Source: an uncultured Gammaproteobacteria bacterium (GTDB lineage Bacteria > Patescibacteriota > Microgenomatia > UBA8517). Taken from it: DNA of 64,000 nt. The notes beneath the pieces were generated by a model. That model did no database searches and was not told the origin of the DNA. It was given only the letters and a program-made list of their open reading frames with translations. Numbering within the stretch: the first letter of the stretch is position 1; every line of letters begins with the position of its first letter. The DNA lies in NCBI GenBank assembly GCA_964431555.1, contig CAYSJW010000005.1, positions 15,215 through 79,214 on the forward strand, read 5' to 3'. This document shows, piece by piece, positions 1 through 64,000 of this stretch. Made by a program: the position numbers and the translations under genes.

Positions 1-747
1 GATTATTACTCCCAGGGTGATAATAATTAGTGCAAGATATTTAGTAAAACGACTAAAAAACCCACCTTCCTCTAATCCAAAAACACCGCTAAAAATATGA
101 TTCAAAGTTATAAATAAAAGGGGAACAGAAAACATCAAAGCTAAATAATTACCTGAATAAATTAAATAAAAGGAAAAAATAATAAAAACAAAAACATTTA
201 ACACATGCGTCGAAAGTCGAAATTTCTCAAGTTTTTCTTCATAAAAAACAGTCAAAAGAGAAATTATTCCAGACAAAATTAAGACAAAAGGTAAAATTGG
301 TAAAATCACCCCATCAATTTCTTTGCCTAAAAAACTTGTGCTTAAAATTTTCAGAGGCTCTATTGTCAAATAAATAAATCCAACACCCAAGCAGCAAAAA
401 AATTTATAAAGTCTAAAAAAAACAATATCTTTCCAGTTCTGTAAATATCCTGCCTCCTCTATACTAGATTTATAACTTAAATCATTTATTTTATCTAAAT
501 TAATTCCTAAATTACCTTGCTTAGAAAGACTAGCTCTCCCTTTATTTACTACAGGATTATCTTCCGTAACAATTTCTTTTTCATTACTTACCGAAATAAA
601 CGGGGCTAAAGAAAGAAAAGGAATTTTAAACCTTCCTCTACCAAACCGGCGAGCATAAAGTTTATTTTCCTTAAGATATGTATAAACAGTATTTGTTGAA
701 ACATTAAGAAGCTCTGCAGCTTCTTTAACTGAATAAAATTTTTTCAT
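1..747 (-). CDS. Membrane protein with an N-terminal excisionase/MerR-type HTH DNA-binding domain. Partial: the C-terminus lies beyond the window start.
   Basis: The reverse strand reads ATG at 747..745 then MKKFYSVKEAAELLNVSTNTVYTYLKENKLYARRFGRGRF (HTH_17-like). An uninterrupted reading frame continues to position 1 and has several hydrophobic TM stretches. It is absent from the ORF track only because it runs off the edge. Confidence 0.7.
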   Translation of the reverse strand, partial: MKKFYSVKEAAELLNVSTNTVYTYLKENKLYARRFGRGRFKIPFLSLAPFISVSNEKEIVTEDNPVVNKGRASLSKQGNLGINLDKINDLSYKSSIEEAGYLQNWKDIVFFRLYKFFCCLGVGFIYLTIEPLKILSTSFLGKEIDGVILPILPFVLILSGIISLLTVFYEEKLEKFRLSTHVLNVFVFIIFSFYLIYSGNYLALMFSVPLLFITLNHIFSGVFGLEEGGFFSRFTKYLALIIITLGVII

Positions 748-1043
748 CTGGGCAGGATTTACAAAATTCTTAAACTTTTTTTATCTCAATTTTACAAACT
801 TTTAACTGTATTAATATAAATTAAATAAAAAATTGAAAATAAAGTCAACAATCAAAAATTAAAAATATGTTGTTATTTATTACTCATTAAACTAGCTTCA
901 AAATTTAGCACAGATGAACTTATATACATAATTTTATTACTAATAACTATTATCTAAAGAACAAAATACTAGAGGCTATACTTTTGAATCTCTTTGTAAT
1001 AAAATTAAACTTGCCAATAAAAGTTTGTTTACTATAGGTTCTT

Positions 1044-1736
1044 ATGTTAAAACAAAAAGGACTCTTGAGTATAGGCGAAGCGTCAGAGTATTTAGGTGTC
1101 TCCATAGACACCCTAAGAAGGTGGGAAAAGAGAGGCAAAATTGAGTCTCTGCGCTCTCCGGGAAACCATAGATACTTTTCAGTAGAAAGTTTGGATAAAC
1201 TTTTCGGCAAAAAATATCAGCACGATATAAAAAAAACCGACAAAGAAAAGGCATTTCTCAAAAATAAAATAACTCAAATTCCAGCGGTACCCCTTGAAAG
1301 ACCTCCTTCTGATTCTTCACCCACAAATAAAAATTTTTTTCTATCTGAAGAAAAAATTATCGATAGACCGGTAAGAGAGGTTAGAATACCTCAATTAAGA
1401 CTTTTAAGAGTCATTCAGGAAAAGGAAAATATAAAAGAAGAGACCAAAGTTTTTCAAGACGAAATAAAAAGAACACAAGAAATAAAAGGCGAAAGGATAT
1501 CAACCAGCATTTTAACTCCAGAAAATCTACCATTAAATCTTCCAAGGAAAATTATCGACGATACAAGGATTGCCTCCGCAGGCTTAAACAATGAAATGAA
1601 ATTATCCGCAAAAAACACAATAAAGAAGAACCTCTTTATATACGCTGTAATAACGATAACAATTCTTATTGTTATAGCTACAATTTTCTTTATCATCGGA
1701 GCTTCATCAAGAGGTCTTTTGTCTCCAATTCCCTAA
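1044..1736 (+). CDS. Membrane-anchored MerR/excisionase-family HTH transcriptional regulator.
   Basis: N-terminus LLSIGEASEYLGVSIDTLRRWEKRGKIESLRSPGNHRYF is a MerR-type HTH motif. The C-terminus has a hydrophobic anchor LFIYAVITITILIVIATIFFIIGA. The gene is transcribed divergently from the 1..747 HTH-membrane gene. Confidence 0.7.
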   Translation: MLKQKGLLSIGEASEYLGVSIDTLRRWEKRGKIESLRSPGNHRYFSVESLDKLFGKKYQHDIKKTDKEKAFLKNKITQIPAVPLERPPSDSSPTNKNFFLSEEKIIDRPVREVRIPQLRLLRVIQEKENIKEETKVFQDEIKRTQEIKGERISTSILTPENLPLNLPRKIIDDTRIASAGLNNEMKLSAKNTIKKNLFIYAVITITILIVIATIFFIIGASSRGLLSPIP

Positions 1737-1770
1737 ATTTCTTTTAACGCCAATTTTTACACTTTATTTG

Positions 1771-1841
1771 TGGACTCAGCCAGAATCGAACTGGCGACTG
1801 GTCGATGCGAACGACCCGGTATACCACTTACCTATGAGCCC
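1771..1841 (-). tRNA. tRNA-Ala (anticodon CGC).
   Basis: Reverse complement GGGCTCATAGGTAAGTGGTATACCGGGTCGTTCGCATCGACCAGTCGCCAGTTCGATTCTGGCTGAGTCCA folds as a cloverleaf. The anticodon loop is TTCGCAT, and the acceptor stem has a G3:U70 wobble with an A discriminator, the alanine identity element. CCA is not encoded. Confidence 0.85.
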
Positions 1842-2023
1842 TTAAAAACTTTTAGCTCTTTCACCCCATTAAAAATAATATTAAACTATAACACTTTGAT
1901 TCCACTCCTATTCGAGGTTCTATCCAAGATCTCACAATAAACAAATTAGATTACAAAAAAACTTTTTTTTCTAAATTTAAGCTCAATTTTTAAGTTAAAG
2001 TTTTAGACTCAAATTATAATAAT

Positions 2024-3298
2024 TTATTTAAGAACATTTAAAGGATTTAAATAAGTACCATCTTTGATAATTTCGAAGTGCAAATGTGTACCTGTTGACC
2101 TTCCTGTCGAACCCATCTTCCCTATAGCTGAACCTCTGGTAACAGTTTGCCCTGCAACAACATAAATACTAGAAAGATGAGCATACAATGTTTTATATCC
2201 ATTCCCATGATCAATAACCACCCTATTTCCATAACCATAGTTATCAGGCCATCCTGCCACAATTACCTTTCCCGAGTCAGCGGCAAGAACATTAGGAGCT
2301 GATTTATTAGCTATATCAACACCCTTATGATACCAAGCAAAGTACTGTGAAATTGATCCGCTAGCCGGCCAAACAAAAGTACCGGAAGCAACAACCGTAC
2401 CAGCATCCGGAGTAATTTGTCTTACTCTCGGAGCAGTCTTTTGACTGGGTTTAACTCCATCAGGAACAATTATTGTTTGACCTATTGCCAACTCAAACGT
2501 CTCGTCATTAACAAAGGTATTGAAGGGAAAGTCAACAATTGACTGGGGAGAGGTATCATATTTTTTGGCAATAGAATAAACAGTATCCCCTTTTACGACT
2601 CTATGAGAAATACCAGAAACAGGTAAAATCTCCAAAATTTGTCCGGGTTTAATTTTATCCTTTTCATTTAGGTTATTCTGCCAAAGAATTGTGTTTGCTG
2701 AAACACCAAATTTATTAGCAATAGATGATATTGTATCTCCCTCCTGAACTTTATATTCAATGATTTTATCTCTAGTTTTTTCTGAAATATCAGTAGATAT
2801 CCCCGAATTTTCAACCGAAGCTGATACAACAGTAAAAGATGGAGCAACATTCCAAGGGTCTATTTTTTCGCTGGGAAATTCATTGGCAACAACCGGAGCT
2901 ATCATTACACCGAAGGCAGCTAAAAATGCCATACTCGAATGCACAAAACGTTTTGCATACTTTCCCCTCTGACGGTACAAAAGTGCTGCCAGAATACTTT
3001 TTCCGTTTTCAAACCTTATAAAAGTAAGGTGAAGAATTTTCAAAAGATAATCTGTGAGCTCAGATAAAAAAAGATTTAGATAATCAAAAAATAAAGCTAT
3101 TATTTTTGAAAACTTAGAAAGTTTAGCCAAAAGCTCGTAATCAGAAGCAAGCCCATTTAAATTTAAGGTCTTCTTTTTATCAACCAAAAAATTTCTATTT
3201 GAAAATAGTTGAGCCTTAGCTTTCTCACCCGAATTTAACTTAACCATAAAAGCCAATTTACAGCTTTTGACAATAGCACATATTGAGTCAGAGGTCAA
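2024..3298 (-). CDS. Peptidase M23 family metalloendopeptidase with two LysM domains. A later start near 2932 (MAFLAAFGVMIAPVVA signal/anchor) is plausible.
   Basis: The C-terminus GYGNRVVIDHGNGYKTLYAHL...GSTGRSTGTHLHFEI is the M23 (LytM) catalytic core. LysM-like segments are YKVQEGDTISSIANKFGVS and HRVVKGDTVYSIAKKYDTS. The first ~120 codons are low-complexity and may be non-coding. Confidence 0.85.
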   Translation of the reverse strand: MTSDSICAIVKSCKLAFMVKLNSGEKAKAQLFSNRNFLVDKKKTLNLNGLASDYELLAKLSKFSKIIALFFDYLNLFLSELTDYLLKILHLTFIRFENGKSILAALLYRQRGKYAKRFVHSSMAFLAAFGVMIAPVVANEFPSEKIDPWNVAPSFTVVSASVENSGISTDISEKTRDKIIEYKVQEGDTISSIANKFGVSANTILWQNNLNEKDKIKPGQILEILPVSGISHRVVKGDTVYSIAKKYDTSPQSIVDFPFNTFVNDETFELAIGQTIIVPDGVKPSQKTAPRVRQITPDAGTVVASGTFVWPASGSISQYFAWYHKGVDIANKSAPNVLAADSGKVIVAGWPDNYGYGNRVVIDHGNGYKTLYAHLSSIYVVAGQTVTRGSAIGKMGSTGRSTGTHLHFEIIKDGTYLNPLNVLK

Positions 3299-3348
3299 AT
3301 TTCTTTGAGGATAAAATTATTTACTCAATTACATTCAGCAAGTCTAGT

Positions 3349-4731
3349 TCAGATAACCTTCAAACTTTCAAGAAACTCTTTATTGTTTTCAGTTTTTGAA
3401 AGCCTCCCAAGCAAAGTTTCTGTTCTTTCATCCTCTGGTACCATATCAAGCATCCTCCTTAAGGTATATATATTTTGTAAAATATCCTTACCATATAAAA
3501 GCTCTTCCTGACGAGTACTACTTCTTGTTACATCAATGGCAGGAAATATTCTCCTCTCTGCAAGTCTTCGTATTAAGTGAAGTTCCATATTGCCTGTACC
3601 TTTGAATTCCTCATAAATTAGATCATCCATTCTACTTCCTGTATCTACAAGGCATGTACCAATAATCGTTAAGGAACCGCCGTTTTCAATTTTTCTAGCA
3701 GCACCAAAAAATTTCTTGGCGGGATATAAAGCTGCCGGATCGAAACCACCCGTCAATGTTCTCCCGGAAGTCGGAAGAGCAAGATTATATGCTCTTGCCA
3801 TACGGGTGATCGAATCAAGAACTATTACCACATCAAAACCATTTTCTACCAACCTCTTTGCTCTTTCCAAAGCTACTTCTCCTACAGCTGTTTGAGCTTC
3901 GGGAGGTTCATCAAAATTACTGGCTGCAACCTCGCCCTTTCCACCCGTAACGCTCCTCATGTGCATATTTATATCGGTTACTTCCTCCGGTCTCTCACCA
4001 ATAAGCACTGCCATTAAATGAACAGATCTTTCCTCCTTTCTTTTAATCCTACCTTCAATATAATTTTTAGCTATACCTGCAATAATATCCTTAATAAGCC
4101 ATGTTTTCCCAGCTTTAGGTGCCGAAACAATAAGCCCTCTTTGTCCAAACCCAATTGGTGATATAAGATCAATTACTCTGGTTGTCAAAGTTTCTTTATC
4201 AGTTGACAAAACAATATGCTCATTCGGATAAATTGCAACCAGATCGTCAAAAAAAGGTCTATCCCCGATCTCTTCAATAGGAACGCCATTGACTTTTTCG
4301 ACTTTTAAAAGCCCCCAGTAACGTTCATTTTCCTTTGGGCGACGGGCTTGACCTCCAACCCAATCACCCACCCTCAAACTAAATCTCCTTATCTGACTAC
4401 CAGAAATATATATATCCTTATCCGAAGAATGAAATTTAGGTCTCAACAAACCTGAACCCTCATTTGCTATATCCAAAACACCCTCCACATATTCAGTTGG
4501 AAGTCCAGAATCAGGCAAAACTCTGTCGTCCACCACTAAAGAACCTTTGTTTGAAGAGCTATACACCAAAGGTTTTTGTTCTATCTGAGACAAACTGTTA
4601 TCAGGTTGAGACAAAGAAACAGTCTTCTCCTCATTATTATCTTGGCTTTTCTCGACAAGTTCGCTATCTTCTTTACTAGCCTTAATATCCTTTATCCTGC
4701 GAGAAACCCTTTTGCTAGTTCTTATCGGCAT
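3349..4731 (-). CDS. rho: Transcription termination factor Rho.
   Basis: Motifs RFSLRVGDWVGGQARRPKENERY (RNA-binding CSD-like), GQRGLIVSAPKAGKT (Walker A) and DSITRMARAYN; 460 aa. Confidence 0.95.
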   Translation of the reverse strand: MPIRTSKRVSRRIKDIKASKEDSELVEKSQDNNEEKTVSLSQPDNSLSQIEQKPLVYSSSNKGSLVVDDRVLPDSGLPTEYVEGVLDIANEGSGLLRPKFHSSDKDIYISGSQIRRFSLRVGDWVGGQARRPKENERYWGLLKVEKVNGVPIEEIGDRPFFDDLVAIYPNEHIVLSTDKETLTTRVIDLISPIGFGQRGLIVSAPKAGKTWLIKDIIAGIAKNYIEGRIKRKEERSVHLMAVLIGERPEEVTDINMHMRSVTGGKGEVAASNFDEPPEAQTAVGEVALERAKRLVENGFDVVIVLDSITRMARAYNLALPTSGRTLTGGFDPAALYPAKKFFGAARKIENGGSLTIIGTCLVDTGSRMDDLIYEEFKGTGNMELHLIRRLAERRIFPAIDVTRSSTRQEELLYGKDILQNIYTLRRMLDMVPEDERTETLLGRLSKTENNKEFLESLKVI

Positions 4732-4998
4732 AATCTAATACACATAAACAAAAAAAAGAAGCAGATTAAACTCTTGATAAAATTTTAATTAAAAATAAAC
4801 TTGAACATTTAAAATCCTGCAAGGAAACCTTTCTTAAGAAGGGAACAAGTGTATTTTATATACCTTTCATCCCTTTTGTCAACAAGATTATTGTCTAAAG
4901 TATATTTTTTGAAAAAATCCAAGAAAAATAACGGCATTTTTTTGCTTTTATAAGTAAATTTTTTAAATAACCTTTTTCAAAAATAAAGACAAAAAATA

Positions 4999-5724
4999 TC
5001 AAACAGGTTTAGCAAATACAAGTAATCTATTCCAATTTGTACCAGGCGGATCGCAAGTCATTAAAATCAATCTTTCCTGATTACTTCCGGTTTGAAGCCA
5101 AGAGGTGTCTGAAGGCTTGGCGATTAATTTTTCCACCACCTTATATTCATATTTATTGTCGGCGAAAAAAATAATAATTTCATCCCCACTCTCAAGTTTG
5201 TTAAGGAGATAAAAAATAGCATTAAAACGAGCAAAATTTAAGGGAGAATTGGTAGAATGAGAAAATAAAAAAATATCAGCTCCTTGGCCGGGAAAATAAG
5301 AACCTTTGGCATGAGCTACTCCCTTTTTTAAGGCGTCAAGATACTCTTTCTCATTTGCCGTATCAACATTGGCAATTATATTAGATACTGCCCCAATTTT
5401 GGGCACAACAATGGAAAAATAGGAGGAAACTCCATATGATAATGCCTCCTTTTGGATTTTAGCTCTTCTTTCTTCGTCTGCATCCACAGAGACAGGCAAC
5501 GAGTTACTATCCTTTAAAGTGTTTTTACCCAGTTTATATTCCAATTCTTCTTTAATAAGAGGTCCAAAGGACAAAATCATTAAAATTAAAACAAAAGACA
5601 ATATTACCACTCCCAATAACCTCACAAGATGATAAAAAAGCCTAATTAACGCAGGAAGAGTTAAGATTAAATCACCGTGCTGTTTGAATCTTTTTTTACT
5701 GTATATTGTCCCTTTGGGTCGCAT
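4999..5724 (-). CDS. Sortase family transpeptidase.
   Basis: N-terminal TM anchor, His-region LFSHSTN, catalytic LILMTCDP (TLxTC motif) and C-terminal conserved Arg (NRLLVFA). It lies immediately downstream of an LPXTG-bearing gene on the same strand. Confidence 0.7.
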   Translation of the reverse strand: MRPKGTIYSKKRFKQHGDLILTLPALIRLFYHLVRLLGVVILSFVLILMILSFGPLIKEELEYKLGKNTLKDSNSLPVSVDADEERRAKIQKEALSYGVSSYFSIVVPKIGAVSNIIANVDTANEKEYLDALKKGVAHAKGSYFPGQGADIFLFSHSTNSPLNFARFNAIFYLLNKLESGDEIIIFFADNKYEYKVVEKLIAKPSDTSWLQTGSNQERLILMTCDPPGTNWNRLLVFAKPV

Positions 5725-5780
5725 TTTAAAAAATATTAATCTAACAACACAAAAACCTAAACCCGGTTATTTCTAGGTTT

Positions 5781-6659
5781 TCAAACCAACCTGAAGCGTT
5801 TATAAAGATAATATCCCAAAGGTAAAAGACCAACAATCAAAAATAAAACACTTCCTGTCGAGGGTAGTTTACTTGTAGCTCCGAGTACCGCTGGTACAGA
5901 ATTACCACAAACAGCATCTCCACAATCTCCAATACTACAAACTTTAAAATAAATATTACCCTTGGGAACAAAATTAATTACCACTTCAGTAGTATCATGT
6001 CCATACACCTCTGTGTACCATAGCAAATTATCAGGACTTGTGCCATAGTGAATACCATATTTTTGCGAATGGCCATCTGTGACAATCCAGGTAATCTTAA
6101 TCGAATCATCATCAATTCTCGTTAGATTTCCGGCAGAATACAAAGGAGCTAAAGAAACAGAAGGAGAATTACAAACAGGAGCCGATGGTGGAGTAAGACC
6201 TCTAGTTGGCGTGGGAGTTGGAATTAAAGTTGGAGTTGGATTAGCGCAAACAGATTCACTATTTTTAGCCAGATACATGTGATCACCCAAATTCCAGACA
6301 AGACCATTCTCATAAAACCAACCCTTTGAAATATAATATTCAATATCAGATTGATTCAAACCATCAGCCAACCACCAATTAGTCTGAATTCCCGAAACAC
6401 CCTCAACCGGACAATAACATTGGATATAATTTCCGCCCACCTGAGAATATACGTTATCCGAACCCTCCAAAAGACCATCTCCCAATATTTGATGAGTACC
6501 AAATTCATAACTTGCAACATCACCTGGAGTTCCATATAAAGACTGACAAGTTGCAAATGAAGGAGGATAAACTGTTTGCGCTAAAACCAATCTTGGAAAC
6601 AAATAAAAAAACAACTGAAAAACTAAAGCTACAAAAAGGGATGATCTCTTAATATTCAT
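5781..6659 (-). CDS. Secreted cell-surface protein with a C-terminal LPXTG sorting signal (putative sortase substrate).
   Basis: N-terminal signal peptide (MNIKRSSLFVALVFQLFFYLFPRLVLAQT) and a PTPTLIPTPTPT linker. The C-terminus is KLPSTGSVLFLIVGLLPLGYYLYKRFRLV: LPSTG, a hydrophobic stretch and a basic tail. Confidence 0.7.
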   Translation of the reverse strand: MNIKRSSLFVALVFQLFFYLFPRLVLAQTVYPPSFATCQSLYGTPGDVASYEFGTHQILGDGLLEGSDNVYSQVGGNYIQCYCPVEGVSGIQTNWWLADGLNQSDIEYYISKGWFYENGLVWNLGDHMYLAKNSESVCANPTPTLIPTPTPTRGLTPPSAPVCNSPSVSLAPLYSAGNLTRIDDDSIKITWIVTDGHSQKYGIHYGTSPDNLLWYTEVYGHDTTEVVINFVPKGNIYFKVCSIGDCGDAVCGNSVPAVLGATSKLPSTGSVLFLIVGLLPLGYYLYKRFRLV

Positions 6660-6831
6660 TATTAATGGGGCAGATCCAAATAACTTTGAAGCGATTATAT
6701 ATCACATGCTATAAGTTGTCAATTATTCATAATTTAATTTCATTTTTGAAAATTATAGGAGATATTTATAAGAAAAAATCCGATATGCTATTACAAAATT
6801 TCTAACTATTAAGATTACAAATTTATCTAAT

Positions 6832-6899
6832 CCTTAACAAACAAAAAATCGGCTTCAAAAGGAACGGGTAGAGCGCCTGCCCTACACTCCACCCGTCCC
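6832..6899 (-). terminator. Long hairpin followed by a T-run on the minus strand; intrinsic-terminator-like, or the 3' end of a small RNA.
   Basis: Plus-strand caaaaaatc-GGCTTCAAAAGGAACGGGT-(21 nt loop)-ACCCGTCCCTTTCAAAGCC. On the minus strand the ~19-bp stem is followed by GATTTTTTG. It lies 330 nt downstream of radA in a 570-bp AT-rich intergenic region. Confidence 0.4.
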
Positions 6900-7229
6900 T
6901 TTCAAAGCCGAAATAAACTCTTGACAAAACGGGTTAAAAAGTTCTAGTCTTTAAAAGTACTGTTTGTCTTATCTTTAGCCTGCTCTTAAGACAAGCCTCT
7001 GCCTTTAATTCTTCAAAAGAAAATTTTTTCTTTTTAACAGTTCACCTAAAGTTTATCATTGTTTGTCAATCATGTCAAATCCCATAATATTAAAATAATA
7101 AAATTATCATAGACCTATAGTATAAATGAGATAAAATTATGCCTATAATTCGGGATTAATTAATATCATTAAAAATGAAAAAATAAATGTGGATAAAATG
7201 TTATCAATAAAAATACGCCGCCTCTTTAA

Positions 7230-8627
7230 CTACTTTAATCGAAAATATTTTCTTATTGCATCCTGGAGGTACTTTATATTATTACTCGAAATTACATTAT
7301 TATAACCCAACCTTTTTGCCTCCCTTATTCTCTTTTCCTGAGCAATAACTTCTCTTACATCACCCAAAAGTCCCAACTCTCCCAAAGCGAGTAATCTTGA
7401 AGGTAACGGTCTATCAAAAAATGAGGAAGCACAAGAAAGAGCGATAGCCAAATCAATGGACGGGTCATTCTTTACCGTTATACCGCCTGCCAGATTTACA
7501 AACACATCCTGTTCATAAAATGGAATACCACATCTTTTCGTCAAAACTGCCAAAATAAGTTCAAGTCTTTTTAAATCAAATCCCTGAGAAATCCTTTTAG
7601 GAAATGCCATTTTTGTTGAAACAATCAAGGATTGAACTTCTATTAAAATCGGTCTTGTCCCCTGGATGATACAGGATGTTATATTTCCTGCGAAGTTCCC
7701 TTTTTGACTGCCAATAAATATTTTTTCAGGATCAACTACCGAAATAAGTCCCTTGTCCTCCATATAAAACACCCCAACTTCATCTGTTGGACCGAAACGA
7801 TTTTTGACAGCTCTAAGTAGCCTAAAAGTTAAACTTTTGTCACCCTCAAACCACAAGACTGTATCAACGATATGCATCAAAACAGATGGACCTGCAACGG
7901 TACCTTCTTTGGTAACATGACCAACAATAAAAACAGGTACATTCTTTTCCTTAGCCAATCTAACCAATCTGTAAGCGCATTCTCTCACCTGCCCGACCGA
8001 TCCCGCCATTCCTGATAGATCATCCGTTGTCATTGTTTGAATAGAATCTATAATAACTGCCTCTAGCTTCCTATCATTTGAAGAGAGATTATTGGCAGTC
8101 TCTATTATCAAATCTATATCTGTCCCCTCGAGAAGTTTTAAATTGCTATTTTCAATACCCAACCTATCGGCTCTAATCTTTACCTGAGTAACAGATTCCT
8201 CCCCAGAAACATACAAAACCTGAGAAAATGAACTTATAGACTTTTTTTTAGATCTAGCAGTTAAACTTTTTGTATGACTACTTAACTTATCGGCTACCTG
8301 AAGCAAAAGCGTAGACTTTCCTATACCGGGCTCACCTGCTATTAAAATCACCTGACCAGACACCAAACCTCCTCCCAAAACTCTGTCAAGTTCCGGAATT
8401 TTCGTTGAAATTCTCAAAGTAGATTTAGTAGCAATAGACGATAAAGAGACTAATTTAATTTCCCCTTTTGATATACTTGATTTTTCACTTTTTATTTTTG
8501 ATTTTTCTGAAACAATACTTTCAACTGCCGTATTCCACTTGTTACAGGAAGGGCATCTTCCAAACCAACGAAGCTGTTCGTAACCACACTGCTGGCACAC
8601 ATAGTTGGAAACAACTTTAGCCATCAA
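7230..8627 (-). CDS. radA: DNA repair protein RadA/Sms.
   Basis: N-terminal C4 zinc finger CQQCGYEQLRWFGRCPSCNKWNT, Walker A GEPGIGKSTLLLQ, KNRFG motif and a Lon-like C-terminal domain. It contains an in-frame low-complexity insert KSKIKSEKSS encoded by (ATCAAAA)-type repeats near 8466..8505. Confidence 0.95.
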   Translation of the reverse strand: MMAKVVSNYVCQQCGYEQLRWFGRCPSCNKWNTAVESIVSEKSKIKSEKSSISKGEIKLVSLSSIATKSTLRISTKIPELDRVLGGGLVSGQVILIAGEPGIGKSTLLLQVADKLSSHTKSLTARSKKKSISSFSQVLYVSGEESVTQVKIRADRLGIENSNLKLLEGTDIDLIIETANNLSSNDRKLEAVIIDSIQTMTTDDLSGMAGSVGQVRECAYRLVRLAKEKNVPVFIVGHVTKEGTVAGPSVLMHIVDTVLWFEGDKSLTFRLLRAVKNRFGPTDEVGVFYMEDKGLISVVDPEKIFIGSQKGNFAGNITSCIIQGTRPILIEVQSLIVSTKMAFPKRISQGFDLKRLELILAVLTKRCGIPFYEQDVFVNLAGGITVKNDPSIDLAIALSCASSFFDRPLPSRLLALGELGLLGDVREVIAQEKRIREAKRLGYNNVISSNNIKYLQDAIRKYFRLK

Positions 8628-8668
8628 CTAGGATTTTAGACAGAAAAACAAAAATTGTAAACTGAAGG

Positions 8669-9880
8669 TTATTTATAACCTACCGGCTTTGCGGTCAAAA
8701 CAAGTCCTAATGAAAGTTTTTTAGTTTTATCATCTATATCCTCCACATAAACTCTAATTTCCTCACCTTTCTGCAACTTTCTATCGGGAGGAATTTTGGT
8801 AATATGAACCAAACCTTCAACACCAGGCTCAAGTGCAACAAAAACTCCAAAATCAGAAACCTTTACCACCCTCCCCTGATATTCTTTCTCTTTTTCATAC
8901 TTTTCCTTTATTTTATCCCAAGGATCTTCTTGAGTCTGTTTTATAGAAAAAGCAAGCTTACCATCCCTTTTTCCAATTAATCTTACCTTTACCTTATCAC
9001 CGACATTCATAACATTTGAAACTTTTTCAATCTTAGACCAACCAAGCTCAGAAACATGCACTAACCCCTCAATAGGTACTTTCTTCTCTCCTTTGCCGAC
9101 CTGAATTTTTACAAAACAACCAAAATCATAAATCGTCGTGACTTCCCCTTCAAAAATATCACCTACCTTCAAATCCTTAATTACATTTCTTATCCTATCA
9201 AGTTCCTGCTTTTCAGAAACTTCTTTCTCTGAAAAAACTACCTTCTTAAACTCTCTGTCAAAATCAATAACCGCCACCATTATTTTTTTCCCAATAAGTC
9301 CTTGAGGATTTTTTGCGGCTTCTTTACCTAATTGAGTCAGCGGTACAAACCCCATTAGTCCCAAAAAAGTTACAGTCAAACCCGATCCAACAACTCCCTT
9401 AACTTCAACTTCCAGAGGTGTCAAATCCTCTTTAGCTTTTTCAATCTTTTTCCATAGGGCGTCTTCAGCTGAATGTCTTAAAGATAAGATTGTATAACCA
9501 TCGGGAGTTTCTGGAACAAGAACAGTTCCCTCAACCTCATCCCCTAAAGAGAGAGTTTTTATATAATCTTCAGCTTCTTTATATGCTCTTTCGGCAACCA
9601 AACCTTCGGTTTTAGCTCCAATATCCAAAATGAGCTTGCCTTTTGACTTTTCTTTGACTATTCCTTTGATTTTATTTCCAACACCAATACTCGTGAACTT
9701 CGCTCCGTAAAGAGAAAGAAGCTCTTCCATTGTCTGAGGTTCTTTCTTGGAAGATTTAGAAACTTTTAACTTTTTGTTATCTTCTTTAGCTTTTTTTACT
9801 ATTTTTGGCTTCCTTTCCGCCACCTTGCATAACCACCTTTCTAAATTAACTATAACTATTATACCTCTCAAACATATCAC
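8669..9880 (-). CDS. rpsA: 30S ribosomal protein S1, a short form with ~4 S1 domains. The true start may be the internal MEELLSLYGAKF.
   Basis: Repeated S1 RNA-binding domains (e.g. GDKVKVRLIGKRDGKLAFSIKQTQEDPW; GEEIRVYVEDIDDKTKKLSLG). It lies directly downstream of 5S rRNA on the same strand. Confidence 0.85.
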   Translation of the reverse strand: MICLRGIIVIVNLERWLCKVAERKPKIVKKAKEDNKKLKVSKSSKKEPQTMEELLSLYGAKFTSIGVGNKIKGIVKEKSKGKLILDIGAKTEGLVAERAYKEAEDYIKTLSLGDEVEGTVLVPETPDGYTILSLRHSAEDALWKKIEKAKEDLTPLEVEVKGVVGSGLTVTFLGLMGFVPLTQLGKEAAKNPQGLIGKKIMVAVIDFDREFKKVVFSEKEVSEKQELDRIRNVIKDLKVGDIFEGEVTTIYDFGCFVKIQVGKGEKKVPIEGLVHVSELGWSKIEKVSNVMNVGDKVKVRLIGKRDGKLAFSIKQTQEDPWDKIKEKYEKEKEYQGRVVKVSDFGVFVALEPGVEGLVHITKIPPDRKLQKGEEIRVYVEDIDDKTKKLSLGLVLTAKPVGYK

Positions 9881-10004
9881 TCACAACAGGCATTATTTTA
9901 TTCAGAAAACATAAAAGATTTGTAAAATTTAAATTAAAAAATTAAAACCAGCACGCTGAATCAAGTAAATATTATTCATAAAACTTTCTGGGAGTTAAAT
10001 TTAT

Positions 10005-10140
10005 GCTTACGATTCCGGCCTTGACCTATTTTCGCATAGGGTTGCCCCTACACTATCGTCGGCGCTGGAGCGTTTTACAGATCTTGTTCGAAATGGAAAA
10101 GTGTAGTCCCACTCCGCTCACAAGACCGGAATCCTAAGCA
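10005..10140 (-). rRNA. rrf: 5S ribosomal RNA.
   Basis: Reverse complement contains CGAACAAGATCTGTAAAACGCTCCAGCGCCGACGATAGTGTAGGGG...CCCTATGCGAAAATAGG (compare E. coli CCGAACTCAGAAGTGAAACGCCGTAGCGCCGATGGTAGTGTGGGG...CCCATGCGAGAGTAGG). Helix I pairs TGCTTAGGATTCCGG with CCGGAATCGTAAGCA. Ends are approximate. Confidence 0.85.
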
Positions 10141-10297
10141 CAAACAACTTGCTCCCTGACAACTAAAGAGGAGGTCGTAAAAGAATTTTTTCGACCTATT
10201 CGTAGAAGGTAAGCTTAACATCTTACGATGCTTCCACTTCCTTTCGAACAATCTGGTATTCTGCCAGAGGTCTATGACGAGTTCTAATCTTGGGGTG

Positions 10298-10330
<33 letters not shown>

Positions 10331-10535
10331 CTTAGGAATGTAGCTACCCGGCGATGCCGCTGACGCGACAACCGGCACACCAGGGATTCCTCCAGCCTGG
10401 TCCTCTCGTACTGAGGCCAGCTCCCCTCAAAACTCATAACGCTTCCACCGGATAGAGTCCGACATAATTGTTACAAAGGCCGGGTTTTTATACCGGCTCC
10501 CTATGTCGCCATAGGGGTCCGACTATATCTTCTCT

Positions 10536-11304
10536 ACACAAAGTATAGAGTCTGGCGTATAGTCTGTGAGGATTCCAAACTAGAATGATTTTAACATCTG
10601 TCGCTTAGAGTACTTTCTCTTCCGAGTATTCATTGAATAAGAAATATCTAAGATATTCTTCATTCCTTCCCTAGTAAGATGCTTTCCTGACTCAACTAAC
10701 TTTAAAACTTGTTTAAATTTATAAAAAGCATCTCTTTTAATAAAAAGTCTTTTATCAAAGAAAGGAATAATTTTATGCAACAGACTAGATAAATCCCTTA
10801 CTACAAAAGCAAGTGATTTATCGTTTTTATCTGATGAACTATTTTGTCTTATGTAACCACATTGTAATCTATCCTTAAGAGATTCCAAAACCTTTCTGCC
10901 GGAAGGGTTCTGTGAAACCTTAAAAAAATAGATTACCTGCCAGCCATATTTTGTTTCAGAAGAAGGGACAACTCCTATATAAAACATTCCCTCTCCTTCA
11001 ACAAAACCAATAAAATAGTCGTCAGAAAAATACATATCTAGCTTGGTCTTTCCTGCTGGTTGACTCAGAGTTAAGATTTTCACCAGTACATAGATTATAT
11101 ACTAGTACTTAACTATTTAACGAGTGTTTCCAGCATACAGTGGCAAACTAAAATAAATTCAGTTCACCATCCCGTACTTAATAGTACTAGGACCAGATTT
11201 ATCTCAAACTGGGGGTTTGAGCCTGTAGAATACAACAGAGTCCTCAAGATCCAGAACCTCTACAGGAAAGACAGCTCGGTCATCTTGATATGTCTAACAA
11301 GATC
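10536..11304 (-). mobile_element. Group I intron in 23S rRNA domain V carrying a LAGLIDADG homing-endonuclease ORF.
   Basis: 23S collinearity breaks immediately after ...CGTCGCGAGACAGTT (plus coordinate ~11305). It resumes at ~10535 with the GTCGGACCCCTATGGCGACATAGGG region (compare E. coli GTTCGGTCCCTATCTGCCGTGGGCG). The intervening ~770 nt contains ORF 10580..11083. Confidence 0.85.
10580..11083 (-). CDS. LAGLIDADG-family homing endonuclease (intron-encoded).
   Basis: [39 protein letters not shown] carries the LAGLIDADG-type motif [10 protein letters not shown]. 167 aa, embedded in the 23S intron. Confidence 0.9.
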
Positions 11305-11362
11305 AACTGTCTCGCGACGTTCTGAACCCAGCTCACGTACCGCTTTAATGGGCGAACAGACC

Positions 11363-11393
<31 letters not shown>

Positions 11394-11968
11394 CGGTGAG
11401 CCGACATCGAGGTAGCGAACCGCACCGTCGATATGGACTCTCGGGTGCGACTACTCTGTTATCCCCGGGGTAGCTTTTATCCGTTAAGCTCCGCCCACAC
11501 CCATTGTGGATCGGAGGATCACTAAGACCTGCTTTCGCACCTCAAGGCACCATTCAGTGCCCTGCCAGATACCAAATGGCATCTGGGCTCCTGCCGTCAC
11601 AGTCGCAGTCAAGCTGGCTTATGCCTTTGTACATAAAGCACGATGTCCATCCGTGCTAAGCCAACCTTTGTACCCTTGCGTTACTCTTTGGCAAGGTACC
11701 GCCCCAGTAAAACTGCCCATCTAGCACTTTCCCCTGATTCGTTTGCAGAACCATAAGGTAAGTCTTGCCACGCTCCAAAGGGAGGTGTTTCACTTTCCCA
11801 GATACCATAGAGTACCTGGTCCCTCCTACTCTAAACAATTGGTTCGCACAAAACAATGCCAAACTGCAGTAAAGCTCCACGGGGTCTTTTTGTCCGGGTG
11901 GAAGTAGGCCGCGTCTTCACAGCCATCGCAATTTCGCCGAGTAGAGGCTCGAGACAGTTGCTAACTCG

Positions 11969-12002
<34 letters not shown>

Positions 12003-12933
12003 GAGGGACTTCGCTACCGTAGAACAGTTATAGTTACTGCTGCCGTTTACCGGAGCTTGAGTTCGGTGCACATAGCACACAACCATCAACTTCCACACCA
12101 GCCTTATTAGTCGTTAGCTGATTGTCGGTTGTTGAAAGTTGTGCGCTATGCACACCTCCCCTTAACTTACCGGCACTGGGCAGGCGTCAGCCCATATACC
12201 TTACCTTTCGGTTTTGCATGGACCTGTGTTTTTGTTAAACAGTCGGTTAGCAATCGTTAGCTGCGCCCTGAAGCCAGCTTGCGCATGCTTCAGGGAGGAC
12301 ATATCCCTAAGTTACGTCCAGCTTTTTTGCCGAGTTCCTTGAACCTCTTTCTCTCGCTCGCCTTAGTATTCTCTACCAGCCCACCTGTGTCGGTTTGTGG
12401 TACGGCTTGCTTTGAATCTCACTGCGAGCCTTTTTTGAAAGACTGAATAGGATGAAATTGCCCCGCTTTCGCAAGACTTTGCATAACTGCTTGATTAATC
12501 GTTTCAGCGGATTTCCCAACTGCCACTATCTCACAGCTTACACCGGACTTCACGTACCGGCTTCAACTATCCAACCTTGTCAGCCCCCAGCTAGTGTGCG
12601 TTGCACACTTGGGCGATTCAAAACAAATACAGGAATTTTAACCTGTCATCCATCAGCTACCCCCGCAATGCAGGGCTCACCTTAGGTGCCGACTAACCCG
12701 TCGCGGACGAACCTCCCGACGGAAACCTTGGGCATTCGGCGGAGGGGATTCTCACCCCTCTAGTTCGCTACTCATACCGGCATTCTCACTTCCAAACGCT
12801 CCACCACACCTTACGGTATGACTTCACCGCATTTGGAACGCTCCCCTACCGGGGATACCAAACGGTACCCCCCTCTGGCTTCGGTATCATTTTTAATCCT
12901 CGATAAATCTTCGGCGCCGTAAACCATCAACCA

Positions 12934-12992
<59 letters not shown>

Positions 12993-13505
12993 ATGATTTT
13001 CGACTTCCTTTCAAACTTAAAATGAATTTAGAGACCTTAGCCGAGAGTCTGGGTTGTTTCCCTCTCGTCTTATCAGCTTAGCCCGATAAGACTGTCTAGC
13101 AAGTTTTCGCACATCATTATTCGGAGTTTGGTTGGAATAACTCGGTTGCCCTCGCTATCCCATCCAGTAGCTCTACCACTAATGTACCTACCTTGCCACG
13201 GTGCCTATACACCTTTCGGGGAGAACCAGCTATCTCCAGGCTCGATTGGCATATTACCCCTATCCACAAGTCATCCGAGCTTATTGCAACAAACACCGGT
13301 TCGGGCCTCCCCCTAGATTTCTCTAGGGTTCACCCTGCTCATGGATAGATCGCTCTGGTTTCGGGTCTCGCCACACTTTCTAGGGCACTATTCGTACCCA
13401 TCCAAAATGGAATTCGCTTTCGCTACGCCTCCGTTCTTTAAAGAACTTAGACTTGTGAAAATGAGGCGAACTCGCCGGTTCATTCTTCAATAGGCACGCT
13501 ATCAC

Positions 13506-13640
13506 ACCTCGCTTCACTCGGTGTTCAAAAAATCAAAATGAAAAAGAATAAATATTAAAGAATTAATAAACTTTTATCTCTTAAATACTCATCTTACACT
13601 TTTCATTTTGAAGTATGAATTTGAGCGTCGAGTGAAACGA
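13506..13640 (-). other. AT-rich hairpin insertion (intervening-sequence-like expansion) inside the 23S rRNA 5' half.
   Basis: ~130 nt of ~20% GC inside otherwise ~50% GC rRNA, with an inverted repeat CAAAATGAAAAAG...CTTTTCATTTTG. It is flanked by conserved 23S sequence. Confidence 0.5.
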
Positions 13641-13709
13641 GATGCTCTAGCGGTTTGTCCGCAAACAGTTTCAGGTTCTATTTCACTGGGCGTCCCGCCC
13701 TTCTTTTCG

Positions 13710-13741
<32 letters not shown>

Positions 13742-14650
13742 TTTCAAGCATATTTAGCCTTGGAGGATGGTTCCCCCAGATTCCCACAGATTTTAGACCG
13801 TGGTACTTAGGATACTTCTAGAGGTTGGTTTAGTTTCACATACGAGGCTTTCACTCTCTATGGCCTTCTATTCCAAGACGTTCTGCTACCAAACCAACTC
13901 CCACAATGAAGTCCTGCAACCCTCTTTCGTTCCCGAAGAAACAAAAGAGTTTAGGCTATTGCCGTTTCGCTCTCCACTACTAAGGCAATCACTATTGTTT
14001 TCTTTTCCTCACCCTACTAAGATGTTTCAGTTCGGATGGTTCCCTCCTCGCACCTTATAGGTACTCACAACAATCAACAATCAACCAACAGATATTGTAA
14101 GTTCCGCGGAGCGGAACACGTCGACTGTTAACTGTAGAGAGTACCTCTTAGGGTACGGGTAGTCGCTTTTGAAAGCAACTGGGTTTCCCCATTCGGACAC
14201 CGCCGGATCACTGGATCGTGGCTCCTACCCGGCGATTATCGGAAGCCTTGCCCGTCCTTCTTCGGTGCTTGAAACCAAGGCATCCACTGTCTGCGTTAGT
14301 AAAAGACTTTTACGACCTTGTCCGTAATAGCTTGTACAAAGTACACGCATACGGACCTACTTCCCCAAATTAAAAGATCAATATTGGGGATATCTTTCCT
14401 CTTTAGTTGTTAAGGAGCAAATCAATTTTAGATATAAGATCTAAGATACAGGATACAAGATTTAAGATTTCAGTTCAAAAAATCTTACTTCCTACTTCCT
14501 TCATCTTACATCCTAATTCCAACAACTAACCACTCACAACCCACAACTCACCACTTATTTCCCACTACCCATATATTCTTGATTCTTGGTAAACGGAGAC
14601 TCGTGATCAAAAAGCCAAATCACCAATCTCCGATTAGCAAAAATCAAATG

Positions 14651-14724
14651 TGGACCCGGAGGGAATCGAACCCTCTACCTCCTCATTGCAAATGAGGTGT
14701 TCAAACCTTGTAAACTTCGGGCCC
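14651..14724 (-). tRNA. tRNA-Ala (anticodon UGC).
   Basis: Reverse complement GGGCCCGAAGTTTACAAGGTTTGAACACCTCATTTGCAATGAGGAGGTAGAGGGTTCGATTCCCTCCGGGTCCA. The anticodon loop is TTTGCAA, with G3:U70 and an A discriminator. It lies upstream of 23S as expected for a spacer tRNA. Confidence 0.88.
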
Positions 14725-14954
14725 TAACCCCCACGGATCTTTTAATTTTTTTAATCTGCAAAACAAAAAAACCCGCTCATTAAGGCGGGTTGACTAAACA
14801 AAAGGAAACCTCTTTCACCCACAAAAGGGGGTATTAAGATTGGTTTCTTTGTGAATTTTCATTATTTTCATCAAGCAACTCGCCTTAAGGCAAGGACAAT
14901 TATATTACACTCTGTCAAGACAAGTCAACCACAATTTTTTTCAAAATATCTCCC

Positions 14955-15839
14955 CTAATTGATTGATTCTTGAATAATTTCTCTGGCTTGATTAATAGGT
15001 AATTTTTCGTTTTTTACATTAACCTCATCAGGCAAATTCTTTCCCCAAATTTCCAAAATTCTTTGTCTATCATTTTCATCCGTAACTAACTGCTTAAATC
15101 TCTCCCTTACAAAATTAACGAAAAAGTATGGATTAACTTCTGCAAAAGGATTTTCAATCCCATTTTCATATATCAATCCTAAAAGTCTCCTCTCATTTTG
15201 ACTAAATAAATCATTACCAATCTGATCCATGACTCTCATAAAAACACTAAATGGAGATTTTTGGTCTTCAGGCATGTATTTCGTTTCGTTTATAAGATGT
15301 TTGACAAATTGATTATACCTTTGCTTTTTTTCCTCGCCCAAATTGGAATTATTAATTAAAAATTCAGCAATAGCTTGACTCCTTTCTTCCGCAACTTTGC
15401 CTGTAAAAACATCTTTACCAGCAGTATAGTTGGGAAGGAAAGAAGGTTTAATATTGCCACTTCTTACCGAGAGAAAACTTATTATATTACCAGTATCGTG
15501 GGTATAGATTGCAAACATTATAGCTTCAGACAATTCATCTTCCGGAATAATTAAGTCTGGATGAGAATTATTCCACAAATCCAACGACTTATACAATTCT
15601 AACGGATCATCATCTCTAGAACATCCATCCATATACTTTTTTACAGCACCCACTACTGCTTCAATGTGGCGTCTATTATGAAAGGAGTCTTTATTATTCC
15701 ATACCTCGCTATCAAAAGTATCATGCCACGTAAGACATTTTTCCCAAATTTCCTGGGGCGATAATTGCTCCTTTAATCTACTAGTCTCATTCTCAACAAT
15801 TACAGTTTGAATTTCCTGATTTTCAAGAACATCTGTCAT
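14955..15839 (-). CDS. HD-domain (metal-dependent phosphohydrolase superfamily) protein encoded between tRNA-Ile and tRNA-Ala of the rRNA operon.
   Basis: A 294-aa ORF with H...HD motifs (FHNRRHIEAVV; AIYTHDTGNI) and later acidic residues. It is on the same strand as, and between, the two spacer tRNAs. Confidence 0.55.
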   Translation of the reverse strand: MTDVLENQEIQTVIVENETSRLKEQLSPQEIWEKCLTWHDTFDSEVWNNKDSFHNRRHIEAVVGAVKKYMDGCSRDDDPLELYKSLDLWNNSHPDLIIPEDELSEAIMFAIYTHDTGNIISFLSVRSGNIKPSFLPNYTAGKDVFTGKVAEERSQAIAEFLINNSNLGEEKKQRYNQFVKHLINETKYMPEDQKSPFSVFMRVMDQIGNDLFSQNERRLLGLIYENGIENPFAEVNPYFFVNFVRERFKQLVTDENDRQRILEIWGKNLPDEVNVKNEKLPINQAREIIQESIN

Positions 15840-15939
15840 TTAATAACCCTTGATATATATGATATATACTTCATTTTACCAACCTGGAAAATAAAATTAA
15901 AACAAATCTCCTTTATTTATAAAAATAGTTCAGTTTTTG

Positions 15940-16012
15940 TGGGCGGCCATGGAATCGAACCATGCACCTCTTACTTATCAGGTAAGCGTTCTAACCGATG
16001 AACTAGCCGCCC
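15940..16012 (-). tRNA. tRNA-Ile (anticodon GAU).
   Basis: Reverse complement GGGCGGCTAGTTCATCGGTTAGAACGCTTACCTGATAAGTAAGAGGTGCATGGTTCGATTCCATGGCCGCCCA. The anticodon loop is CTGATAA and the cloverleaf is canonical. Confidence 0.9.
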
Positions 16013-16181
16013 GAAAATATACTAAACTGTTTACTACAAATAAAATTTTACATTTATTTTTTTCCAAAAACAACCCACCACCCACTACTCACAACCCACA
16101 ACTCACTACCCACCACTCACAACCCACAACTCATATCTCACCCCCCCTTCTTTTACTCTGACTTAAATGTATAATTAGATT

Positions 16182-16880
16182 ATGGAAAAACTAACCACAC
16201 TTGCCCTCAAGCTTCCCAGAAACACTCAGGTTACGCCGGAAGCGGCAAAAACCTTCCTTTCTGCACTCATCCAAATTAACTTTATCTCTACCTTTAAAAA
16301 ACTTTTCGGCACTAAAAGAAAACCTTTAGCTTTAGAGATTGCTCTTATTAATCAACAAATCTACTTTTTGATAACTACGGATAACGAACTTATTCCCTTT
16401 ATAGAAACACAGATTACCTCAAATTACCCCTTGGCGATAATCGAAAAGACAAAAGACCCTCTTGAAGTAATTTCTTACAATTTAGTCAACATTTTCCTTC
16501 AAAAAGGAAACTATTATCCAATTGCCACATTTGAAAATTTTCAAGAGGTTGACCTACTCTCTTCAATACTTTCTGTTCTTGCGAAATCCGATCCAGACGA
16601 AGTCACAGTCATTCAATATGCACTTGAATCAACAAATAATTCTTGGCAAACAAAAGGAGCGGGCTTTGCAAAAAAAGGAACAAAAAACCCCGATGGTACT
16701 TATTCCCCAAGATTTGATTTAAATATCATAAACGAAAAAATTTCTTACCCAGGTTTCAGATGTAGCATCCGAATTATTAGTAATGCAAATAAAACCCTAA
16801 ATGAATTGTCAAGTGCCTTTGGTGTCTTTAATAGATCCGACGGAAATTACTTTATTTCTCAAAGACCTAATTTTTTTTAA
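16182..16880 (+). CDS. Hypothetical protein.
   Basis: A 232-aa ORF with ordinary composition for this genome; no recognisable motifs. Confidence 0.45.
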   Translation: MEKLTTLALKLPRNTQVTPEAAKTFLSALIQINFISTFKKLFGTKRKPLALEIALINQQIYFLITTDNELIPFIETQITSNYPLAIIEKTKDPLEVISYNLVNIFLQKGNYYPIATFENFQEVDLLSSILSVLAKSDPDEVTVIQYALESTNNSWQTKGAGFAKKGTKNPDGTYSPRFDLNIINEKISYPGFRCSIRIISNANKTLNELSSAFGVFNRSDGNYFISQRPNFF

Positions 16881-17027
16881 TAATAGGAGTATAAAAACTA
16901 AACCAACCGGAAAGTAAAATATACTCAGAACCTTCATCTATTACCAGCTTTTATCAGAGGTAATAATATAACACAAGGCAACTTCATCCCAAAAGGAAAA
17001 TGTTAACAAATTTTACCTTCTTATCCT

Positions 17028-18317
17028 TTATTTCCCACCCCTACCTTTTCCTCGCTCGGAACGAGGGGGATGGTTTCCTGGAGTCTGTCCACGCTCATCG
17101 TTCGAGGGGTTTCTATTATTACTATTTCCTGGATCGCACCCTTCAGGACCATTACCAATACCTTGATTACATTTTCGCTTATTTTCCCCAGGAGTTTCCG
17201 GTGTTGGCTCTAATGTTGGCTCCGGTGTTGGCTTAGGAGTAGACTCGGTAGTTGGAATGCCCTGTTGCGGACCATATTCCTCGCCTCTAGGGACCTCTCG
17301 CACAACACCACCTACAGGGACAAATCTCCCACCATCAACACCACAAGGACTCCCATTTGAATCCCCACTATCTTGATCTCCAATAACTTTTTCTAGCCCT
17401 CGGTTATAAAGGTCTGGAGTATTGGCAAGAGAGAAGACCTCAACCCTTAGACCTTGACCGTCAGTAACCGCCGCTAATAAAACGGGGTTTCCGGAATCTT
17501 TTCCACGAAAAATTTCTTCTTCCCTTCCGTTACCCGGTTTTTCCACACCTCCTCGAAAACTAACTCTTGCCACATTCTCAAGCTGAGGACCAAAAAGAGG
17601 ATAGCCCAGATATGTTTCATTGGTATCAAAGTCAGGACCAATAGTCCACCATTTCCCATCAACATTCTGGGGTTGAATAGCAAGATCGTCATAGGCTATC
17701 CTTTCAAATAATCTCCTTCTTTCTTCCTGAACAGCAGGATGAAAAGGATCTTTACCTTGTAAACTCAAGAAACCATCAACATAAGCAAGAAGCGCTTTAT
17801 CAATCTCTTTTGCTTCTACAATTGCCCAGCCTCTACTGTAACCGTCATTACCTTTTCTTAGCAAGTCACCTCTACCTAGCAAATCCGAAGTTCTCAAATT
17901 CGCCAAATCGTTAGGAGTAAAGCCAAGACCCTGCCCATCATTTTTAAGATCAAAATCCAAACCTCTTTCCCACAAAGCGCCCTTAACTCCCTTAGGACCT
18001 CCAACAGGAGCGGTTAATTGGTGAAACATTCTATCATGCATATTAATCCTAGCATCCACGGCTTCCCTCAGAGGATTCTCTCGGAGTTCCCCATTAAGAT
18101 CTTCTAGTCTTCCCCTAAGATATTTTCCAAACGTTTCAGGAGTTACAATATTTATACCACCATTTTCTACTGCTGCAAAATTAACACCCGCTGGATGGCT
18201 TGAAATCGGATATTCGCGAGACGCTTCTGGACCTTCAACGAATAGAGCACCACCAGCCACAGCTGCTAGTCTTAAAAAATCTCTTCGTGATAATCGTGGT
18301 AATCTGTCGACTGCCAT
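17028..18317 (-). CDS. Tat-signal (twin-arginine) exported hypothetical protein with a Pro/Thr-rich C-terminus, compositionally atypical (~48-50% GC).
   Basis: N-terminus MAVDRLPRLSRRDFLRLAAVAGGALF (S-R-R-x-F-L motif plus h-region). The C-terminal tail is TPKPTPEPTLEPTPETPG-rich. Local GC is clearly higher than the flanking ~33%. Confidence 0.6.
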   Translation of the reverse strand: MAVDRLPRLSRRDFLRLAAVAGGALFVEGPEASREYPISSHPAGVNFAAVENGGINIVTPETFGKYLRGRLEDLNGELRENPLREAVDARINMHDRMFHQLTAPVGGPKGVKGALWERGLDFDLKNDGQGLGFTPNDLANLRTSDLLGRGDLLRKGNDGYSRGWAIVEAKEIDKALLAYVDGFLSLQGKDPFHPAVQEERRRLFERIAYDDLAIQPQNVDGKWWTIGPDFDTNETYLGYPLFGPQLENVARVSFRGGVEKPGNGREEEIFRGKDSGNPVLLAAVTDGQGLRVEVFSLANTPDLYNRGLEKVIGDQDSGDSNGSPCGVDGGRFVPVGGVVREVPRGEEYGPQQGIPTTESTPKPTPEPTLEPTPETPGENKRKCNQGIGNGPEGCDPGNSNNRNPSNDERGQTPGNHPPRSERGKGRGGK

Positions 18318-18567
18318 ACCTTCCTTTTAATTGTCTTTACTATACCAAAAAGGAGGCTTCTTGTCAACTACAGGATGTTTTTTACTCAAAACAAGTATAA
18401 CTCACAACATGATATCTCTTAGGCATTTGCACAAGAGGTAGTACAAACTGCTCTTACCTCCTTGTCTTGCTGTTAAATCTTTACCCACCCTCCCCCAAGC
18501 TGTTTTTTATTTTCTTCCGAGAGGCTAGGCTATTTTCAGGCAAAAGTGTTATCATAAATAAAGCCCA

Positions 18568-19332
18568 ATGAATAACCACAAAAAGTTATTTATCTACACA
18601 ATTCTAATAACTACAGCCTTCTTTCTAACTCGACTAATAAATCTGACCTTACAACCTATTTTTTGCGATGAAGCTATTTACATAAACTGGGCCCAAAAAA
18701 CAGAGAACAATTTTAAGCTAAACGCTTTTTTGCCTTTAACAGATGGTAAAACTCCACTTTTTATGTGGGCAACTTCATTAAGCCTTAAAATTTTCAAAGA
18801 TCCTCTTTTTGCTGGAAGAATAGTCTCAGTTCTTGCCGGTTTTTCTTCTCTCATCGCCGCTTTTTTTCTCGGAAAAGAAATTTTCAAAACAAAAACAGGA
18901 ATTATCTCTGCTATTCTGCTAACTTTTCTGCCGTTTACTCTGTTTTTTGACAGAATGGCCCTAGTTGATTCAATGCTTGCCACTTTTTATCTTTGGTCCT
19001 TAGCGCTTGCCTTAAAAATATCTCAAAAGCCCAAGGTCAAAACAGCCGTTCTTTTAGGCTTAAGTTTGGGAGGAGGGATATTAACCAAAACCCCGGGAAT
19101 TTTTGCTTTTATCTCTTTACCCTTCATACTCATTGCAACCAACTTAAAAGATCTTAAAAAGGTAGCACTTAATCTTGGTCTTTCCGCTTTTATTGGTTTC
19201 TTTATTTTTAACCTGCTTAGAATTAGCCCCTATTTTGAAAACTTGTCAAAAAGAGACTCTGGGTATTACTTTCCCATAAGACATATCCTAGAAAACCCCA
19301 CAAATCCACTAACTGGAAATACAATAGGGTAA
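18568..19332 (+). pseudogene. N-terminal fragment of a GT-C fold (GT39/GT83, ArnT/PMT-like) membrane glycosyltransferase, truncated by IS insertion.
   Basis: Polytopic membrane N-terminus with FCDEAIYINWAQ (DE..Y loop motif of PMT/ArnT-type transferases). The ORF ends after 254 aa with a TAA lying inside the IS inverted repeat (GGGTAAAGT), whereas family members are ~450-550 aa. Confidence 0.5.
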
Positions 19333-20184
19333 AGTCTAATTATTCGGACCTTAAATGTTGATTTAATAACATAAATAAGCGTTTTTCTTGCTCTTTGAAA
19401 TTTTAATTTCTGTGATTGTATCGCCAGATGTATTCTCCAAGATATAAAGGCAGTCTTTGTTGACAAATTCCACCTCTAGCCGCTAGTTTCCTTTTCAAAT
19501 ATCCCCAAAATCCTTCAAGGCCATTGATGTGATTTCCTTTTTTATTAGAATACTCTTTTTTACTATGATCAACAAGTCGATGGACATAACCTTTGGATGC
19601 TAATCCAGTGTATCCTCGCCAAGTATCAGAACAGATGGTTGAACCTTTGCTAACTTGTTTTTCAATTAAGGGTTGTAAATCTCTGGCTTCTGTATCAGGA
19701 ACAATCTCAGCGAATATCTTTCCTTCCCGGCACAAAATACCAAAGACTGGTTGTTTAATAGTCCCAAAACCCCTGCGATTTTTACCATATTTTATGCAGT
19801 CTTTTTGCTTTCTATTCTTCATTTGACCACCCAAGTAAGTCTCATCTACTTCTACTATTCCCGAAAAGATGTCTGGCACATCTTTAGTCATTACTATTCT
19901 TAACAGAATTAATAATTTCAGAAGTTTGTATTTGGAAATGTTAACCCTTTCAAGGATAGTGTTGGTTGAATGTTCTAACACAAACTCAGAAATTACTTTT
20001 TTAACAACCCTTTTATTAAGTCTTAGAAGCTTCTTTTTCAGAGTAAATGACTTTCGACAAACTAAACAACGAAGACGTCCATCTTTTAATCTCCAGAACC
20101 TTTTGGTATTACTACATTGTAAACATTTCGTCATATTCCTAATGTGATTTTATCCCATTAGGTCTGAAATATTGAACTTTACCC
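19327..20184 (-). mobile_element. IS1595-family insertion sequence (~858 bp) with ~24-bp terminal inverted repeats.
   Basis: Left end GGGTAAAGTCTAATTATTCGGACC (19327..19350). The right end reverse complement is GGGTAAAGTTCAATATTTCAGACC (20161..20184). It encloses transposase ORF 19403..20134. Confidence 0.8.
19403..20134 (-). CDS. IS1595-family (ISXO2-like) DDE transposase.
   Basis: N-terminal zinc ribbon CLQCSNTKRFWRLKDGRLRCLVCRK and a C-terminal region ...HINGLEGFWGYLKRKL...YLGEYIWRYNHRN typical of DDE_Tnp_IS1595. Confidence 0.85.
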   Translation of the reverse strand: MTKCLQCSNTKRFWRLKDGRLRCLVCRKSFTLKKKLLRLNKRVVKKVISEFVLEHSTNTILERVNISKYKLLKLLILLRIVMTKDVPDIFSGIVEVDETYLGGQMKNRKQKDCIKYGKNRRGFGTIKQPVFGILCREGKIFAEIVPDTEARDLQPLIEKQVSKGSTICSDTWRGYTGLASKGYVHRLVDHSKKEYSNKKGNHINGLEGFWGYLKRKLAARGGICQQRLPLYLGEYIWRYNHRN

Positions 20185-20446
20185 TATATTATGAAAGCTT
20201 TCTAGTCAATGATAACTAAAATATTCAAAACATATCTTCAAAGCACCCCTTGTTAGAAGAGAAAAAAATTTCAAGCGGGATCGTGGGACAAAAAACCTCC
20301 TTGTAAAACTCTTGGTGGAGGGTACAGAGATGGTAAAAAATAGCAGTTAGCAATTAGCAGTTAGTTGTTAGTTGTTAGTAGTTAGTAGTTAGCAATTAGC
20401 AGTTGGCGGTTGGTAATTAGCAGTTGGTTTTTAGTAAAATGCAAAT

Positions 20447-20719
20447 ATGAGCGGTTTTGAGGATTTGAGGATTTATAGACTTTCTTTGGAGGGCTGCAAG
20501 ATAATTTACAAGATTATTTTAAAAGACCCTATTAAAAAAGATTACTCTTTAGTTGATCAAATAAAAAGGGCAGTTATGTCGATTGTCGCTAATATTGCTG
20601 AAGGTTATGGACGCTACACTAAAAAAGACCGCTCTCAGTTTTTAACATATTCAATTGGATCTTGTAATGAAGTACTAGCCTTTTTGGATATAATCAATAC
20701 TATTTGTAATATTGAATAA
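20447..20719 (+). CDS. Four-helix-bundle protein (TIGR02436, '23S rRNA intervening-sequence protein' family), short form.
   Basis: LRIYRLSLEGCKIIYKI...AVMSIVANIAEGYGRYTKKDRSQFLTYSIGSCNEVLAFLDI has the NIAEG signature. It is a paralog of the ORF inside the 16S IVS. It is flanked by inverted heptamer arrays at 20341..20427 and 20811..20880. Confidence 0.75.
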   Translation: MSGFEDLRIYRLSLEGCKIIYKIILKDPIKKDYSLVDQIKRAVMSIVANIAEGYGRYTKKDRSQFLTYSIGSCNEVLAFLDIINTICNIE

Positions 20720-21109
20720 TATTGATGTATCAAAAGAAAAGAAAGTTTTTCTTTCTCTAGGAAAACAAATCTATTCATTCCGTAAAGCCCTTCAGAATTC
20801 ATAGTATTAACTCACTGCTTACAACCAACTGCCTACTACCTACTACCAACTACTTTACTGCTATCTGCCCACTGCCTAACGTATTACCGTTTCTCTACCC
20901 TCTATCAAGGGAAAATTACGCCAAGGTATTGGCGAATCAATCCAACAAAGCCCTACGGCGGAGTTGGAAAATACCCGGAGCTGGCCGAACCAGTTTTAAA
21001 TCCTCTTTCTGTTTGCCAAGAGCTGGCACCAAGGTCGCTAAGCGATCGCGCAGCTCCCCACTAGTAAAGTGGCAATTGAAAGAAGAAAACCAAGCAATAG
21101 GAGGTTTGA

Positions 21110-21531
21110 TAATGAACACCAAACGGATGTTTTTACTGGGTATAGTTGCCCTGTTGGTGGTCGCATTCGCGACCGGTACGGCATTGTCAAGCGGAGCCGC
21201 CGACATTACCGTTGTTTATGAGGACGACTATATGGTCGTCTATCAAGACGGTGATTTCGGTAACCGTATTGCGCTGAATAAAGCGGGAGGCGTGGATGCC
21301 TACTGTCCGTGCGAGGACGTCTGTCCTTTAACCGCACAGGGTGCTCCGGCAACCGCAACGCAACCGCCGCAGACAACGGCAACCAGCCAACCCCCATATA
21401 ACGGGGTGTGGATTCATCACGAATCCCAGGGCGTTGGCGACCAAAGCTGGACGCGCTGCATGCCACCGAGTGCCTGGAATGGACACAGTCCCCACGAAGG
21501 GGACTGGCTCGGTGGAGGTTGCTACCGCTAA
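21110..21531 (+). CDS. Secreted Cys-rich hypothetical protein in a GC-rich islet.
   Basis: MNTKRMFLLGIVALLVVAFATGTALSSGAAD signal peptide, then PATATQPPQTTATSQPP and several Cys/Trp. The region 20880..22080 is ~52% GC, and the tracked ORF begins further upstream at 20929. Confidence 0.5.
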
Positions 21532-22185
21532 TCGTCATTCGGGGTAACCCCAACACTAAGTCAGTTGGAAACTGACGACAAGGGTTACCCCACCCCCTCT
21601 CCCTTGTACCAAGTTTTACTTGGTGAGAGGCTCATCGATCGATCGAAAGATGGGTAAAACAAGGAAAGCGGGGCTCGCGAAATGGTAATTTTGCCCTCAA
21701 GACGCTTGCGTCTTTCGTCTTACGCAGACGATTAATGAGTGGCGATTTAGCCAATTTGCGAGTATGCGGACTGTTTATGAGTTGTGTTTTGATTTTAGGA
21801 CGAAACGATAACCGTAAGGTTATCAAATCAAGTAGCCAAAAAGCTACAAATCCAAAAAATCAAATCCAACCCCCAAAATAGTCCCCCCGCAATAGTTAGT
21901 TTTCGACCAACAGTCGAACTGAAGAGATCTTGTCCGATAATTATCGGAATGCGATCGAAACTATTAAACAAATTAATTAGTGTGTCGTAACTGATCCCAG
22001 CACAGAACTTACTTGCTCCCGAGTACTACGTGCTCGCGTCACAAGAGCGTTTATGCGGGACAAGTGAGACCGAAAGGTTGAAACTAAAAAAATAGTTTAG
22101 TATTTAGTTATTAGTGGTTAGTATTTAGTTTAAATTACACCTTAACAATTTATTCATTGACCAAAAATCACGGAAGTGGTTTAAT

Positions 22186-22671
22186 GTGGATATGGGAAAA
22201 GGCAAAGTGTTGACCAAAAAAGATGCTGAATTTTTAAAACAGGAATTCAAAAGTGTCTTTGCAACCAAAGAAAACCTTAAGATTTTAAAAAAAGAAATCG
22301 CCAACAGGGTGACAAGGTCTGTTGTTCCTCAAGTTACAAGGTCAGTGGTTCCTGAAGTTACAAGATCTGTCGTCCCTGAAGTAGCTAAGGCTGTCGTTCC
22401 TGAAATAGCGAAGGCTGTTGTTCCTGAAGTAACTCAAGCAGTTATCCCTCAAATTAAATCCGTCGTAAAGCTTGTAATTTCTGGGGAGTTAACAGAACAA
22501 GAAGAAAAGTACGAAAAGAAACTTGAAGAATTTAAGAGCGAGTTCTTTGACAAGGTTGACCTGATTTTAAAAGAAATAACAACGGTACAGGAAGAAAGAC
22601 CTTTGATTGAAAGTCGACTTGAAGCCCTTGAAAAAATTCATCCGCAAGGTAAACACGTTCTTTCATCCTAA
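22186..22671 (+). CDS. Tandem-repeat / coiled-coil hypothetical protein.
   Basis: Seven tandem 27-bp (9-aa) repeats VTRSVVPQ/VTRSVVPE/VAKAVVPE..., followed by a charged predicted coiled-coil C-terminus. Confidence 0.55.
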   Translation: MDMGKGKVLTKKDAEFLKQEFKSVFATKENLKILKKEIANRVTRSVVPQVTRSVVPEVTRSVVPEVAKAVVPEIAKAVVPEVTQAVIPQIKSVVKLVISGELTEQEEKYEKKLEEFKSEFFDKVDLILKEITTVQEERPLIESRLEALEKIHPQGKHVLSS

Positions 22672-23028
22672 TCACCCTTTAAAACCAAATCCCGTGTGTT
22701 TTCCTACCCGCAATGCCTGAAGCATAGCCAATGAAAACTGTCTGTGCAGGATTTGAAAAACGATTTTAATGGACCTGCACTAATTATTCAACTTGCTACA
22801 AATAAAAAAATTATTTAAATTTGATTGAGTAGGTTTATAATTAAAACATAGCTACCCAAAAGCGTGGGGGTAACCAAAGGTAAAAAACATAACCTAAAAA
22901 ATTATGTTACCTCTAAAGCAAAGTCCTGTACCGAATGGTATGGGACACTCCGCCGTCCTTGGGTAAAATCAAGGAAAGCGGAGAAACCAAAGGTTGCCTC
23001 CACACTTTTGGGGATCCAAGATTAGGAT

Positions 23029-23679
23029 TTAGTTTTGCGAAGATAAAATTGACTCAATTTTATTTCTGTTTTTTTCATTATCATCAGCATTAACTACTAA
23101 AATTACTTTTTCTATTTTTGAATCAGGTCTATCTTTAAAATAGTCTTTGATACCTCCAATAATTGATAATAATCGCGGCCTAAAAGTTTCCGGAGTAATC
23201 TCTCCAAATAAAGGAACTGCCACCGTCTTCACTTCAGCAGTACTTTCAGCCACCTCCAAAGAATTTCCAACTGCCAACCTCACTGGATCTTGACTTTTAC
23301 TTTCTCCAGTATTTGATATATTTGTATGAATTATTTTCTTAACCGAAGATCCTTCTAATCCCACCCCAGTTGCCACCGAATATCCCGGAGGAATATGAAC
23401 TTCACCTTTTAAGCCTATTTCTCTTAAACTTCCTTTAAAATGACTTTCTGCCTCTTTCGCCTTTCTAAATGGATCATCCCCAAATTTGATAATCAGTAAT
23501 TCTCCTTCCAAAGAAGTACTAAAAAAACTCCCATCATACGGGCAAACTAAAGCATCAGCTGTAACTTCATCTATTCTTCCAAAACTAATACTAACCTTAT
23601 CCCTCCAAATAGGAGCCTCTAAACGAATTGAACCATCTCCCGTCTCTCCGTTTCCCATACTATATTCTCTCACATTCAC
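23029..23679 (-). CDS. Hypothetical protein.
   Basis: 216-aa ORF with coding-like composition and no secure family assignment. Confidence 0.4.
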   Translation of the reverse strand: MNVREYSMGNGETGDGSIRLEAPIWRDKVSISFGRIDEVTADALVCPYDGSFFSTSLEGELLIIKFGDDPFRKAKEAESHFKGSLREIGLKGEVHIPPGYSVATGVGLEGSSVKKIIHTNISNTGESKSQDPVRLAVGNSLEVAESTAEVKTVAVPLFGEITPETFRPRLLSIIGGIKDYFKDRPDSKIEKVILVVNADDNEKNRNKIESILSSQN

Positions 23680-24222
23680 CTAAATTCACAAAATCACCAA
23701 TTCCTCAACACCGGGAGTTGATCAGCTTCCAACAATGGGTCTTTTAGATAAAGTGAGTTGTTGGTTGTTAGTTGTTAGTTGTTAGTTGTTAGTGGTTAGT
23801 GGTTAGTTATTAGTTGTAAGAGGTATGGAATGAGGAGTGAGTGGTGGGTAGTGGGTAGTGGGTTGTGGGTTGTGAGTAGTGGGTGGTGAGTTGTGATAAA
23901 TAGATATAGGAAGTTAGAAGTTAGTAGTTAGTATCTGGGAGTTGAGGAAAATAAACCCAAAACACAAAATTCAAAATTGTAATAAAAATTTAAAAATTAT
24001 AATTATTAATATAAAGTAGAATCATTAACTATTAACCATAAATTAATAATAATTTACAGGTTTTGAAGTTTAGTATAAAGCTTTCAAGATTTAGCTTTTG
24101 AGACACAAATATTCTCCATAATAAAAGACCAACGCCATATAAAGATTCTGAATAGCAATTTTATTCACTACAAAGTATTTTGACTGGAAAAATAGTTCAA
24201 TACTATAATATCAAATTACAGC

Positions 24223-24792
24223 ATGAATCCGGAAAGAAAAAGGCAAACAACCTTAATTTCCACAGAGCTTGGGTTCACAGTATTATGGTTATATCTCGCA
24301 TGTTTAAGTGGTTGTGAGGAAAATCGACAACAACTCTCAACATTAACTCCTCCTCAACCACCAGGTGAATCATCCAAGGGTCGAGACCTTCTTCCAACTC
24401 TCCCATCAGTAAAGCCAGAAACAAGAATGGAAGAACTAGTCAACCAAATTGAGGAAGAAGGCTATAATTGTGAGCCGATTCCAAAAGGTAGTTGGCTAAC
24501 CCAAGAACTAAGAAAAAGAGGAGCTCCAGGGATCGATGAGGGACCATACAAAATTATCCGAAGAGGTGGTAAAGTAGAAACCTTTGAAACTTATGATCAG
24601 CTTCCTAACCTAGTTTATCCAGGTGAGCAATTTTGCATCAAAGAAAATGGCAGTTCCTCGATTATCCCCGGAAAAAATCATGGAGTTATTTTTGAATGGA
24701 ATAATATGCCTTTTGTAAGAACACAAAATAGGGCTTTCCAACAAAAAAGTCAAGAAATAACATCTAGGCTCCGCGCAAAACAAAGGTTCTAA
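24223..24792 (+). CDS. Putative lipoprotein.
   Basis: N-terminal h-region followed by the lipobox LACLSGC. 189 aa. Confidence 0.5.
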   Translation: MNPERKRQTTLISTELGFTVLWLYLACLSGCEENRQQLSTLTPPQPPGESSKGRDLLPTLPSVKPETRMEELVNQIEEEGYNCEPIPKGSWLTQELRKRGAPGIDEGPYKIIRRGGKVETFETYDQLPNLVYPGEQFCIKENGSSSIIPGKNHGVIFEWNNMPFVRTQNRAFQQKSQEITSRLRAKQRF

Positions 24793-25079
24793 AATCTCAA
24801 AAAATCCCCTAGTCAAATTTATATTTTGACATCCAAAATATGACTGGAAGCGGTCCCCGTTTTATCACAGTCAAAACGGCGAACTTAAAAACTGGGTGCT
24901 ATCACCCCTCTTTCGCAAAAAAGCAAAAAGAGGGTTCCCGTGAGAACTCCTTAGAAAGGAGGTGATCCATCCGCTCCTTCCAGAACGGATACCTTGTTAC
25001 GACTTAATCCTCATCGCTGGTTTCACCTTCCCCTCCGACTCGGAGGGTTCGGGTGCCCCCAACTTTGCTGACTTGACGG

Positions 25080-25951
25080 ATTGCACTTCATCGAAGTTAT
25101 CGTGCGTTCCCACTAAGCGAGCGGCTTTCCCGCACTTAGCGAGCCGTAATGCTTATTCATCTCCAGCTTCAATTTCCTAATAAAAGAGAGTTCTTTTTCA
25201 GAGAGCTTACGCACATCCTGCCTTCCCTTAACTATCTCGGCTATTTGGCAAAAAGCATTAAAACTTTCCGCTTTATAGCCCAAGAGTTTATGTCGTTTGA
25301 AAAAGGGTATTATGACATTGTAAATATCATCCCTTTTTGTAAATTCAAAGACCCAAGCAGGAAGACGACCCACGCGCCTAGCACTCTTTTGATAAACAGT
25401 CCCTACGTTGAAAAATTGCTGGACCTTTAAAAGCAATGGTTTATTTCCTTCAGCTTGAGTAATGAAAAATCGTAAATCGATTCTGTTATCAGCTCGAATA
25501 GATACAAGGAAACATCCCTCACCTTCTGTCAATCCAACAACATATGAAGCTGGAAGCATTACGTATTTCCCTTCGATAATGCCAGTATACGAATGTTTTC
25601 AATATACTGTCAATTATCTACTATGGAAATGCTGACTTCCTAAAAGGCAATTACTTCGTTCCTTTTAGGATCTCCGTGGGTCATCATATATTCTATTCCC
25701 GGCATGAACAAATTGCTTTTACAAACTGGCTTCCTTCTGACCGCCCAGCAGAAGTCGCCAAGCATTTTCATTTTGTCCCTGCCGTTTGCCTCAGGCCCTC
25801 CGTTCTATCGGTTACCCGTAAAAGCAAAGTTTATACTTTGCAATAGAACTGCCAATTTTTTGGCTACATTTCAAGTTGGTAAAGGTTAACCATCAAGAAA
25901 TGGTAAGATTTTAACTTACTAGAATATATGACTGCCACGCGCGCATTTATT
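25080..25951 (-). mobile_element. Group I intron in the 16S rRNA 3' domain, inserted after GTACACACCGCC, carrying a LAGLIDADG ORF.
   Basis: 16S collinearity stops after ...GGGTCTTGTACACACCGCC (plus 25952) and resumes at CGTCAAGTCAGCAAAGTTGGGGG (plus ~25079). The ~870-nt insert contains ORF 25113..25559. Confidence 0.85.
25113..25559 (-). CDS. LAGLIDADG-family homing endonuclease (intron-encoded, in 16S).
   Basis: MLPASYVVGLTEGEGCFLVSIRADN carries the LAGLIDADG-type motif VVGLTEGEGCF. 148 aa. Confidence 0.9.
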   Translation of the reverse strand: MLPASYVVGLTEGEGCFLVSIRADNRIDLRFFITQAEGNKPLLLKVQQFFNVGTVYQKSARRVGRLPAWVFEFTKRDDIYNVIIPFFKRHKLLGYKAESFNAFCQIAEIVKGRQDVRKLSEKELSFIRKLKLEMNKHYGSLSAGKPLA

Positions 25952-26414
25952 GGCGGTGTGTACAAGACCCGAGAACGTATTCACCGCGACTTTGCTGATT
26001 CGCGATTACTACCAATTCCGCGTTCATGAGGGCGAGTTGCAGCCCTCAATCCCCACTGAGAAGCCGTTTGATGGGATTAGCTCCGCGTTACCGCTTGGCA
26101 ACCCATTGTCGGCTCCATTGTAGCATGCGTGTAGCCCTGGACATAAGGGCCATGCTGACTTAACGTCATCCCCGCCTTCCTCCAAGTTTAACTTGGCAGT
26201 CCCGTATGAACAATCTAACATACGGCAGGGGTTTCGTTCGTTACCCCACTGAAGGGAACACCCCACGGCACGAACTTACGATAGCCATGCAACACCTGTC
26301 CTACCATCCAACTTTCGAAGGATCTGCTACTATTTCTAGTAACATAAACGGTAGGATGTCAAGTCCAGGTAAGGTTCTTCGGTCCGTCTCGAATTAAACC
26401 ACATGCTCCACTGG

Positions 26415-26446
<32 letters not shown>

Positions 26447-27359
26447 TAAACTTGCGTTCGTACTCCCCAGGCGGCTCGCTTAACGCGTTAGCTTGCGCCC
26501 CACGCCCAAAGGCGTAGGGCTAGCGAGCATAGTTTACGGCTAGGACTACAGGGGTCTCTAATCCCTTTCGCTCCCCTAGCTTTCGTTCCTCAGCGTCAAA
26601 CAGTTCATAGTTACCTGCCTTCGCCCTCGGTGTTCCTTGCGATATCAACGGATTTCACCCCTACACCGCAAGTTCCGGTAACCCCTAAATGTTTCGATTT
26701 CTTCAGTATTACCTCCCTTTCCGAGGTTAAGCCCCGGTCTTTGAAAGATAACTTAAAGAAACGCCTACGAACTCTTTACGCCCAATAAATCCGGACAACG
26801 CTTGCACCCTCTGTATTACCGCTGCTGCTGGCACAGAGTTAGCCGGTGCTTATTCTCCGTTCGGTCTCCCTCACGGCAAAAGTGGTTTACAACCCGAAGG
26901 CCTTCATCCCACACGCGGCGTCGCGGCGTCAGACTTTCGTCCATTGCGCACGATTCCCAGTTGCTGCCACCCGTAGGTGTATGGGCCGTGTCTCAGTCCC
27001 ATTCTGGGGGGTCACGCTCTCACGTCCCCTACCCGTCGTAGCCTTGGTAGGCCATTACCCTACCAACTAGCTGATAGGCCGCAGGCTCCTCCTTCGGCGG
27101 ACAGTTACATCCTTTGCTGCGTAGCAGCCAACCATCAACTAACAACAATCAACTCACAACTCTTATATTAGTTGTCTTTTAATTGTTGAAGCTCACAAGA
27201 TGAGCGTGTTGAAAGCTCGCTGCTGCGCAGCGTATGCGGTATTAGCCCCGCTTTCGCGGGGGTATTCCCCACCAAAGGGTAGATTCCTACGTGTTACTCA
27301 GCCGTTCGCGACTATCCGCAGGACAGAACATTCAACAATAAACAAGTAACTGGTTACAA

Positions 27360-27722
27360 CTAACTCTTCTTAAGATACTTCGAAAAACCTCCAAGTTGAT
27401 CAGCAATCTGCTTAGTTTCCTTTATCAACTCATTTTTTAAAGTAGAACTTATAAGTTTAGATTCAAATGCTATATCAATTCCAGCAGTAGTTTCATTTAT
27501 AGAACCTAATGAGTTGTTTAAATACATATTCAATTCTTTATCAGAGTCTTTGCCAGATCCTTCTGCGATATTAAGAACTACAGAGAGACTACTCCTTCTT
27601 ATCTGATCCGCTAATTCCCTATGTTCTCTCGGGAAAGTTTTACTTATCTCAACAACTGACAAATAAAATCTTTTTGCATCTTTATAAACTTTAAACCTCA
27701 TAAATCGAAATGTTTTATCCAT
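27360..27722 (-). CDS. Four-helix-bundle protein (TIGR02436, rRNA intervening-sequence protein) encoded inside an IVS in the 16S rRNA V1 region.
   Basis: MDKTFRFMRFKVYKDAKRFYLSVVEISKTFPREHRELADQIRRSSLSVVLNIAEGSGKDSDKE has the family-defining NIAEG motif. The ORF sits ~70 nt into the 16S, between inverted flanks GGTCCGCAGGAC / GTCCTGCGGA that form the IVS stem. Confidence 0.85.
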   Translation of the reverse strand: MDKTFRFMRFKVYKDAKRFYLSVVEISKTFPREHRELADQIRRSSLSVVLNIAEGSGKDSDKELNMYLNNSLGSINETTAGIDIAFESKLISSTLKNELIKETKQIADQLGGFSKYLKKS

Positions 27723-28157
27723 ATTCTTTGTTAATAATTAATAGTTACCAGTCGCAAGTTACAAGTTGATCTGTTCGGTCCTGCGGACCGTCCCACTTGC
27801 ATGCTTAAGGCACGCCGCTAGCGTTCGTCCTGGGCCAGGATCAAACCCTCAAATAAGTGACGAGTTTATACCCTAGTTGCGTATAAACAGCAACCAAAGT
27901 GTAGTTCGTCTATACGCCGGGTGTCAAATGACACCCGATCAGGTACCGAATGGCACCTGACTTCCAGTCATATTTTGAATGTCAAAGAGCAAAAATCAAA
28001 AAACCCACCAGATGGTGGGTTAATTTTAAGTTCCCGAATTAACGGAAAACCATCTGGCTCTTATTTCTTCATAAACTAAACTCAAATCAACTAAATGTAT
28101 TGAGCATATATAGTATATCAAAAAAATCAAACGAGTCAATTATAAATTTTTAGAATT

Positions 28158-29225
28158 TTAAATATCACCACTTCCAAAAAGTTTCTCAATGACACCAGCT
28201 CTCCAAAGCTGATGCCTAAGCGTTGTTGTTATACTCTGACCTATACTATTAACTGAATCATCACAATTACCTATCGAGGATGTTTTTGCCTTCAAAACAC
28301 TTGTAGAATGACACAAAATTTCGGCAAAATTAGTTACAAACAAAGGTAACCCTCCAGTTAAAGCCAAAAATTCATATTCACCTTTTATTCTCTTAATAAC
28401 TTCCCGAGGAGAACAACTTTGCTTTTCTGCAATATGCAAAGCATATCCCCAAAGATTTGGAATGCCCAATTTTTTATCCAAAGGGTACCCAACTACATCA
28501 TCCCGAACTTTTAAATTCATCTCCGAAAAATGAAGAGTTGCAATTCTTGAGAAAGTTAGTACCGAACTATAACTTTCCATCATGGGACAAACAACACTTC
28601 CACCACTTATTGTAAAAAGTGAGTACTTCCTTTCAATATCTTCAGTACCTTCACACACCTTTAAAAAATCCATTCCTACCTTATCCAGCACAGAGGGCAC
28701 AACCAAAGATAAACAACCCGCAACATATATGGCACTATCTAATTCGACAAATTTTCTCCACTCATCAGAAGAAAAATCCCCTCTTTTTTGGGAAAGAATT
28801 AAGAAATCACCAATCAAAGCTTGAACTACTTTTGCTTCTCTAGAATCATCCCCATATTTCTCATTAAAATTCCTAATTTCCTTTTCCAACCAACTAGAAG
28901 TTTTTTTCTCAAGACTCAATAAACCCTCCTCTTGATTTGGCAAACAACCATTTTCTCTCCTTAATTTTGCCGACACTCCAATATCCGCATATTCATTCGC
29001 CGAAATTAAAACAGGGGCAAGATTCCCAAGCAGTTCAAGTCCCCTATTTTTCCCTTCTTTTTTTACTTCCTCCGGAAAGACCATGTTTATAGCATTAAAT
29101 ATTGCAAGCGCAGTTCTAGGTATCTCAACCTTTTTACCTTCCAAAATTAGTCTTAAATAAATTCCAATTGATTCAAACGAAGAGTTTATGGCAGATCGAG
29201 GCGAAATTTGTATTTTTCTTTCCAT
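28158..29225 (-). CDS. Hypothetical protein (355 aa) immediately upstream of the 16S leader.
   Basis: Long ORF with coding-like composition and no recognised motifs. Confidence 0.5.
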   Translation of the reverse strand: MERKIQISPRSAINSSFESIGIYLRLILEGKKVEIPRTALAIFNAINMVFPEEVKKEGKNRGLELLGNLAPVLISANEYADIGVSAKLRRENGCLPNQEEGLLSLEKKTSSWLEKEIRNFNEKYGDDSREAKVVQALIGDFLILSQKRGDFSSDEWRKFVELDSAIYVAGCLSLVVPSVLDKVGMDFLKVCEGTEDIERKYSLFTISGGSVVCPMMESYSSVLTFSRIATLHFSEMNLKVRDDVVGYPLDKKLGIPNLWGYALHIAEKQSCSPREVIKRIKGEYEFLALTGGLPLFVTNFAEILCHSTSVLKAKTSSIGNCDDSVNSIGQSITTTLRHQLWRAGVIEKLFGSGDI

Positions 29226-29321
29226 TTAAGGAAGAGGTATGTTTCATCCTCTAAAGTTCAAAATTAACTTCTCAGCCACCAATCCATCATAACTTTTTAT
29301 TAAATTAAAATAAGAAAATAA

Positions 29322-29966
29322 CTAAACAGAACTTTTCTTAAACCACCTTTTTTTAATATAACCATAAAACATCGGAATAATTGAAATCAAAATTATTACC
29401 ATAATCACAAGCGAGAAATTGTGCTTGACTTGAGGAATATTACCAAAAAAATAGCCTGAAATCGTAAAAATAAAAATCCAAGAAATACCGCCAATGACAT
29501 TATAAGAAATAAATCTGCTATAGTGCATCTTACCTATTCCGGCAACAAAAGGAGCAAAGGTTCTAACTATCGGTACAAAACGAGCAAGAATAATCGTTTT
29601 TCCGCCGTGTCTTTCAAAAAAATCCTCTGTTTCTTTAACATGCTCTTTTCTTATGGGAATTTTGGGATTTTCAATAATCTTTCTTCCAAAAAAATGTCCT
29701 ATCCAATAATTAACCGTATCTCCTAATATCGCAGCCAAACAAAGAAGAAAGACTAAAAAATAAATATTCAAAGAACCTAAAGCAGCAAAAGCACCCGCGG
29801 CAAAAAGCAAACTGTCTCCCGGTAAAAAAGGTGTAAATACCAAGCCGGTTTCAACGAAAATAATCACAAAAATTATAATATAAGTTGCCAGTCCATACTG
29901 AGAAATTAGTTCTCCAAGATGAGTATCAATGTGCAAAATAAAATCAATTATCGAAAAAATAAACAT
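29322..29966 (-). CDS. DedA-family membrane protein.
   Basis: [24 protein letters not shown] and [24 protein letters not shown] match the DedA/SNARE-associated signature. Confidence 0.8.
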
Positions 29967-30044
29967 AAACGAAATTTTATTACATTAATTGAAAAGATAA
30001 CAAGGGCAAATTTTTAATTCTAAGATCTATCTTCACATAATAAG

Positions 30045-30722
30045 TTAGACAAAAAGCTTAATAAAATAAATCGCAAGGAAATGCAAAGGATAAAAAACAT
30101 AAAACAAATATTTCGCCTTAAGACCAACTTTATGGTTGTATGACAAAATAAAAGCCAAAGAAAATAAACCAAAAATGTAACCCAGATCAACTTTAGAAAA
30201 ATTCAATCTATCACCTTCTATTCCTGAAAAAAACGATGCTAAAAATGCAAGGATAAAAAAAGACAGAATCATCTTTTTTTTGTCATTAAAGGTAAGATAA
30301 AAAAGTAAAGGAAGAATAACTCCGTAAAACCTATAATCAATGTTTAAAATACAAGAAAAAAATAAAACCGCCAGAAGCACAAATATAAACAAAGTATTTT
30401 TTTTCGCCTCTCTTACTGCAAAAATTAATAAAAGGGAAAGAAAAAAGGTAAAAAGAATGTTTAAACCAACATTTTCAAGGTTGATAGAATTATGCGCAAG
30501 ATTATAGGGAACCTGCGATAAAAAGGCAAAAATTAAAATACGGATAATATAATTTTTAATATTTTTGGTGTAGTGTGCACCGTTAGCAATCAAAAAAGAA
30601 AATAAAGGAAATGAAACACGGCCTATTATTCTCAAGAAAGTGTAATTAGGTAAGAAAAACAAACCAATGTGATCAACAACCATTGCCAAAATCGCCAAAA
30701 GCTTTATCTGAAAAAAACTCAT
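30045..30722 (-). CDS. TraX-family membrane protein.
   Basis: The N-terminus KLLAILAMVVDHIGLFFLP resembles the TraX (l.MliDHig) motif; polytopic. Confidence 0.55.
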   Translation of the reverse strand: MSFFQIKLLAILAMVVDHIGLFFLPNYTFLRIIGRVSFPLFSFLIANGAHYTKNIKNYIIRILIFAFLSQVPYNLAHNSINLENVGLNILFTFFLSLLLIFAVREAKKNTLFIFVLLAVLFFSCILNIDYRFYGVILPLLFYLTFNDKKKMILSFFILAFLASFFSGIEGDRLNFSKVDLGYIFGLFSLAFILSYNHKVGLKAKYLFYVFYPLHFLAIYFIKLFV

Positions 30723-30751
30723 CAGATAATTTTACATCAGAAAAAGAAGAA

Positions 30752-30890
30752 AAAGATAATTCCCCAGATCTTTATCGATAAAATTAAATATCCCAATTAA
30801 ATAATTAAATACCCGAAAGGTTTGAACCTATTCAACCCGTCGGGTTTGAACCTATTTTTTCATTAACTCTACGTTTAAATTCAAGAGATT
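30752..30890 (+). repeat. Direct repeat copy 1 (~140 bp) of a hairpin-containing element. It overlaps the 3' end of gene 30832..32118.
   Basis: AAAGATAATTCCCCAGATCTTTATCGATAAAATTAAATATCCCAATTAAATAATTAAATACCCGAAAGGTTTGAACCTATTCAACCCGTCGGGTTTGAACCTATTTTTTCATTAACTCTACGTTTAAATTCAAGAGATT. It is nearly identical to 32391..32539. Confidence 0.9.
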
Positions 30891-32118
30891 TTAAATATAA
30901 TGATCGTAAAAAAAGCCCAAATAACACTCTTTCTTCATCGTTAGGATCCTGTAGTACATCTGCATATGAAAGTGAAAAATCTAAATTACCTATAAAACAA
31001 ATCAAATGTAAACATTCTTCTAACCTTGCCCTATCTTCATAGTCAATATTTCTTTTTCGAAATAAATCTCTAGTATTAGCCATAATTACATTAAATAACT
31101 TTCTTCCAATACGAATATTAGTCGGTAATTTTTCAAATGCTTCTCTTAAAAATTTCTCAGCCTGAGATAATCTTTCAGCTTTTGATTTACTTCCCCACCT
31201 AGGATCTATTAACGTTGTAGCAAGCAACTCTTTGAACCTAGGATTATCTGGATCTCTATTAATTAAACTTTCTAATATTCCTCTAGCCATATTTAATCTA
31301 TTAATTGCTGATCTTTTTCCTTCCCACCTAGGATCTATTAACGTTGTAGCAAGCAACTCTTTGAACCTAGGATTATCATCTGGATCACTATTAGCTACTC
31401 CATCTAATAATATCTGTTGTGCTGTTTGAAACAAATTTGGATTATAAGACGATTGGAAAACGTGGCTTTTAGTTGTAAGTAAAAGTGCTAACACCTCTCT
31501 AACACCTTCAATTCTTACCCCTTCTATCCCCGATAATAATCTTTCTACTTGCTCTCTATGTTTTTCATTATAATAACGAACAAAATGTAAGTTTTCCATA
31601 CAAATTAGACATTCAGCCATTTCTATTACTTTTCCAGTCTCATTCCCTCTATCTCTGTTAGATCTCAAACCTTCATAAATAATATCAAATTTTCTTTTGT
31701 AATATCCTAATAACAACTGATCCAACACTAATTCAGCTGCCACTAGAAGATGAGCTTTTGCTTTTTCTTCCTCCCAAACGTCTGTCAAATATCTTATCGA
31801 AGAAAAGTTGTCTTTAATTCTTTCCAAGAATGATTCAGGATAAAATATTCTTAGATCAGAAGATAACTCTTCCAAACTAATTACTGCTACATCCTCAAAA
31901 ATAATTTCTGCCATATTTCTCCATAAGTTTTCTTCTAATGAATTTCTAGATAAAATTTCTCTCAATCTTCTTTTAGCATCTTCTGGAGGAATTTGATATA
32001 AATCTCCTATCAAATATCCTCTTTTTGAAACTAGACTATCTTCATCTCTCTCAAACTTAACAATACGAGGGGGTTCTTCTAGTCCACTTTCAACTGCTAG
32101 AGTTTCATTATCTTTCAT
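30832..32118 (-). CDS. Hypothetical protein (428 aa) with an internal ~40-aa tandem duplication, flanked by ~140-bp direct repeats.
   Basis: Long ORF with an internal repeat DPD(D)NPRFKELLATTLIDPRW(E/G)(G/S)K.S (DNA 31187..31262 vs 31307..31382). No family is recognised. Confidence 0.6.
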   Translation of the reverse strand: MKDNETLAVESGLEEPPRIVKFERDEDSLVSKRGYLIGDLYQIPPEDAKRRLREILSRNSLEENLWRNMAEIIFEDVAVISLEELSSDLRIFYPESFLERIKDNFSSIRYLTDVWEEEKAKAHLLVAAELVLDQLLLGYYKRKFDIIYEGLRSNRDRGNETGKVIEMAECLICMENLHFVRYYNEKHREQVERLLSGIEGVRIEGVREVLALLLTTKSHVFQSSYNPNLFQTAQQILLDGVANSDPDDNPRFKELLATTLIDPRWEGKRSAINRLNMARGILESLINRDPDNPRFKELLATTLIDPRWGSKSKAERLSQAEKFLREAFEKLPTNIRIGRKLFNVIMANTRDLFRKRNIDYEDRARLEECLHLICFIGNLDFSLSYADVLQDPNDEERVLFGLFLRSLYLKSLEFKRRVNEKIGSNPTG

Positions 32119-32348
32119 CTTAGTTTAAAGCCATAAAAAATCTTATAGTTTTATATTATATATCATATTTTTCTGAAAATGTCCATTCTTTGTTCTGGCT
32201 AACCACATCGGTAATACTTTGAAAAAGTTTTGAATCACACCTTAGAGGTGAAATGCCTTCACACCTTGGGTTTTTACTTTCATTTCTCTTTCTTTCATTG
32301 AATATTTTTCTTTTTAGAAGGTGAGTATGAAGTTAAACTTCGTTAACA

Positions 32349-32572
32349 CCCGAAAGGTTTGAACCTATTCAACCCGTCGGGTTTGAACCTAAAGATAATT
32401 CCCCGGATCTTTATCGATAAAATTAAATACCCCAATTAAATAATTAAATACCCGAAAGGTTTGAACCTATTCAACCCGTCGGGTTTGAACCTATTTGAAC
32501 CTATTTTTTCATTAACTCTACGTTTAAATTCAAGAGATTGAACCTATTCAACCCGTCGGGTTTGAACCTATT
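32349..32572 (+). repeat. Direct repeat copy 2 (32391..32539) plus extra partial core copies (32349..32390, 32540..32572) of the CCCGAAAGGTTTGAACCTATTCAACCCGTCGGGTTTGAACC hairpin element.
   Basis: Near-identical to 30752..30890. The core contains a small palindrome AACCCGTCGGGTT. A diverged copy is at 56738..56790. Confidence 0.9.
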
Positions 32573-32763
32573 TAAATTTGTGAGATAAATCAAATCTAAT
32601 CAACCAGTGAGGTTGGAGCTTAATTAGAGAGATATCCCATAATCTTAAAACAAGAGCCACAGCTATTTTTGTTGCCTCAGCAAAGAGCAAAACCGCTTCT
32701 TGGTTTTAAAACAATACCTACACTGAACCTGCCAAAGTGTTCACACTGAGCTTGCCGAAGTGC

Positions 32764-32832
32764 TGCGGGGCAGGGATTCGAACCCCGATAACAGCTTCCA
32801 AAGAGCTGTGTCCTACCGTTAGACGACCCCGC
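32764..32832 (-). tRNA. tRNA-Gln (anticodon UUG). Ends are approximate.
   Basis: Reverse complement GCGGGGTCGTCTAACGGTAGGACACAGCTCTTTGGAAGCTGTTATCGGGGTTCGAATCCCTGCCCCGCA has anticodon stem CAGCT/AGCTG and loop CTTTGGA. Confidence 0.75.
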
Positions 32833-33195
32833 AATGTAATTTCAATTAAGTTAAATAAGCAGGTAAATTATAACAAAAGACCAGTCCTTTTAAAACTCGG
32901 ATAACAAAAATATATTTTGTTCAAAAAGATTTCGTATAAAACATAGTTTTCCAGCAAATTTCCTAAGTCAAAGGGCTTCTAAGCTAAAACATTTGAATTC
33001 AAGTCCTCCCGAGCTTATAAATCTAGCAGGTTCAAAAAAACCAAAAATTACCCACTGTTGGAAGCTAATCAACACCCGGTGTTGAGAAATACTCACTACT
33101 CACAACTAACAACTCACTACCAACTTCTTACATCCTACATCCAATTTCCTATTGCCTTAACACTTAATAATTTGTCCTAATCTTCAATACCTAAG

Positions 33196-33267
33196 TGAGC
33201 CCAGAGGGATTCGAACCCCCAACCAACTCCTTAAAAGGGAGCTGCTCTACCATTGAGCTATGGGCCC
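33196..33267 (-). tRNA. tRNA-Lys (anticodon UUU).
   Basis: Reverse complement GGGCCCATAGCTCAATGGTAGAGCAGCTCCCTTTTAAGGAGTTGGTTGGGGGTTCGAATCCCTCTGGGCTCA has anticodon loop CTTTTAA. Confidence 0.85.
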
Positions 33268-33268
33268 G

Positions 33269-33340
33269 TGACCCCACCGGGAGTCGAACCCGGGTTTGCA
33301 CCTTGAAAGGGTGCCGTCCTAACCATTAGACGATAGGGCC
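33269..33340 (-). tRNA. tRNA-Glu (anticodon UUC).
   Basis: Reverse complement GGCCCTATCGTCTAATGGTTAGGACGGCACCCTTTCAAGGTGCAAACCCGGGTTCGACTCCCGGTGGGGTCA has anticodon loop CTTTCAA. It is directly adjacent to tRNA-Lys. Confidence 0.85.
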
Positions 33341-33401
33341 TCAAAATAATCAAGGTGTGTATATTTTATCATTTGATATCATTTAATGCTACAATTAACA
33401 G

Positions 33402-33935
33402 ATGAATAAACTAAACGCCAAACAACTAAGAGTATCCAAGCCCAATCCAGAGGAATTGAAAAAAATAAAAAGAAATCCAATCTACCTTGTCCTAGATAAG
33501 GTGGTCGACACCTACAATATTGGCTCGCTTTTTAGATTAGCCGATGCCGTTGCAGTAGAAAAAATCTACCTTTGCGGTGAAATGGAGTATCCCCCATCGT
33601 CAAGAATTCACAAAGCCGCAGTTGGTACAGAAAATTGGGTACCCTGGGAAAAGGAAGATTCAACTATCGAACTAATCAAAAAATTAAAAAGTCAAAACAT
33701 TCAAATCATCGCCATCGAACAAGATCCGCGATCTATAGCCTACTCCCAATTAAATAATTTCCTAAATTTTCCCTGCGCACTCATCGTCGGCAATGAAACC
33801 AAAGGTATAGAAAAAGAAGTTCTTGAAGAAGCAGATATTATAGTTGAACTTCCAATGCTTGGCATAAACAAATCTTTTAATACTTGGGGATCAGCCGCGG
33901 TAATTGTTTATAAAGCATTAGAAAGATTACTTTAG
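33402..33935 (+). CDS. SpoU/TrmH-family RNA 2'-O-methyltransferase.
   Basis: LVLDKVVDTYNIGSLFRLADAVAV (motif I), LIVGNETKGI (motif II) and VELPMLGINKSFNTWGSAAVIVYKA (motif III). Confidence 0.85.
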   Translation: MNKLNAKQLRVSKPNPEELKKIKRNPIYLVLDKVVDTYNIGSLFRLADAVAVEKIYLCGEMEYPPSSRIHKAAVGTENWVPWEKEDSTIELIKKLKSQNIQIIAIEQDPRSIAYSQLNNFLNFPCALIVGNETKGIEKEVLEEADIIVELPMLGINKSFNTWGSAAVIVYKALERLL

Positions 33936-34007
33936 CAGTTTTCAAAACAAATTCTTTTTTAAGTCAAATAGAAGATTCACTAAATACCAACTGCTAAATA
34001 CTAAATT

Positions 34008-34895
34008 CTACTTAAGAGCTTCATCCACTATTGGTTTCATTTGATCCCAACTATAAGCTCCAGCAAAATTAGTGGCGTTAACAAAAAAACCCGGAGTTCC
34101 TCTAACCCCTAAACTCGCAGCCAGCGCCATATCACTAGTCAATCTTTCATCATACTTACCGCTGTCCAAACACTTCTTTAACTTATCAGAATCAATTGCT
34201 GACTTTAAAAAATTAGCCAATTCCTGCGATTTAGTTTTGTCGTTTTTTACAGTGTTATTAATAAAATCATACCCAGCACTGGTCATCAAAAGATCGTGAA
34301 CCTGCCAAAACTTACCCATATCATAAGCGCAATACAACGCTTTCTGCGCCACTTCCCCTGCACCATGACCGTTTTGATAAATATAGACATACCCAGCTTT
34401 ACCGCTCTCAATCAATTTCCTCATTTCCTCAACCGGCGAAACATAGGTTCCTCCATCAGCCACCAATGTGAACCTTTGCCACTGTTCCTTATTTTCTTCT
34501 GCTTTCTTATCAGGAAAACTTTCCTGCCATCTTTTTTTGTAACTTTCATCAACTTGCTTATTAAGTTCAGAATTTTTTCCCGAAGCAATATGACAGAAAG
34601 GACAAGAAGGATCGGAGATTTCCACAAAAAGAACCTTCTTTTTTGCATCACCAAATTTGATTAAATCTTTGCTAAACAAATCCTTAATTTGCTCGATGGT
34701 GACATTACCTCCACCTTCCTGATCCTGACTTCCAGCAACCTTTGTATTAGAGCCAGTTTGTGTACCGGCTACATTCTTAGATTCTAAATTACTGACCTTT
34801 TGCCAAAGCACACCTACTAAAAAAGCTAAAACTATTGTTGCCAGAAGCAAAACCGGAACAAACTTTTCAAGAAGACCCTGCGATTTTACAGACAT
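34008..34895 (-). CDS. Membrane-anchored DsbA-like thiol:disulfide oxidoreductase.
   Basis: N-terminal TM; thioredoxin-fold active site KVLFVEISDPSCPFCHIASG (CPFC); C-terminal DsbA-like helical region. Confidence 0.75.
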   Translation of the reverse strand: MSVKSQGLLEKFVPVLLLATIVLAFLVGVLWQKVSNLESKNVAGTQTGSNTKVAGSQDQEGGGNVTIEQIKDLFSKDLIKFGDAKKKVLFVEISDPSCPFCHIASGKNSELNKQVDESYKKRWQESFPDKKAEENKEQWQRFTLVADGGTYVSPVEEMRKLIESGKAGYVYIYQNGHGAGEVAQKALYCAYDMGKFWQVHDLLMTSAGYDFINNTVKNDKTKSQELANFLKSAIDSDKLKKCLDSGKYDERLTSDMALAASLGVRGTPGFFVNATNFAGAYSWDQMKPIVDEALK

Positions 34896-35124
34896 ATTTT
34901 CTAACTATTTAAAAATCAGCTTTTTATTAGATCAAAAATCAAAGCTGCAATATCGTTTATTAAACACAAAAAAATAAATTTAGTCAACCACCAATATTTG
35001 CCTTCCCAAAAGAATAAAACAGATTTTCTTAATCCACTTAAACTTCTACACTTACTTGCCAAAGACCGCGGCTTACATTTAAATATCCAGCAAAAATACT
35101 AACTATCACTTTCAGAGTTTATAA

Positions 35125-36120
35125 TTACCAAGATGGAGTTGACTTATCAAGATATTTTAAAACATCCATACCTGCCTGACAACCAAAACCAGAGGCTGTA
35201 ATTGCCTGGCGGTATAAAAAGTCATGCACATCCCCGGCAACAAAAACACCATCAATATTGGTTGCGGTTGTAAAACCCAATTTTGGGATAGTCTTAATAT
35301 AACCTTTTTCATCCAAAGTAAGCTTATCCATGAAAATACTTGTTGCAGGCGTATGCCCAATTGCAACAAAAACTCCATCCAATAAAATCTCGCTTAATTT
35401 TCCAGTTTTCGTGTCTCTCAGCTTAACTTTTTCTAATTTATTCTTACCTATAAAACTAACTACCTCTTTATTCCAAATTATCTTTATCTTGCCTTCTTTC
35501 TCCAAAGAAAAGACTTTTTCTTGCATAGCAAAAGATGCTCTAAATTGGTCTCTTCTATGAATAATGAATACTTTATTTGCATATTTTGTTAATATTAGTG
35601 ATTCCTCCATTGCCGCATCCCCTCCCCCAACAACAGCAACTTTTTTCCCTTTGAAAAAAGGTGCATCACAGGGAGCGCATGATGAAATTCCCCTCCCTCT
35701 TAACCTTTCCTCTCCAGGAACTCCAAGCCATTTAGTTTGAGCACCCGTTGCTATAATAACAGCCTTGGCTAAATACTCCTCATCACCTACATAAATTTTT
35801 TTCGGAGTAACAGAAAAATCCACCCGGCTAACATCTTTTTCTATAAACAAAGCTCCAAATTTTTCAGCTTGCTTCCTCATCCTCTGCATTAGTTCAGGCC
35901 CCTGTATCCCTTCGGGAAAACCCGGAAAATTGTCAACTTGAGTAGTAAGCATTAGTTGACCTCCCCAACTGCTCCCCGCAAAAATAATAGTCGAAGCAGC
36001 TCCCCTAGTTGTATATATCGAAGCAGTCAACGATGCAGGTCCTGAACCGATTATTGCAACATCCCAAGGCTCACCACTTTTAGGTTTTGGAGCAGAAAAC
36101 AGTTTTTTATCAACAGACAT
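35125..36120 (-). CDS. trxB: Thioredoxin-disulfide reductase.
   Basis: FAD motif VAIIGSGPASL, redox-active SCAPCDA and NADPH motif VAVVGGGDAAMEE. Confidence 0.9.
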   Translation of the reverse strand: MSVDKKLFSAPKPKSGEPWDVAIIGSGPASLTASIYTTRGAASTIIFAGSSWGGQLMLTTQVDNFPGFPEGIQGPELMQRMRKQAEKFGALFIEKDVSRVDFSVTPKKIYVGDEEYLAKAVIIATGAQTKWLGVPGEERLRGRGISSCAPCDAPFFKGKKVAVVGGGDAAMEESLILTKYANKVFIIHRRDQFRASFAMQEKVFSLEKEGKIKIIWNKEVVSFIGKNKLEKVKLRDTKTGKLSEILLDGVFVAIGHTPATSIFMDKLTLDEKGYIKTIPKLGFTTATNIDGVFVAGDVHDFLYRQAITASGFGCQAGMDVLKYLDKSTPSW

Positions 36121-36169
36121 AACAACAATAAATATCCTTTGTTAAAGATTTCTACTGAGGAAATCAAAA

Positions 36170-36688
36170 TTATCCCGACAATCCCGAACCTACCGATCCA
36201 CCTTCACTTGCATCTTCATCATTACTAGTATCCGACACAGACGATTGTTTTCCAAATGACGGTGTTACCGACGCTTCAGGAGCTTGAGTTTCTTCATCTA
36301 AGGAAAAACTTGAGCTTCCACCCGGCGAATTATCTTCCATACTTCCCCCAAATGGACTTACTGGTTCAGTAACAGACAAAGTTGGAGACTCATCAACTTT
36401 AGGTGAAACTGTTTTCTCCTCTTCCACCTCTGGCACTTGAGATATACTTGCTTTAGAATAATCATCTGTCAAATTACTCCCTCCAACATTTGGGGTACTC
36501 CCCAAAGGCTGTGTCACCACCGGCTTTTGAGAAACCGTACTAACTAAAGATGGATCAACTGATTCTTCAGCAACCGGCTTCCCTGTTACATCATCACCTA
36601 CCGCAGTAACTGTAGTATCCGTAACAACTCCACCAGTAGCATCAGCTTGTGTAGGTTGTTTTTTATCAAAAAGACCCAAAAAACTCAC
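36170..36688 (-). CDS. Acidic Ser/Thr/Pro-rich low-complexity hypothetical protein.
   Basis: 172-aa ORF dominated by S, T, V, D, E and P, with no TM segment. Confidence 0.4.
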   Translation of the reverse strand: MSFLGLFDKKQPTQADATGGVVTDTTVTAVGDDVTGKPVAEESVDPSLVSTVSQKPVVTQPLGSTPNVGGSNLTDDYSKASISQVPEVEEEKTVSPKVDESPTLSVTEPVSPFGGSMEDNSPGGSSSFSLDEETQAPEASVTPSFGKQSSVSDTSNDEDASEGGSVGSGLSG

Positions 36689-36711
36689 CCCCTCCCAAAA
36701 ATTTAACTAAC

Positions 36712-37032
36712 CTATAAAGCTTTTTTGATCAAATTCTCAAAATTATCCCTTCCAGCAAAACCTATTTGTCTACCTATTTCCTCTCCATTTTTGAAAAGAA
36801 TTGTTGTTGGAATAGACATCACCCCATACTTCGGTGCAGTTGATTGATTTTCATCAATATTTATCTTTACCACAACAACCTTTCCTTCATACTCATTAGA
36901 AAGTTCTTCTAAAACTGGTTCTGCCATCTTACAAGGACCACACCAAGGAGCCCAGAAATCAACCAGAACAGGAGTTTTTGACTTTAACACCTTTTCTTCA
37001 AAATCCGAGTCTGTTATATCAATTGTTGCCAT
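36712..37032 (-). CDS. trxA: Thioredoxin. The tracked ORF extends to 37101, but the likely start is MATIDITDS at 37032.
   Basis: VLVDFWAPWCGPCKMAEPVLEEL is the canonical WCGPC active site; ~107 aa from the internal Met. Confidence 0.9.
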   Translation of the reverse strand: MATIDITDSDFEEKVLKSKTPVLVDFWAPWCGPCKMAEPVLEELSNEYEGKVVVVKINIDENQSTAPKYGVMSIPTTILFKNGEEIGRQIGFAGRDNFENLIKKAL

Positions 37033-37249
37033 AATAATAATTAAAACTTCTATTCGATAATATTTGATAATCTTTCGCTTCAAACTATAACCCTTTTTCA
37101 ATTAGATAGTCAATAAGCAAAGTAACAATTGATAAATCTTTTACAGGTTTTACATATAAAAAAATGAAATTTAAATTTATTCTCAAAAACTTTTCAGTCC
37201 GAGAATTGTCAAAAACAAAATGTTAATGAAGTCACCAAAAAATTATAGA

Positions 37250-37471
37250 CTACTTAGCCCTAAAAAAAATTGAAATTAAAAACGAGAGAATAATACTAAT
37301 TATTATTGAAGTCGCCAAAGGAGCATAAAAAGTAAAATTATCCTTCTTTATCAAAATATCTCCAGGCAGCTTTCCCAAAAAAGGAACTTTTTCGGAAAAA
37401 AGAAAAAACAAACCAATTAAAATTAGAAAAAAACCCAGCAAAATTGCAAATTTGCCAAAATCTTGAATCAT
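37250..37471 (-). CDS. Small two-TM membrane protein (DUF2905-like).
   Basis: 73 aa, two hydrophobic helices and a KLPGDI motif. Confidence 0.4.
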   Translation of the reverse strand: MIQDFGKFAILLGFFLILIGLFFLFSEKVPFLGKLPGDILIKKDNFTFYAPLATSIIISIILSFLISIFFRAK

Positions 37472-37638
37472 AAATCAAAAGGTTTCCTTAAACTTTAGAT
37501 ATTTTAGCAAAAGCTATAATTTTAAACTAGATCTTATTATACGGATTATCGCTAAATAAACTTCATGAATTTAAACTTGCCGAATATTCATTTTCTGTTA
37601 AAATAAAACTTCAATAATAGTATAATTAAAAACCTAAC

Positions 37639-38013
37639 ATGACAAAAAGTTCTCTCTTTTTCCTTACCGCAACATTTACTATCATAATACTGGGAACTTT
37701 TTTCTTAAGTAAAAAAGGCAATCAATCAAACACCAATGTTTCTCCAACCTCCTACGAATATTTTTGGAGTGACACATGTCCTCACTGCAGCAACGTAGCA
37801 AAGTTTATAGAAACATGGGAGAAAAAAGACACTTTTAAAATGGAAAAAATTGAAATTAACAAATCATCAGAAAACACACAACTTTTCCTAGAAAGGGGTA
37901 CACAAATCTGCAAAATATCCAGAAATAAACTAGGGGTTCCTCTTTTGGTTACTCCCGAAGGTAAATGTTTCTTCGGAGACCAGCCGATAATAGAATTTCT
38001 CAAAAGTATTTGA
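37639..38013 (+). CDS. Exported thioredoxin-fold protein with a CPHC active site.
   Basis: N-terminal TM/signal then YEYFWSDTCPHCSNVAKFIETWEK (CxxC in thioredoxin context). 124 aa. Confidence 0.6.
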   Translation: MTKSSLFFLTATFTIIILGTFFLSKKGNQSNTNVSPTSYEYFWSDTCPHCSNVAKFIETWEKKDTFKMEKIEINKSSENTQLFLERGTQICKISRNKLGVPLLVTPEGKCFFGDQPIIEFLKSI

Positions 38014-38017
38014 CACC

Positions 38018-38569
38018 ATGAGCCATAAATTAAATTTAACTAAAATTTCCGTATTATCTCTCACCTTCCTATCAATACTAATTTTTAGTCTTTTCCTGAT
38101 TGTCCCGACAGCTTTTGCCGTCTGTCCGATATGTACCGTTGCAGTCGGAGCCGGTCTTGGACTTTCCCGATACCTTGGAATAGATGATACCATAACCTCA
38201 ATTTGGATTGGAGGTCTTTTAATCTCGTCCTATTTTTGGCTTTTGGACATTTTACAAAGGAAAAAAACAAAATTTCCCATCCACAAGTATCGATACCTTA
38301 TTTTTTCAATTCTTTACGGTTTAGTCTTAATACCACTTTGGCTAGGAGGTTTTATAGGACATCCTTTCAACACAATCTTGGGTATAGATAAAATAATCTT
38401 TGGTACCTTCCTGGGAACAGTTACATTTCTAACAGGAGTTTGGTTAGACAAAAAAGTCCGTCAAATTAAAGGTAAACAACTTTTTCTATACCAGAAAGTA
38501 GTCTTTCCACTTTCAACTCTTGTATTAACTAGCCTTATTATTTATTATTACGGAGGATATTTGTACTAA
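38018..38569 (+). CDS. Polytopic membrane protein with a CPIC motif at a membrane boundary (candidate redox partner of the CPHC protein).
   Basis: IVPTAFAVCPICTVAVGAGL followed by 4-5 hydrophobic helices. It starts 5 nt after the stop of the CPHC gene. Confidence 0.4.
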   Translation: MSHKLNLTKISVLSLTFLSILIFSLFLIVPTAFAVCPICTVAVGAGLGLSRYLGIDDTITSIWIGGLLISSYFWLLDILQRKKTKFPIHKYRYLIFSILYGLVLIPLWLGGFIGHPFNTILGIDKIIFGTFLGTVTFLTGVWLDKKVRQIKGKQLFLYQKVVFPLSTLVLTSLIIYYYGGYLY

Positions 38570-38590
38570 TTCAAGATCGTTTAATAACCC

Positions 38591-39169
38591 TTGAAGAAAA
38601 TCACTTTTCTAAATATGAAAAACAAAAATGAAATCAAATTGCTTTTAGAAAAAGTAGAAAAAGTGGTTTCCAAAAAGGAACTTGATCTCTCTTCTGGCGA
38701 AGACCTATCCATAGGTATTATGAATCTTATTTCGATTGAAGAGCATCTTTTCTTCACTTCTCAAAAAACCAAAGGCAAAAAATATCTAAACTTGCTTAAT
38801 GAAGTACGCAAAATGCGCACAGAACTACTAAAAGAAATAATAAAAGATTATGAAGGTGAAGTATGGTGCATAAGTAAACATCTTCTTGCCGCTTGCATGA
38901 GAATAATGGAGGTGGGAACAAAAGAACTCAAGAAAGGCAATAAGCAAAAGGCTTGGAATCTTTTTGAAAAATCTTACAAACTTTACTCCCTCTTTTGGGG
39001 ATTAAACCTAAAAGTTGTCAAAATACCAGATACTAAACTACCAAAAACTGATGAGGAAATGATAAATTTTATTAGTGATAAAGACGACAAGATCATAAAA
39101 AACAAGGAATCCGTTTTTTCAAAAATCGAAAGACTGATCCAAAAGGCAGTTGACTGCTGCAAAGAATAA
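38591..39169 (+). CDS. Hypothetical protein.
   Basis: 192-aa ORF, charged and helical, with no motifs. Confidence 0.4.
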   Translation: MKKITFLNMKNKNEIKLLLEKVEKVVSKKELDLSSGEDLSIGIMNLISIEEHLFFTSQKTKGKKYLNLLNEVRKMRTELLKEIIKDYEGEVWCISKHLLAACMRIMEVGTKELKKGNKQKAWNLFEKSYKLYSLFWGLNLKVVKIPDTKLPKTDEEMINFISDKDDKIIKNKESVFSKIERLIQKAVDCCKE

Positions 39170-39232
39170 GTATTTCTTAAGTCTTATACTTTTATTTAAA
39201 ATAATTTTTTAAGCTGCCACCTTTTTAAAGTC

Positions 39233-39769
39233 ATGAATTTCTATATCTTTCGTCACGGTGAAACTTTCTTTACAAAACACGATCTTCCCTACTATGAAAA
39301 TTTAGCCAAAACCGCAGATATTCTTCCTGAAGCAAGGGCTCCCATTACAAAAATGGCCAAATATCTAAAAAAAATCCCAACTGACGCAAATTTTACATCA
39401 CCCTACCGAAGATGTATTCAAACAACCAAGATCATTGAAAAAATAACCGGTAAAAGATTCAAAAGGGAGAAAAATTTACGCGACTTTTATTCGGAGTCTT
39501 TTAACAAAATGCTAAAAAGAATCTCCAACTTTTTAAAAAAAATAAACAACCAAAAATACCAAAGCGTAGCAATTTGTTCTCACGGATTTCCCATCGCCAT
39601 CTTGACTAGCCTGATTACCAAAGGAAAATTCACTCTCAAGGAACTCAATTCATACCCTAAACCGGGAGTATTAATATGCATAGAAAACGGAAAAATAAGA
39701 AAAATTAACTTCAATCTAGAAGAAAAACCCAAAATAGGAAAACACCAAAAAATTAAAAACCAAAAATAA
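39233..39769 (+). CDS. Histidine phosphatase family protein (phosphoglycerate-mutase-like).
   Basis: The N-terminus MNFYIFRHGETFF (RHGE catalytic motif) and a later CSHGFPI (His) fit the family. Confidence 0.7.
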   Translation: MNFYIFRHGETFFTKHDLPYYENLAKTADILPEARAPITKMAKYLKKIPTDANFTSPYRRCIQTTKIIEKITGKRFKREKNLRDFYSESFNKMLKRISNFLKKINNQKYQSVAICSHGFPIAILTSLITKGKFTLKELNSYPKPGVLICIENGKIRKINFNLEEKPKIGKHQKIKNQK

Positions 39770-40246
39770 AATCTTTTGCTGCCGATCTAAATCTAAGGGA
39801 AACCCTTCGTACCAACCGTCAATTGATCTTTTTTCCGCTAAATCAATTGCCTGATCCAAAATCAGGTGAAGCATAAATGCCAAAACCAAACCCATAGCCA
39901 GCAGAGTACCTGATGTAACCATCCACAAAGCAAAAACTAAAAGAAGAGTCTGAAATAGTGCGGAGTGAATCAAAAGCCCCCTTTTGCCAGAAAAGTATTG
40001 AAGAAGGTTTTCATAAGCTTTCAAAATCTTTTTCTGCGAAATTAAAGACTTGATATCCAGCGAAATTTTCTCTTGGGGTTTTAATAAATAAACATAAATT
40101 AGATAGTCAGAGAAAGGAAGAAGAAATCCTATCAAACCACCCACCCAAAAAGGAATAAACGACAAATTTAACCACCTTCTATAAACCGTAAACAAAATAA
40201 AAAAGGCAAAAAAGAAAACGATTTGGCTTGCCAATATCTTTTTCAT
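39716..40246 (-). CDS. Hypothetical polytopic membrane protein.
   Basis: 176-aa ORF with 4-5 hydrophobic helices. It overlaps the 3' end of the preceding plus-strand gene by ~50 nt. Confidence 0.4.
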   Translation of the reverse strand: MKKILASQIVFFFAFFILFTVYRRWLNLSFIPFWVGGLIGFLLPFSDYLIYVYLLKPQEKISLDIKSLISQKKILKAYENLLQYFSGKRGLLIHSALFQTLLLVFALWMVTSGTLLAMGLVLAFMLHLILDQAIDLAEKRSIDGWYEGFPLDLDRQQKILFLVFNFLVFSYFGFFF

Positions 40247-40450
40247 CCTACATTAATTATTCTTGCATCTTTTTCCCCTCATTAGCAAGCCCCTTGTAAA
40301 AAAATGCCCTTTTTAAAATCCTCTTAAAAAGTAATTCAATATCAACCTTTCCTTTCTATTAATTAAATCATCGGCAAGTAATTTATAAGTCTTGATCTTT
40401 TATTTTTTCATTCTTAAGCCCCATGTAAAACTACATCAACAAACTTCCAG

Positions 40451-41425
40451 TCAATCCGTGAATATTTGCACAAACATTTTTCCATATACCCCGTTATCTA
40501 TTGCCCCAACTCCAACTTTTTTGAATTCTGGATCTAAAATATTTCTTCTGTGACCCTCGGAGTTCATTAAACCAGCATGAGCTATTTCAACGCTTGGAGC
40601 CAGAGCAAGGTTTTCACCTACTACATTAAACAGAATATTTGCCTTATTTAATCTAGCGGCGACATCTTCACCTTCCGGCGAAAAGTGCCCAAAATAACCC
40701 CTCTCCCACATATCTTTTGCATACTCTCTCGCCACAAAAACCAGTTCCTCCCTCAACGAAAATTCGCTCAAATTTCTTTTTTTTCTTTCTTCATTAATAC
40801 GCATAAACATTAACTCCTCTGAATTTTTATCTTCTGAAAGGTCAAAATCAATAATTTGCAAACTTATACTCTCCCGACTCCCCGGTTGTATAGTCAAATG
40901 GGTAAGAGAATTACTAATTAGCTCTCCGAAAATATCATCTACTCTTGCCTCCAACTGGGCAGTGTTCTTTAGAATTAATGTGCCAAATCTACTTTCATTT
41001 ACATCCTTTTTTACCTTCGGAAAAACTGGAAAACATACAACCAAAACTAAAAGAAAGGTTGAAATTATAATCCCTTGACCTAAAGCTGGAATTATAGCCA
41101 AGATATTATTCCAAGGCTTTTTCCAAAATTTAAAGGGAATCTTGTTGGCTATATCGTAAAATATATAATTTAAGATAAATTCCGAAAATCCGGCAAGAAA
41201 AAGAAAACCTAACGCATTCGACAAAGGCCGGGACAAAGAAAAATTATCTTGTAAAAGAAAGGAAATAGATGAATAACCCAAAAAAGCAACAGTCAAACTT
41301 AAAAGAAAACTAAAAAAATTTGCCAAAACTAGCCAAAAACCAAACCTTAGTGCATCGGTTAAAAAATAAATAAATATCAAAATAATAACCAAATCGACCC
41401 AATTACCCTTTAGCGATAAATTCAT
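40451..41425 (-). CDS. Membrane protein with a C-terminal CAP/SCP (PR-1-like, YkwD-type) domain.
   Basis: N-terminal multi-TM region. C-terminal YFGHFSPEGEDVAARL...GENLA...GHRRNILDPEFKKVGVGA matches CAP domain motifs. Confidence 0.7.
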   Translation of the reverse strand: MNLSLKGNWVDLVIILIFIYFLTDALRFGFWLVLANFFSFLLSLTVAFLGYSSISFLLQDNFSLSRPLSNALGFLFLAGFSEFILNYIFYDIANKIPFKFWKKPWNNILAIIPALGQGIIISTFLLVLVVCFPVFPKVKKDVNESRFGTLILKNTAQLEARVDDIFGELISNSLTHLTIQPGSRESISLQIIDFDLSEDKNSEELMFMRINEERKKRNLSEFSLREELVFVAREYAKDMWERGYFGHFSPEGEDVAARLNKANILFNVVGENLALAPSVEIAHAGLMNSEGHRRNILDPEFKKVGVGAIDNGVYGKMFVQIFTD

Positions 41426-41472
41426 AAATCTAACCTCAAAACATACGTTTTATTATTCAAGACTGAAAAATC

Positions 41473-41772
41473 TCACTTTCCAAATTTTGTTTTAAGTTTT
41501 AATTTTTTAGTTTTAAGCTCTTTTAACTTCCACATAAAAAGCTTCGGCTTTGATTTAACGTTATAAGCTTCCTTGACAAAATTCCTCGCTTCTTCCAATA
41601 AAATTCTAGGTGTTTCCTTAGCCAGCTTGATATAAAGAGATTTATGATTAAGGTCACCCAATTCTTGGGCTAAATCGTAGCCATATTTTTGAAACTCGCG
41701 AGAAATATACTTATCCTTGCCTTTCTCAAACTTTTCCAAGATATCAGAAATTTTGGTAAAATCCTTAGGCAT
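41473..41772 (-). CDS. Hypothetical protein (99 aa, basic).
   Basis: ORF with coding-like composition and no motifs. Confidence 0.35.
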   Translation of the reverse strand: MPKDFTKISDILEKFEKGKDKYISREFQKYGYDLAQELGDLNHKSLYIKLAKETPRILLEEARNFVKEAYNVKSKPKLFMWKLKELKTKKLKLKTKFGK

Positions 41773-42311
41773 ACCAATTTATTTCTTAAACACATACAAC
41801 TAACAACTATTTCCTACATCCTACATCTTACTTGCTACTTCCTAACCCCAACTTCCAATCACCTACAACTAACCCCCTACCACTCACAACTAACTTCTCA
41901 CAACCCACCACTCATTTCCCATTACCTACAACCAATATCCATAACCCACTACTTACATCATCAACTTATTTATATTTAAATTTTTTATCCACTTTGATGA
42001 TTCGAATCATAGATACAGACTATCCTCATACACTTCACTAACAACAACCTATTACCTACTTCTCACTGCTCACTACCATCTGCTAATAACTACCAACCAC
42101 CTACTTCCTACTTCCTATATTCTACATCCTACATCTTACTTGCTACTTCCTAACCCCAACTTCCAATCACCTACAACTAACCCCCTACCACTCACAACTA
42201 ACTTCTCACAACCCACCACTCACTACTCACTACCCACTACTCACTATCCACCACTCACTACCAACAACCAACTACTCACAACTCCCTACCCTCTCAAATA
42301 AATCAGGGATA
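41770..42311 (+). repeat. A 540-nt tract almost devoid of G on the plus strand, built from degenerate heptamer repeats (CYCACWA / CCACTAM). It contains a 100-bp perfect internal direct repeat.
   Basis: Only ~7 G in 540 nt. Heptamer periodicity is visible, e.g. CCACTCA CAACTAA CTTCTCA CAACCCA CCACTCA. 41814..41914 is identical to 42123..42223. A 14-bp perfect palindrome ATGATTCGAATCAT lies at 41997..42010, preceded by the DnaA-box-like TTATCCACT. Confidence 0.9.
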
Positions 42312-42853
42312 ACTTTTTCAATTACCTCTTTGAGTTTTACTTTCTCATCTTCCCTAAAATCCTGCAAAACATATTTTTCTCCCGGAATCCTTTCAACAAA
42401 ACTTCGATTATCCACCCCAATTCTTACTCTCCAAAAATCCTTTGTCTTCAGTTCCTTCTCGATAGACAAAATCCCATTATGAAGCTTCGGACCAACACCA
42501 AATTGGATTTTATAATCTCCAAGCCGTAAATCCAAATCATCATGAATAACCCAAAGATCTGGCAATATTACTTTAAAATGATTTATCAATTTATACAATG
42601 CAATTCCGGATAAATTCATAGACGTTTGGGGTTTTGCAAAAACAGTTTTTTGATTAGAATTTTCAGAATTTCTGCAAATACAAATCAAGGACTGAAGTTT
42701 ACTATTATTTTTAAATTTCAAGTCACAATTTTTATTTTTCAATTTTAAATTTTGAATCTGAAAGACCAAGGCATCCAAAATCATAAACCCAATATTATGT
42801 CTTGTACCTTCAAATTTTTTCCCCGGATTTCCCAAACCGGCAATTAATTTCAT
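42272..42853 (-). CDS. pth: Peptidyl-tRNA hydrolase.
   Basis: MKLIAGLGNPGKKFEGTRHNIGFMILDAL is the Pth signature N-terminus. 193 aa. Confidence 0.9.
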   Translation of the reverse strand: MKLIAGLGNPGKKFEGTRHNIGFMILDALVFQIQNLKLKNKNCDLKFKNNSKLQSLICICRNSENSNQKTVFAKPQTSMNLSGIALYKLINHFKVILPDLWVIHDDLDLRLGDYKIQFGVGPKLHNGILSIEKELKTKDFWRVRIGVDNRSFVERIPGEKYVLQDFREDEKVKLKEVIEKVIPDLFERVGSCE

Positions 42854-42913
42854 TGCAATAATTTTATCACGCCAAGTTTGACAAAGAAGAAGAAGAAGAA
42901 GTAATCTTTAAAT

Positions 42914-43609
42914 ATGAGTGAAGAGAATCCCAACCAAAATAACTCACCCCAATCTAACGAAAGTGGAATGAGAATACTTGAAAGAATGAGTGGTATTAAC
43001 CCTGAAATTAAAGATATGGTTGATGATCTTATAGGCTTGGGGTTAGGAAGACCAATTGCTCGTAGGATAACTCAAGAAGTTATAGCCAAAGAACTAAACG
43101 AAGGACAAGTTATTGCTAAAACCTTAGCTAGAACAGAAGGATTAGAATACACACCAAAAAATGTTAAGGAAAGTTTAGAATATCTAGGAATTATCTTACC
43201 CTGCGATCCCAATAATAATGAGCATCTTGTAATTCTTGTAGATGGAAGTATATTTATCATTCAACCAAACGAAGAAAGCGAATATTTTAAAGATTTATAC
43301 AAAAAATTCACAAGCCCAGGCGAATTTCCTCTTAAAGTCCTTAGTGAAAATACCCTACCAAAATTAAGACATGAATTATTATCAAGAAATTCATTTCCAC
43401 ACATTGAAAATAATATTTATTTCCAATTAATTGCATCCTCGGACAATCCTCAACAAAAAGATCTCATAACCTCAAAAATAAAAGATGCTCTTCAATTAGC
43501 TGTCCAAATAAAAGAAGAAAAAGAAAGAGCTCGTCAAGAGGTGGCAGATCAAACAATCAAATTATTTAGAGAATTCTTCCGTTCTTCAGAACCAGAGAAG
43601 GGCGAATAA
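42914..43609 (+). CDS. Hypothetical protein.
   Basis: 231-aa ORF with no motifs. Confidence 0.4.
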   Translation: MSEENPNQNNSPQSNESGMRILERMSGINPEIKDMVDDLIGLGLGRPIARRITQEVIAKELNEGQVIAKTLARTEGLEYTPKNVKESLEYLGIILPCDPNNNEHLVILVDGSIFIIQPNEESEYFKDLYKKFTSPGEFPLKVLSENTLPKLRHELLSRNSFPHIENNIYFQLIASSDNPQQKDLITSKIKDALQLAVQIKEEKERARQEVADQTIKLFREFFRSSEPEKGE

Positions 43610-43624
43610 CTTAAATATGAGTAA

Positions 43625-44278
43625 TTAAGAGTTTCCTTCCCTGATAAATGGCACAAAGTGAAAGTTCCCAAATTTCTCCTTCTTAAATCTTTTAATTCCT
43701 CGCTTTTTTAGTTTTACATACCTTACCATAGTCTTATCAATACCACTCCCCACCGGAGCAACCAAGACTCCGCCTACCTTTAATTGCTCAAATAAATCTT
43801 TAGGAACTTTCTCAACCCCAGCTGTTATCATAATCGCATCAAACGGAGCCATTTCCCCCCATCCCCATTCTCCACTCCCTGTCTTAACAAAAACATTTCT
43901 AAATCCTAAATCTGCAAGTACAGTTCTCGCGCGTTCTGCCAATTCTGGAATGATTTCTATCGTATAAACTTTCTTAAAAAACTTTGAAAGTATCGCAGCC
44001 TGATATCCACTCCCTGTTCCAATTTCAAGCACTTTTTGGTTTTTTAATTTTGATTTTTGATTCACCAAAAGGTGTGTCATAAAAGCCACCGTATAAGGCT
44101 GGCTCATCGTCTGACCGAAACCAATTGGCACTGGAGCATCTCTGTAAGCCTGACTCCAACTCTCTCTAGAAAGAAATTTATGCCTCGGCACCTTAAGCAT
44201 AACGGAAAGAACCTTCGGTGAATTAAGACCATATCTTTCTTTTATCAAAATAACCATCTGCCTTCTTTTTTCTTTCAT
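43625..44278 (-). CDS. pcm: Protein-L-isoaspartate O-methyltransferase.
   Basis: VLEIGTGSGYQAAILSKF (SAM motif I) and the N-terminal ...VPRHKFL... characteristic of PIMT. Confidence 0.85.
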   Translation of the reverse strand: MKEKRRQMVILIKERYGLNSPKVLSVMLKVPRHKFLSRESWSQAYRDAPVPIGFGQTMSQPYTVAFMTHLLVNQKSKLKNQKVLEIGTGSGYQAAILSKFFKKVYTIEIIPELAERARTVLADLGFRNVFVKTGSGEWGWGEMAPFDAIMITAGVEKVPKDLFEQLKVGGVLVAPVGSGIDKTMVRYVKLKKRGIKRFKKEKFGNFHFVPFIREGNS

Positions 44279-44392
44279 TAAAAATAGGGGCAGAAAACCA
44301 AAAGAGTTTAGAAATTAGAAAAAGTTATTAGTCTCCAAATACTACTAAACAAATCACAACAAAAATCCAACTTATAAACCCTGACAAAAAAA

Positions 44393-44734
44393 CTATGCTT
44401 TCTTTTCTAAATTCCTGACAAACTTCCTGGCATATGAACCCAATATGGGAACTTCCCATTCTTCTCCTTGCCAGGCTTTATAAATTAAAACCAACCACAA
44501 AACAAAACTTAGAATCGAAATTAAAGGCACAACTGGTAGTAAAATTATCGTAAGTCCAACAACCCACTGCAAAACAAAAAGTACCACAAAAACCACTATC
44601 GACTGCATTGCATGGAACCTTACAAAGGGATCTTTCTCAAGAACCAAAAAAATAAATCCTGTTATAAAAAATAGAACGTAGGAAAGTGCTCCTGCAGTAT
44701 TTTTCGGTAAACCGGTTCCTAATTTTTCTGTCAT
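44393..44734 (-). CDS. DUF4870-like small membrane protein.
   Basis: Three TM helices and a conserved-looking FHAMQS segment. Confidence 0.45.
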   Translation of the reverse strand: MTEKLGTGLPKNTAGALSYVLFFITGFIFLVLEKDPFVRFHAMQSIVVFVVLFVLQWVVGLTIILLPVVPLISILSFVLWLVLIYKAWQGEEWEVPILGSYARKFVRNLEKKA

Positions 44735-44903
44735 AATTTACTCACCTCTTTTCTCTGCTAGAAACTTTCCCAAAATCAACTTGCCAACTCCAAAGCTTCC
44801 AGCAAAACACTCATTATCATATTAACTAAAAAATCAAATTAAAAAAAGGGGTTTAATCATCTTTAAGCTTGATATAAGTAATCTTTACTCTTAAGATTAG
44901 ACT

Positions 44904-45851
44904 ATGCCAATAGGGATAAACTTTCTGATTCTAATTGCCAGTCTAATCGTTTTGGCTAAATCCGCTAGCCTAGTTGTTAATAATTTAATCAAAACCGCAA
45001 ATATCCTTCGCTTAAGTACTTTTATTGTCTCCTTCGTAATACTTGGTGTTGCCACCTCAACCCCGGAAATATTTGTGGGCATTAATTCTATTCTCGAAAA
45101 CTCGCCACAACTTTCCTTTGGAAATTTAATTGGCGCAACCATTGTTCTTTTATCTTTAATTTCAGGTTTGACAGCGCTTATCACAGGCAAAGTCATAGTT
45201 GACGCGACATTTACTAAAAAAGATCTTTTCATAATGAATTTAATAATATTAATGCCAATTCTTCTCCTTTATGACGGCAAATTAACAAAAATTGACTCAC
45301 TGACAATACTTACAACCTACCTAATTTATGTTGTCAGAATGTATCAGGAAAGACATAAACTTGCTCATCCTATAACACACCAGAATCATAATAATCTCCT
45401 TTTTAAATACTTACTTCTAATAGCCCTAGGTTTTACGGGTTTATTTATATCTTCTCATTATGCCGTTCATTCTGCCGTAAGCATAGCCAAGACCTTAAAA
45501 ATACCAGTGCTTCTTCTGGGTATTCTTCTTTTCTCGATAGGGACAAACTTTCCTGAACTGTCCATCGCCTTTTCTGCAATCAAAAAAAAGCAAAAAACAA
45601 TCGTATTGGGTAATGTTATGGGAAGCGCCACAACAAACTCTCTGATAATTGCAACAATCTCTTTCTTAAAACCCTTTGAAATACAAGATCTTAACACTTT
45701 TGTTGTAAGTGTCTTTTTTCTCGCAACTTCAGTTACATCTTTTTCCCTTTTTGTTAAGAGCAAAAATGAAATATCAAGACTCGAAGGGTTATTCCTACTT
45801 TCAATCTATTCTTTCTTTTTCATCTTTGAGATATTGAGTAAAATCCCTTAA
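44904..45851 (+). CDS. CaCA-family cation/Ca2+ exchanger (YrbG-like).
   Basis: Two alpha-repeat signatures, GVATSTPEIFVGI and GTNFPELSIAFSA (G.S.PE motifs), in a polytopic membrane protein. Confidence 0.8.
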   Translation: MPIGINFLILIASLIVLAKSASLVVNNLIKTANILRLSTFIVSFVILGVATSTPEIFVGINSILENSPQLSFGNLIGATIVLLSLISGLTALITGKVIVDATFTKKDLFIMNLIILMPILLLYDGKLTKIDSLTILTTYLIYVVRMYQERHKLAHPITHQNHNNLLFKYLLLIALGFTGLFISSHYAVHSAVSIAKTLKIPVLLLGILLFSIGTNFPELSIAFSAIKKKQKTIVLGNVMGSATTNSLIIATISFLKPFEIQDLNTFVVSVFFLATSVTSFSLFVKSKNEISRLEGLFLLSIYSFFFIFEILSKIP

Positions 45852-45853
45852 AC

Positions 45854-48319
45854 TCACAAATTATTATACGCCCTGATTAATCTTTTTTTAAGGATTTCAA
45901 AAATCAAAAAAACAAAAACACCTAGTAGTATAACCATCAACCAATACCTCAATTCCAAAATTTCAAGATTTAAAAATTCTCTTGTTTTATTAAACAAAAA
46001 TGGGAAAATCTGAAGTACAAAGCCAGAAAAAACCGCAATATTTAACCACTTATTATCAAATAATCTTAAAAACCTAGACGAACCCCTTAAGTATCTAATA
46101 GAAAAAACATAGAATAACGAAATTGTCCCTAACATCGCAAAGGCAATTGATCTTGCTAAATTTTCATTTTTCGTAAAAGTCAAAACAACCACAAATATTA
46201 AAAGTGCAAAAAACCCGCTAATTAAGGAAATAGTCAACATTAACTTCTTCATCCAAGGAGCAATTATTTTTTCGTTTGGATTTCTTGGAGGTAAGTTCAT
46301 CAAATTCTCGTCTTTCGGATCAACAGTCAAAGCCAAATGCGGAAAACTATCAGAAACCAAATTAATCCAGAGGATCTGCCCGGCAGATAAAGGTAATGGC
46401 AAATTAAAAATTAAAGCTCCAACAACCGCAGTTATTTCGGAAAAGCAGTTACTCATTAGGTAAAGTACAATTTTTCTAATATTGTCAAATATTCCTCTTC
46501 CCTCCTCAATTGCCGAAACAATCGTTGCAAAGGATGAATCAAGAAGTATCAAATCAGCAGATTCTTTGGCAACATCCGTTGCATCCCCCACCACAATCCC
46601 TATATCAGCATGTTTTAAGGCCGGCGCATCATTAACCCCATCACCCATCATCGCGACAACTTCATTATTTTTCTTCAAAGCTTTGACAATTTTGAGTTTC
46701 TGCGATGGAGTAGTTCTTGCAAAAAGCAAACTTTCATTTTTCTTCAACTTCTCTCTTAAAGAATCTAAAGAAAGTTTTTCCAGATCATCTCCTAACACAA
46801 TCTGACTCTCCTTAACTTCCAATCCGATATTTTTCAAAACAGACCGGGCTGTTTGAGCATAATCTCCGGTTATCACAATTAGCTTTACCTTGGCTTTCTT
46901 AACTTTTTCAAATGCTTCTTTAACTCCAGATCTTATCGGATCTGAAAAAGCAACCATCCCAACCCAAACCAAATCTTTCTTTACATCATTTTTTGAAATA
47001 GTCTTTTTGCCTTCATCTACTTCCTTTTTTGCCATACCCAAAATACGCTTTCCCTCGGTTGTAAGCCTGTCTATTTCAGCTTTTACTTTTAACTTTTCTT
47101 CTTTGGACAAATTACACCACTCAAGTAAAAATTCTGGCGCTCCATTAACAAAAAGGATCTTTCTTCCCAAACTTGCAAAATTGAGGCTGGCAAAATATCT
47201 TTCTACCGACGAGAAGGGAATTGAATCTATTCTCCCATGCTTTTTAAGATAATCATCAACGCTTGCTCCATTTAAATCCTTATTAGTCAATTTTTTATTC
47301 GCCCAACTCCAAAGAGTTGTCAATAAAGGATCATCTAAATCATTGGCAATTAGGGATTGTTTAGCAATCATAATCTCATCACCTAAAACATCTGTAACCT
47401 GCATCTGGCCTTGAGTCAAAGTTCCAGTCTTATCAATACAAATTGTGGTTACACCCCCAAGAGTTTCCGCTGAAACCAGATTTTTAACCAAACCTTTTTC
47501 CTTTAATATTTTTTGCATTCCTATTGCCAAAACCACCGTCAAACCAACCAGAAGTCCCTCGGGGATTGAAGAAACCGCCAAAGCAACGCTGATGGTAAAA
47601 ATTTCTAAAAGCTCTTTTCCCACAATCAATCCGATAACAAAAACAAATGTAATCAAAAAAAATACTAAAATAGTTAATTGACGGCTAAAATAGACAAGTT
47701 GTCTTCTTAAGGGAGTATCCTCTTGAAACTCCTGAACCTGCAAGGCTATTTTCCCCAGTTCAGTATTTTTACCTGTTGAATCAACCAAAAAAATTCCCCT
47801 TCCACTGGTTACAACCGTCCCCATATAAACCTTATCCCCAACTTCTTTTCCTAAAGGTAAAGATTCCCCTGTCAAAACCGCTTCAGAAATAAAAATTCGA
47901 CTAACATCTAATAAAGTTCCATCAGCGGGAACTTTGTCGCCGGTATTCAAAATACAGACATCTCCAGGAACTAATTCTTCCGCCAATATTTTTATTCTTT
48001 TACCATCTCTCACCACTTCTGCCTGAGGTTGAATAAGTCTTTTCAAAGCGTAAAGAGCTTTACTTGCTCTTCTTTCCTGAAAAAAACCGAGTATGGTATT
48101 AAGAAAGACTGCAATGAAAATTATTAACGAATCAGAGAAATCACGCAAAAGTAAAGTTACCAAACCTGCGGCAAGCAAAACATAAACAAGAGGGCTTTTA
48201 AGTTGGTTAATAAAAACTACCAAAGCAGAAGGGAGTGGTTTTTCAGGCAGTTTATTTAATCCATATTGAGCCAATCTATCCTTAACTTCAGACGCACTAA
48301 GTCCTTCTTTTTTTGGCAT
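45854..48319 (-). CDS. P-type ATPase, type IIA-like Ca2+-transporting.
   Basis: Phosphorylation motif ICIDKTGTLTQG, hinge MMGDGVNDAPALKHADIGI and a TGES-region (VLTGESLP). 821 aa. Confidence 0.9.
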   Translation of the reverse strand: MPKKEGLSASEVKDRLAQYGLNKLPEKPLPSALVVFINQLKSPLVYVLLAAGLVTLLLRDFSDSLIIFIAVFLNTILGFFQERRASKALYALKRLIQPQAEVVRDGKRIKILAEELVPGDVCILNTGDKVPADGTLLDVSRIFISEAVLTGESLPLGKEVGDKVYMGTVVTSGRGIFLVDSTGKNTELGKIALQVQEFQEDTPLRRQLVYFSRQLTILVFFLITFVFVIGLIVGKELLEIFTISVALAVSSIPEGLLVGLTVVLAIGMQKILKEKGLVKNLVSAETLGGVTTICIDKTGTLTQGQMQVTDVLGDEIMIAKQSLIANDLDDPLLTTLWSWANKKLTNKDLNGASVDDYLKKHGRIDSIPFSSVERYFASLNFASLGRKILFVNGAPEFLLEWCNLSKEEKLKVKAEIDRLTTEGKRILGMAKKEVDEGKKTISKNDVKKDLVWVGMVAFSDPIRSGVKEAFEKVKKAKVKLIVITGDYAQTARSVLKNIGLEVKESQIVLGDDLEKLSLDSLREKLKKNESLLFARTTPSQKLKIVKALKKNNEVVAMMGDGVNDAPALKHADIGIVVGDATDVAKESADLILLDSSFATIVSAIEEGRGIFDNIRKIVLYLMSNCFSEITAVVGALIFNLPLPLSAGQILWINLVSDSFPHLALTVDPKDENLMNLPPRNPNEKIIAPWMKKLMLTISLISGFFALLIFVVVLTFTKNENLARSIAFAMLGTISLFYVFSIRYLRGSSRFLRLFDNKWLNIAVFSGFVLQIFPFLFNKTREFLNLEILELRYWLMVILLGVFVFLIFEILKKRLIRAYNNL

Positions 48320-48343
48320 AAATTAATCCTATCATAAAACTAC

Positions 48344-50110
48344 CTAGTTTTTTTGCAATTTATAAAGCCTTTTCAATTCAGTTATTGTTGTTGCTTCCTT
48401 TGGAGATTTATCCTCCCTAAATCTAACCAGCCTCGGAAATCTCAAGGCAAATCCACTGGAGTGAGTCGGACTCACGGTTATTTCATCAGCAGCAATTTCA
48501 ACCACCAACGAAGGTTCAACCCAAAAATCAGGCTCTAGCAACTTATCAACCAAATAACTTTTTGGTTTTTCTTTAGCCTCTAATCCTGTTAATCTTTTTT
48601 TTAATTCATGAAATTGCTCATCCGTCAAACCTGTTCCAACCTTTGTAACAGTTTTTACTATCTCCCCATCTAAAATTCCAACCAAAAATTGACCTACTCC
48701 AAAAGAGACTCTTTTTCCACGACCTAAAGAATATCCCATTACAATACAATCGACAGTATCAGCTAATTTTGCCTTTGCTCCTTCTTCTTCCTTCATCTTA
48801 ACCCATCTCCATCCCGTTCTACCTGCAACGTATTTACTGTCATATTTTTTGACAATTATTCCTTCCATTCCTTGTTTTAACCTCTCTCTCATAAGCCGGC
48901 TAATCACTTCAGGATCTTGGGTCACTTCATAATCAACAACTTCAAGCAAACTATTTTTCTTTATCACCTCTGATAATATTTTTCTTCTTTCTTCATAAGG
49001 TAAATTCACCAAACTTTCTCCGTCCTTATACATCAGGTCAAAAACACAAAATTTTATTGAAACTTTTGAAGCAATTTTTTCTATGTCGTGCTTTCTTCTC
49101 CTAGTCATAGTTGTCTGAAAATTAGCCAATGATTTTCTCTCCTCATCCACCCCAATGCCCTCACTATCAAAAATCGCCTCCTGACAATTAATATATCTTT
49201 CGACACCCTTCAGTTCCGGAAACATCCATGAAGTCTCATTCAAATTTCTGGTAAAAGCTTTAACTTTAGTCCCATCAGAAAAACCAGACCTTTTATAATG
49301 AATTTGTATTCTAAGACCATCAAATTTAGGCTCAACAAAAACCTTTTTCATCTTCTCTATCATTTCTTTGGGACTTTTCAATCTCTGTGCCAGCATGGGT
49401 AAAATCGGCACACCGACTTCGGGCTTGATTCTTTTTACCGACTCATCTATTCCAAACTTCTTAACCTCTCTGGCCAAAAGCCCGACATCCGGATAAAGAT
49501 TATAAGCTGTTTCAATTTTTCCTCTTTTTTCCTTGCTTCCAGTTTCCATCCAAGACAAGGCATCAATAACCGTCTTATCAGAAAAACCTAATCTCAACTT
49601 ACCCAAAGGAATTCTGACAACAAAACGACATGACAAAGGATCCAAAAACGAGATAAGCTTGGACATTTTTTCTATCTTTCTTTCCTGACTTCCTTCTCCC
49701 TCATCTGAAGCTATTTCCAAAAGCTTTTCATGAACTTCCCTAACACTGAGTTCGTAAGAATTACCTTTCCTTTTACGCTCATTTGCCAGTCTAAAAGCAA
49801 CCTCCCCCAAATCTCCTTCCTTTTTATACATTTCAACTACCAAGGCAACCTCAATTGAATAAGCCCCTGCCAAAGCCCTAACTAGCATTTTTTCAGCCAA
49901 ATTAAAAACCACACCTGAATAAATAGGTGCTAAATTCCCCAAAATCAAATAGACCACTTTATCTATTTCGCTTTCATTTGATTTTGCAAAAAGTTCGGCA
50001 AGTATTTTTGTAATTTCTATTCTGGATGAAGTTTTTTCCAGTCTTTCTAAATATCTTGCGAGATTTCTAAATGTCATAAGTTTAATCAAACAAACCTTAT
50101 ATAGACCCAA
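48344..50110 (-). CDS. ATP-dependent DNA ligase. The probable start is the internal MTFRNLARYLERLE (~50077).
   Basis: Adenylation motif I KFDGLRIQIHY (KxDG), plus N-terminal DNA-binding and C-terminal OB-fold regions typical of archaeal/eukaryal-type ligases. Confidence 0.85.
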   Translation of the reverse strand: MGLYKVCLIKLMTFRNLARYLERLEKTSSRIEITKILAELFAKSNESEIDKVVYLILGNLAPIYSGVVFNLAEKMLVRALAGAYSIEVALVVEMYKKEGDLGEVAFRLANERKRKGNSYELSVREVHEKLLEIASDEGEGSQERKIEKMSKLISFLDPLSCRFVVRIPLGKLRLGFSDKTVIDALSWMETGSKEKRGKIETAYNLYPDVGLLAREVKKFGIDESVKRIKPEVGVPILPMLAQRLKSPKEMIEKMKKVFVEPKFDGLRIQIHYKRSGFSDGTKVKAFTRNLNETSWMFPELKGVERYINCQEAIFDSEGIGVDEERKSLANFQTTMTRRRKHDIEKIASKVSIKFCVFDLMYKDGESLVNLPYEERRKILSEVIKKNSLLEVVDYEVTQDPEVISRLMRERLKQGMEGIIVKKYDSKYVAGRTGWRWVKMKEEEGAKAKLADTVDCIVMGYSLGRGKRVSFGVGQFLVGILDGEIVKTVTKVGTGLTDEQFHELKKRLTGLEAKEKPKSYLVDKLLEPDFWVEPSLVVEIAADEITVSPTHSSGFALRFPRLVRFREDKSPKEATTITELKRLYKLQKN

Positions 50111-50297
50111 AGTACGACGAGAAGAATAAATAAGCGAAAATCACCACCCCTATAAAGACAATACCAAAAACAACACTTATCATACCGCCAGATTCTTCAT
50201 GGATCATCTTATTAAGACCATCCCCTATTAATGTCAAACCAAAAAGGCTTGGAAGAATCAAAATCATATATAAAAACTGAGGATCGGTTGCCGACAT
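50097..50297 (-). CDS. Small membrane protein (66 aa).
   Basis: Two hydrophobic helices; compact spacing between the ligase and Fic genes. Confidence 0.3.
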   Translation of the reverse strand: MSATDPQFLYMILILPSLFGLTLIGDGLNKMIHEESGGMISVVFGIVFIGVVIFAYLFFSSYFGSI

Positions 50298-50326
50298 ATC
50301 TTATAAGATTTTAAAACTAATTTAAA

Positions 50327-51397
50327 TTAATTACTACTTGAGATTATATACCTTGCCGCTTTTGTTTTTCCTTCCTTTTTTATTATATTCTTTTCCAGAA
50401 GATAGTTAATATCCCGTAAAATTGTATCTTCCGAAACCATAGGCAAAACATTTCTCAATTCATACATACCGGCCGAATTGTTTTCCGAAAGATATTCAAT
50501 AAGTTTCATCTGCCTCTCGCTCAAAGCAATCTGTTGGCCAAGCTTACCTTTTAATTTGGAATCAATTGAAAGTTTTCTAACCTTTTCCTTGACCTTCCCC
50601 AATTCAACAGCCACCACTTGAGTGAAATACTCCAGCCAAGGAGTCAAATCTCTTAAGGCTAAATTAGGAGACTGTTTATCAACTTGAGCAAATGCCTCAT
50701 AGTAAGAGACTAAATCCTCATCGAAATGTTCTTCAATTGAGAAGAATCTCTTCATATTGTATCCTTCCTTCATCAAAATAAGATTAGAAAAAGCGCGAAC
50801 TGTCCTCCCATTACCCTCAACAAAAGGGTGAATTGCAACCAAAATGTAATGAGCAATACCAGCCCTTAATATAGGGTGAATTTCCTTGGACTCATCTGAA
50901 TTAAGCCACTCAAAAAAGTCCTGAATCAAATAGGTAACCTCTATAGCAGGAGGGGGAGTTAAAATAATCCGTCCGCTTCCTTCTTCCTTGATAACAACCT
51001 GAGTTTTTCTAAAAACCCCAATTTTATCTTGAGGAACAATTTTATTCACAGTTTCTTTATGTATCTCTTTTAAGTCTTCTTCCGAATAACCTCCTCTTTT
51101 AGCCGATAAATCATCCAAAAGTTCCATCACATTTCTATAATTGATAACCTCCTGAATATCCCTGTCATGAGCGATTACCTCCTCCCCCTCCAAAAGTTTT
51201 TTCACCTGATCCAAATTATCTAAACCCACTCCCTCGATATGAGTTCCGTGGTGAATTGTGCGAGCCAAGGCGTCCGAAGCAAATTGTTTTTCGTAATAAG
51301 GTACAAGAGGGGCGTTTTCAATAACTTCACGCGATGCTTCTATTGAAGCTATATTTTTAAGAATTTTATTGGTAATTGTAAATTTTGGGATATACAC
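50327..51397 (-). CDS. Fic-family protein (putative AMPylase).
   Basis: Canonical Fic motif HPFVEGNGRTVR (HPFx[DE]GNGR). 356 aa. Confidence 0.85.
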   Translation of the reverse strand: MYIPKFTITNKILKNIASIEASREVIENAPLVPYYEKQFASDALARTIHHGTHIEGVGLDNLDQVKKLLEGEEVIAHDRDIQEVINYRNVMELLDDLSAKRGGYSEEDLKEIHKETVNKIVPQDKIGVFRKTQVVIKEEGSGRIILTPPPAIEVTYLIQDFFEWLNSDESKEIHPILRAGIAHYILVAIHPFVEGNGRTVRAFSNLILMKEGYNMKRFFSIEEHFDEDLVSYYEAFAQVDKQSPNLALRDLTPWLEYFTQVVAVELGKVKEKVRKLSIDSKLKGKLGQQIALSERQMKLIEYLSENNSAGMYELRNVLPMVSEDTILRDINYLLEKNIIKKEGKTKAARYIISSSN

Positions 51398-51437
51398 TTT
51401 AGCTTAATATTACGGATATTCTGCGGTAAATACAAGA

Positions 51438-53021
51438 CTAAATTTTAATTAGAATGTGGTTTGAATCATTATATAGAAAGGTATCGTAATATTTTTCAAC
51501 CTTATCTAACCTTTCCTCATCAATCAATCCCTTCCAAATAAGAAGATAATCAACTCCCGTATTTTTAATACGATCATCAAACTCTTTACTTGGAAAGTTT
51601 TGCCAATATAAACTTCTAAGTTCATTAATACTCTCCGGCTCAAACCCGCTGACTCCGCCTAACAAATACTTCCCATGATAAAGAGAATAAACCATTCTGT
51701 GTGTTTCCAAAACCGCAACTTCACCAAACGCCCAAGAGAAAATCGGAAGTTCCAAAAGCACACCTTGAGGTAAACCCTTTATATAGGTATAAACTTTTGG
51801 ATACTCACTAACTTTGCCAAATACAAAATAATTAGCCCTTTGGGTCAAAGGAAAAAATACAATCGCTAAAATGATAAAAAACAAATAAATTTTATCTAAT
51901 TTTTTACCCTTAATTACCTTTGCCAACCCCAAAGAAAGCAAAAAAGCCGATGAAAAAAGCGCCAGCCAAATCCACCTTCCCGGCGCCCTAAAAGCCGAAA
52001 AACCGGGAAGTAAATAATATAAAATCCCGTATGGAAGAGGAAGAAAAAATTTATTAAATAACTTTAAAGTAAAATCTCCAATCTTTAAAACAGGACCTAA
52101 ACTTAAAATTAACCCCGATAAAAAAAGAAGTAAAAGCCACCTTTCTCCTTTATGACTTAATTTTATCTTTTTGAAAAACACCAAAAGCAACATCGCCAAA
52201 AACACTCCATCGGAAAATACACTTTTTAAAAGCTCATCAATCCCAGGCGAAAAGTTAGCCGCATCACGAATTGACCTTGCCAAATGATACTCTTTCGCAA
52301 CCAGCCAATAAATCCTTGCGGGTATAAACACAATTGAGACTGAAACCAGAAAAAAAATTAAAAAGTAAACTCTTTTCTCCCAAAATGCTTTGAAGTTATC
52401 AATAATCAAAAAAAGTATTATCAATCCCGCAAAATAAACCCCTAAAGGACTTTCCCACATTTGAGCTCCAAAAAATATGGCTGAAGTAATTAAATACCAG
52501 AAAACTTTTTTTCTAAAATACTTCCAGATTAAATACACTGAAAAAAGCCACCACTGATGATTCCACATCTGAAGGTGTGCAATAAAACCCATTCTCGTTA
52601 CCGATATTCCCAAAGCCAAAGAAGAGATAAGGGCTGCGGTTTTACTTTTGCTTGCCTCCCAAAACCACAGATAACAAATTATAATTGTCGTTATTTGTCC
52701 GAAAAGCAAAGAGGTACTTATTGCAACAAGAGGCTCCTTGGTTAGTAAAACCGGAATATAGGAAATAATTGCCGAGGGGATATGCATATCCGAAAACGCC
52801 ATAACATTTTTATAAGAATAAAAAATATTCGCCTGAAATAAATTAGAAAGATCGAAGGGAATCTTTTTAATAGTCTGGTTTAAATACCAAACCATCAAAA
52901 CACCATCCCATTTTTCCGCAACGCGCTTTTCCGGATCCTGAATTATCGGCCAAAGGCTAAAAATCGAAATCAAAAATATCACTGCAAAAGGCAGAAGATG
53001 GCTTTTTAAAAAAGCTTTCAT
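51438..53021 (-). CDS. Large polytopic membrane protein, possibly a GT-C-type glycosyltransferase.
   Basis: 527 aa with more than 12 predicted TM helices. Family assignment is uncertain. Confidence 0.45.
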   Translation of the reverse strand: MKAFLKSHLLPFAVIFLISIFSLWPIIQDPEKRVAEKWDGVLMVWYLNQTIKKIPFDLSNLFQANIFYSYKNVMAFSDMHIPSAIISYIPVLLTKEPLVAISTSLLFGQITTIIICYLWFWEASKSKTAALISSLALGISVTRMGFIAHLQMWNHQWWLFSVYLIWKYFRKKVFWYLITSAIFFGAQMWESPLGVYFAGLIILFLIIDNFKAFWEKRVYFLIFFLVSVSIVFIPARIYWLVAKEYHLARSIRDAANFSPGIDELLKSVFSDGVFLAMLLLVFFKKIKLSHKGERWLLLLFLSGLILSLGPVLKIGDFTLKLFNKFFLPLPYGILYYLLPGFSAFRAPGRWIWLALFSSAFLLSLGLAKVIKGKKLDKIYLFFIILAIVFFPLTQRANYFVFGKVSEYPKVYTYIKGLPQGVLLELPIFSWAFGEVAVLETHRMVYSLYHGKYLLGGVSGFEPESINELRSLYWQNFPSKEFDDRIKNTGVDYLLIWKGLIDEERLDKVEKYYDTFLYNDSNHILIKI

Positions 53022-53025
53022 TTTA

Positions 53026-53931
53026 CTAACCCAAGAGGTTTTTCAAAGTTTCCGGTATTTTGTCAGCCAAATCATCCGAATTAAAATTAACTCCCACCTT
53101 CTCATATAGTTCATCAGCTGCCTTTTTAATAATAAATGAAGCGCTCGCGGCAGCCAGAAATGGCTCATTTTTGGCCAAAAGAGCAACCGTTAATCCCGCC
53201 AAAATGTCACCGGTTCCTCCCTTTGTCAATCCTGCATTACCGCCTTTTACCAATGCACAATCATTTGGTGAGGCAACAATTGTTTCCGGACCCTTCAGAA
53301 CTATCGTACAACCATATCTCTTAACCATCTCCCCTACAATTTTTGAGTTTTGATCTGTCATTTTGATATTTGATTTTTGAATTTTGACTTTGAACAACAT
53401 CTCAAATTCCTTAGTATTTGGTGTCAGAATCGCTTTTTCCGGTATCCATTCTACATCCATCACCTGCAAACTTCCCGCGTCAATTACCCAACGCTTTTCT
53501 GGAAATTGCTTTAATAACCTTTGAGTTATATTCCTTGTCTTTCTCCCCTCAGAATCATAACTTCTTATTTCAGAACTTCCATTTTGATTTTTGATTTCTG
53601 ATTTTTGATTTTCCCTCCTGTATCGCATAAATCCCGGTCCTATCAAAACAGCGTCGGATTTTTTAATATATGCATCAACATCCTCCCAAGGTACCCAGAT
53701 AAAAGACATTAACTCTGACTTAATCCGATTTGTAACTTCTCGAAAGCTTTCTTCAGGTGATGCAAAAAAAACCATATCCACAATACGCGAGGCTACTTTT
53801 AACGACAAAATCGGCGCTCCATGGAAAAGTTTCGACCCACCAATAATTGTTACCTGTCCATTTTGTTCACCAGATGATAAAGGATGAGGTTGATATAATT
53901 TTTTTAATTCATTTGGATCAAAGGTTCTCAT
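53026..53931 (-). CDS. nnrD: ADP-dependent NAD(P)H-hydrate dehydratase (YjeF C-terminal domain).
   Basis: GGSKLFHGAP...VIDAGSL...KGGNAGLTKGGTGDILAGL matches the YjeF_C carbohydrate-kinase motifs. It contains two in-frame low-complexity inserts encoded by TTTTGAT repeats (53341..53392, 53582..53612). Confidence 0.8.
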   Translation of the reverse strand: MRTFDPNELKKLYQPHPLSSGEQNGQVTIIGGSKLFHGAPILSLKVASRIVDMVFFASPEESFREVTNRIKSELMSFIWVPWEDVDAYIKKSDAVLIGPGFMRYRRENQKSEIKNQNGSSEIRSYDSEGRKTRNITQRLLKQFPEKRWVIDAGSLQVMDVEWIPEKAILTPNTKEFEMLFKVKIQKSNIKMTDQNSKIVGEMVKRYGCTIVLKGPETIVASPNDCALVKGGNAGLTKGGTGDILAGLTVALLAKNEPFLAAASASFIIKKAADELYEKVGVNFNSDDLADKIPETLKNLLG

Positions 53932-54003
53932 AAATAAAATACTAAACTATTTTCAATTTTCACTCTTTATCTTATACTATAACCTAACATAACAATTAAA
54001 AAG

Positions 54004-54321
54004 ATGGCAAAAAATCAAAAAATTTTCACCAAAAAGAAAAAGAATGAAATTCTAAAACATACCTTGCTTAAAGAAGCCAACCAATTCAAAAAAGAGTTTG
54101 CCGACAGACTCCTGAAACTTGTAACAAGTGGTTTCGGGTTGGTTTCTGCCCTTGCTTGGAATGAGTTGATAAAAGAAATCATTAAAAAATATATTGAACC
54201 TCTCTTTGGAAAAGATTCAGGATTAGTATCCTTGCTAATCTATGCTCTTGCCGTAACCTTCTTGGCAGTCTTTGTAACCTATCAATTAAGCAAATTCACT
54301 GAGAAAGAAAAGGAGGATTAA
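54004..54321 (+). CDS. Small hypothetical membrane protein.
   Basis: 105 aa with a basic N-terminus and one or two TM helices. Confidence 0.35.
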   Translation: MAKNQKIFTKKKKNEILKHTLLKEANQFKKEFADRLLKLVTSGFGLVSALAWNELIKEIIKKYIEPLFGKDSGLVSLLIYALAVTFLAVFVTYQLSKFTEKEKED

Positions 54322-54607
54322 TTAGTGATCTTCGTTGTCCTTATCATGTCTGGTCTGACTCATCTCAATAAAAGTTGGAAACCACCTCTCGCGCCTACCA
54401 CCAATAGGAAATTCTTGTCCCCCAACTTGACCTTTAGATGGTTTTTCTCTAGTTAAACAAACCCCCCTCTAGTCCCGGAGGAGGCAATTCATCTATTGAT
54501 GGAGGTTGCCCATCCACCGCATTTCCCACTTCTTCAAACTTAAAATACCTTTTTCCCGTATAAGGGTTCCTACCTTTAAAGACACATTTTTTTTGGCATA
54601 TTTTATT

Positions 54608-55738
54608 TTAAACTTTCAATTTAATTTTTTCCACTTTCTCAAATCTTTCTACATAATGCGGGTCAGCTGTTGTGATTATCGTTTGTTGCCCCTTTGTAGC
54701 TTCAAAAACAATATCTCTGTGCTCATGGTCAAGTTCAGAAAAGATATCATCAAGCAGAAGCGTTGGCTTTTCTTTGGTTACCGACTCAATGTAAGATAAT
54801 TCCGCCAGTTTCAGCCACAAAACTCCCATTCTTTGCTCTCCCCTACTTCCGTATCGCGCAAGCTCTCTTTCTTTCTTTCCCGCACTTGTTTTCTGATTTT
54901 TGATTTTGAAAATCATATCATCTCTGTGCGGCCCAACCAAAGTTGAAGCAGCGGCTACTTCTTCTTCAGCGTACTGATTTAAGCGAGCTTCAGAAATTGC
55001 ACTTGGATCGTATTCCAAACTAAACCTCCCGTTTATATCGGATTTTAAAATTGGAATTTCTGACTTATTCGCAAATTCTATAAACTCACGCCGTTTCCCG
55101 CTTAAATAATCGCCATTCTTAATAAGAAGCTGATTCCAAAAAAGAAGTTGCGTACGGGATATTCCCTCTTCTCTTATTCTCCAAAGAAGTCTATTTCTTT
55201 GACGCAAACCTTTCTCATAAGAAAGCAAAGCACGCCTATATTCCCTATCCACCTGCGATAAAACAGTATCCAAAAATTTTCTTCTTTTAGAAGGCTCCTC
55301 GGTAACCAGTTCCAAATCCCACGGTCCAAAAAGAACTACCTTTAAATTTCCGGTGAAATCAAAAAGTTTTTTGCTAACCCCGTTTAACAATAATTTTTTT
55401 CGTGTAACTTTGGAAATTTTTCTCGGATTAGCTCCAACCGTAATCTCCCCTCTTGTTATAATAACTTCTAAATTAGTGCCAACTCGTTTTCCCCCTTCTT
55501 CTTTAACAATGCTTCCCTTAATTCTTGTTATCTCTTCATAATAATTGATCATTTCCTCTTCAATTCTTGCCCGAAAACTTTTTCCTGTTGAAAGGACAAA
55601 TAAACTTTCCAATATGTTTGATTTACCTGATGCATTCGGTCCAACAATAAAGTTCACATATGGTGAAAACTTGAGAAGTTTATCTTTAAAGTTCCTGAAA
55701 TTTTTTAGTTCCAACTTTGTAACAATCATTAGTTTCAA
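54608..55738 (-). CDS. recF: DNA replication and repair protein RecF.
   Basis: N-terminus KLELKNFRNFKDKLLKFSPYVNFIVGPNASGKSNILESL (Walker A) and C-terminus LLLDDIFSELD (Walker B / signature). Confidence 0.9.
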   Translation of the reverse strand: MKLMIVTKLELKNFRNFKDKLLKFSPYVNFIVGPNASGKSNILESLFVLSTGKSFRARIEEEMINYYEEITRIKGSIVKEEGGKRVGTNLEVIITRGEITVGANPRKISKVTRKKLLLNGVSKKLFDFTGNLKVVLFGPWDLELVTEEPSKRRKFLDTVLSQVDREYRRALLSYEKGLRQRNRLLWRIREEGISRTQLLFWNQLLIKNGDYLSGKRREFIEFANKSEIPILKSDINGRFSLEYDPSAISEARLNQYAEEEVAAASTLVGPHRDDMIFKIKNQKTSAGKKERELARYGSRGEQRMGVLWLKLAELSYIESVTKEKPTLLLDDIFSELDHEHRDIVFEATKGQQTIITTADPHYVERFEKVEKIKLKV

Positions 55739-55772
55739 ATAATAAATCTAATTTACCAGAAATAATTTCACA

Positions 55773-56645
55773 TTAACTTTGACAATTGGGGCAAAAATAG
55801 GTTCCTCTTCCTCCAATTTTTATTTTTCTAATCGCAGTTTTGCAATTTTTGCAGGATTCTCCTTCCCGACCGTAAACTAAAGTGAAATCCTGATACTTTC
55901 CTTCGCTCCCGTCAGGAGTAACAAAAGCTAATTCGCTCGCTCCTCCTCTTTTAATCCCCTCCTTTAAGACGTCAATTATCGATTTAAAAAGTTTTTTGAC
56001 CTCATCTTCCCTCAAATCTTTTGCTTTTCTAACCGGTTTTATTCCAGCCAACCATAAGGCATCATTAGCATAAATATTTCCCACTCCGCTGATTTTTTCC
56101 TGATCCATCAAAACAATCTTAATAGCCTGACTACTTTTGGATAAAATTTCCCGGAATTTGTCTAAAGTCAAGGGATTTTCAGGAGGGTCATTTGCATTTA
56201 TTAAAGGTTCTGGCCCTAATTTTCCTATAAATTCAGTTTGATTCTTAAGTTTGGATTTTTGAATCACTTTCATCCAACCAAATTTTCTGACATCGTTAAA
56301 ATAAAGTTTTCCCCCTTTATCCAGATGAAAGATAATATGAGTATGTTTTCCACCCAAACCGCCAATAACTTTTTTGGAAAGTTGATGTCCTTTTTTAAGA
56401 TTCGGCCCTTCGTAGATAAGCTGGCCAGTCAACTTTACATGGATAACGATTGAGTAAGAATTAGACAAATCAATAACCAAAGCTTTTGCAAATCTTCTGA
56501 CATCTTGTATTTTTGCACCTTCCACTTTACCCTTTTCCCCCTCAAACTTTTTACCATAACGGATTTCAATATTTAAGATTTTATGTCCGACGATAAACTT
56601 TTTTAATTGTAATTTAATACTTTCAACCTCCGGAAGCTCTGGCAT
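55773..56645 (-). CDS. mutM: Formamidopyrimidine-DNA glycosylase (Fpg/MutM). The start is at MPELPEVE; the tracked ORF extends to 56708.
   Basis: N-terminal PELPEVE catalytic Pro, H2TH region and C-terminal zinc finger CKNCKTAIRKIKIGGRGTYFCPNC. Confidence 0.9.
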   Translation of the reverse strand: MPELPEVESIKLQLKKFIVGHKILNIEIRYGKKFEGEKGKVEGAKIQDVRRFAKALVIDLSNSYSIVIHVKLTGQLIYEGPNLKKGHQLSKKVIGGLGGKHTHIIFHLDKGGKLYFNDVRKFGWMKVIQKSKLKNQTEFIGKLGPEPLINANDPPENPLTLDKFREILSKSSQAIKIVLMDQEKISGVGNIYANDALWLAGIKPVRKAKDLREDEVKKLFKSIIDVLKEGIKRGGASELAFVTPDGSEGKYQDFTLVYGREGESCKNCKTAIRKIKIGGRGTYFCPNCQS

Positions 56646-56737
56646 AGGGATATTATAAAGCAGAAAGTTGAATGTAGAAAGTAGAAAGGAGGTTTTCTGG
56701 TCGACCAAATTGTTAATTGTTAAATCTTGGAATCAAA

Positions 56738-56790
56738 CACCCGAAAGGTTCAAACCTATTCAACCCGTCGGGTTGGAACTTATTAGAACT
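56738..56790 (+). repeat. Diverged copy of the CCCGAAAGGTT..AACCCGTCGGGTT hairpin repeat.
   Basis: CACCCGAAAGGTTCAAACCTATTCAACCCGTCGGGTTGGAACTTATT matches the core of the repeats at 30811..30852 and 32350..32490. Confidence 0.8.
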
Positions 56791-57143
56791 TACTATTTTC
56801 CGACACATCGAGGACAACTATCAATCCATTTCACTGCTTCTTCTCTATTATTAGTTTCCCTCACATCAGAACCAAACTCATCTTTTACCCATGTTCTATC
56901 TGTTTCCAGTTCATCTGGGTCAGTTATTCCCTGTTCATTAAAATCAGGGCTAGGAAAGGCAAATCTATGTCCAGACGTATCCGTATACAAGAAATATGTT
57001 TCCTTAACTCCTTTATTCATGAAAAAAACATTTTATATCAACACTGTCTTTCGCAATCACACTGTACTTATCCAGTTTAAATGCATACTTTCTTCCCTTT
57101 TTCCCTTAATTTCTCAAAAACATCAACGAACAAAGCAAACTTG

Positions 57144-58280
57144 TCAATCCAATAGCTTTCCATTCCCCGAAACTTTCTTTACTAACCTTTTGATACTCTC
57201 TACGAATCTTTCTTTAGAAAATTTTAATGCATTTTTTTGGAGAGTTGCTTTACTCCATTTTTTAGTTTCAACTCTTTTAATTGCATCACGAACTGCTTTC
57301 TCACTTACCTCATTAATCAAAACACCCGTCACTCCGTCAATAACTGACTCTCTAAATCCCCCTCCGTTAAAGGCAATAACTGGTGTTCCCGCGGCTTGAG
57401 CTTCAACCACAGTCATACCAAAATCTTCATCTTGTGCTAAAGCAATAAACCCCTTTGCCTTTGCGTAAAGCTCATATAACTTGTCATCAGATACTCTTCC
57501 AATCAATTCGATATTTTTTGATCCTTGATCTTTAATTTTTGATAAAACATCCGAGTATCCTGCCGCTTCACCAACTATTTTAAGTCTGTAATTACAACCC
57601 AATTTTGAAAACACTTTCACTGCCTCCTCCAAACCCTTAGCACCCACTAATCTGGAAACTATTAAAAAGTAGTCCTCTTTACTTTTGATTTTTGATATTT
57701 GATTTTTGATTTTATTTACGTCCACCGGCGGATAGATTACAACTGAATCTCTTCTATAAAATTTCTCAATTCTTGATGCTACGTTTTTGGAATTAGCGAT
57801 CCAGAAATCAACACTTTGAGCAGTTTTGAAATCATAAAGCCTCATAAAATGCCCAACAATTGCAGCATAAACCTTGACAGGTAAATATTTGGTAAAGCCA
57901 ATCGAAGTTTTATAACCATAAAGCCACCTTGGAGGTGTATGACAATAGGCAATCACTTTAGTTCTAGAACCTATCTTAAAACCTCGGGTTATATACCAAC
58001 TACAAGAAGTTATAATCAAGTCATACTTTGAAAGATCAAAACTTCTCCAAATTAATGGAGTTAGAAAACGCAAGGGAGAATAAAGTTTACCAATCTTTAA
58101 AAGGGGCGCCAAAAAACTTTCGTGAATTCTCCTACCCCTAAACACCTTTTCAGCTGTACTTCCTTTTACCGAAAATGCCGTATAAATTGGAGCTTTTGGG
58201 TAAATTTCTGATAACACTTTAAGCACCCTTTCTGCACCGCCAAACTCCCTCAAATAATCGTGTAACAACGCAACTTTCAC
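57144..58280 (-). CDS. Glycosyltransferase family 4 (GT-B).
   Basis: The C-terminal domain with EDFGMTVVEAQAAGTPVIAFNGGGFRESV is a GT4 signature. It contains the in-frame insert NKIKNQISKIKSK from (TTTTGAT)4 at 57683..57713. Confidence 0.85.
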   Translation of the reverse strand: MKVALLHDYLREFGGAERVLKVLSEIYPKAPIYTAFSVKGSTAEKVFRGRRIHESFLAPLLKIGKLYSPLRFLTPLIWRSFDLSKYDLIITSCSWYITRGFKIGSRTKVIAYCHTPPRWLYGYKTSIGFTKYLPVKVYAAIVGHFMRLYDFKTAQSVDFWIANSKNVASRIEKFYRRDSVVIYPPVDVNKIKNQISKIKSKEDYFLIVSRLVGAKGLEEAVKVFSKLGCNYRLKIVGEAAGYSDVLSKIKDQGSKNIELIGRVSDDKLYELYAKAKGFIALAQDEDFGMTVVEAQAAGTPVIAFNGGGFRESVIDGVTGVLINEVSEKAVRDAIKRVETKKWSKATLQKNALKFSKERFVESIKRLVKKVSGNGKLLD

Positions 58281-58629
58281 AATAGTATATAGGTTATAAT
58301 AGATAGCATATGAGTTACTTGTTTCTCAAAATTTTTATTAATGCATTTAGCATTTTATGAACTGTTACACTCTGGTTCCTAAACCAAATTATACTTCTTC
58401 TTTTCTAAATACCCCACATCTTTACAAATAAGCAACTGATTCTGAAGTTTACTTAATGATACTTTTGTCATTGTATAAAACTGAATTTTCTTTATTTGGT
58501 AAGTTTTTCTATTATTGCATAAACAAAAAGAACAAGCCTATGTCCTTCTCTCCAAACATTCAAATTATAAAAATGGGCAATCTTTCTTTCTGACACATAT
58601 CCTATTCCCCACCCACTATCTACTAACTA

Positions 58630-59586
58630 CTAAAACAAACTTCCTTGGTTTTCCGAAACAATAGATCTACCAACCTCTTTCACTCTTTTTGCCAAGGACT
58701 TAAAACCATATTCGGAAAATAAATCTAGCACCTTTTGACTATCCACTCTCCAATTCTTCAATTTTCCCAAATCCACCTTAAATTCCATATCTTTTACAAT
58801 TCTGGCAAGTTTTTGAAACCTAAAAGCATTTTCTTTATCCTTTTCTAGTTTTTTTCTTGTTGATTCATCTAAATCCTTGAGGTGTTTATAAATACTCTCT
58901 AAACTCTCATATTTAGCCAAAAGTTTAACTGCAGTTTTTGGACCAATTCCAGAAACTCCCGGATAATTATCCGATGGGTCTCCCACTAAAGCTTTAAAAT
59001 CGGGAATCTGCTTTGGTTTTACCCCAAGTTTTTCAACTACATCCTCTTCCTTCATTAACTTAGCAGCCGATAAGCCTTTCACAGGCATATAAACACTGAT
59101 ATTTTTTCCATCATCAACGAGCTGCAGGATATCTCTATCTCCCGTAACAACAACAACCTCATCAATTCTTGACTGATTGAGCTGTTTAGAAGTCCCCGCC
59201 AATTGTAAGGCAAGCGTACCGATGATATCATCCGCCTCATATCCGGGAGCTTCAAAAATAGGTATATCCATTGCCGAAAAAACATCTTTAGTTTTCTCAA
59301 TTTGAACCTGCAAATCATTTTCCAAAGGAGGTCTTTGCGCTTGATAATCAGGAAACTCTTTTCGTCTGAAAGTAGGTTCTGGCCGATCAAAAGCAACAGC
59401 CAAGTGTGTTGGTTTTAGGTCTTGAATCACCCTTAAAAGCATTGAAACCAAACCATAAACGGCATTTATCGGTTCTCCTTTCCTTGTAGTTAAAGGAGGA
59501 AGAGCATGATAAGCGCGGTGCAAAATTGCGTGGCCGTCAATCAAGATAAGTTTGCGATTTGCTGATTTGGATAAAGATTCATTCAT
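58630..59586 (-). CDS. Stand-alone 5'-3' exonuclease / flap endonuclease (Pol I N-terminal-domain-like).
   Basis: KLILIDGHAILHRAYHALPP...AVAFDRPEPTFRRKEFPDYQAQR...GDRDILQL...IPGVSGIGPKTA (H3TH). 318 aa. Confidence 0.85.
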   Translation of the reverse strand: MNESLSKSANRKLILIDGHAILHRAYHALPPLTTRKGEPINAVYGLVSMLLRVIQDLKPTHLAVAFDRPEPTFRRKEFPDYQAQRPPLENDLQVQIEKTKDVFSAMDIPIFEAPGYEADDIIGTLALQLAGTSKQLNQSRIDEVVVVTGDRDILQLVDDGKNISVYMPVKGLSAAKLMKEEDVVEKLGVKPKQIPDFKALVGDPSDNYPGVSGIGPKTAVKLLAKYESLESIYKHLKDLDESTRKKLEKDKENAFRFQKLARIVKDMEFKVDLGKLKNWRVDSQKVLDLFSEYGFKSLAKRVKEVGRSIVSENQGSLF

Positions 59587-59880
59587 AGGAGAAATTCTTT
59601 AGTATTTAGTATTTAGTATTTAGTAGTTAGTGGTTAGTGGTCAGTGGTTAGTAGTTTATAGTTGATCATTAGCAATAAATTTTCCTTCCACCTTTCAACC
59701 AACCACCAACAACTTATAACTTATAACTTATAACTTACTTCTCACTACCCCCCTCTTACTTATCATCACTCACAGCTCACAATCCACTACTTATTTCTCA
59801 CTTCTCACAACCCACTACTCATAACTCACTACACGCTATCCACTTCTCACTATCTACACAATCTACGACTAACCTACCTT
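59587..59880 (+). repeat. Back-to-back inverted heptamer arrays: (TTAGTRG)n at 59590..59680 (C-free) switching to (CYCACWA)n at 59690..59880 (G-free).
   Basis: AGTATTTAGTATTTAGTATTTAGTAGTTAGTGGTTAGTGG... is followed by ...CTCACTTCTCACAACCCACTACTCATAACTCACTAC. The two halves are imperfect reverse complements. An 18-bp near-palindrome CGATAATTCGAATCATCG follows at 59899..59916. Confidence 0.85.
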
Positions 59881-60061
59881 TTAATGACTTATCCACTTCG
59901 ATAATTCGAATCATCGATGTAATTTAAGATTTACTAATTGTCAAGAACAATCCGATAATAATTTAAAATTAGCTACAATATTAATCGTATATATAAAGAA
60001 AATTTTTCCTGTATTAACTATTAACTAAAGTTTACTCCATACAGGCTAATACATAATTCTG

Positions 60062-60304
60062 AACTTTTATTCTATTTCAAATTCTCTTTACCTAACTACT
60101 CACAACTCACCACCCACCACTCACTTCCTACTCCCTAATCCCTACATCTTACTTCTTACATCCTATTCTTACTTCCTATAACCAACTACAAACAACCAAT
60201 AACTAACAACTTACCACTCACTACTCACCACCCACTACCCACCACTCACTTCTTACTTTATATTTCCTTTCTTTCCAACTATTTTTTCAAAATCATCTCT
60301 ATCT
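60062..60304 (+). repeat. 243-nt G-free heptamer-repeat tract spanning the ftsH stop and 3' flank.
   Basis: No G between 60062 and 60304. Repeats are of the form CTACTCA CAACTCA CCACCCA CCACTCA. Confidence 0.85.
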
Positions 60305-62130
60305 AGTGTTTCCTTCTCCAAAAGTGCATCCACAACTTTATCAACCAATTTCCTTTTTTCCGTAATCAATAATTTAGCTTTTTTATAACAACCATCAACT
60401 ATTCTAGATACTTCCGAATCGATTTTCTCCTGCATTGCTGGAGAAACTTGAGCTGGTTCATACCATTGTGCTTTTCCCATTTCGTCATAATCATATTGTG
60501 GTCCCAAATTTACCGGCCCCAAAGAACTCATTCCAAAATCAACCACCATTGCTCTCGCTAAACGCGTTGCATTCTCTATATCATTTGATGCACCAGAGGT
60601 CATTTCATTAAAAACAATTTCCTCCGTTGCTCGTCCCCCCAGAAGTGCCGTTATTTGCTGAAGAATTCTACTCTTAGTTTCATGCGTCCTGTCAGCCGCA
60701 GGAGGTATTAATGTATGACCTAAACTCATTCCCCTTGCAACTATTGATATTCTATGAACAGGATCCATCTTAGAGAGAAAGTGAGTTACAATTGCATGTC
60801 CGGCTTCATGATAAGCAGTAAGCTTTTTATCCTCCTCGCTTTGAAGTTTTTTCTTTGCCGGACCCAATTTAACCTTTGTAGCAGCTTCTTCTATATCACC
60901 TTCATCTATTAAGGTCTTATTCATACGAGCTGCCAAAATAGCCGCCTCGTTGAGCATATTTTCAATATCAGCTCCCGAAAATCCAACCGTCCTATCAGCA
61001 ACTCTTCCCCAGTTTATCTTTTTTGTAAATTTTTTACCCCTCGCATGTATTTTAAGAATCGCCAATCTTCCCTCCTTATCAGGCATATCCAAAACAACAC
61101 GTCGGTCAAAACGTCCAGGCCTTAAGAGAGCCGGATCTAAAAGATCTCCCCTATTGGTCGCCGCCAAAACGATTACATTGTCATTGGGTGTAAATCCATC
61201 CATCTCAACAAGTATTTGATTTAGTGTTTGTTCTCTTTCATCGTGTCCACCAATAAAACCTCTGCCTCTTTGTCTGCCAATTGCATCTATTTCATCAATA
61301 AAAATAATAGAAGGGGATGAAGCTTTCGCCTGCGCAAATAAATCTCTTACTCTTGACGCGCCAACACCAACGAGCATCTCCATAAATTCACTTCCCGCCA
61401 TTGAAAAAAACGGAACGCCAGCCTCACCTGCCACAGCTTTAGCCAGCAAGGTCTTTCCAACACCAGACGGCCCAAAAAGTAAAACCCCCTTGGGAGTTCT
61501 TGCTCCAATTTTTCTATATTTCCCTGGGTTTTTCAAAAAATCTACAACCTCTTCCAATTCCTTCTTAGCATCATCTACCCCTGCTACATCATCAAAAGTT
61601 ACACTCTGTTTACCTTTGGCAAAAAGCTTTGCCCTACTTCTCCCAAAAGAAAAAATATCTTGGGCTCCTCTTGTTTGGGCACGAATTATAAAGAAAAAGA
61701 AAATTGCCATTAAAACAATAGGCAATAAAACACCAATTATATCTCCAATAGATTTTGCTAATGTCTGATCTACAACTTTGTATTTAACATCCACTGGACT
61801 AATTCCAGCTTTGTCCAAAAGATCCGCCAAACTATCACCTGGTTCCTTTATTGCAGTTTTAACATCTCCGTTTTCGTAATTGATTATCAATCTCTCATTT
61901 TGAACAATTATTTCTTTTACCTTTCTTTCCTTTATATCCGAAAGAAGTTTGGATATCTCTACTTTACTTTCCGTTGACTGAAGCTGAAAAAGAGAAACAA
62001 TAAAAGGAGCAAAAAACATTATAATAAAAATAGTGACCAAAGCCTTCCAAAGATTAATTTTGAGTCTGAACTCAAATCTCTTTTCCTTTTTAACTGGATT
62101 TATTTTTCTAATTTCTTTCAAAGGATCCAT
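60253..62130 (-). CDS. ftsH: ATP-dependent zinc metalloprotease FtsH.
   Basis: Walker A GPSGVGKTLLAKAVAGEAGVPFF, SRH region and zinc site HEAGHAIV. N-terminal TM pair. Confidence 0.95.
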   Translation of the reverse strand: MDPLKEIRKINPVKKEKRFEFRLKINLWKALVTIFIIMFFAPFIVSLFQLQSTESKVEISKLLSDIKERKVKEIIVQNERLIINYENGDVKTAIKEPGDSLADLLDKAGISPVDVKYKVVDQTLAKSIGDIIGVLLPIVLMAIFFFFIIRAQTRGAQDIFSFGRSRAKLFAKGKQSVTFDDVAGVDDAKKELEEVVDFLKNPGKYRKIGARTPKGVLLFGPSGVGKTLLAKAVAGEAGVPFFSMAGSEFMEMLVGVGASRVRDLFAQAKASSPSIIFIDEIDAIGRQRGRGFIGGHDEREQTLNQILVEMDGFTPNDNVIVLAATNRGDLLDPALLRPGRFDRRVVLDMPDKEGRLAILKIHARGKKFTKKINWGRVADRTVGFSGADIENMLNEAAILAARMNKTLIDEGDIEEAATKVKLGPAKKKLQSEEDKKLTAYHEAGHAIVTHFLSKMDPVHRISIVARGMSLGHTLIPPAADRTHETKSRILQQITALLGGRATEEIVFNEMTSGASNDIENATRLARAMVVDFGMSSLGPVNLGPQYDYDEMGKAQWYEPAQVSPAMQEKIDSEVSRIVDGCYKKAKLLITEKRKLVDKVVDALLEKETLDRDDFEKIVGKKGNIK

Positions 62131-62300
62131 AATTAAATTAATATTTTTCTAAAAAATAATTTACAAACGTATTTTATATCAAAGCTATATTATCAGAAAA
62201 TTAGGATAAATAGTAGTATGCAGAATATAAATTGTAAAAAAAGAAATTTACTTTAGATAATCTTCGCTCCTTCTTCTCCAAATTCGCTTTTTACTAACCT

Positions 62301-62696
62301 TTATCTTACTTTAGCTCCATTGGGCAGACTCTCCGAAAGATGAAATAAAACCGGATATTCATCTATTTCCTCCCCACCAATTTTTAAAGGTTCAAGACCC
62401 TTTTCTTTCCTACTTCCCACCGCTGCCAATAACATACCTTCACTGAAATCACCTTCAGGTCCCATCTTTTTCCTCTCAATATTTATAACAAAGGGGAATT
62501 GTTTGCCTTCCAGATCTTGTGATTTATAAAAGTGCATTATTCCCGCAAATATAGTCCGCTTACCAATTTCCGTACCAAAGTCAACCGTAAGTTTCATCAC
62601 CCAATGGCTCCACTCGGGAACTTCAGCTTTTATAACTGTTCCTATCCGAATATCCAACTTCTGGAAATCTTGAATTGTTACTTTGTCTATACTCAT
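62301..62696 (-). CDS. tRNA-binding domain protein (CsaA/Trbp111/EMAP-like).
   Basis: FQKLDIRIGTVIKAEVPEWSHWVMKLTVDFG resembles the OB-fold tRNA-binding domain found at the MetRS C-terminus. Confidence 0.7.
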   Translation of the reverse strand: MSIDKVTIQDFQKLDIRIGTVIKAEVPEWSHWVMKLTVDFGTEIGKRTIFAGIMHFYKSQDLEGKQFPFVINIERKKMGPEGDFSEGMLLAAVGSRKEKGLEPLKIGGEEIDEYPVLFHLSESLPNGAKVR

Positions 62697-62733
62697 AATA
62701 AATTTTTACTTCTTACTAAGACCCATCTGGGGA

Positions 62734-63771
62734 TTAAACTCCAATACTTAATTTGTTAGTAATCCCTATCACTTCATAAACCTCTTTCATTGTTTTTTGC
62801 GCAACTACCCTTGCTTTCTCTGCACCAATCTTTAATATTTTTTTTGCCAAATTAATATCATTCTCAAGTTCTTTTCTTCTCCTCCGAGCTTCAGCAAATT
62901 TCCTCTTATGTGCTTCAAACAGCCTTTGTTTAACTTCTACATCGCCAACCTTTCCTTCTCTATATCTTCTTTTTAGATCTTCAACTTCACTTTTATCATC
63001 ATTCACTATATCGTGATAAATAAAAATAGGGTTACCTTCTACCCTTCCCGGATCATCCGCATGTTTCCTGTTAGGATCGGTGTAACTTCCCATAATCTGT
63101 TTTCTTATAATCTCCTCATCATCAAAGATACTAATAATATTACCCAGACTTTTACTCATCTTACGTTGACCATCAGTTCCAATAACTCTTCCAAAATCTC
63201 CCTTTTGAACTAAAACCTGCGGTACAGGAAAAGTTTTGCCATGAACCTTGTTAAAATTCCTCGCTGTCTCACGCGCAAATTCAACATGTTGTCTTTGATC
63301 CTCCCCCACCGGTACTCCATCCGGCTTATAAAGTAAAATATCGGCAGCCATAAGTATTGGATAGTTGAAAAGTCCCATATTAATATTTTCTTTTGCAACT
63401 CCTTTTGCCAATTTATCTTTAAAAGCATGCATTCTGTTAGCCAAACCAAATGGTATATAATTTGCCAAAACAATTGCCAACATACTATGCTCCGGCACAT
63501 CCGACTGCCTAAAATAAATCCCCTTGTCCGGATCAAGACCCAGCGCAATGTAATCAAAAACGTTATTCATAATATATTTTTCAAGAAGATCCCTATTTTG
63601 GATCGTGGTTAAGGCGTGAAGATCAGCAACAAAATAGTAAGACTCGACACCTTTCTCCAACAAATCAAACTGCGGCTTAACCGCTCCCGCATAGTTTCCA
63701 AGATGAAGTGTTTCTCCACTTGGTGTTATTCCTGATAAAACTCTTTTAATCTTCTCATTAGATTTTCTCAT
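62734..63771 (-). CDS. trpS: Tryptophan--tRNA ligase.
   Basis: HIGH-class motif SGITPSGETLHLGNY and KMSKS motif RKMSKSLGN. 345 aa, a typical TrpS size. Confidence 0.88.
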   Translation of the reverse strand: MRKSNEKIKRVLSGITPSGETLHLGNYAGAVKPQFDLLEKGVESYYFVADLHALTTIQNRDLLEKYIMNNVFDYIALGLDPDKGIYFRQSDVPEHSMLAIVLANYIPFGLANRMHAFKDKLAKGVAKENINMGLFNYPILMAADILLYKPDGVPVGEDQRQHVEFARETARNFNKVHGKTFPVPQVLVQKGDFGRVIGTDGQRKMSKSLGNIISIFDDEEIIRKQIMGSYTDPNRKHADDPGRVEGNPIFIYHDIVNDDKSEVEDLKRRYREGKVGDVEVKQRLFEAHKRKFAEARRRRKELENDINLAKKILKIGAEKARVVAQKTMKEVYEVIGITNKLSIGV

Positions 63772-63881
63772 TTTTTAAGTTTAAATAATATTTTAACAAA
63801 TTACCGAAGAAATCACATAAGTAGGTTATAAGATTTATTAAATCTTTTTTGAAAAATTAATAATTTATACAATATACTAAC

Positions 63882-64000
63882 CTACATTCTAGATCGAATC
63901 GCAACCTTTTGATTATTTAACTTAGCAAAGAATACCTCATTAGGAGTGGAATATCCAAGACATTTTCTGGGACGGTTATTTATTTCGTTAACACAATCGT
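63882..64000 (-). CDS. C-terminal fragment of an IS30/IS481-like DDE transposase. Partial: the gene continues beyond the window end.
   Basis: The reverse frame reads ...DCVNEINNRPRKCLGYSTPNEVFFAKLNNQKVAIRSRM*, matching the N.RPRK.LG(Y/F).TP.E.F C-terminal hallmark of these transposases. Confidence 0.6.
   Translation of the reverse strand, partial: DCVNEINNRPRKCLGYSTPNEVFFAKLNNQKVAIRSRM

What the first reader, a model, noticed from the sequence alone, without database searches (positions are those of the whole stretch)
20341..20880. IVS-like cassette outside rRNA: four-helix-bundle (NIAEG) gene bracketed by inverted heptamer-repeat arrays
(TAGYWRT)x12 at 20341..20427 and its inverse (CTAMYAC-type)x10 at 20811..20880 flank ORF 20447..20719. 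That ORF is a paralog of the protein encoded inside the 16S intervening sequence (both carry NIAEG). rRNA intervening sequences are stem-loops with such ORFs in the loop. Finding the same architecture free-standing suggests these IVS units are, or derive from, autonomous mobile cassettes. The paired arrays would form a long RNase-III-like stem.
Basis: partly seen in the sequence, partly recalled or inferred. Interest (0 to 1): 0.75.

Follow-up and report, generated by a model that had tools for sequence, protein, structure and literature searches.

The report
Hairpin-bracketed IVS-protein gene cassette
A small gene of the family normally known from the "intervening sequences" inside ribosomal RNA sits here outside any rRNA, enclosed in a long hairpin built from inverted 7-base repeats, and the same packaging surrounds about 60% of the genes of this family sampled from many bacterial phyla.

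Summary
Window 20305-20911 is a compact, about 607-bp unit. It consists of a unique 28-bp outer stem, a 13-unit heptamer array, a PF05635/TIGR02436 ("23S rRNA IVS protein", four-helix-bundle) ORF, an inverse array of about 10 units, and the outer stem partner. The sense RNA folds at -184.8 kcal/mol (z -7.7). The ORF is a recent pseudogene, because a 10-bp tandem duplication truncates a 115-aa protein to 90 aa. The same unit occurs in related metagenomic contigs, with shorter arrays and the same outer stem including one compensatory pair. A distant paralog (30% identity) does sit inside a 16S IVS in this window. PF05635 genes outside rRNA are already well known. What I could not find in the papers searched is their packaging. 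In two independent samples, 61 of 99 such genes had flanking inverted repeats, against 8 of 369 neighbouring ORFs. The repeats mostly have period 7 or 8. The G-rich arm is almost always the 5' arm (62 cases against 1). My best reading is an IVS-type selfish cassette whose stem insulates or excises it at the RNA level. RNase III cleavage and mobility are inferred, not shown.

The parts
20309..20336 (+). 5' arm of the unique outer stem (CTTGGTGGAGGGTACAGAGATGGTAA)
   Evidence: Inverted repeat I4, 26 nt, 81% Watson-Crick. It is fully paired in the + strand MFE structure. Four of the 5 non-Watson-Crick positions are G.U in the sense RNA. The core GAGGGTACAGAGAT is conserved in L003, L089 and L090. 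Pair 20332/20888 is G-C here and A-T in L003 and L090.
20341..20437 (+). 5' heptamer array, G/T-rich, 13 units (TAGCAGT, TAGTTGT, TAGTAGT, TGGCGGT and others)
   Evidence: TRF period 7, 12.1 copies. It is 63 nt (9 units) longer than in L003 and L090.
20438..20446 (+). Short leader (conserved ...TTTAGTAAAATGCAAAT before the ATG), with no Shine-Dalgarno sequence
   Evidence: Alignment A2. No sigma-70-type promoter was found in front of the ORF.
20447..20719 (+). PF05635/TIGR02436 four-helix-bundle ('23S rRNA IVS protein') ORF, truncated to 90 aa
   Evidence: Pfam 81.7 bits against a cutoff of 33.8, profile positions 1-82 of 106. TIGR02436 75.4 bits against 24. The exact 90-aa product is present in 4 independent contigs.
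20707..20725 (+). 10-bp tandem duplication (TAATATTGAA x1.9) that frameshifts the ORF
   Evidence: TRF. Removing one copy restores a 115-aa ORF that ends at 20804 and aligns to the C-termini of the homologs (...LSLGKQIYSFRKALQNS).
20720..20804 (+). Out-of-frame remnant of helix 4 of the ORF
   Evidence: tblastx 20718-20792 matches L003 and L090 at 76%.
20809..20880 (+). 3' heptamer array, C/A-rich, about 10 degenerate units, inverse of the 5' array
   Evidence: TRF 20820-20853. Inverted repeats I1-I3 and I5-I9. Paired with the 5' array in the MFE structure.
20884..20911 (+). 3' arm of the unique outer stem (TTACCGTTTCTCTACCCTCTATCAAG)
   Evidence: Homology with L003 and L090 ends here.
27325..27775 (-). 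Paralogous cassette acting as a true IVS in 16S rRNA (ORF 27360-27722, 120 aa)
   Evidence: Stem-loop fold z -3.8.

Best explanation
Window 20305-20911 is a decaying copy of a hairpin-enclosed PF05635 ('IVS protein', Avd-like four-helix-bundle) gene cassette. It is the same kind of unit that forms ORF-bearing intervening sequences when it lies in 16S or 23S rRNA, but here it sits in an ordinary intergenic position. Shown: the ORF is bracketed by two inverse arrays of a 7-nt repeat and by a unique outer inverted repeat. Together these give a stem of about 100 bp that closes off the whole gene. The unit, not its surroundings, is conserved in relatives. The protein was under strong purifying selection until a recent 10-bp duplication truncated it. 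Hairpin packaging with short tandem repeats and a G-rich 5' arm is typical of the whole gene family across phyla. Inferred: when the region is transcribed, from its own start or by read-through from either side, the arms pair into a long double-stranded RNA. That stem would be cut by RNase III, as demonstrated for the Coxiella and Leptospira IVSs. The cassette would then be excised or insulated from the host transcript, so that insertions into rRNA, rRNA spacers and operons are tolerated. Tandem repeats let the two distant arms pair in many registers and let the stem grow or shrink by slippage; here both arms have expanded. The 'G-rich arm first' arrangement would keep the C-rich arm from being exposed as a single-stranded Rho-loading site while the ORF is transcribed. 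The cassettes reached their many locations by insertion, but the mechanism is unknown. The protein's own role is not established.
For: Structure. The + strand folds at -184.8 kcal/mol (z -7.7) and the - strand at -155.3 (z -5.6).
Family membership: (closest solved structure XCC0516, 2GSC).
Frameshift.
Conservation of the unit: L003/L089 and L090 share 76-78% DNA identity only across 20305-20911. The outer stem is retained with one compensatory G-C to A-T change, although synonymous sites are saturated (dS about 2, dN/dS 0.05). L006 and the second L003 copy have the same layout with other sequences.
Family-wide pattern: a flanking inverted-repeat score of 30 or more was found in 40/63 PF05635 genes against 6/274 neighbouring ORFs (p 2e-22). 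This was replicated with 21/36 against 2/95. The arm period is 7 in 24+11 cases and 8 in 8+1 cases. The G-rich arm is 5' in 44+18 cases against 0+1. In 34 of 49 loci the only period-7 array within about 6 kb is the one at the PF05635 gene.
Insertion sites: 23S helix 45 (L097), 16S, between tRNA-Ile and tRNA-Ala (L101 and L098), plasmids and cas operons (PMC3936711).
Precedent: the Coxiella IVS has GACAGAT heptamers next to the S23p ORF, variable in number, with RNase III cutting at the first repeat, and its ORF is decaying (PMC4990558). Xcc0516 has a GGGAATC x4 array at its start (supplement of PMC4692102).
Against: There are no expression or cleavage data, and no RNase III gene was looked for. 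Across the family there is no excess of sense-strand G.U wobbles over antisense ones (139 against 186), so RNA-level and DNA-level selection on the stems cannot be separated. Only the window's own outer stem favours the sense RNA. No promoter-like site precedes the ORF and there is no Shine-Dalgarno sequence. No empty site, target duplication or second copy of this cassette was found, so mobility is indirect. About 38% of family members lack detectable flanking repeats. The Rho rationale for the arm order is untested. The two rRNA-embedded hairpins in this window have the opposite or neutral arm order, which fits the idea but is only n=2.
Confidence: 0.6

Rival explanations
1. The inverted arms work as DNA, not RNA. 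They would be terminal repeats or hairpin/cruciform recombination sites used by a trans-acting transposase or recombinase. Alternatively they would be portable homology arms that let the gene recombine into ORF-less heptamer hairpins elsewhere.
For: Homology with relatives ends exactly at the outer repeat. ORF-less heptamer hairpins that could be landing pads or derivatives exist at window 14422-14559 and 59587-59829 and at L006 5490-5570. No strand bias of wobble pairs is seen family-wide. An array upstream of ORF 22186 nearly copies the L003-type 5' arm, which hints at array-mediated rearrangement.
Against: The neighbouring IS1595 has its own unrelated terminal repeats at 19319-19351 / 20160-20192. 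The outer repeat motif is unique in the 64 kb. No target-site duplication is visible. In the window's outer stem, 4 of 5 mismatches are G.U only in the sense RNA, and the sense RNA is about 30 kcal/mol more stable. The one experimentally studied relative is processed as RNA (PMC4990558).
Confidence: 0.22
2. The heptamer arrays are repeated binding sites for the PF05635 pentamer, or for another repeat-binding factor. They would regulate the gene's own transcription or translation, and the hairpin would be secondary.
For: Arrays lie within 0-100 nt of the start codon in most loci, including Xcc0516 and Coxiella. Arrays are mostly specific to the gene rather than to the host background. MacGregor proposed translational control for TAACTGA repeats placed just upstream of start codons (PMC4679880).
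Against: The unit sequence differs completely between lineages (GGGGACT, GGCAGTA, GAACGTT, GGTAGATT and others), while the protein's conserved surface motif (Q..R...S...NIAEG) is invariant. A binding-site model does not need the matching inverse array downstream or the unique outer stem. In this window similar arrays occur at many unrelated genes.
Confidence: 0.13
3. Chance juxtaposition: two ordinary intergenic heptamer arrays, in a genome full of them, happen to face each other around a small gene.
For: There are 24 period-7 arrays in 64 kb, most of them unpaired.
Against: The same bracket is conserved in L003, L090 and L006. A unique, non-repetitive outer stem carries a compensatory change. 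The family-wide enrichment is 62% against 2%.
Confidence: 0.03

Closest known systems
ORF-bearing rRNA intervening sequences (Coxiella burnetii and Leptospira 23S helix-45 IVS; 23S_rRNA_IVP-bearing insertions in CPR 16S/23S rRNA)
   Same: They share a PF05635/S23p ORF in the loop of a stem formed by terminal inverted repeats, and a size of about 430-760 nt. Tandem heptamers lie next to the ORF and vary in copy number (GACAGAT in Coxiella). The ORF tends to decay while the stem persists (PMC4990558, PMC11270868). A true example lies in the same window at 27325-27775.
   Different: The target is not inside an rRNA gene. It is on the strand opposite to the flanking rRNA genes. Its arrays are much longer (13 and about 10 units). 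Its G-rich arm is 5', whereas the two 16S-embedded hairpins of this window have the opposite order.
PF05635 / TIGR02436 'four helix bundle protein' genes scattered in genomes (Xcc0516, PDB 2GSC; copies in cas operons and on cyanobacterial and Riemerella plasmids)
   Same: The protein family and conserved motif are the same. The genes are small, accessory and sporadically distributed. The loci examined here also carry inverse arrays.
   Different: In the papers I could search these genes are treated as isolated hypothetical genes. The flanking hairpin and tandem-repeat packaging is not described there.
Avd, the accessory protein of diversity-generating retroelements
   Same: It is a homologous pentameric four-helix-bundle fold. 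The 16S copy weakly hits the Avd model (20.8 bits).
   Different: No reverse transcriptase gene was found among the called genes from 6 kb on one side to 14 kb on the other. The target does not hit the Avd equivalog model. TR/VR repeats were not looked for.
Heptameric simple-sequence repeats: cyanobacterial GGGGA(C/T)T, Xanthomonas GGGAATC (70-75 convergent pairs), Beggiatoaceae/Bacteroidetes TAACTGA
   Same: They are period-7 intergenic arrays, often just upstream of start codons, variable in length and sometimes in inverted pairs (PMC4692102, PMC4679880). The Nostocales cassettes here use exactly GGGGA(C/T)T.
   Different: Those papers do not link the arrays to PF05635 genes. In most loci sampled here the array is confined to the PF05635 gene.
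MITEs / REPINs
   Same: They are short units bounded by inverted repeats, able to form hairpins. ORF-less hairpin derivatives exist.
   Different: The cassette carries a conserved non-transposase ORF. The only resident transposase examined, the adjacent IS1595, has unrelated ends, and the element is single-copy in the window.

Membership tests
PF05635 / TIGR02436 (23S rRNA IVS protein, four-helix-bundle protein) | Profile score above the curated cutoff | tested here: met
   Pfam 81.7 bits against 33.8. TIGR02436 75.4 bits against 24.
PF05635 / TIGR02436 (23S rRNA IVS protein, four-helix-bundle protein) | Conserved Q..R...S...NIAEG and GS.NE motifs | tested here: met
   Invariant columns Q38, R41, S45, N49-E52, G71, S72, N74 and E75 in alignment A1.
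PF05635 / TIGR02436 (23S rRNA IVS protein, four-helix-bundle protein) | Complete four-helix length (about 105-125 aa) | tested here: not met
   The ORF as it stands is 90 aa and covers profile positions 1-82 of 106. Helix 4 is out of frame because of the 10-bp duplication. A 115-aa ORF is restored if one copy is removed.
PF05635 / TIGR02436 (23S rRNA IVS protein, four-helix-bundle protein) | Pentameric toroid as in XCC0516 and Avd | not testable with these tools
   Only sequence similarity to 2GSC is available (E 2e-8).
rRNA intervening sequence (IVS) | Located inside a helix of a 16S or 23S rRNA gene | tested here: not met
   Rfam places 23S at 11235-14310 and 16S at 25898-27399, extended to about 27850. 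There is nothing at 20305-20911. The paralog at 27325-27775 does meet this feature.
rRNA intervening sequence (IVS) | Terminal inverted repeats forming a long stem that encloses the element | tested here: met
rRNA intervening sequence (IVS) | S23p-family ORF in the loop (Leptospira/Coxiella type) | tested here: met
rRNA intervening sequence (IVS) | Excision from the precursor by RNase III | not testable with these tools
   The stem (28 bp outer stem plus paired arrays) meets the structural requirement for a double-stranded RNA substrate. This is an inference from established knowledge and PMC4990558.
Diversity-generating retroelement (Avd component) | Adjacent reverse transcriptase gene | tested here: not met
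   None of the called genes with a recorded Pfam hit is a reverse transcriptase, from 6 kb on one side to 14 kb on the other (L001); many of those genes have no recorded hit.
Diversity-generating retroelement (Avd component) | Match to the Avd equivalog model NF033474 | tested here: not met
   No hit for the target. The 16S copy scores 20.8 against a cutoff of 80.
Diversity-generating retroelement (Avd component) | Template/variable repeat pair | not tested
   No search was made for an A-mutated repeat pair.
MITE / IS-derived element | Ends matching those of a resident transposase-bearing IS | tested here: not met
   The IS1595 terminal repeats at 19319-19351 / 20160-20192 are unrelated to GAGGGTACAGAGATGGTAA.
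MITE / IS-derived element | Multiple dispersed copies | tested here: not met
   The outer repeat occurs only as the one pair in 64 kb. The rest of the genome was not available.
MITE / IS-derived element | Target-site duplication | tested here: inconclusive
   No direct repeat is visible at the junctions in the window, L003 or L090, but the exact ends are uncertain by a few bases.
Short tandem heptamer repeats (STRR-like SSRs) | Head-to-tail period-7 arrays in intergenic DNA | tested here: met

The most novel reading that the evidence does not exclude
PF05635 'IVS protein' genes would be a pan-bacterial class of self-insulating selfish cassettes, and rRNA intervening sequences would be the subset that landed in rRNA. 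Their arms are short tandem repeats of period 7-8, with the G-rich strand always running 5'-3' towards the gene from both sides. That is the arrangement expected if repeats were added to the two 3' ends of a broken target. This raises the possibility that the Avd-like protein, together with a polymerase or reverse transcriptase supplied in trans, builds the arrays. The enigmatic heptamer arrays of cyanobacteria, Xanthomonas and Beggiatoaceae could then be footprints or landing pads of such cassettes.
Probability: 0.2. Interest if true: 0.85.

Novelty: new variant of a known kind. Interest (0 to 1): 0.62.

Why it matters
What rRNA intervening sequences are, and whether they are mobile elements, has been an open question since about 1990 (Burgin 1990 and Ralph & McClelland 1993, as summarised in PMC4990558). 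This locus and its relatives show that the IVS unit (stem, heptamers and S23p ORF) exists as a discrete, conserved package outside rRNA. A quick survey also shows that this packaging is a property of the gene family across Cyanobacteria, Bacteroidota, Chloroflexota, Planctomycetota, Proteobacteria, Firmicutes and CPR bacteria, with a fixed arm order. This ties three separate literatures to one gene family: rRNA IVSs, Avd-like four-helix-bundle proteins, and unexplained heptamer repeats. It also gives concrete tests: RNase III cleavage of non-rRNA transcripts, Rho dependence of the arm order, and protein binding to the arrays. For annotation, it explains odd 'hypothetical' genes that interrupt operons. 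It also warns that Rfam can misplace the 5' end of a 16S gene when an IVS is present.

Tried and rejected
1. Strand test on the stems. I counted G.U-compatible mismatches in the sense and antisense directions across 76 loci. The counts were 139 against 186, and 29 loci against 29. There is no sense bias, so this test cannot show RNA-level selection.
2. Cassette as a derivative of the adjacent IS1595. Rejected, because the IS has its own 33-nt terminal repeats, unrelated to the cassette ends.
3. DGR component. Rejected, because there is no reverse transcriptase nearby and no Avd-model hit.
4. Flanking arrays as the host's general repeat background. This is true of this window and of Nostocales, but it is rejected as a general explanation. 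Only 15 of 49 loci have any other period-7 array within the fetched DNA, and only 3 share the unit.
5. Promoter and terminator scan of 20150-21150. Nothing above the shuffle expectation was found in front of the ORF.
6. Unalignable flanks as proof of mobility. Rejected as evidence for window against L003 or L090, because dS is about 2. Only the L003 against L090 comparison (dS 0.23) is informative.
CPR affiliation is only inferred from sample types and gene content.
8. The phage collection gave no match.
9. Ralph & McClelland 1993 (PMC47033) is not held, so its statements are cited second-hand.
10. Five literature searches for an earlier description of repeats flanking PF05635 genes found none. 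Absence from this library is not proof of novelty.

Full report
THE OBSERVATION

The sequence at 20341-20880 is as described. Tandem Repeats Finder gives a period-7 array at 20341-20425 (12.1 copies, 79% matches) and a second one at 20820-20853 (4.9 copies).

Read in register, the 5' array has 13 G/T-rich units of the AGTT[A/G]G[C/T] type. The stretch 20809-20880 holds about ten more degenerate C/A-rich units. These are the reverse complement of the same heptamer family.

Between the arrays lies ORF 20447-20719. It matches Pfam PF05635 (23S_rRNA_IVP) at 81.7 bits against a cutoff of 33.8, and TIGR02436 'four helix bundle protein'. The closest solved structure is XCC0516, PDB 2GSC.

The arms are complementary far beyond chance. 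RNA folding of 20331-20890 gives -148.6 kcal/mol against -116.5 +/- 4.7 for shuffles (z -6.8).

First, a unique, non-repetitive inverted repeat lies outside the arrays, at 20309-20336 / 20884-20911 (I4).
- With it, the sense RNA of 20300-20915 folds at -184.8 kcal/mol (z -7.7). The whole gene is closed off by a nearly continuous stem.
- The antisense RNA folds at -155.3 kcal/mol (z -5.6).
- In the outer stem, four of the five non-Watson-Crick positions are G.U only in the sense RNA.

Second, the ORF is broken.
- A perfect 10-bp tandem duplication (TAATATTGAA, 20707-20725) shifts the frame.
- Removing one copy restores a 115-aa protein. Its C-terminus (...LSLGKQIYSFRKALQNS) aligns with the 113-122-aa homologs.
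- The exact truncated product is present in four independent contigs. One Logan assembly is 100% identical over 2251 nt. The truncation is therefore not an assembly error.

THE 16S CLAIM

- Rfam starts the 16S at 27399, with a visibly poor alignment of model positions 1-90.
- The canonical 16S 5' end (GTTTGATCCTGGCCCAGGACGAACGCTAGCGGC) is at 27814-27846 on the minus strand.
- The stretch 27325-27775 is therefore an intervening sequence in the 5' domain. It folds as a stem-loop (z -3.8).
- It carries a 120-aa PF05635 ORF that is 30% identical to the target.
- A second, ORF-less insertion of 93 nt at about 27128-27220 is also a heptamer hairpin.

RELATIVES OF THE CASSETTE

Proteins 81-84% identical to the target occur in groundwater metagenome contigs (L003/L004/L005/L089 and L090).
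- DNA similarity to the window (76-78%) is confined to 20305-20911.
- The alignments show the same outer stem, the same heptamer family and the same short leader before the ATG. The arrays there have only 4-5 units.
- The window has 63 extra nucleotides in the 5' array and about 40 in the 3' arm.
- Pair 20332/20888 is G-C in the window and A-T in L003 and L090, which is a compensatory change.
- Between the window and these relatives, synonymous sites are saturated (dS about 2) while dN/dS is 0.05. The protein was therefore under strong purifying selection, the frameshift is recent, and the near-identity of the non-coding outer stem means that it too is under selection.
- More distant CPR-type copies (L006, and the second copy in L003) have the same layout with different sequences. 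L006 also shows an ORF-less heptamer hairpin.

IS THE CASSETTE MOBILE?

The evidence is indirect.
- With dS about 2, unalignable flanks between the window and its relatives mean little.
- The closer pair L003 and L090 (dS 0.23) is informative. They share the left neighbour (a small ORF ending in ...IHPQGRH) and the cassette. Homology stops exactly at the cassette's right end.
- In all three contexts the right neighbour is a different, GC-rich (48-54%) gene for a secreted protein.
- The outer-repeat motif is unique in the window and is unrelated to the terminal repeats of the adjacent IS1595.
- No target duplication and no empty site was found.
- On a longer time scale, insertion is not in doubt. 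Relatives sit in 23S helix 45 (Sporomusa, Pelotomaculum, Syntrophomonas and others; L097). They also sit in 16S (this window) and between tRNA-Ile and tRNA-Ala of rRNA spacers (L101 and L098). They occur on cyanobacterial and Riemerella plasmids and, according to PMC3936711, between cmr genes.

THE WIDER PATTERN

I scored the flanks of PF05635 genes in 80 loci from species-representative genomes, chosen only by a peptide pattern.
- A Watson-Crick inverted repeat of score 30 or more between the 200 nt upstream and the 200 nt downstream was present for 40 of 63 scorable genes. It was present for 6 of 274 neighbouring ORFs in the same loci (Mann-Whitney p 2e-22).
- An independent set from metagenome contigs gave 21 of 36 against 2 of 95.
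- The arms are usually short tandem repeats. The period is 7 in 35 cases and 8 in 9 cases.
- The unit sequence is lineage-specific: GGGGA(C/T)T in Nostocales, GGGTTGC and GGCAGTA in Bacteroidales, GAACGTT in a Collierbacteria genome, GGCAGAA in Planctomycetes, GGTAGATT in Chloroflexota and GGTTCAA in Riemerella.
- In 62 of the 68 repeat-positive cases the G-rich arm is the 5' arm. It is the C-rich arm in one.
- This arm order is a property of the hairpin itself. It is the same on both strands, so it says nothing about the orientation of the ORF.
- In 34 of 49 loci with a period-7 array at the gene, there is no other such array in the roughly 6 kb fetched. Only 3 loci share the unit elsewhere. 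In general, therefore, the arrays belong to the cassette rather than to a host-wide background. This window (24 arrays) and the Nostocales are exceptions.
- The two best-studied family members fit the pattern. The Coxiella IVS has two to three GACAGAT repeats (plus a degenerate one) before the S23p ORF, varying between strains, with the RNase III cut at the first repeat (PMC4990558). XCC0516 has a GGGAATC x4 array overlapping its annotated start (supplement of PMC4692102).

HOW IT MOST LIKELY WORKS

Shown: a gene-sized loop closed by a long, conserved stem that tolerates slippage, and a protein that was under selection but is now broken.

Inferred:
- On transcription the arms form a double-stranded RNA of about 100 bp. 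RNase III would cleave it, as it does in rRNA IVSs. This detaches the cassette from the host transcript and makes insertions harmless.
- Tandem repeats allow pairing in many registers and rapid length change.
- Having the G-rich arm first avoids leaving a long C-rich, G-poor single strand exposed to Rho while the ORF is transcribed. This is consistent with the opposite or neutral arm order of the two 16S-embedded hairpins here, since rRNA operons are protected from Rho. That is only two cases.
- A family-wide test for sense-strand wobble pairs was negative (139 against 186). A DNA-level role for the arms therefore remains a live rival.
- The function of the protein is unknown. Its kinship with Avd suggests nucleic-acid binding.

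COMPARISON WITH WHAT IS KNOWN

- The protein is a member of PF05635/TIGR02436, although it is truncated.
- The element has every structural feature of an ORF-bearing IVS except the defining one, location in an rRNA gene. It works like an IVS but is not one.
- It is not a DGR part, because there is no reverse transcriptase and no Avd-model hit.
- It is not an IS1595 derivative.
- PF05635 genes outside rRNA are commonplace.
- I could not find the conserved hairpin and tandem-repeat packaging, its arm order, or the link between heptamer repeats and this gene family in the searchable literature. The papers on heptamer repeats do not mention the gene family.

VERDICT

The locus itself is a decaying member of a known gene family. 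Its value is that it exposes a general and apparently undescribed packaging rule for that family. Interest 0.62; novelty: new variant of a known kind.

Noticed in passing
window 27325-27850 (minus strand): Rfam places the 16S 5' end at 27399, but the true 5' end is at about 27850. An IVS of about 450 nt with a 120-aa PF05635 ORF splits the 5' domain, and the first 90 or so model positions are misaligned onto IVS sequence.
   Followed up: yes
window 27128-27220: There is a second, ORF-less 93-nt insertion in the 16S gene (near model position 190). It is a hairpin made of heptamer-like repeats with the C-rich arm first in the rRNA sense. It looks like a cassette stem without a gene.
   Followed up: partly
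window 14422-14559 and 59587-59829; L006 5490-5570: These are ORF-less hairpins made of a G-type heptamer array followed by its inverse, with loops of 8-20 nt. They could be remnants of cassettes or landing pads for them. All three have the G-rich arm first.
   Followed up: partly
window, whole (e.g. 16066-16142, 23748-23946, 41792-42294, 60089-60265): There are 24 period-7 arrays in 64 kb. Most are unpaired, and most are G/T-rich on the strand that carries the local genes (C-type on the + strand where genes are on the - strand). Their role is unknown.
   Followed up: partly
window 19319-20192: An IS1595-family element (transposase 19403-20134, minus strand) has 33-nt terminal inverted repeats at 19319-19351 / 20160-20192. 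It abuts a truncated PMT_2 glycosyltransferase ORF (18568-19332), which it probably interrupted.
   Followed up: partly
window 17028-18317 and 20912-21600; L003 4710-5921; L090 1035-1551: There are GC-rich islands (45-54% against about 35% background) encoding secreted proteins with Tat or Sec signals. In all three contexts the gene to the right of the cassette is such a GC-rich secreted-protein gene, yet the three are not detectably homologous. This is unexplained. It could be a variable cargo site.
   Followed up: partly
window 21992-22671: ORF 22186-22671 has five 24-nt tandem repeats (VTRSVVPE) and ends in LEKIHPQGKH. It is homologous to the small ORF that is the left neighbour of the cassette in L003 and L090. 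Here it lies on the other side of the cassette and in the other orientation. It is preceded by an array (22094-22132) that is 86% identical to the L003-type 5' arm, which suggests an array-mediated rearrangement.
   Followed up: partly
window 25113-25559 (minus) and about 10580-11035 (minus): Two LAGLIDADG homing-endonuclease ORFs lie just downstream of the 16S 3' end and between the 23S and 5S genes. They are outside the Rfam rRNA boundaries. I did not examine whether they mark introns near the rRNA 3' ends or are free-standing.
   Followed up: no
window 16013-25897: The 16S gene is separated from tRNA-Ile and the 23S gene by about 10 kb. This stretch contains protein genes on both strands, an IS and the cassette, so the rRNA genes are probably not one transcription unit.
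   Followed up: no
window 14650-14740: ARAGORN calls a 91-nt 'tRNA-Pro(agg)', while Rfam matches a 74-nt tRNA at 14651-14724 in the position where tRNA-Ala is expected. The identity and 3' end of this tRNA are unclear.
   Followed up: no
L003 310-3117: In L003 a second PF05635 cassette (2758-3117, minus strand) lies next to a VirD4/TraG-like coupling protein gene (310-2547). This suggests that the region belongs to a conjugative or integrative element.
   Followed up: no
Xanthomonas campestris XCC0516 (supplement of PMC4692102): The gene of the crystallised family member XCC0516 has a GGGAATC x4 array overlapping its annotated start. The authors list it among G-quadruplex repeats without noting the gene family.
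   Followed up: partly

What the first reader, a model, noticed from the sequence alone, without database searches (positions are those of the whole stretch)
21541..23010. Two diverged ~150-nt structured elements in direct orientation flanking a 27-bp tandem-repeat gene
21541..21700 and 22858..23010 share an architecture: a GGGGTAACC...GGTTACCCC-type hairpin, a ~100-nt spacer containing CCTKGTACC, then GGGTAAAAYCAAGGAAAGCGGRG. Between them lies ORF 22186..22671 with seven perfect-phase 27-bp repeats (VTRSVVPEV). This is either a family of small structured RNAs or the terminal repeats of a cassette. Neither matches a riboswitch or housekeeping RNA I can recognise.
Basis: seen in the sequence. 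Interest (0 to 1): 0.55.

Follow-up and report, generated by a model that had tools for sequence, protein, structure and literature searches.

The report
One new small RNA, one unrelated hairpin
Of the two "matching" elements, only the second (22855-23013) is a real small structured RNA gene, from a family found in a few Woesebacteria-like bacteria that matches no described RNA family; the first is the conserved end-of-gene hairpin of the gene before it, and the two share only one 22-base stretch.

Summary

**Element B (22855-23013, +)** is a stand-alone small RNA gene.
- It has its own TTTAAA-16-TATAAT promoter.
- Its fold z-score is -9.6.
- I found five other distinct homologues in Woesebacteria-like (candidate phyla radiation, CPR) contigs.
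- The closing helix P1 and hairpin H3 are kept by compensatory changes: 95% of cells paired against about 50% in slid controls, 11 pairs changed on both sides, 0/500 shuffles.
- No Rfam family matches. Function is unknown.

**Element A (21541-21700)** is not a member.
- Covariance models of the B family give no hit on A.
- Outside one 22-nt stretch, A and B are no more alike than shuffled sequence.
- A's GGGGTAACC...GGTTACCCC hairpin is the conserved 3' hairpin of the upstream 139-aa gene. In a related contig it has two compensatory pairs, is followed by a U-tract, and sits alongside a separate B homologue.
- The rest of A is not conserved.

**The 22-nt match** could be chance or a short copied patch.

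**No cassette.** The gene between the two elements is a coiled-coil protein with 24-bp (8-aa) repeats, not 27-bp repeats. It occurs with B but without A, and A's hairpin occurs with B but without it.

The parts
21112..21531 (+). GC-rich 139-aa gene with an N-terminal signal or transmembrane segment. Element A lies in its 3' flank.
   Evidence: Called on the source contig. A 62%-identical homologue, P0015, is on L039. Nucleotide homology with L039 runs from 20884 to 21595.
21541..21591 (+). First half of A. A conserved 3' hairpin of the 139-aa gene: a 10-bp outer stem GGGGUAACCC/GGGUUACCCC, an internal loop, and a 7-bp apical stem. It is terminator-like.
   Evidence: The hairpin is 88% identical to L039 against 58% for the CDS. 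Two compensatory double changes occur in the apical stem: C-G to U-A and A-U to G-C. In L039 it is followed by ACCCUUUUUCUUUUUU. In the window the U-tract has become CCCCCUCUCCCUUGU.
21592..21698 (+). Second half of A. A non-conserved 3' flank that holds the 22-nt stretch shared with B (21651-21671).
   Evidence: Homology with L039 stops at 21595; identity beyond that is 41%. No hit with models R1 or R2. The motif match scores 32.8 bits.
21699..21721 (+). Small hairpin AAGACG-CUUG-CGUCUU followed by UCGUCUU. Possibly the working terminator of the 139-aa transcript in this genome.
   Evidence: Read from the sequence and present in the MFE fold. The terminator scan did not list it, so this is an inference.
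21757..21826 (+). Possible decayed remnant of a type III hammerhead: GCGAGU..CUGuuuAUGAG..GGACGAAAC.
   Evidence: It aligns to the L039 hammerhead region with 9 of 1000 shuffles scoring as high. The catalytic core is broken and Rfam reports no hammerhead here. The intact copy on L039 scores 37.9 bits, E = 3.9e-6.
22192..22671 (+). 159-aa coiled-coil protein gene with an expanded 24-bp (8-aa) tandem repeat at about 22312-22455.
   Evidence: TRF gives period 24, 5.0 copies, 82% matches. Homologues have 1-5 units. No convincing Pfam or NCBIfam family.
22814..22841 (+). Sigma-70-type promoter of the B RNA: TTTAAA, 16 nt, TATAAT.
   Evidence: Best promoter-like site in the region, 10 of 12 matches. 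A TATAAT box also precedes the homologues on L012, L022 and L028.
22855..23013 (+). Element B, a structured small RNA.
- P1: 22855-22875 with 22992-23012.
- P2 hairpin with a lineage-specific extension: 22878-22912.
- Conserved CUCUAAAGCA: 22912-22921.
- Lineage-specific extra hairpin H2: 22923-22946.
- H3 with an internal loop: 22948-22983.
   Evidence: MFE -81.8 kcal/mol, z = -9.6. The helix coordinates come from the fold. Model R2 scores 68 bits on the + strand against 18 bits on the - strand.
23029..23658 (-). 209-aa divergent macro-domain protein, convergent with B. It is the neighbour of the B homologue in three lineages (window, L022/L021, L012 type).
   Evidence: Homologues P0002 and P0003. 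A profile of the three sequences matches macroH2A1.1 macro domains at E = 1.5e-4 to 2.7e-4 over residues 25-192. Synteny is shown.

Best explanation
The region holds two independent features, not a pair.

**(1) Element B (22855-23013, + strand) is a stand-alone gene for a small structured RNA.**
- It is transcribed from its own TATAAT promoter.
- The compact form in relatives is about 100 nt. It consists of:
  - a 16-22-bp closing helix P1 (GUGUGGGGGU... / ...CCCCCACAC);
  - a short A-rich hairpin P2;
  - an invariant stretch ACCUCUAAAGCAC;
  - a hairpin H3, CUCCGC-CG-CCCUNN...NNAGGG-AA-GCGGAG, with a small internal loop and a variable tip.
- The window's copy is a long form of 158 nt. It has an extended P2 and one extra hairpin inserted after AAAGCA.
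- The family is inherited vertically in a few Woesebacteria-like CPR genomes. In three lineages it lies within 1-3 kb of the 3' side of the 16S gene.
- My inference on how it works: it acts in trans as a stable, protein-bound RNA. The invariant junction and internal loop would be the recognition surface, and the tips tolerate insertions. It is not a leader or riboswitch, because no gene follows it on its strand.

**(2) Element A is the 3' flank of the GC-rich 139-aa gene.**
- Its first 51 nt are a conserved, terminator-like hairpin that belongs to that gene.
- The following ~107 nt (21592-21698) are not conserved.
- That flank contains a 22-nt stretch identical (one indel) to the tip and 3' side of B's H3.
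- The stretch is either a chance match or a short copied patch. It does not make A a member of the family.

**What is shown and what is inferred.**
- Shown: B's structure, family, strand and promoter; A's orthology to the L039 hairpin; the absence of A/B homology beyond 22 nt.
- Inferred: B's mode of action and the origin of the 22-nt patch.
For: **B is a real RNA gene**
- Fold z = -9.6.
- Promoter at 22814-22841.
- Homologues were found by blastn and covariance model on L012/L005-L011, L022, L021 (cut by the contig end), L028, L038 and L039.
- The L028 copy is followed by a perfect A6-stem-U6 terminator.

**Structure**
- On six distinct sequences, 95.2% of cells pair, against 44-54% when the partners are slid.
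- 11 of 28 pairs change on both sides, against 1-4 in the slid controls.
- 0 of 500 shuffles reach the observed values.
- RNAalifold independently predicts the same P1 and H3.

**Strand**
- 18 G-U cells in the structure.
- 68 bits on the + strand against 18 bits on the - strand.

**Not a leader**
- The next gene is on the other strand in the window, L022 and L039.
- In L028 the RNA is followed by a terminator.

**Not a known family**
- Rfam gathering and E-value scans of the window, the compact homologues and the isolated 126-nt RNA give only chance-level hits.
- ARAGORN finds no tRNA or tmRNA there.

**A is not a member**
- No R1 or R2 hit on either strand.
- Similarity left of the motif is at chance level.
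- Window/L039 homology runs from 20884 to 21595 and stops right after the hairpin.
- The hairpin shows two compensatory changes, and in L039 it is followed by a U-tract.
- L039 has its own B homologue 370 nt further on, at 56.9 bits.
Against: - Only six distinct family members were found. Exact-pattern scans of GTDB genomes and JGI metagenomes returned very few real hits, so the distribution and the consensus are thinly sampled.
- No expression data are available.
- The junction is unresolved. P2 and an extension of P1 (P1b) compete for the same 5' strand.
- L038, the closest relative, has five or six pair-breaking changes among nine substitutions. This argues for relaxed constraint in the long form or for sequencing errors.
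- The 22-nt stretch lies in the part of H3 that varies between lineages. Its identity in A is therefore odd for pure chance, given the 1.3-kb distance and the shared orientation.
- A's hairpin is more conserved than a plain terminator needs to be, and in the window it has no U-tract.
- Nothing here shows that B binds a protein.
Confidence: 0.7

Rival explanations
1. A and B are diverged paralogues of one structured-RNA family.
For: - A 22-nt near-identity that no shuffle reaches.
- A shared GGGGTAACC word, the same orientation, and 1.3 kb between the two.
- A's hairpin loosely resembles a miniature B: GGGGUAAC..CAAAAC.UAAG..GUUACCCC.
Against: - Models R1 and R2 find nothing at A with filters off, although R2 contains B itself.
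- Similarity outside the motif is at chance level.
- A lacks the family's invariant blocks (CUCUAAAGCAC, CUCYGCCG, the 3' strand of P1).
- A's hairpin is orthologous to the hairpin after the same gene in L039, which has a separate B homologue.
- The shared stretch lies in the lineage-variable tip of H3, not in the conserved core.
Confidence: 0.07
2. A and B are the terminal direct repeats of a mobile cassette that carries the repeat-containing gene.
For: - The two flank one gene in direct orientation.
- The gene is present in some relatives and absent in others.
- An IS1595 copy lies 1.4 kb upstream.
Against: - The 'repeats' share only 22 nt.
- L038 and L028 have the gene followed by B without A.
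- L039 has A's hairpin and B without the gene.
- There is no integrase or transposase inside the unit and no target-site duplication.
- B has its own promoter and its own evolutionary history.
Confidence: 0.03
3. B is a cis-acting element: a large bidirectional terminator or insulator between the convergent coiled-coil and macro-domain genes, not a trans-acting RNA.
For: - P1 is a long G+C-rich helix flanked by AAAAG on the 5' side and CUUUU on the 3' side, so both strands read as a stem followed by a U-run.
- B ends 16 nt from the stop codon of the convergent macro-domain gene.
Against: - A TATAAT box (a full -35/-10 pair in the window) lies 14-55 nt upstream of P1 in the window, L038, L012, L022 and L028.
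- L028 has a separate canonical terminator just after the RNA.
- The internal junction and H3 are conserved in sequence and by covariation, which a terminator would not need.
- Many G-U pairs make the structure strand-specific.
Confidence: 0.1
4. B is a base-pairing regulatory sRNA. Its invariant ACCUCU/CUCC stretches, which resemble the anti-Shine-Dalgarno sequence, would pair with ribosome-binding sites of target mRNAs.
For: - The 13-16-nt block AAACCUCUAAAGCAC is invariant in five of six members.
- In the P1b conformer this block is single-stranded.
- It resembles the 16S 3' tail ACCUCCU (alignment).
Against: - In L039 the block reads CCUUU, and the change is compensated on the other strand of P2 (GAGG to AAGG). 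The constraint therefore looks structural.
- No complementary site stands out in the window: 1 match at 3 mismatches against 1.5 expected.
- A 20-bp closing helix and an insertion-tolerant multi-helix fold are unusual for seed-type sRNAs. This last point is from general knowledge.
Confidence: 0.15

Closest known systems
Orphan structured small RNAs found by comparative genomics (the type catalogued in Rfam as 'Gene; sRNA' motifs of unknown function)
   Same: A stand-alone promoter-to-terminator unit of about 100-160 nt. Helices are supported by compensatory changes, the junction nucleotides are invariant, the phylogenetic range is narrow, and no coding potential is conserved.
   Different: It matches none of the 4227 Rfam 15 models, even at E <= 10 on the isolated RNA. 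It is restricted, as far as sampled, to Woesebacteria-like CPR contigs and usually lies beside the 16S gene.
Small bacterial SRP RNA (4.5S, RF00169)
   Same: Similar size, GGGGG...CCCCCAC ends that form a long closing helix, a GGAAGC-like string on the 3' side of the main hairpin, and housekeeping-style placement near translation genes.
   Different: - No covariance-model hit.
- The hairpin tip is 8-27 nt and variable, not a GNRA tetraloop.
- The internal loop is CG/AA, not the SRP symmetric and asymmetric loops.
- There is an additional P2 hairpin and a junction.
Rho-independent (intrinsic) terminators
   Same: A's first hairpin directly follows a stop codon, is G+C-rich, and in L039 is followed by a U-tract.
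   Different: It is 51 nt long with a conserved 9/5-nt internal loop and is more conserved than the gene itself. In the window the U-tract is replaced by a C/U mix.
Type III hammerhead ribozyme (RF00008)
   Same: L039 carries a complete core (GUC, CUGAUGA, GAAAC, three stems) between the 139-aa gene and the B homologue. The window has a similarly placed degenerate stretch.
   Different: The L039 score of 37.9 bits is below Rfam's gathering score of 48.5. The window copy has a broken core and Rfam does not detect it. Neither A nor B is a hammerhead.

Membership tests
B-family small RNA (defined here; models R1 and R2) | A full-length match to the covariance model: P1, the ACCUCUAAAGCAC junction, and H3 with the CG/AA internal loop. 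| tested here: met
   Element B scores 68 bits, E = 3.5e-15, over model positions 1-102. Other members: L039 56.9 bits; L012, L022 and L028 at 104-113 bits (though these three built the model); L038 23.6 bits over the full length.
B-family small RNA (defined here; models R1 and R2) | The same test applied to element A (21541-21700). | tested here: not met
   No hit at E <= 10 on either strand, with R1 (default filters) or with R2 (filters off, whole window).
Any Rfam 15 family | A match at or near the family's gathering score. | tested here: not met
   The best hit over B is the ylbH leader at 16.3 bits against 50 needed, E = 2.6. The compact homologues give only terminator-driven or microRNA chance hits.
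Bacterial SRP RNA | Helix 8 with a GNRA-type tetraloop and the conserved symmetric and asymmetric loops. | tested here: not met
   No RF00169 hit at E <= 10. The tip of H3 is GGUAAAAU, GGAUUGUU, GGUUAAUUUU, or a 27-nt insertion.
tRNA / tmRNA | A cloverleaf with a T-loop, an acceptor end, and for tmRNA a tag reading frame. | tested here: not met
   ARAGORN reports nothing at B or at its homologues. There is no GUUCRANNC T-loop. A G3-U pair is present in B and L022 but not in L012, L028 or L038.
Riboswitch / cis-regulatory leader | Location in the 5' UTR of a gene on the same strand, with an expression platform. | tested here: not met
   The next gene is on the opposite strand in the window, L022 and L039. 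In L028 a terminator follows and then the 16S flank.
Intrinsic terminator (A's first hairpin) | A G+C-rich hairpin immediately followed by a U-tract, downstream of a stop codon. | tested here: inconclusive
   Met in L039, where the tail is ACCCUUUUUCUUUUUU. In the window the tail is ACCCCCUCUCCCUUGU, and the terminator scan does not list the site on the + strand.
Terminal repeats of a mobile cassette | Extended repeat identity at both ends, and presence or absence of the whole unit together. | tested here: not met
   Only 22 nt are shared. The gene and B occur without A (L038, L028), and A's hairpin and B occur without the gene (L039).
Hammerhead ribozyme in the window (21757-21826) | An intact CUGANGA...GAAA core with three stems and a cleavage triplet. 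| tested here: not met
   There is no Rfam hammerhead hit at E <= 10 in 20800-23700. The core reads CUGuuuAUGAG.
Expressed, processed small RNA (B) | A discrete transcript with defined 5' and 3' ends. | not testable with these tools
   No transcriptome data could be consulted. Only promoter and terminator sequence features are available.

The most novel reading that the evidence does not exclude
The B family is an undescribed, vertically inherited ribonucleoprotein-type RNA of Woesebacteria that is linked to the rRNA operon. Its junction can switch between two mutually exclusive pairings, P2 and P1b. The 22-nt copy of its H3 tip in the 3' flank of the neighbouring 139-aa gene would be a second binding site for the same partner, so that the small RNA and that mRNA compete for it.
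Probability: 0.1. Interest if true: 0.7.

Novelty: new member of a known kind. Interest (0 to 1): 0.4.

Why it matters
CPR bacteria have small genomes and are known almost only from metagenomes. Apart from rRNA, tRNA and the universal RNAs, very few of their non-coding RNAs have been described.

This is a covariation-supported small RNA with its own promoter. It is kept beside the 16S gene in several Woesebacteria lineages and matches no Rfam family. That makes it a concrete candidate for covariance-model searches and for metatranscriptome and pull-down work.

The practical result for the scan is a correction. The two-element cassette is not real. One element is an ordinary, though unusually well conserved, gene-end hairpin.

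Tried and rejected
- **Exact-motif scans.** GGGTAAAA(N)CAAGGAAAGCGG gave 0 hits in GTDB genomes. It gave 2 hits in JGI metagenomes, both inside coding sequence of unrelated contigs and so chance matches. The motif is not a family signature.
- **Core pattern.** CCTCTAAAGCA-N(0-30)-CTCYGCCGYCC in GTDB genomes gave 12 hits. Only two were real: L031, which is the L012 genome, and L028, which is binned as 'Gammaproteobacteria' but has CPR-like content. In viral contigs there was one hit, which the model does not confirm.
- **A's hairpin pattern** in viral contigs gave nothing.
- **Loci of more distant homologues of the coiled-coil gene** (L013-L020, L036, L037, L041, L042) hold no B homologue. In L013 that position holds a tRNA-Ile.
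- **MAFFT on the full-length sequences** misaligned B's insertions. I therefore aligned B and L038 with the 27-nt H2 insertion removed. This is a manual edit and is stated as such.
- **Known RNA types.** SRP RNA, tRNA/tmRNA and riboswitch readings were each rejected on tested features; 6S RNA, Y RNA and retron RNA were rejected on the absence of any Rfam hit, the ~100-nt size and the lack of a neighbouring reverse transcriptase or Ro-type gene. See the membership table.
- **DGR reading.** I considered a diversity-generating retroelement because an Avd-like 23S_rRNA_IVP gene lies at 20447-20719. None of the nine neighbouring ORFs tested (17028-25559) is a reverse transcriptase, and there is no template/variable repeat pair.
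- **Hammerhead in A's hairpin.** It contains CUGACGA and GAAAC, but their order does not fit a hammerhead and the word is not conserved in L039.
- **Complementarity.** A search for sites complementary to the invariant junction found nothing above chance.
- **Literature.** Searches for described CPR or Microgenomates structured RNAs found nothing relevant.
Full report
**Context**

The window is a low-G+C (about 35%) metagenomic contig, ENA ERZ27245602 k141_228336. Its nearest named relatives are Candidatus Woesebacteria, part of the Microgenomates in the candidate phyla radiation (CPR).
- 16S rRNA lies at 25898-27399 and 23S rRNA at 11235-14310, both on the - strand.
- They are 11.6 kb apart, with protein genes on both strands in between.
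- The finding sits inside this interval.

Gene order around the finding:

| Coordinates | Strand | Feature |
|---|---|---|
| 19403-20134 | - | IS1595 transposase |
| 20447-20719 | + | 23S_rRNA_IVP four-helix protein |
| 21112-21531 | + | GC-rich 139-aa gene |
| 21541-21700 | + | Element A |
| 22192-22671 | + | 159-aa repeat gene |
| 22855-23013 | + | Element B |
| 23029-23658 | - | 209-aa gene |
| 24223-24792 | + | 189-aa ORF |
| 25113-25559 | - | LAGLIDADG ORF |
| 25898-27399 | - | 16S rRNA |

**Checking the observation**

What holds up:
- Both elements are present.
- B folds into a four-way junction closed by a helix of about 21 bp (-81.8 kcal/mol, z = -9.6). A folds with z = -4.1.
- The shared motif is real but contains an indel: A has TGGGTAAAA-CAAGGAAAGCGG and B has TGGGTAAAATCAAGGAAAGCGG.
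- No dinucleotide shuffle of B reaches the local alignment score (0 of 2000).

What does not hold up:
- Once the motif is removed, the rest of A and B align no better than shuffles (1278 of 2000).
- The word 'CCTKGTACC' is really CCTTGTACC against CCTGTACC.
- An all-against-all blastn of the window shows several unrelated pairs at about the same score (32.8-34.6 bits). A reader scanning a whole window for repeated words would be expected to meet a match of this strength. Only its closeness to B and the shared orientation make it noteworthy.
- The ORF repeat has a 24-bp period (8 aa), with 5.0 copies by TRF, not 27 bp times 7.

**Element B is a member of a conserved RNA family**

How the homologues were found:
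- Homologues of the flanking proteins led to related contigs.
- blastn and then a covariance model found B homologues at these places:
  - L012, identical on L005-L011 (Woesebacteria RIFCSPHIGHO2_01_FULL_39_32);
  - L022, and L021 where the contig end cuts the RNA;
  - L038, a close relative with the long form;
  - L039.
- L028 came from a pattern scan of GTDB genomes.

Anatomy:
- The compact form is about 100 nt.
- B and L038 carry two lineage-specific additions: a 23-nt extension of the P2 hairpin and a 27-nt insertion that forms the extra hairpin H2 after AAAGCA.

Structure support, on six distinct sequences with the H2 insertion removed by hand from B and L038:
- P1 and H3 pair in 95.2% of cells, against 44-54% when the 3' partners are slid.
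- 11 of 28 pairs change on both sides, against 1-4 in the slid controls.
- No shuffle of 500 reaches these values.
- RNAalifold predicts the same helices on its own.
- L039 is the most informative member. Its H3 carries several C-G to U-A double changes.

Strand:
- 18 G-U cells in the structure.
- 68 bits on the + strand against 18 bits on the - strand.

Transcription signals:
- A TATAAT box lies 14-55 nt upstream of P1 in the window, L038, L012, L022 and L028.
- L028 has a perfect terminator directly after the RNA.
- No gene follows on the same strand in the window, L022 or L039.

Genomic setting:
- The 16S 3' end is 0.9-2.9 kb away in the window, L022 and L028.
- It is not seen within the L012-type or L039 loci.

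**Is B something already known?**

- Rfam 15 gives nothing for the window, for the region at E <= 10, for the compact homologues, or for the isolated 126-nt RNA searched with the laxest filters.
- ARAGORN finds no tRNA or tmRNA.
- SRP RNA is the nearest look-alike by eye (GGGGG/CCCCCAC ends and a GGAAGC string). It fails on the tip of the hairpin, which is variable and tolerates insertions, and on the internal loops.
- Literature searches found no description.
- I therefore treat it as a new family of an ordinary kind, a stand-alone structured small RNA.

**How B most likely works (inference)**

- The invariant parts are the junction ACCUCUAAAGCAC, the base of H3, and its CG/AA internal loop.
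- The tips of P2 and H3, and the site after AAAGCA, accept insertions of 19-27 nt.
- This pattern is typical of RNAs recognised by a protein at a junction or internal loop. It is less typical of seed-pairing sRNAs.
- The one change inside the 'anti-SD-like' CCUCU (CCUUU in L039) is compensated in P2, which points to a structural constraint.
- The 20-22-bp closing helix could be an RNase III site. This was not tested.
- The junction remains ambiguous. GAGG can pair with CCUC (P2) or with the segment 3' of H3 (P1b), and MFE folds choose differently in different members.
- In L038, five or six of nine substitutions break pairs. This is a caution for the long form.

**Element A is a different thing**

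- L039 carries a 62%-identical homologue of the 139-aa gene.
- Nucleotide homology with the window runs from 20884 to 21595 and stops exactly after A's first hairpin.
- Identity by segment:

| Segment | Identity to L039 |
|---|---|
| 5' UTR | 74% |
| CDS | 58% |
| Hairpin | 88% |
| Beyond the hairpin | 41% |

- The apical stem shows two compensatory double changes: GUCAGUU/AACUGAC in the window against GUUGGUU/ACCAAC in L039.
- In L039 the hairpin is followed by ACCCUUUUUCUUUUUU, so there it is an intrinsic terminator. In the window the tract has drifted to C/U.
- L039 then has a type III hammerhead at 4953-5026 (37.9 bits, E = 3.9e-6) and its own B homologue at 5058-5159.
- So the hairpin and the B RNA are two separate, syntenic features in both genomes.
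- In the window the coiled-coil gene lies between them. In L039 it does not.
- Models R1 and R2 give no hit on A.

**The 22-nt stretch**

- In the B family it covers the variable tip and the 3' side of H3, so it is specific to the B/L038 lineage.
- In A it lies in the non-conserved flank and is not in the same local structure.
- It could be chance, a short copied patch, or a shared binding site. These cannot be separated with the data available.
- My rough weighting is 35%, 45% and 20%.

**The gene in between**

- It is a 159-aa coiled-coil protein of a small CPR family. One source names a homologue 'predicted nuclease with TOPRIM domain', but no domain model supports that here.
- The 8-aa unit is expanded to about six copies in the window. 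Relatives have one to five.

**Verdict**

Its cassette reading is rejected.
- Its 'small structured RNA' reading is correct for B alone.
- B is a new, narrowly distributed RNA family of unknown function.
- Interest is moderate.

Noticed in passing
window 14498-14571, 16060-16147, 20341-20437, 20820-20853, 22096-22129, 23756-23933; also L039 ~3900-3950 and L022 ~1215-1255: Arrays of heptamer tandem repeats (TTAGTAG, AGTTGTT and AGTGGGT types) fill many intergenic spacers, in either orientation, including the spacers beside A, B and the rRNA genes.
   Followed up: no
window 24825-24850 and 27961-27986: A 26-nt inverted repeat (96% complementary) brackets the 16S gene together with the LAGLIDADG ORF at 25113-25559. 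It looks like a pre-16S processing stem that also encloses the endonuclease ORF. A similar box (TTGACACTCAAAATATGACTGGAAG) lies next to the B homologue in L028.
   Followed up: partly
window 19319-20192: An IS1595-family transposase (19403-20134, -) with 33-nt inverted repeats (19319-19351 and 20160-20192) appears to interrupt a PMT_2 glycosyltransferase gene (18568-19332).
   Followed up: no
window 11235-27399: The 16S and 23S genes are 11.6 kb apart, with protein genes on both strands between them. tRNA-Ile and a second tRNA lie near the 23S gene. ARAGORN calls the second tRNA a 91-nt tRNA-Pro(agg), while Rfam calls a 74-nt tRNA at the same place.
   Followed up: no
window 20884-21111: The 5' flank of the 139-aa gene is better conserved with L039 (74%) than the CDS (58%), with a 35-nt identical block AAGGGAAAATTACGCCAAGGTATTGGCGAATCAAT. 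That block translates to KGKLRQGIGES, which resembles the C-terminus (KRKCNQGIGNG) of the GC-rich 429-aa ORF at 17028-18317 (-). It could be a conserved leader or a remnant of an upstream gene.
   Followed up: partly
L039 4953-5026; window 21757-21826: L039 has a type III hammerhead with a complete core (Rfam 37.9 bits, E = 3.9e-6, below the gathering score of 48.5) between the 139-aa homologue and the B homologue. The window has a weakly alignable stretch with a broken core at the same relative place. L012, L022 and L036 have a related C-rich-plus-hairpin element there, without the core.
   Followed up: partly
window 23029-23658 (-): The 209-aa gene convergent with B has no Pfam or NCBIfam hit. 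A profile of it with two homologues matches macro domains (macroH2A1.1) at E = 1.5e-4 over almost its full length.
   Followed up: partly
window 30752-30890 / 32391-32539; 41807-41952 / 42115-42261 / 60109-60257; 31186-31277 / 31316-31409: Several dispersed or tandem repeats of 90-150 nt at 87-92% identity lie elsewhere in the window. They are much stronger than the A/B match.
   Followed up: no
L028 (CAYSZS010000050.1): This contig is deposited as an 'uncultured Gammaproteobacteria' MAG. It carries a B homologue, a LAGLIDADG ORF highly similar to the window's, two of the CPR coiled-coil genes and a 16S 3' end. It is probably a mis-binned CPR contig.
   Followed up: partly
L013 6514-6587: In Woesebacteria RIFCSPHIGHO2_01_FULL_44_21 (name from the P0008 cluster), the position downstream of the coiled-coil gene holds tRNA-Ile(GAT), on the strand opposite to the flanking 16S and 23S genes.
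   Followed up: no

Follow-up and report, generated by a model that had tools for sequence, protein, structure and literature searches.

The C-free tract at positions 23742 to 23934 (plus strand, 193 nt) of the window, that is, of the whole 64,000-nucleotide stretch analyzed (positions 15215 to 79214 of contig C5 in genome G000), is an ordinary member of a known repeat class, linked here to REP and S23p elements. The tract probably belongs to a degenerate heptanucleotide satellite dispersed through the genome, of which it is a solo copy joined to a REP palindrome, with its G-quadruplex (G4) motif as a by-product. We infer that the array has no locus-specific regulatory role.

In the scheme proposed here, a satellite with the unit D-G-T-K-R-G-T, of the STRR or G-rich heptamer SSR kind, would populate a CPR-type genome of ~1 Mb, with the present array directly 3′ of a decayed REP palindrome. 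The number and type of units would drift by slippage, multi-unit duplication, and point change, a course suggested by periodicities of 7, 14, 21, and 28 nt and by comparison with paralogous copies. A run of four GGG-bearing units would have arisen at this locus, giving a G4-competent motif as a by-product, in an array that would lie upstream of the neighboring lipoprotein promoter and most likely not be transcribed with that gene. The G-rich heptamer class is hereby extended to an ultra-small CPR-type genome, where noncoding DNA is scarce, and heptamer arrays are physically tied to REP palindromes and S23p hairpin elements, including within the 16S rRNA gene. These ties favor an origin as selfish or mobile DNA over a role in regulating particular genes.

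Extent, copies, and distribution of the heptamer arrays

The tract is the longest plus-strand run without C (T75 G73 A45), and given the C frequency of the window (0.225), a run of this length would begin at any particular position with a probability of ~5e-22. An earlier note on this DNA had placed it at 23742 to 23935 and given its length as 194 nt; the absence of C holds, while the length is 193 nt, as position 23935 is a C. The heptameric organization described in that note was borne out by Tandem Repeats Finder, which resolved three period-7 blocks in a mosaic of degenerate D-G-T-K-R-G-T heptamers, all read on the plus strand. An AGTTGTT/GGTTAGT block at 23756 to 23817 (8.9 copies, 89% matches), also recovered in the strict array scan described below, is followed by an AGTGGGT/TGTGAGT block at 23831 to 23896. 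This middle block is also periodic at 14 and 21 nt (period 21 was scored over 23831 to 23896) and has an AGTGGGT core at 23836 to 23888 (7.6 copies, 82% matches). The third block, AGTTAGT, spans 23912 to 23933 (3.1 copies).

The locus sequence was found 100% identical in three further assemblies (ENA ERZ27245602, JGI 3300010284, and Logan SRR5216256), whose samples may be related and whose populations are possibly not independent. The contigs of two of the three break within the array. Because of this identity, the tract is not an artefact of one assembly, and an assembly artefact was ruled out. A coding array was likewise ruled out, as TAG, TGA, and TAA are abundant and the 7-nt period is out of frame. 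An Rfam search of 23500 to 24400 returned no known RNA family at an E value of ≤1.

Phase-variable contingency SSRs are near-perfect repeats that lie within an ORF or between the −35 and −10 elements and vary in copy number among strains. The array was rejected as a candidate for this class: its blocks reach 82 to 89% matches, it lies at least ~245 nt upstream of the predicted −35 element, and it is identical in three assemblies. A recently slipping contingency locus is also disfavored because the units are degenerate, with 30 distinct units among the 138 found in the genome.

These 138 units make up 19 arrays that were recovered by a strict scan of the genome (at least four in-phase C-free units with GT at positions 2 to 3 and 6 to 7); the same scan was negative in each of three shuffled genomes. 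C5, which holds 8% of the genome, carries 13 of the 19 arrays, and all 19 are confined to five contigs. All 19 are intergenic as judged by crude ORF calls. In the unit profile D-G-T-K-R-G-T, positions G2, T3, G6, and T7 are fixed at 95 to 99% and the other positions vary; GGG occurs in 31 of the 138 units (22%). A null for run lengths based on block shuffling was uninformative, as the blocks retain the composition of the arrays. Some constraint in addition to neutral decay is suggested by the persistence of G-T at four of the seven positions in a degenerate array of 193 nt that lacks C altogether.

A BLAST search of the locus against its own genome matched 25 places. The paralogue at C23:35190-35310(−) is identical at 76 of 86 nt (88%) and shares both the order of units and the nonrepeat 3′ flank, while that at C5:31270-31360(−) is identical to the AGTGGGT block at 57 of 65 nt. 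On the strength of these matches, the arrays are homologous copies and not independent local expansions. First described as specific to this locus, the tract is instead a single copy of a repeat dispersed in the genome.

A second heptamer family, TTTTGA(A/T), was observed in the window at 53339 to 53391, 53582 to 53612, and 57683 to 57713, and further at C5:4324-4845, C13:12517, C21:198, and C23:47727; it forms the arms of another S23p element. Its word is that of the TTTTGAA repeats of Nostoc and the TTTTGAT repeats of the Vibrio ctx promoter.

Among 120 further genomes of the family, a five-unit strict pattern was present in only three, with one or two matches each, compared with 20 here. 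In one relative from the same family (G060), the reversed pattern, (TGDDTGD)x5, matches 21 times and the forward pattern does not match at all; in this different lineage, a different heptamer word has been expanded. Genomes of the closest genus hold mosaics of other heptamer types. Because the forward pattern is rare in the family and other heptamer words occur in relatives, the unit type is lineage specific, whereas mosaics of heptamers in general are not. Four successive GGGTDGT units (the xGTGGGT type) occur in at least 120 stretches when all species genomes are considered. Hosts among the matches listed include cyanobacteria (several stretches per genome, in similar mosaics), Flavobacteriia, Planctomycetota, Acidobacteriota, and Helicobacter heilmannii, as well as other CPR (Uhr-, Gottesman-, and Saccharibacteria MAGs). 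This breadth across phyla fits the over-representation of heptamer SSRs reported previously (PMC4692102).

G-rich heptamer SSRs were described by Rehm et al. (2015, PLoS One; PMC4692102) as GGGAATC in Xanthomonas and GGGGA(C/T)T in Nostoc PCC 7120. The present arrays resemble them as tandem heptamers with a G3 tract, variable in unit number and sequence, and G4 competent where four such units adjoin. A G3-bearing tandem unit is present in the AGTGGGT block at 23836 to 23888, and the strong noncoding bias and dispersal of that class recur in the 19 intergenic arrays on five contigs. The genome-wide preference for four units does not recur, however, as four adjacent G-tract units were found at this locus only (1 of 19 arrays). 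The repeats here also differ in being degenerate (30 types, GGG in 22% of units), in their unit GGGT(A/T/G)GT, in showing no G4 enrichment, in residing in an ultra-small CPR-type host, and in being linked to REP palindromes and S23p elements. Furthermore, the flagged copy lies between divergent genes, a position that was under-represented in that study (PMC4692102).

Several types of heptamer unit also abut in intergenic mosaics at many loci in cyanobacterial STRRs, much as three blocks do here and 30 unit types do across 19 arrays. STRR heptanucleotides of Calothrix PCC 7601 and Anabaena have units such as CCCCAGT, TTGGTCA, and CAACAGT, which carry C and G on one strand; in contrast, the present arrays are strictly C-free. 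At three cyanobacterial loci (L038, L055, and L092), mosaics of AGTGGGT, AATGGGT, and AGTGGAG are followed by complementary CAACCAT arrays. The cyanobacterial STRRs are cited, as reference 39, in the study of Rehm et al. (PMC4692102).

A third comparison is offered by the TAACTGA direct repeats of marine Beggiatoaceae, Cyanobacteria, and Bacteroidetes, which occur in two to six copies within a few nucleotides of start codons (MacGregor 2015; PMC4679880). These too are intergenic heptamer direct repeats, with a patchy phylogeny that suggests horizontal spread. S1, Csp, or CsrA was proposed to bind them, and a regulatory effect was proposed for Beggiatoaceae (PMC4679880). In contrast, the flagged array is 289 to 481 nt from the start codon, and neither a cold-shock-domain protein nor CsrA was found in the 99.5%-complete genome, so that both were rejected as binders of the array. 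In Nostoc, deletion of other heptamer repeats reportedly alters reporter output, and a heptamer-binding factor has been proposed (bioRxiv 10.1101/2022.06.06.494920). By analogy with this reporter precedent, the array may have a cis effect on expression.

REP palindromes and S23p elements

A degenerate REP-like module at 23704 to 23740 (plus strand) lies directly 5′ of the C-free tract. Its 7-1-7 palindrome (core at 23706 to 23720) has the stem CAACACC-G-GGAGTTG, with one arm mismatch, and is followed by an ATCAGCTTC tail, a partial stem copy (CAACA), and GGG. The module is present in 12 genome copies, all of them intergenic. Among the five matches to the Y1 transposase family (Y1_Tnp, RAYT-like) in the genome, the gene at C15:96996-97265 has on both sides palindromes that match this architecture exactly but carry another stem (CCACTTC-G-GAAGTGG, ATTAGCTT, CCAC, and GGG). 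Palindromes around the Y1 match at C15:599 have a similar tail and a different stem, and a palindrome with a different stem is also found beside the match on C33. As its architecture equals that of palindromes flanking RAYT genes, the module is a probable REP of the RAYT-associated kind. Readings of the palindrome as an integron attC site, parS, or dif were dropped, since RAYT-flanking REPs share its architecture.

The module resembles REP/RAYT systems and BIME-like mosaics in its 7-1-7 palindrome, conserved tail, multiple intergenic copies, RAYT-flank architecture, and clustering with other repeat modules. It differs in that the CAACACC stem was not found beside any of the five Y1_Tnp matches, three of which are bracketed or flanked by palindromes of the same or a similar architecture with other stems; thus, no cognate RAYT for this stem type was found among them. 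To our knowledge, heptamer arrays have not been described as a component of REP mosaics. At least four REP types in the genome were observed to share the architecture of a 7-1-7 or 8-1-8 stem, an A[T/G]TAG[C/G]TT tail, and a partial stem copy, with stems that differ (C15:96740/97513, C15:216/1082, C33:82580, and 12 further copies of the TCAACCCG type). Three of these types bracket or flank different RAYT-like genes, which indicates that several RAYT/REP lineages coexist in this 1-Mb genome.

Of the 12 REP copies, four have a strict array no more than 60 nt away, whereas the mean under the null is 0.22 (P < 0.0005). The junction, in which the REP is followed by a T-run, AGAAAGAGTGAGTT, and the array, is common to the flagged locus, C23:35338, and C23:44771, showing that REP and array were copied between intergenic sites as a composite unit. 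The contexts of paralogous copies differ (divergent, convergent, or after tRNA genes), which argues against a fixed role of this composite as promoter or terminator. Five of 120 family genomes contain single copies of the REP, and in two cases (G000 and G103) a tRNA gene is directly upstream of a REP copy.

Heptamer arrays also form the arms of hairpins around S23p genes. The genome contains five matches to PF05635 (23S rRNA IVS protein, S23p), four of them on C5, and at three loci the gene is bracketed by inverted heptamer arms of 20 to 55 nt that are 73 to 85% complementary. A free-standing IVS-like element in the window (20341 to 20854) holds a 90-aa PF05635 ORF (20447 to 20719) between 37-nt arms at 20398 to 20434 and 20818 to 20854 (76% complementary), in which a TAGCAGT/TAGTTGT array faces an inverted TACTACC array. 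The genes at C5:4407-4703 and C13:10249-10563 have arms of 50 to 55 nt (TTTTGAA type) and 20 nt, respectively. A fourth intact copy, at 27360 to 27722 of the window, is inside the 16S rRNA gene. S23p rRNA intervening sequences are thus similar to the present case in that hairpins with heptamer-array arms enclose PF05635 genes here, one within the 16S; the flagged array, in contrast, has neither a partner arm nor an enclosed gene.

It is unlikely that the array is a leftover or partnerless arm of such an S23p hairpin element. Besides the inverted arms at three loci, this reading draws on the concentration of PF05635 matches (four of five) and of strict arrays (13 of 19) on one contig and on the resemblance of the AGTTGTT block to the left arm of the element 3.3 kb away. 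However, the only inverted partner within 19500 to 28500, 3.3 kb distant, is a short array located in the 16S gene, and no PF05635 ORF or remnant adjoins the array. Moreover, most arrays are solo and biased in orientation, and random loss of arms would not yield such a bias. For want of a local inverted partner arm, we regard the flagged array as solo. A reverse transcriptase- or DGR-type origin of the arrays, considered because S23p is Avd-like, is disfavored, as the genome has no RVT_1. RNase III is present in the genome.

Genome setting, strand polarity, and Rho

The host genome (995,585 bp in 35 contigs, 33.9% GC, estimated 99.5% complete) is of the CPR/Patescibacteria type; genomes of relatives range from 0.4 to 1.5 Mb. 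GC skew is about ±0.2 per contig. The array itself is set in a ~9-kb block between the 16S and 23S rRNA genes that has near-zero skew and genes in mixed orientation, most of them orphans, together with an IS1595-family transposase (19403 to 20134).

As had been stated earlier, the genes on either side of the tract are divergent. The orphan ORF at 24223 to 24792 (plus strand) encodes a putative lipoprotein of 189 aa with a signal peptide and an L-S-G-C lipobox; it matched no Pfam family and had no relative among metagenome contigs. The orphan ORF at 23029 to 23679 (minus strand) comprises 216 aa in the ORF call and 209 aa in an independent gene call, which starts at the ATG at 23658; it matched no Pfam family and had no homologue in 40 relatives. 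An exact search of metagenome contigs with the flanks retrieved no orthologous locus.

A sigma-70-like promoter match (TTGACT-18-TATAAT, 24180 to 24209, plus strand) with 11 of 12 consensus positions, assigned by consensus match only, ends 14 nt before the ATG at 24223, and a very AT-rich interval of 245 nt separates it from the array. The earlier placement of the tract in the 5′ untranslated region (5′ UTR) of the lipoprotein gene is at odds with this arrangement, in which the array is ~250 to 470 nt upstream of the predicted transcription start. Because the best promoter match, a consensus match only, is downstream of the array, the array is most likely outside the 5′ UTR.

In 18 of the 19 strict arrays, one or both adjacent genes have the C-free strand as their sense strand. 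Local GC skew is followed by 15 of them, and the remaining four, the flagged locus included, still follow a neighboring gene. When the set was widened to 26 G-rich array loci, 11 proved to be sense and five antisense to both neighbors; two of these five are paired right arms of S23p elements. The polarity tendency is real but confounded with skew and with the co-orientation of genes. A cross-phylum orientation test on 120 loci was confounded as well, as the stop-free C-rich strand yields spurious ORFs. Array polarity is best explained by extreme strand compositional bias or by tolerance of one orientation, and a designed function is less likely. One possibility is that Rho would be loaded on untranslated RNA that is rich in C and free of G, which would leave a single orientation tolerated.

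A rut site consists of at least 70 nt of untranslated RNA that is C-rich, G-poor, and unstructured. If the antisense RNA of the array were rut-like, the array could act as a strand-selective loading pad for Rho, or insulator, that stops 16S read-through or attenuates the 216-aa gene. Arrays in the sense direction would be invisible to Rho, which would account for the polarity. A minus-strand RNA of the array would be 193 nt long, without G, with 73 C (38%), and unstructured; Rho is encoded at 3349 to 4731 of the window. The excess of arrays sense to both neighbors, with two of the five antisense cases explained as S23p arms, and the adherence of all four skew-discordant arrays to a neighboring gene are in line with this reading, as is the position, to the right of the array, of the sole site near the 216-aa gene that resembles a minus-strand promoter (24035 to 24008, 9 of 12 consensus positions). 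The minus-strand 16S rRNA gene ends ~1 kb upstream of the array. We nevertheless consider a role in Rho loading quite unlikely, since the polarity is confounded with extreme GC skew and gene co-orientation, five antisense exceptions exist, and terminator-like hairpins are already present downstream of the 16S 3′ end.

A more general version, in which polar C-free arrays in many bacteria would be one-way transcription insulators, here shielding the 216-aa gene from read-through of the intron-laden 16S gene, strikes us as decidedly improbable. Rho may ignore sense G/U-rich RNA and load on antisense, G-free, C-rich RNA. If true, this would provide a function for a repeat class that has lacked one since 1990.

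The G-quadruplex motif and the rRNA region

The G4 string G3-N4-G3-N4-G3-N4-G3 quoted in the earlier note is present in the tract, at 23846 to 23869 (plus strand), and conforms to the canonical (G3+N1-7)x4 motif. The G4Hunter check suggested there gave a 25-nt maximum of 1.56 at 23845, which exceeds the usual G4 thresholds. Similarly, when G-quadruplexes were allowed in ViennaRNA, a three-layer G4 appeared in the minimum-energy RNA fold, with a gain of ~7 kcal/mol. The comparison with a genome-wide expectation, also suggested there, showed no enrichment: five canonical motifs were counted against 4.25 ± 1.95 expected from first-order Markov simulations of the whole genome, so that the motif is neither enriched nor depleted.

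Only one of these five motifs, that at 23846 to 23869, sits within a heptamer array. Correspondingly, (G3N≤7)x4 is found in 1 of the 19 strict arrays, the flagged one; with loops of up to 12 nt, it is found in three. With the motif confined to one array and GGG to 31 of 138 units, G4 potential does not characterize the repeat family. The description of the tract as G4 prone stands in silico for this motif. The C23 paralogue has only three adjacent G3 tracts. Compared with it, the flagged locus has either one AGTGGGT unit more or a few substitutions; as the ungapped and the one-unit-indel alignments score equally, slippage by one unit is unprovable as the sole source of the fourth G-tract.

A G4 in nontemplate DNA or in RNA that modulates the lipoprotein gene or its divergent neighbor is very improbable as the function of the tract. 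The canonical motif, its G4Hunter score, and the predicted RNA fold are compatible with such a regulator, and comparable heptamer repeats form G4s in vitro (PMC4692102). However, the motif occurs in a single array, is not enriched in the genome, is upstream of the predicted promoter, and lacks a fourth adjacent tract in the nearest paralogue. In addition, Rehm et al. identified no regulatory role for their repeats, which were under-represented between divergent ORFs (PMC4692102). The G4 interpretation of the tract is weakly supported, and the motif is most likely a local accident of the repeat units, incidental rather than a regulatory device that has been conserved. Caution is warranted, since shuffling of repeat units can by chance produce a textbook G4 motif at a single locus.

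That the array is a periodic binding site for a nucleic acid-binding protein, with G-T fixed every 3 to 4 nt, is hardly credible: conservation of G2, T3, G6, and T7 at 95 to 99% amid variable positions, and effects on regulation attributed to other heptamers, as reported for Nostoc (bioRxiv 10.1101/2022.06.06.494920) and proposed for Beggiatoaceae (PMC4679880), would agree with it, but Csp and CsrA are missing from the 99.5%-complete genome, the arrays take very different positions relative to genes, and their expansion is lineage specific.

Several further observations were made in the window. The 16S rRNA gene at 24953 to 27850 (minus strand) extends over ~2.9 kb, of which Rfam aligns only 25898 to 27399, and contains three insertions. 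Near its 5′ end is an IVS of ~450 nt with the PF05635/S23p ORF noted above (27360 to 27722) and stem arms at 27310 to 27330 and 27772 to 27792. The second insertion, at ~27125 to 27222, is a hairpin of ~95 nt with heptamer-type arms. The third, of ~870 nt (~25079 to 25950), follows CACACCGCC and includes a LAGLIDADG endonuclease at 25113 to 25559. The whole gene is enclosed by a 26-nt inverted repeat (24825 to 24850 and 27961 to 27986; 96% complementary), which is probably the pre-16S processing stem and whose 3′ arm comes to within ~35 nt of the convergent lipoprotein ORF at its stop codon.

The 16S and 23S genes are on one strand and ~10.6 kb apart (14310 to 24953). Between them are mostly orphan genes in mixed orientation, the IS1595-family transposase, the free-standing S23p element, and two tRNA genes. 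A GC skew of ~0 in the 20- to 24-kb region suggests that inserted or inverted DNA lies inside a former rRNA operon. In the same region, a 161-aa ORF at 22186 to 22671 (plus strand), with no convincing Pfam family, contains five tandem 24-nt coding repeats (8 aa, VTRSVVPE-like) at 22312 to 22430. Elsewhere in the window, an ATP-dependent DNA ligase of the archaeal/eukaryotic type with N, adenylation, and C domains is encoded at 48344 to 50110 (minus strand).

Follow-up and report, generated by a model that had tools for sequence, protein, structure and literature searches.

The genomes of candidate-phyla-radiation bacteria are small, mobile DNA is believed to be scarce in them, and a literature search found no description of repeat families in this group. 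The closest described systems are of several kinds. REP and BIME elements of Proteobacteria, with their RAYT transposases (Y1, IS200-like), are short imperfect palindromes, mostly intergenic, dispersed and sometimes clustered, and specific in sequence to a species or lineage; they normally number tens to hundreds of copies per genome, alternate in orientation within BIMEs, and go with a RAYT (Y1_Tnp) gene that has inverted copies of the repeat on its two sides. Rickettsia palindromic elements (RPE), of about 100–150 nt, were reportedly described by Ogata et al. in 2000 as selfish palindromes that insert into protein genes without disturbing the reading frame. MITEs and Correia-type elements are small, non-coding palindromes with defined ends that occur in many contexts. 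Integron cassettes with near-identical attC sites (Vibrio VCRs) consist of one gene bracketed by near-identical direct repeats of ~140 bp, and IS200/IS605 derivatives (PATEs) have a hairpin–cargo–hairpin layout with both hairpins on the same strand.

Here we describe a locus in a 64-kb window (the whole stretch of DNA that was analysed, to which all coordinates below refer) at which a gene for a 428-aa protein is bracketed by direct repeats containing a palindromic element, E. The features are as follows.

30045..30722, minus strand: gene for a TraX-family membrane protein, the downstream neighbour, with its start 30 nt past the repeat
30752..30890, minus strand: downstream (original) repeat copy, 139 nt (tail t 30752–30810, E 30811–30853, ORF end c 30854–30890)
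30832..32118, minus strand: orphan ORF of 428 aa, GC3 0.179, product predicted to be all-helical and TPR-like
31186..31409, minus strand: in-frame tandem duplication of a 129-nt (43-aa) unit, DPDxNPRFKELLATTLIDPRW... (repeat families D3 and D5)
32155..32165, minus strand: candidate extended −10 box TGATATATAAT, proposed from reading the sequence, with the ATG ~40 nt further downstream
32233..32270, minus strand: second repeat type, R2, CCCAAGGTGTGAAGGCATTTCACCTCTAAGGTGTGATT, in the 5′ leader of the ORF
32348..32390, minus strand: complete E copy directly upstream of the ORF 5′ region, abutting the end of the upstream repeat at a novel t–E junction
32391..32539, minus strand: upstream (derived) repeat copy, 149 nt (t 32391–32449, E 32450–32492, putative 10-nt slippage duplication 32493–32502, promoterless ORF 3′-end fragment 32503–32539)
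32538..32569, minus strand: truncated E copy, the first 32 of 43 nt, broken inside the 3′ stem of the hairpin
32590..32622, minus strand: degenerate, older E-like hairpin (CAACC-TCACT-GGTTG), ~140 nt downstream of tRNA-Gln
32762..33340, minus strand: tRNA-Gln, tRNA-Lys and tRNA-Glu, neighbours overlapped by no repeat
56737..56784, minus strand: diverged E copy between a 75-aa ORF (56793–57020) and an Fpg glycosylase gene

Anatomy of the direct repeats

The initial annotation had reported near-identical repeats flanking the gene, additional copies of a core hairpin, and a further diverged copy near 56738..56790 beside the 75-aa ORF, and all three were borne out, the last at 56737–56784. In a global alignment, the two repeat copies were alike at 137 of 139 bases, the differences between them being two SNPs and, on the upstream side, a 10-nt insertion (AAATAGGTTC/AGGTTCAAAT). 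Piecewise, 30752–30857 was 98% identical with 32391–32496, and 30845–30890 was 100% identical with 32494–32539. The 139-bp repeat is composed of three segments, the 3′ end of the ORF (c, ~35–37 nt), the 43-nt palindromic E and a 59-nt tail (t), and the stop codon and last ~20 codons of the 428-aa ORF fall within it, with E itself encoding the last seven codons and the stop (IGSNPTG-stop). The 31-nt core TTGAACCTATTCAACCCGTCGGGTTTGAACC matched exactly at four local positions (30822, 32359, 32461 and 32538; none in 100 shuffles), and the 13-mer GGTTTGAACCTAT occurred 8 times as compared with 0.16 expected.

The three complete local E copies were alike over 43/43 nt and the truncated copy over its 32 nt, whereas E copies at other loci differed from the local E at several positions. 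Thus the local copies are recent duplicates of one another, and the earlier claim that the unit was recently duplicated is supported in the sense of a local duplication. At each of its two ends, the upstream copy is joined through a novel junction with 1–2 nt of microhomology; one of these lies inside the E hairpin, where the truncated E is joined to the copy of the ORF fragment via a 2-nt (AA) microhomology. The degenerate hairpin at 32590..32622 matched at 67% within repeat family D2, gave E = 0.073 in a separate search and was the sole terminator-like match of our scan. The duplicated layout is real rather than produced by assembly: contig L001 from ENA and contigs L002 and L003 from JGI were 100% identical across the locus, with the two SNPs and the indel retained. 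Four other contigs (L090, L091, L092 and L095) terminate within the repeat, as a true repeat would lead one to expect.

The orphan gene and its neighbourhood

The 428-aa ORF exists as annotated (the probability of an open frame as long arising by chance is ~2e-15), and the internal duplication noted in the initial annotation is also real, its unit being 129 nt (43 aa), with 95% identity between 31186–31248 and 31315–31377. The unit is present twice in the window assembly and three times in the ENA and JGI assemblies. The GC3 of the ORF was the lowest among the 39 ORFs of the window (z = −3.8). The sole database relative of the protein was a 471-aa allele of the same gene: a word-index search of 5.8e9 proteins and a full HMMER scan of 1.84e9 representatives returned no true homologue beyond the protein itself and this allele (across the searches, a match to P0003 was spurious, caused by repeats, E = 7.5e-4), and viral contigs held no second location of the protein or gene. 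There was no match to PDB sequences, NCBIfam or PHROGs, and no PADLOC defence model matched at E ≤ 0.1, leaving the defence function proposed initially unsupported. The gene does look accessory, as had been suggested, being an orphan of odd base composition that is absent beside the nearest TraX relatives, and it is lineage-specific and probably horizontally acquired.

The initial statement that the protein has no recognisable family was nearly right, except that Pfam TPR_19 (27.2 bits, cut-off 25) and TPR_14 (24.7 bits, cut-off 23.5) scored just above their cut-offs; both scores are marginal, and not one stretch alone exceeds its cut-off. Single-sequence AlphaFold (AF2) modelling, a check that the annotation had proposed, predicted an all-helical protein but gave no confident fold, with a low-confidence pLDDT of 49 for the full length and 56 for residues 121–428; part of the last helix in the prediction comes from segment c. 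In a Foldseek search against the PDB, the top matches were all TPR proteins (TTC5, IFIT5 and designed CTPR; E ≥ 0.003, TM ~0.3–0.38), and nothing was obtained at E ≤ 0.001; the matches are generic TPR ones. The predicted helix-turn-helix periodicity resembles that of TPR solenoid proteins, although the unit here is 43 aa rather than 34 and no homologue was found outside the species. The functional lead from the gene is a TPR-like scaffold and nothing beyond.

The tRNA-Gln/Lys/Glu cluster is present as annotated, with tRNA-Gln at 32762 and the end of the repeat at 32572, placing the unit ~190 bp downstream of the tRNA-Gln 3′ end. The tRNA-related repeats (D6) were T-arm matches among the tRNAs themselves and no others, and because the repeat and tRNA-Gln do not overlap, the likeness to a typical integration context is superficial. 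Neither an integrase, a reverse transcriptase nor a Y1 transposase was found among the Pfam-annotated genes, which cover about 5–62 kb of the window, and tblastn with a Y1 transposase query detected no Y1_Tnp in the window. The sole insertion sequence of the window belongs to the IS1595 family (19319–20192; terminal repeats 19319–19351 and 20160–20192); these terminal repeats are unrelated to E, and the idea that E is a MITE derived from this IS1595 element was rejected. Rfam searches gave nothing but a spurious scaRNA match in 30600–32800 at E ≤ 1 and no match on contigs L084–L088.

The relatives, in which an empty site had been proposed to be sought, yielded neither an empty site nor a second location of the gene in any dataset searched. 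Against one genome per species, the best TraX match was 45% identical and without synteny; in a large protein collection, the nearest TraX relatives were 51–53% identical, with the orphan gene absent beside them. One contig (L097) kept TraX-VTT with a different upstream region, and exact-protein look-ups of TraX and SpoU returned the same arrangement or contigs broken in the repeat, with no empty site. The ancestral single-copy state is lacking because the nearest relatives are only ~51–53% identical in TraX and without synteny.

Dispersal of element E and origin of the duplication

E measures 43 nt at the locus and ~43–55 nt overall, the full form being a 55-nt palindrome. Outside the locus it was found at 56737–56784 of the window and on at least six other metagenome contigs (contigs bearing copies: L084–L088, L100, L103 and L104), a density of two loci in the 64-kb window and two in the 21.7 kb of L100. 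The window copy carries on the gene (minus) strand the GGTTTGAACC variant, shared with copies on L085–L088. E lies between co-directional genes at 56.7 kb of the window and on L100 (5085–5149), between divergent genes on L087, and in frame within a PMT_2 glycosyltransferase gene on L084/L100, L103 and L104. In the PMT_2 protein P0004, the E-encoded GLNLFNPSGYLGLNLSG is located in a linker that most homologues lack or have in a different form, and segments related to GLNLFNPSGYLGLNLSG occur in P0005 and P0009. The in-gene E is at the same position in three diverged lineages, and therefore may be old or constrained there rather than the result of repeated insertions.

The E hairpin folds at −16.8 kcal/mol (z = −2.65), and the entire 139-nt repeat is without significant structure (z = −0.9). 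In five full-length palindromic copies, 85% of cells were paired and three pairs showed compensatory changes. E may have a role as a hairpin, whether in RNA or in DNA. A left arm unique to the local copies was rejected, as TARGTTCNAA-like arms are found at other loci; what sets the local copies apart is their exact identity. E together with its tail forms a 100-nt tandem duplication on L087, and on L085 a 5′ fragment of trmD is joined to E, ending ...GSNPTG-stop. A dispersed REP/MITE-like family in a group of candidate-phyla-radiation bacteria is the best explanation of E. The initial annotation had itself named two outcomes that would speak against gene mobility, the same gene in relatives without the repeats and a REP-like nature of the repeats, and the second of these was found for the core hairpin, a dispersed REP-like palindrome at unrelated loci.

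As to gene mobility, the evidence points to local copying errors at the hairpin. Our preferred explanation, with a probability of roughly 0.55, is that the TPR-like orphan sits in an intergenic region seeded with E, and that the 139-bp repeat is a recent local duplication which arose through an error at the hairpin. The upstream copy holds the gene's own 3′ coding end, and therefore is a local partial duplication rather than part of an attachment-site pair; segment c is coding and its upstream copy has no start codon, and therefore copying went from downstream to upstream. The segment containing the last ~35 nt of the ORF, E and the 59-nt tail would have been copied upstream, between the truncated E and the complete E. 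Most economically, synthesis may have stalled within the upstream E at position 32 of 43, and the nascent end may then have re-annealed via the AA microhomology at the gene 3′ end, 1.6 kb away, where 139 nt would have been copied before a return to the E start. Equivalently, a 1.64-kb unit could have been duplicated in tandem, with the greater part of the first copy then lost through a deletion at a microhomology. The 10-nt duplication beside E, the two versus three 129-nt units and the 100-nt duplication on L087 fit slippage or unequal exchange, and we infer replication slippage as the mechanism.

Before the duplication, too, the gene lay between identical, directly oriented copies of E, and a cassette, as the initial annotation had proposed, is also compatible with this. 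In that case, a recombinase whose gene lies at some other place in the genome would recognise E, as a hairpin or as a site; the enzyme could be an HUH Y1 transposase (of the kind known from IS200/IS605 PATEs and REP–RAYT) or another site-specific recombinase. An E–leader–gene–E unit would have been inserted beside tRNA-Gln, with the extra repeat a by-product of repeated insertion, and an excised circle would join the gene 3′ end to the 5′ leader as ...GAAAAAAT-E-GTTAACGAAG. We consider such a cassette unlikely. Several of the points in its favour come from related contigs. The same E–genes–E architecture was found around a restriction–modification (R-M) pair on L086 and three ORFs on L085, and E plus truncated gene pieces recur, as in the trmD fragment on L085. 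L086 and L087 have flanks 98–100% identical, different cargo and an adjacent Y1_Tnp pseudogene (Pfam E = 9.8e-11 on L087), and their E-bearing flank borders the spot where an R-M system in one is exchanged for a helicase-nuclease gene in the other; with E at the edge of such a defence-gene swap, E-linked mobility is therefore conceivable. Furthermore, the R2 hairpin in the gene leader is 87% identical with that flanking the degraded Y1 (IS200-like) transposase gene of L087, and the gene is an orphan of deviant GC3. However, the Y1_Tnp genes of L086 and L087 are disrupted and flanked by R2 rather than E, the right boundary of the swap lies 16 nt beyond the E core, and E as its crossover point was rejected. 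At the locus itself, no integrase or other recombinase was annotated in about 5–62 kb, neither an empty nor a second site was found in the datasets searched, and the 3′ end of the gene itself forms part of the upstream repeat, an outcome not given by simple site-specific insertion. Thus the claim of a mobilised cassette found no support.

An extension of the cassette to an undescribed shuffling system in candidate-phyla-radiation bacteria is quite improbable. There, E (perhaps with R2) would be the cis site at which a trans-acting enzyme, possibly an HUH Y1 transposase, moves E-bounded units beside housekeeping genes, among them tRNA-Gln and trmD; the cargo would be orphan or defence genes (this TPR gene, the R-M pair and the helicase-nuclease), and every move would leave long flank duplications and gene stubs ending ...GSNPTG-stop.

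A regulatory module is something of a long shot. In this reading, E would work as a hairpin in the transcript (to terminate or attenuate transcription or to stabilise the mRNA), the tail would provide the promoter of the gene that follows, and the duplication would have put a terminator–promoter unit before the orphan gene and been retained by selection. The stable E hairpin, the U-rich sequence after most E copies and the position of the window E sites just past a same-strand gene (the orphan ORF, tRNA-Gln and the 75-aa ORF) are consistent with this, as is the position of the tail directly before TraX and, on L087, before trmD, with what reads as a TGnTAAAAT box. However, consensus scans for promoters and terminators gave site numbers not above chance and none at E, in-coding E copies cannot terminate transcription, and E lies between divergent genes on L085–L087 and ends 8 nt before a start codon on L100, which does not suit a simple terminator.

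The remaining explanations fared worse. A genomic islet inserted by an integrase at tRNA-Gln, with the direct repeats as attL and attR, would suit repeats flanking a unit so close to a tRNA 3′ end, but is largely refuted: the repeats neither overlap nor copy any part of a tRNA, the putative att copy includes the coding end of the cargo gene, the single ORF of the 1.8-kb unit has no recombinase domain, the annotation shows no integrase for about 25 kb to either side, and some E loci have no tRNA. An assembly error in the metagenome-assembled genome, with the repeat collapsed or chimeric, is scarcely credible; several assemblies do break in the repeat and the count of the internal 129-nt unit varies among them, but the NCBI window and the ENA and JGI contigs agree on the order, copy-specific SNPs and indel, and together span every junction. 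Diversity-generating retroelements (DGRs) are common in candidate-phyla-radiation bacteria, and a ~140-bp repeat overlapping the gene 3′ end (as variable repeat, with the upstream copy as template) with a hairpin just after it resembles one, but this is refuted by the mismatch pattern, as the two differences are in the non-coding tail and not adenine-specific changes in a coding variable repeat. In addition, the coding share of only 35 nt is 100% identical between copies, and no reverse transcriptase (RVT) is annotated in about 5–62 kb.

The locus as it stands is ordinary genome dynamics and no new system. It documents a palindromic repeat family in candidate-phyla-radiation bacteria, one that marks structural instability (duplications, truncated gene stubs and assembly breaks) and borders sites at which orphan and defence genes are gained and lost. 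This is of value for assembling and comparing such genomes, and it provides a concrete sequence with which to seek a cognate enzyme.

Comparison with known systems

Of the features of tRNA-integrating islands, the locus has neither a duplicated tRNA 3′ end nor an internal integrase. With integron cassettes, the locus shares a single gene bracketed by near-identical direct repeats of ~140 bp, an ORF that enters the repeat, a palindrome within the repeat, and GTTGAAT/ATTCAAC motifs that fit the R′/R″ consensus. In attC sites, however, R″ (RYYYAAC) and R′ (GTTRRRY) are at the outer ends of a palindrome of 57–141 nt, whereas ATTCAAC/GTTGAAT flank the central 7 nt of E. In addition, IntI is absent, the bracketed gene stands alone rather than in an array, Phage_integrase is absent from the called genes (about 5–62 kb), other E-flanked genes share E alone and not the 139-nt repeat, and the repeat here carries the gene's own coding sequence. 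The attC reading was rejected on the R-box placement, the absent IntI and array, and the coding sequence in the repeat. The same-strand hairpin–cargo–hairpin layout and the Y1 relics in related contigs are also reminiscent of PATEs, but neither tnpA nor tnpB lies in or near the unit and no conserved cleavage tetranucleotide is definable; a TnpB/omega-RNA reading was rejected, the 428-aa protein having no RuvC or Zn-ribbon signature.

E is small, non-coding and palindromic, with defined ends, many contexts and an association with assembly breaks, like MITEs and Correia-type elements, although no target-site duplication was recognised at its ends and no parent insertion sequence was found. Like RPE, it occurs in frame within a protein gene, that for PMT_2, in a variable linker, and two ORFs (the orphan gene and the truncated trmD of L085) take their C-terminal residues and stop codon from E; it differs in being 43–55 nt long and in that most of the copies seen are intergenic. 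As compared with REP elements, the full 55-nt palindrome is longer than is typical, the density of two loci per 64 kb is low, the local copies are all in direct orientation rather than alternating as in BIMEs, and no E was seen flanking any Y1 gene: the window contains no Y1_Tnp flanked by inverted copies of E, and the Y1_Tnp gene of L087 has inverted R2 hairpins, one copy of R2 being present at this locus. E is nevertheless, like REP elements, a dispersed, short imperfect palindrome, mostly intergenic, sometimes clustered, and specific in sequence to a species or lineage.

Structure of the repeat locus

Two direct repeats bracket an ORF of 428 codons, as the initial annotation had described; the ORF is an orphan and its product TPR-like. 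Positions 30752-30890 and 32391-32539 were identical at 137 of 139 aligned positions, with one 10-nt insertion. The 31-nt core had exact matches at 30822, 32359, 32461 and 32538 (none in shuffled sequence), a diverged copy of the palindromic element E lay at 56737-56784, and the ORF carried an in-frame internal duplication with a unit of 129 nt, so that every feature of that description was found in the window. An assembly artefact was ruled out by one ENA contig (L001) and two JGI contigs (L002 and L003), which were 100% identical across the locus and retained the SNPs and the indel that tell the copies apart. Four more contigs, from JGI and Logan assemblies, ended within the repeat, the usual behaviour of assemblers at a true repeat. 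The sole difference between assemblies was the copy number of the 129-nt (43-aa) unit at 31186-31409: two in the NCBI-derived window against three in the otherwise 100% identical ENA/JGI assemblies (a 471-aa allele). Either the polymorphism is genuine or copies were collapsed in assembly.

The window, of low GC content (36.7%), belongs to an uncultivated genome of the Patescibacteria/CPR type. Its rRNA genes are dispersed over 17 kb (10013-27722) with protein genes interspersed, and six tRNA genes are present.

10013-10130, 5S rRNA
11235-14310, 23S rRNA
25898-27399, 16S rRNA
30045-30722, minus strand, TraX
30832-32118, minus strand, 428-aa orphan ORF
32762-32833, minus strand, tRNA-Gln

All the genes surrounding the locus lie on the minus strand, transcribed in the order tRNA-Glu, tRNA-Lys, tRNA-Gln, the orphan ORF, TraX, a DedA/VTT protein and a 355-aa unknown; past the tRNAs, SpoU is on the plus strand. 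The 355-aa ORF (28158-29225), between the DedA and 16S rRNA genes, had no match in Pfam, NCBIfam or PADLOC. Two LAGLIDADG genes adjoin the rRNA genes, one an ORF at 25113-25559 and the other close to the 5S/23S region, and the 16S match is overlapped at its 5′ end by an ORF (27360-27722) for a 23S_rRNA_IVP four-helix bundle. Many intergenic arrays repeat every 7 nt (ACTCACN, AGTTGTT, TAGCAGT and similar; super-periods of 14, 21 and 28 nt) and frequently adjoin tRNA or rRNA genes (16070-16133, 20341-20437, 23756-23896, 33090-33120, 42190-42289, 59598-59656, 59763-59854 and 60209-60250); none was seen on the related metagenome contigs L087 or L100.

Read in gene orientation, the repeat is made up of three segments.

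c, the final 35 nt of the ORF with two bases of microhomology
E, the 43-nt element, AGGTTCAAACCCGACGGGTTGAATAGGTTCAAACCTTTCGGGT
t, an AT-rich tail of 59 nt

Downstream of tRNA-Gln, the locus contains a degenerate E (E0), then the first 32 nt of E (E′) joined to c, the 10-nt slip, E and t; this t is joined to another E, followed by a 230-nt leader with a second repeat type (R2), the ORF and its terminal c, E and t, which border TraX. The C-terminal residues IGSNPTG and the stop codon are encoded by E, and part of the predicted last helix by c. Since E and c encode the end of the ORF and no start codon accompanies the upstream c, the upstream repeat is a partial copy derived from the gene's 3′ region. 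This copy has a novel joint at each border, E′-c inside the hairpin with AA shared, and t-E with one base shared.

The three complete E copies at the locus shared all 43 nt and the truncated copy matched them throughout its 32 nt, whereas copies at other loci differed at several positions; the local copies must therefore have arisen recently from one another by duplication. The E′-c-E-t-E arrangement is the product expected of one template-switch event, in which replication would stall within the E hairpin, the nascent end would jump via the AA microhomology to the 3′ end of the gene 1.6 kb away, and c-E-t would be copied before a return to the start of E. Tandem duplication of a 1.64-kb unit followed by a microhomology deletion would lead to an identical arrangement. 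Frequent rearrangement around E is evident from the 10-nt slip next to it, the intragenic two- versus three-copy polymorphism and a tandem duplication on L087. Judging from the sequence arrangement, template switching or slippage at E is the most likely mechanism.

Cassette exchange and mobilization as alternatives

Alternatively, the orphan gene may be an E-bounded cassette, a reading kept alive by related metagenome contigs. Copies of E in direct orientation bracket a DNA methylase and a 251-aa ORF on L086, and three ORFs on L085. L086 (1-2702) and L087 (9405-12905) represent the same chromosomal spot in two samples, with flanks 98-100% identical (a disrupted Y1 (IS200-like) transposase gene, Y1_Tnp, on one side, and E, its tail and trmD on the other) and different cargo. 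L086 holds an R-M pair (the N6/N4 DNA methylase and 251-aa ORF); in its place, L087 has a 925-aa protein combining an AAA_11/AAA_12 helicase with a DUF559 nuclease domain. This spot looks like a defence-gene swap site in a CPR bacterium. On L085 (1-184), an E copy truncates trmD at its conserved PYGGG motif, leaving a 5′ fragment of about 64 codons that terminates in VGSNPTG and a stop; the orphan ORF shares this E-encoded GSNPTG tail. The perfect 100-nt tandem duplication of E and tail on L087, and the R2 hairpin in the orphan gene's leader, 87% identical to that beside the L087 Y1_Tnp pseudogene, also favour this reading. However, the L086/L087 swap has its right boundary 16 nt beyond the E core, which argues against E as the crossover site, and the Y1 genes seen were dead and flanked by R2 instead of E. 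We regard an E-based cassette-shuffling system in CPR bacteria, the most novel of the readings, as improbable.

L087 ends in the first 41 nt of trmD, and thus L085 and L087 may be neighbours separated by a repeat. At 9731-9908 on L087, an R2-like hairpin and the helicase gene's 3′ end are separated by a GC-rich segment of ~110 nt, its GC content of about 60% contrasting with 33% for the contig; nothing in Rfam matched it, and it may represent a structured RNA.

The direct repeats have no contact with the tRNA. No integrase, resolvase, reverse transcriptase or Y1 transposase was present in the Pfam annotation of called genes over ~5-62 kb, tblastn of the window with a Y1 query found none, and no empty site, second site or phage copy was found. 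The sole transposase gene (19403-20134, minus strand, 243-aa DDE) belongs to an IS1595-family element (19319-20192), bounded by imperfect terminal inverted repeats of 33 nt that bear no relation to E. The closest TraX relatives were 51-53% identical, one retaining TraX-VTT with a different upstream region; absence of the orphan gene beside them shows only that it is not conserved at that distance. Of the initial interpretation, recent duplication of the locus and an accessory-like gene are supported; mobilization, a typical tRNA integration context and defence are not.

The orphan protein

The 428-codon frame is not attributable to chance at this base composition, and its only relative in sets of 5.8 billion and 1.84 billion proteins was the 471-aa allele. 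Its GC3 of 0.179 was the lowest of 39 ORFs (others, mean 0.294, SD 0.030; z = -3.8), which fits foreign origin or fast turnover. Pfam matches were TPR_19 (27.2 bits, cut-off 25) and TPR_14 (24.7 bits, cut-off 23.5), and the single NCBIfam match was far below threshold (13.6 bits against 374). AlphaFold models were all-helical with low confidence (pLDDT 49 and 56), and Foldseek returned only TPR proteins with weak scores. These predictions suggest a candidate TPR-like scaffold at most. PADLOC, PHROGs and PDB sequences gave no match, leaving nothing in support of the suggested defence function.

Element E and known palindromic repeats

On the gene strand, E is predicted to fold as ACCCGA / GGGUUGAA-UAGG-UUCAAACCU / UCGGGU (-16.8 kcal/mol, z = -2.65); the structure of the entire 139-nt repeat was not unusual (z about -0.9). 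Exact matching of a 22-mer against JGI metagenome contigs located E on five more (L084-L088). When all the collected sequences were searched with a profile, L100 and L103 also yielded copies, and the other CPR loci among them yielded none. Full-length copies (L088; L100 5085-5149) are near-perfect 55-nt palindromes, compared with which those in the window are 'half' forms. Across five full copies, 85% of pair cells were paired, with double changes at three pairs, and the covariation score was 0.154 versus 0.108 in shuffles (reached by 9 of 500), a result that is no more than suggestive.

E sits between genes of the same direction at 56.7 kb in the window and on L100, and between divergent genes on L087. 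In three lineages (59-67% protein identity), it occurs in frame within the linker of a PMT_2 (ArnT-like) glycosyltransferase, each time at the same position.

L100, 11094-11156, E-like palindrome in PMT_2 linker
L103, 2981-3043, E-like palindrome in PMT_2 linker
L104, ~4075-4103, E-like palindrome in PMT_2 linker

The encoded peptide is an extra or variable segment in the glycosyltransferase alignment, and L104, the most distant, has compensatory stem changes with both sides altered. This in-frame hairpin is either old and constrained or repeatedly inserted. Directly upstream of the diverged window copy lies a 75-aa ORF ending in CPRC (56793-57020). It is among the called genes of the ENA contig, carries no recorded Pfam annotation and had no PHROG match.

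E had no Rfam match, was absent from viral contigs, and no description of it was found in the searchable literature. The initial annotation had named, as evidence against itself, relatives carrying the gene without flanking repeats together with repeats of a widespread REP-like kind; the latter half applies. From its varied contexts, dispersal and hairpin form, E is a dispersed REP/MITE/RPE-like palindromic element, and the feature is a dispersed palindromic repeat of a known kind, probably causing local rearrangement beside an orphan gene.
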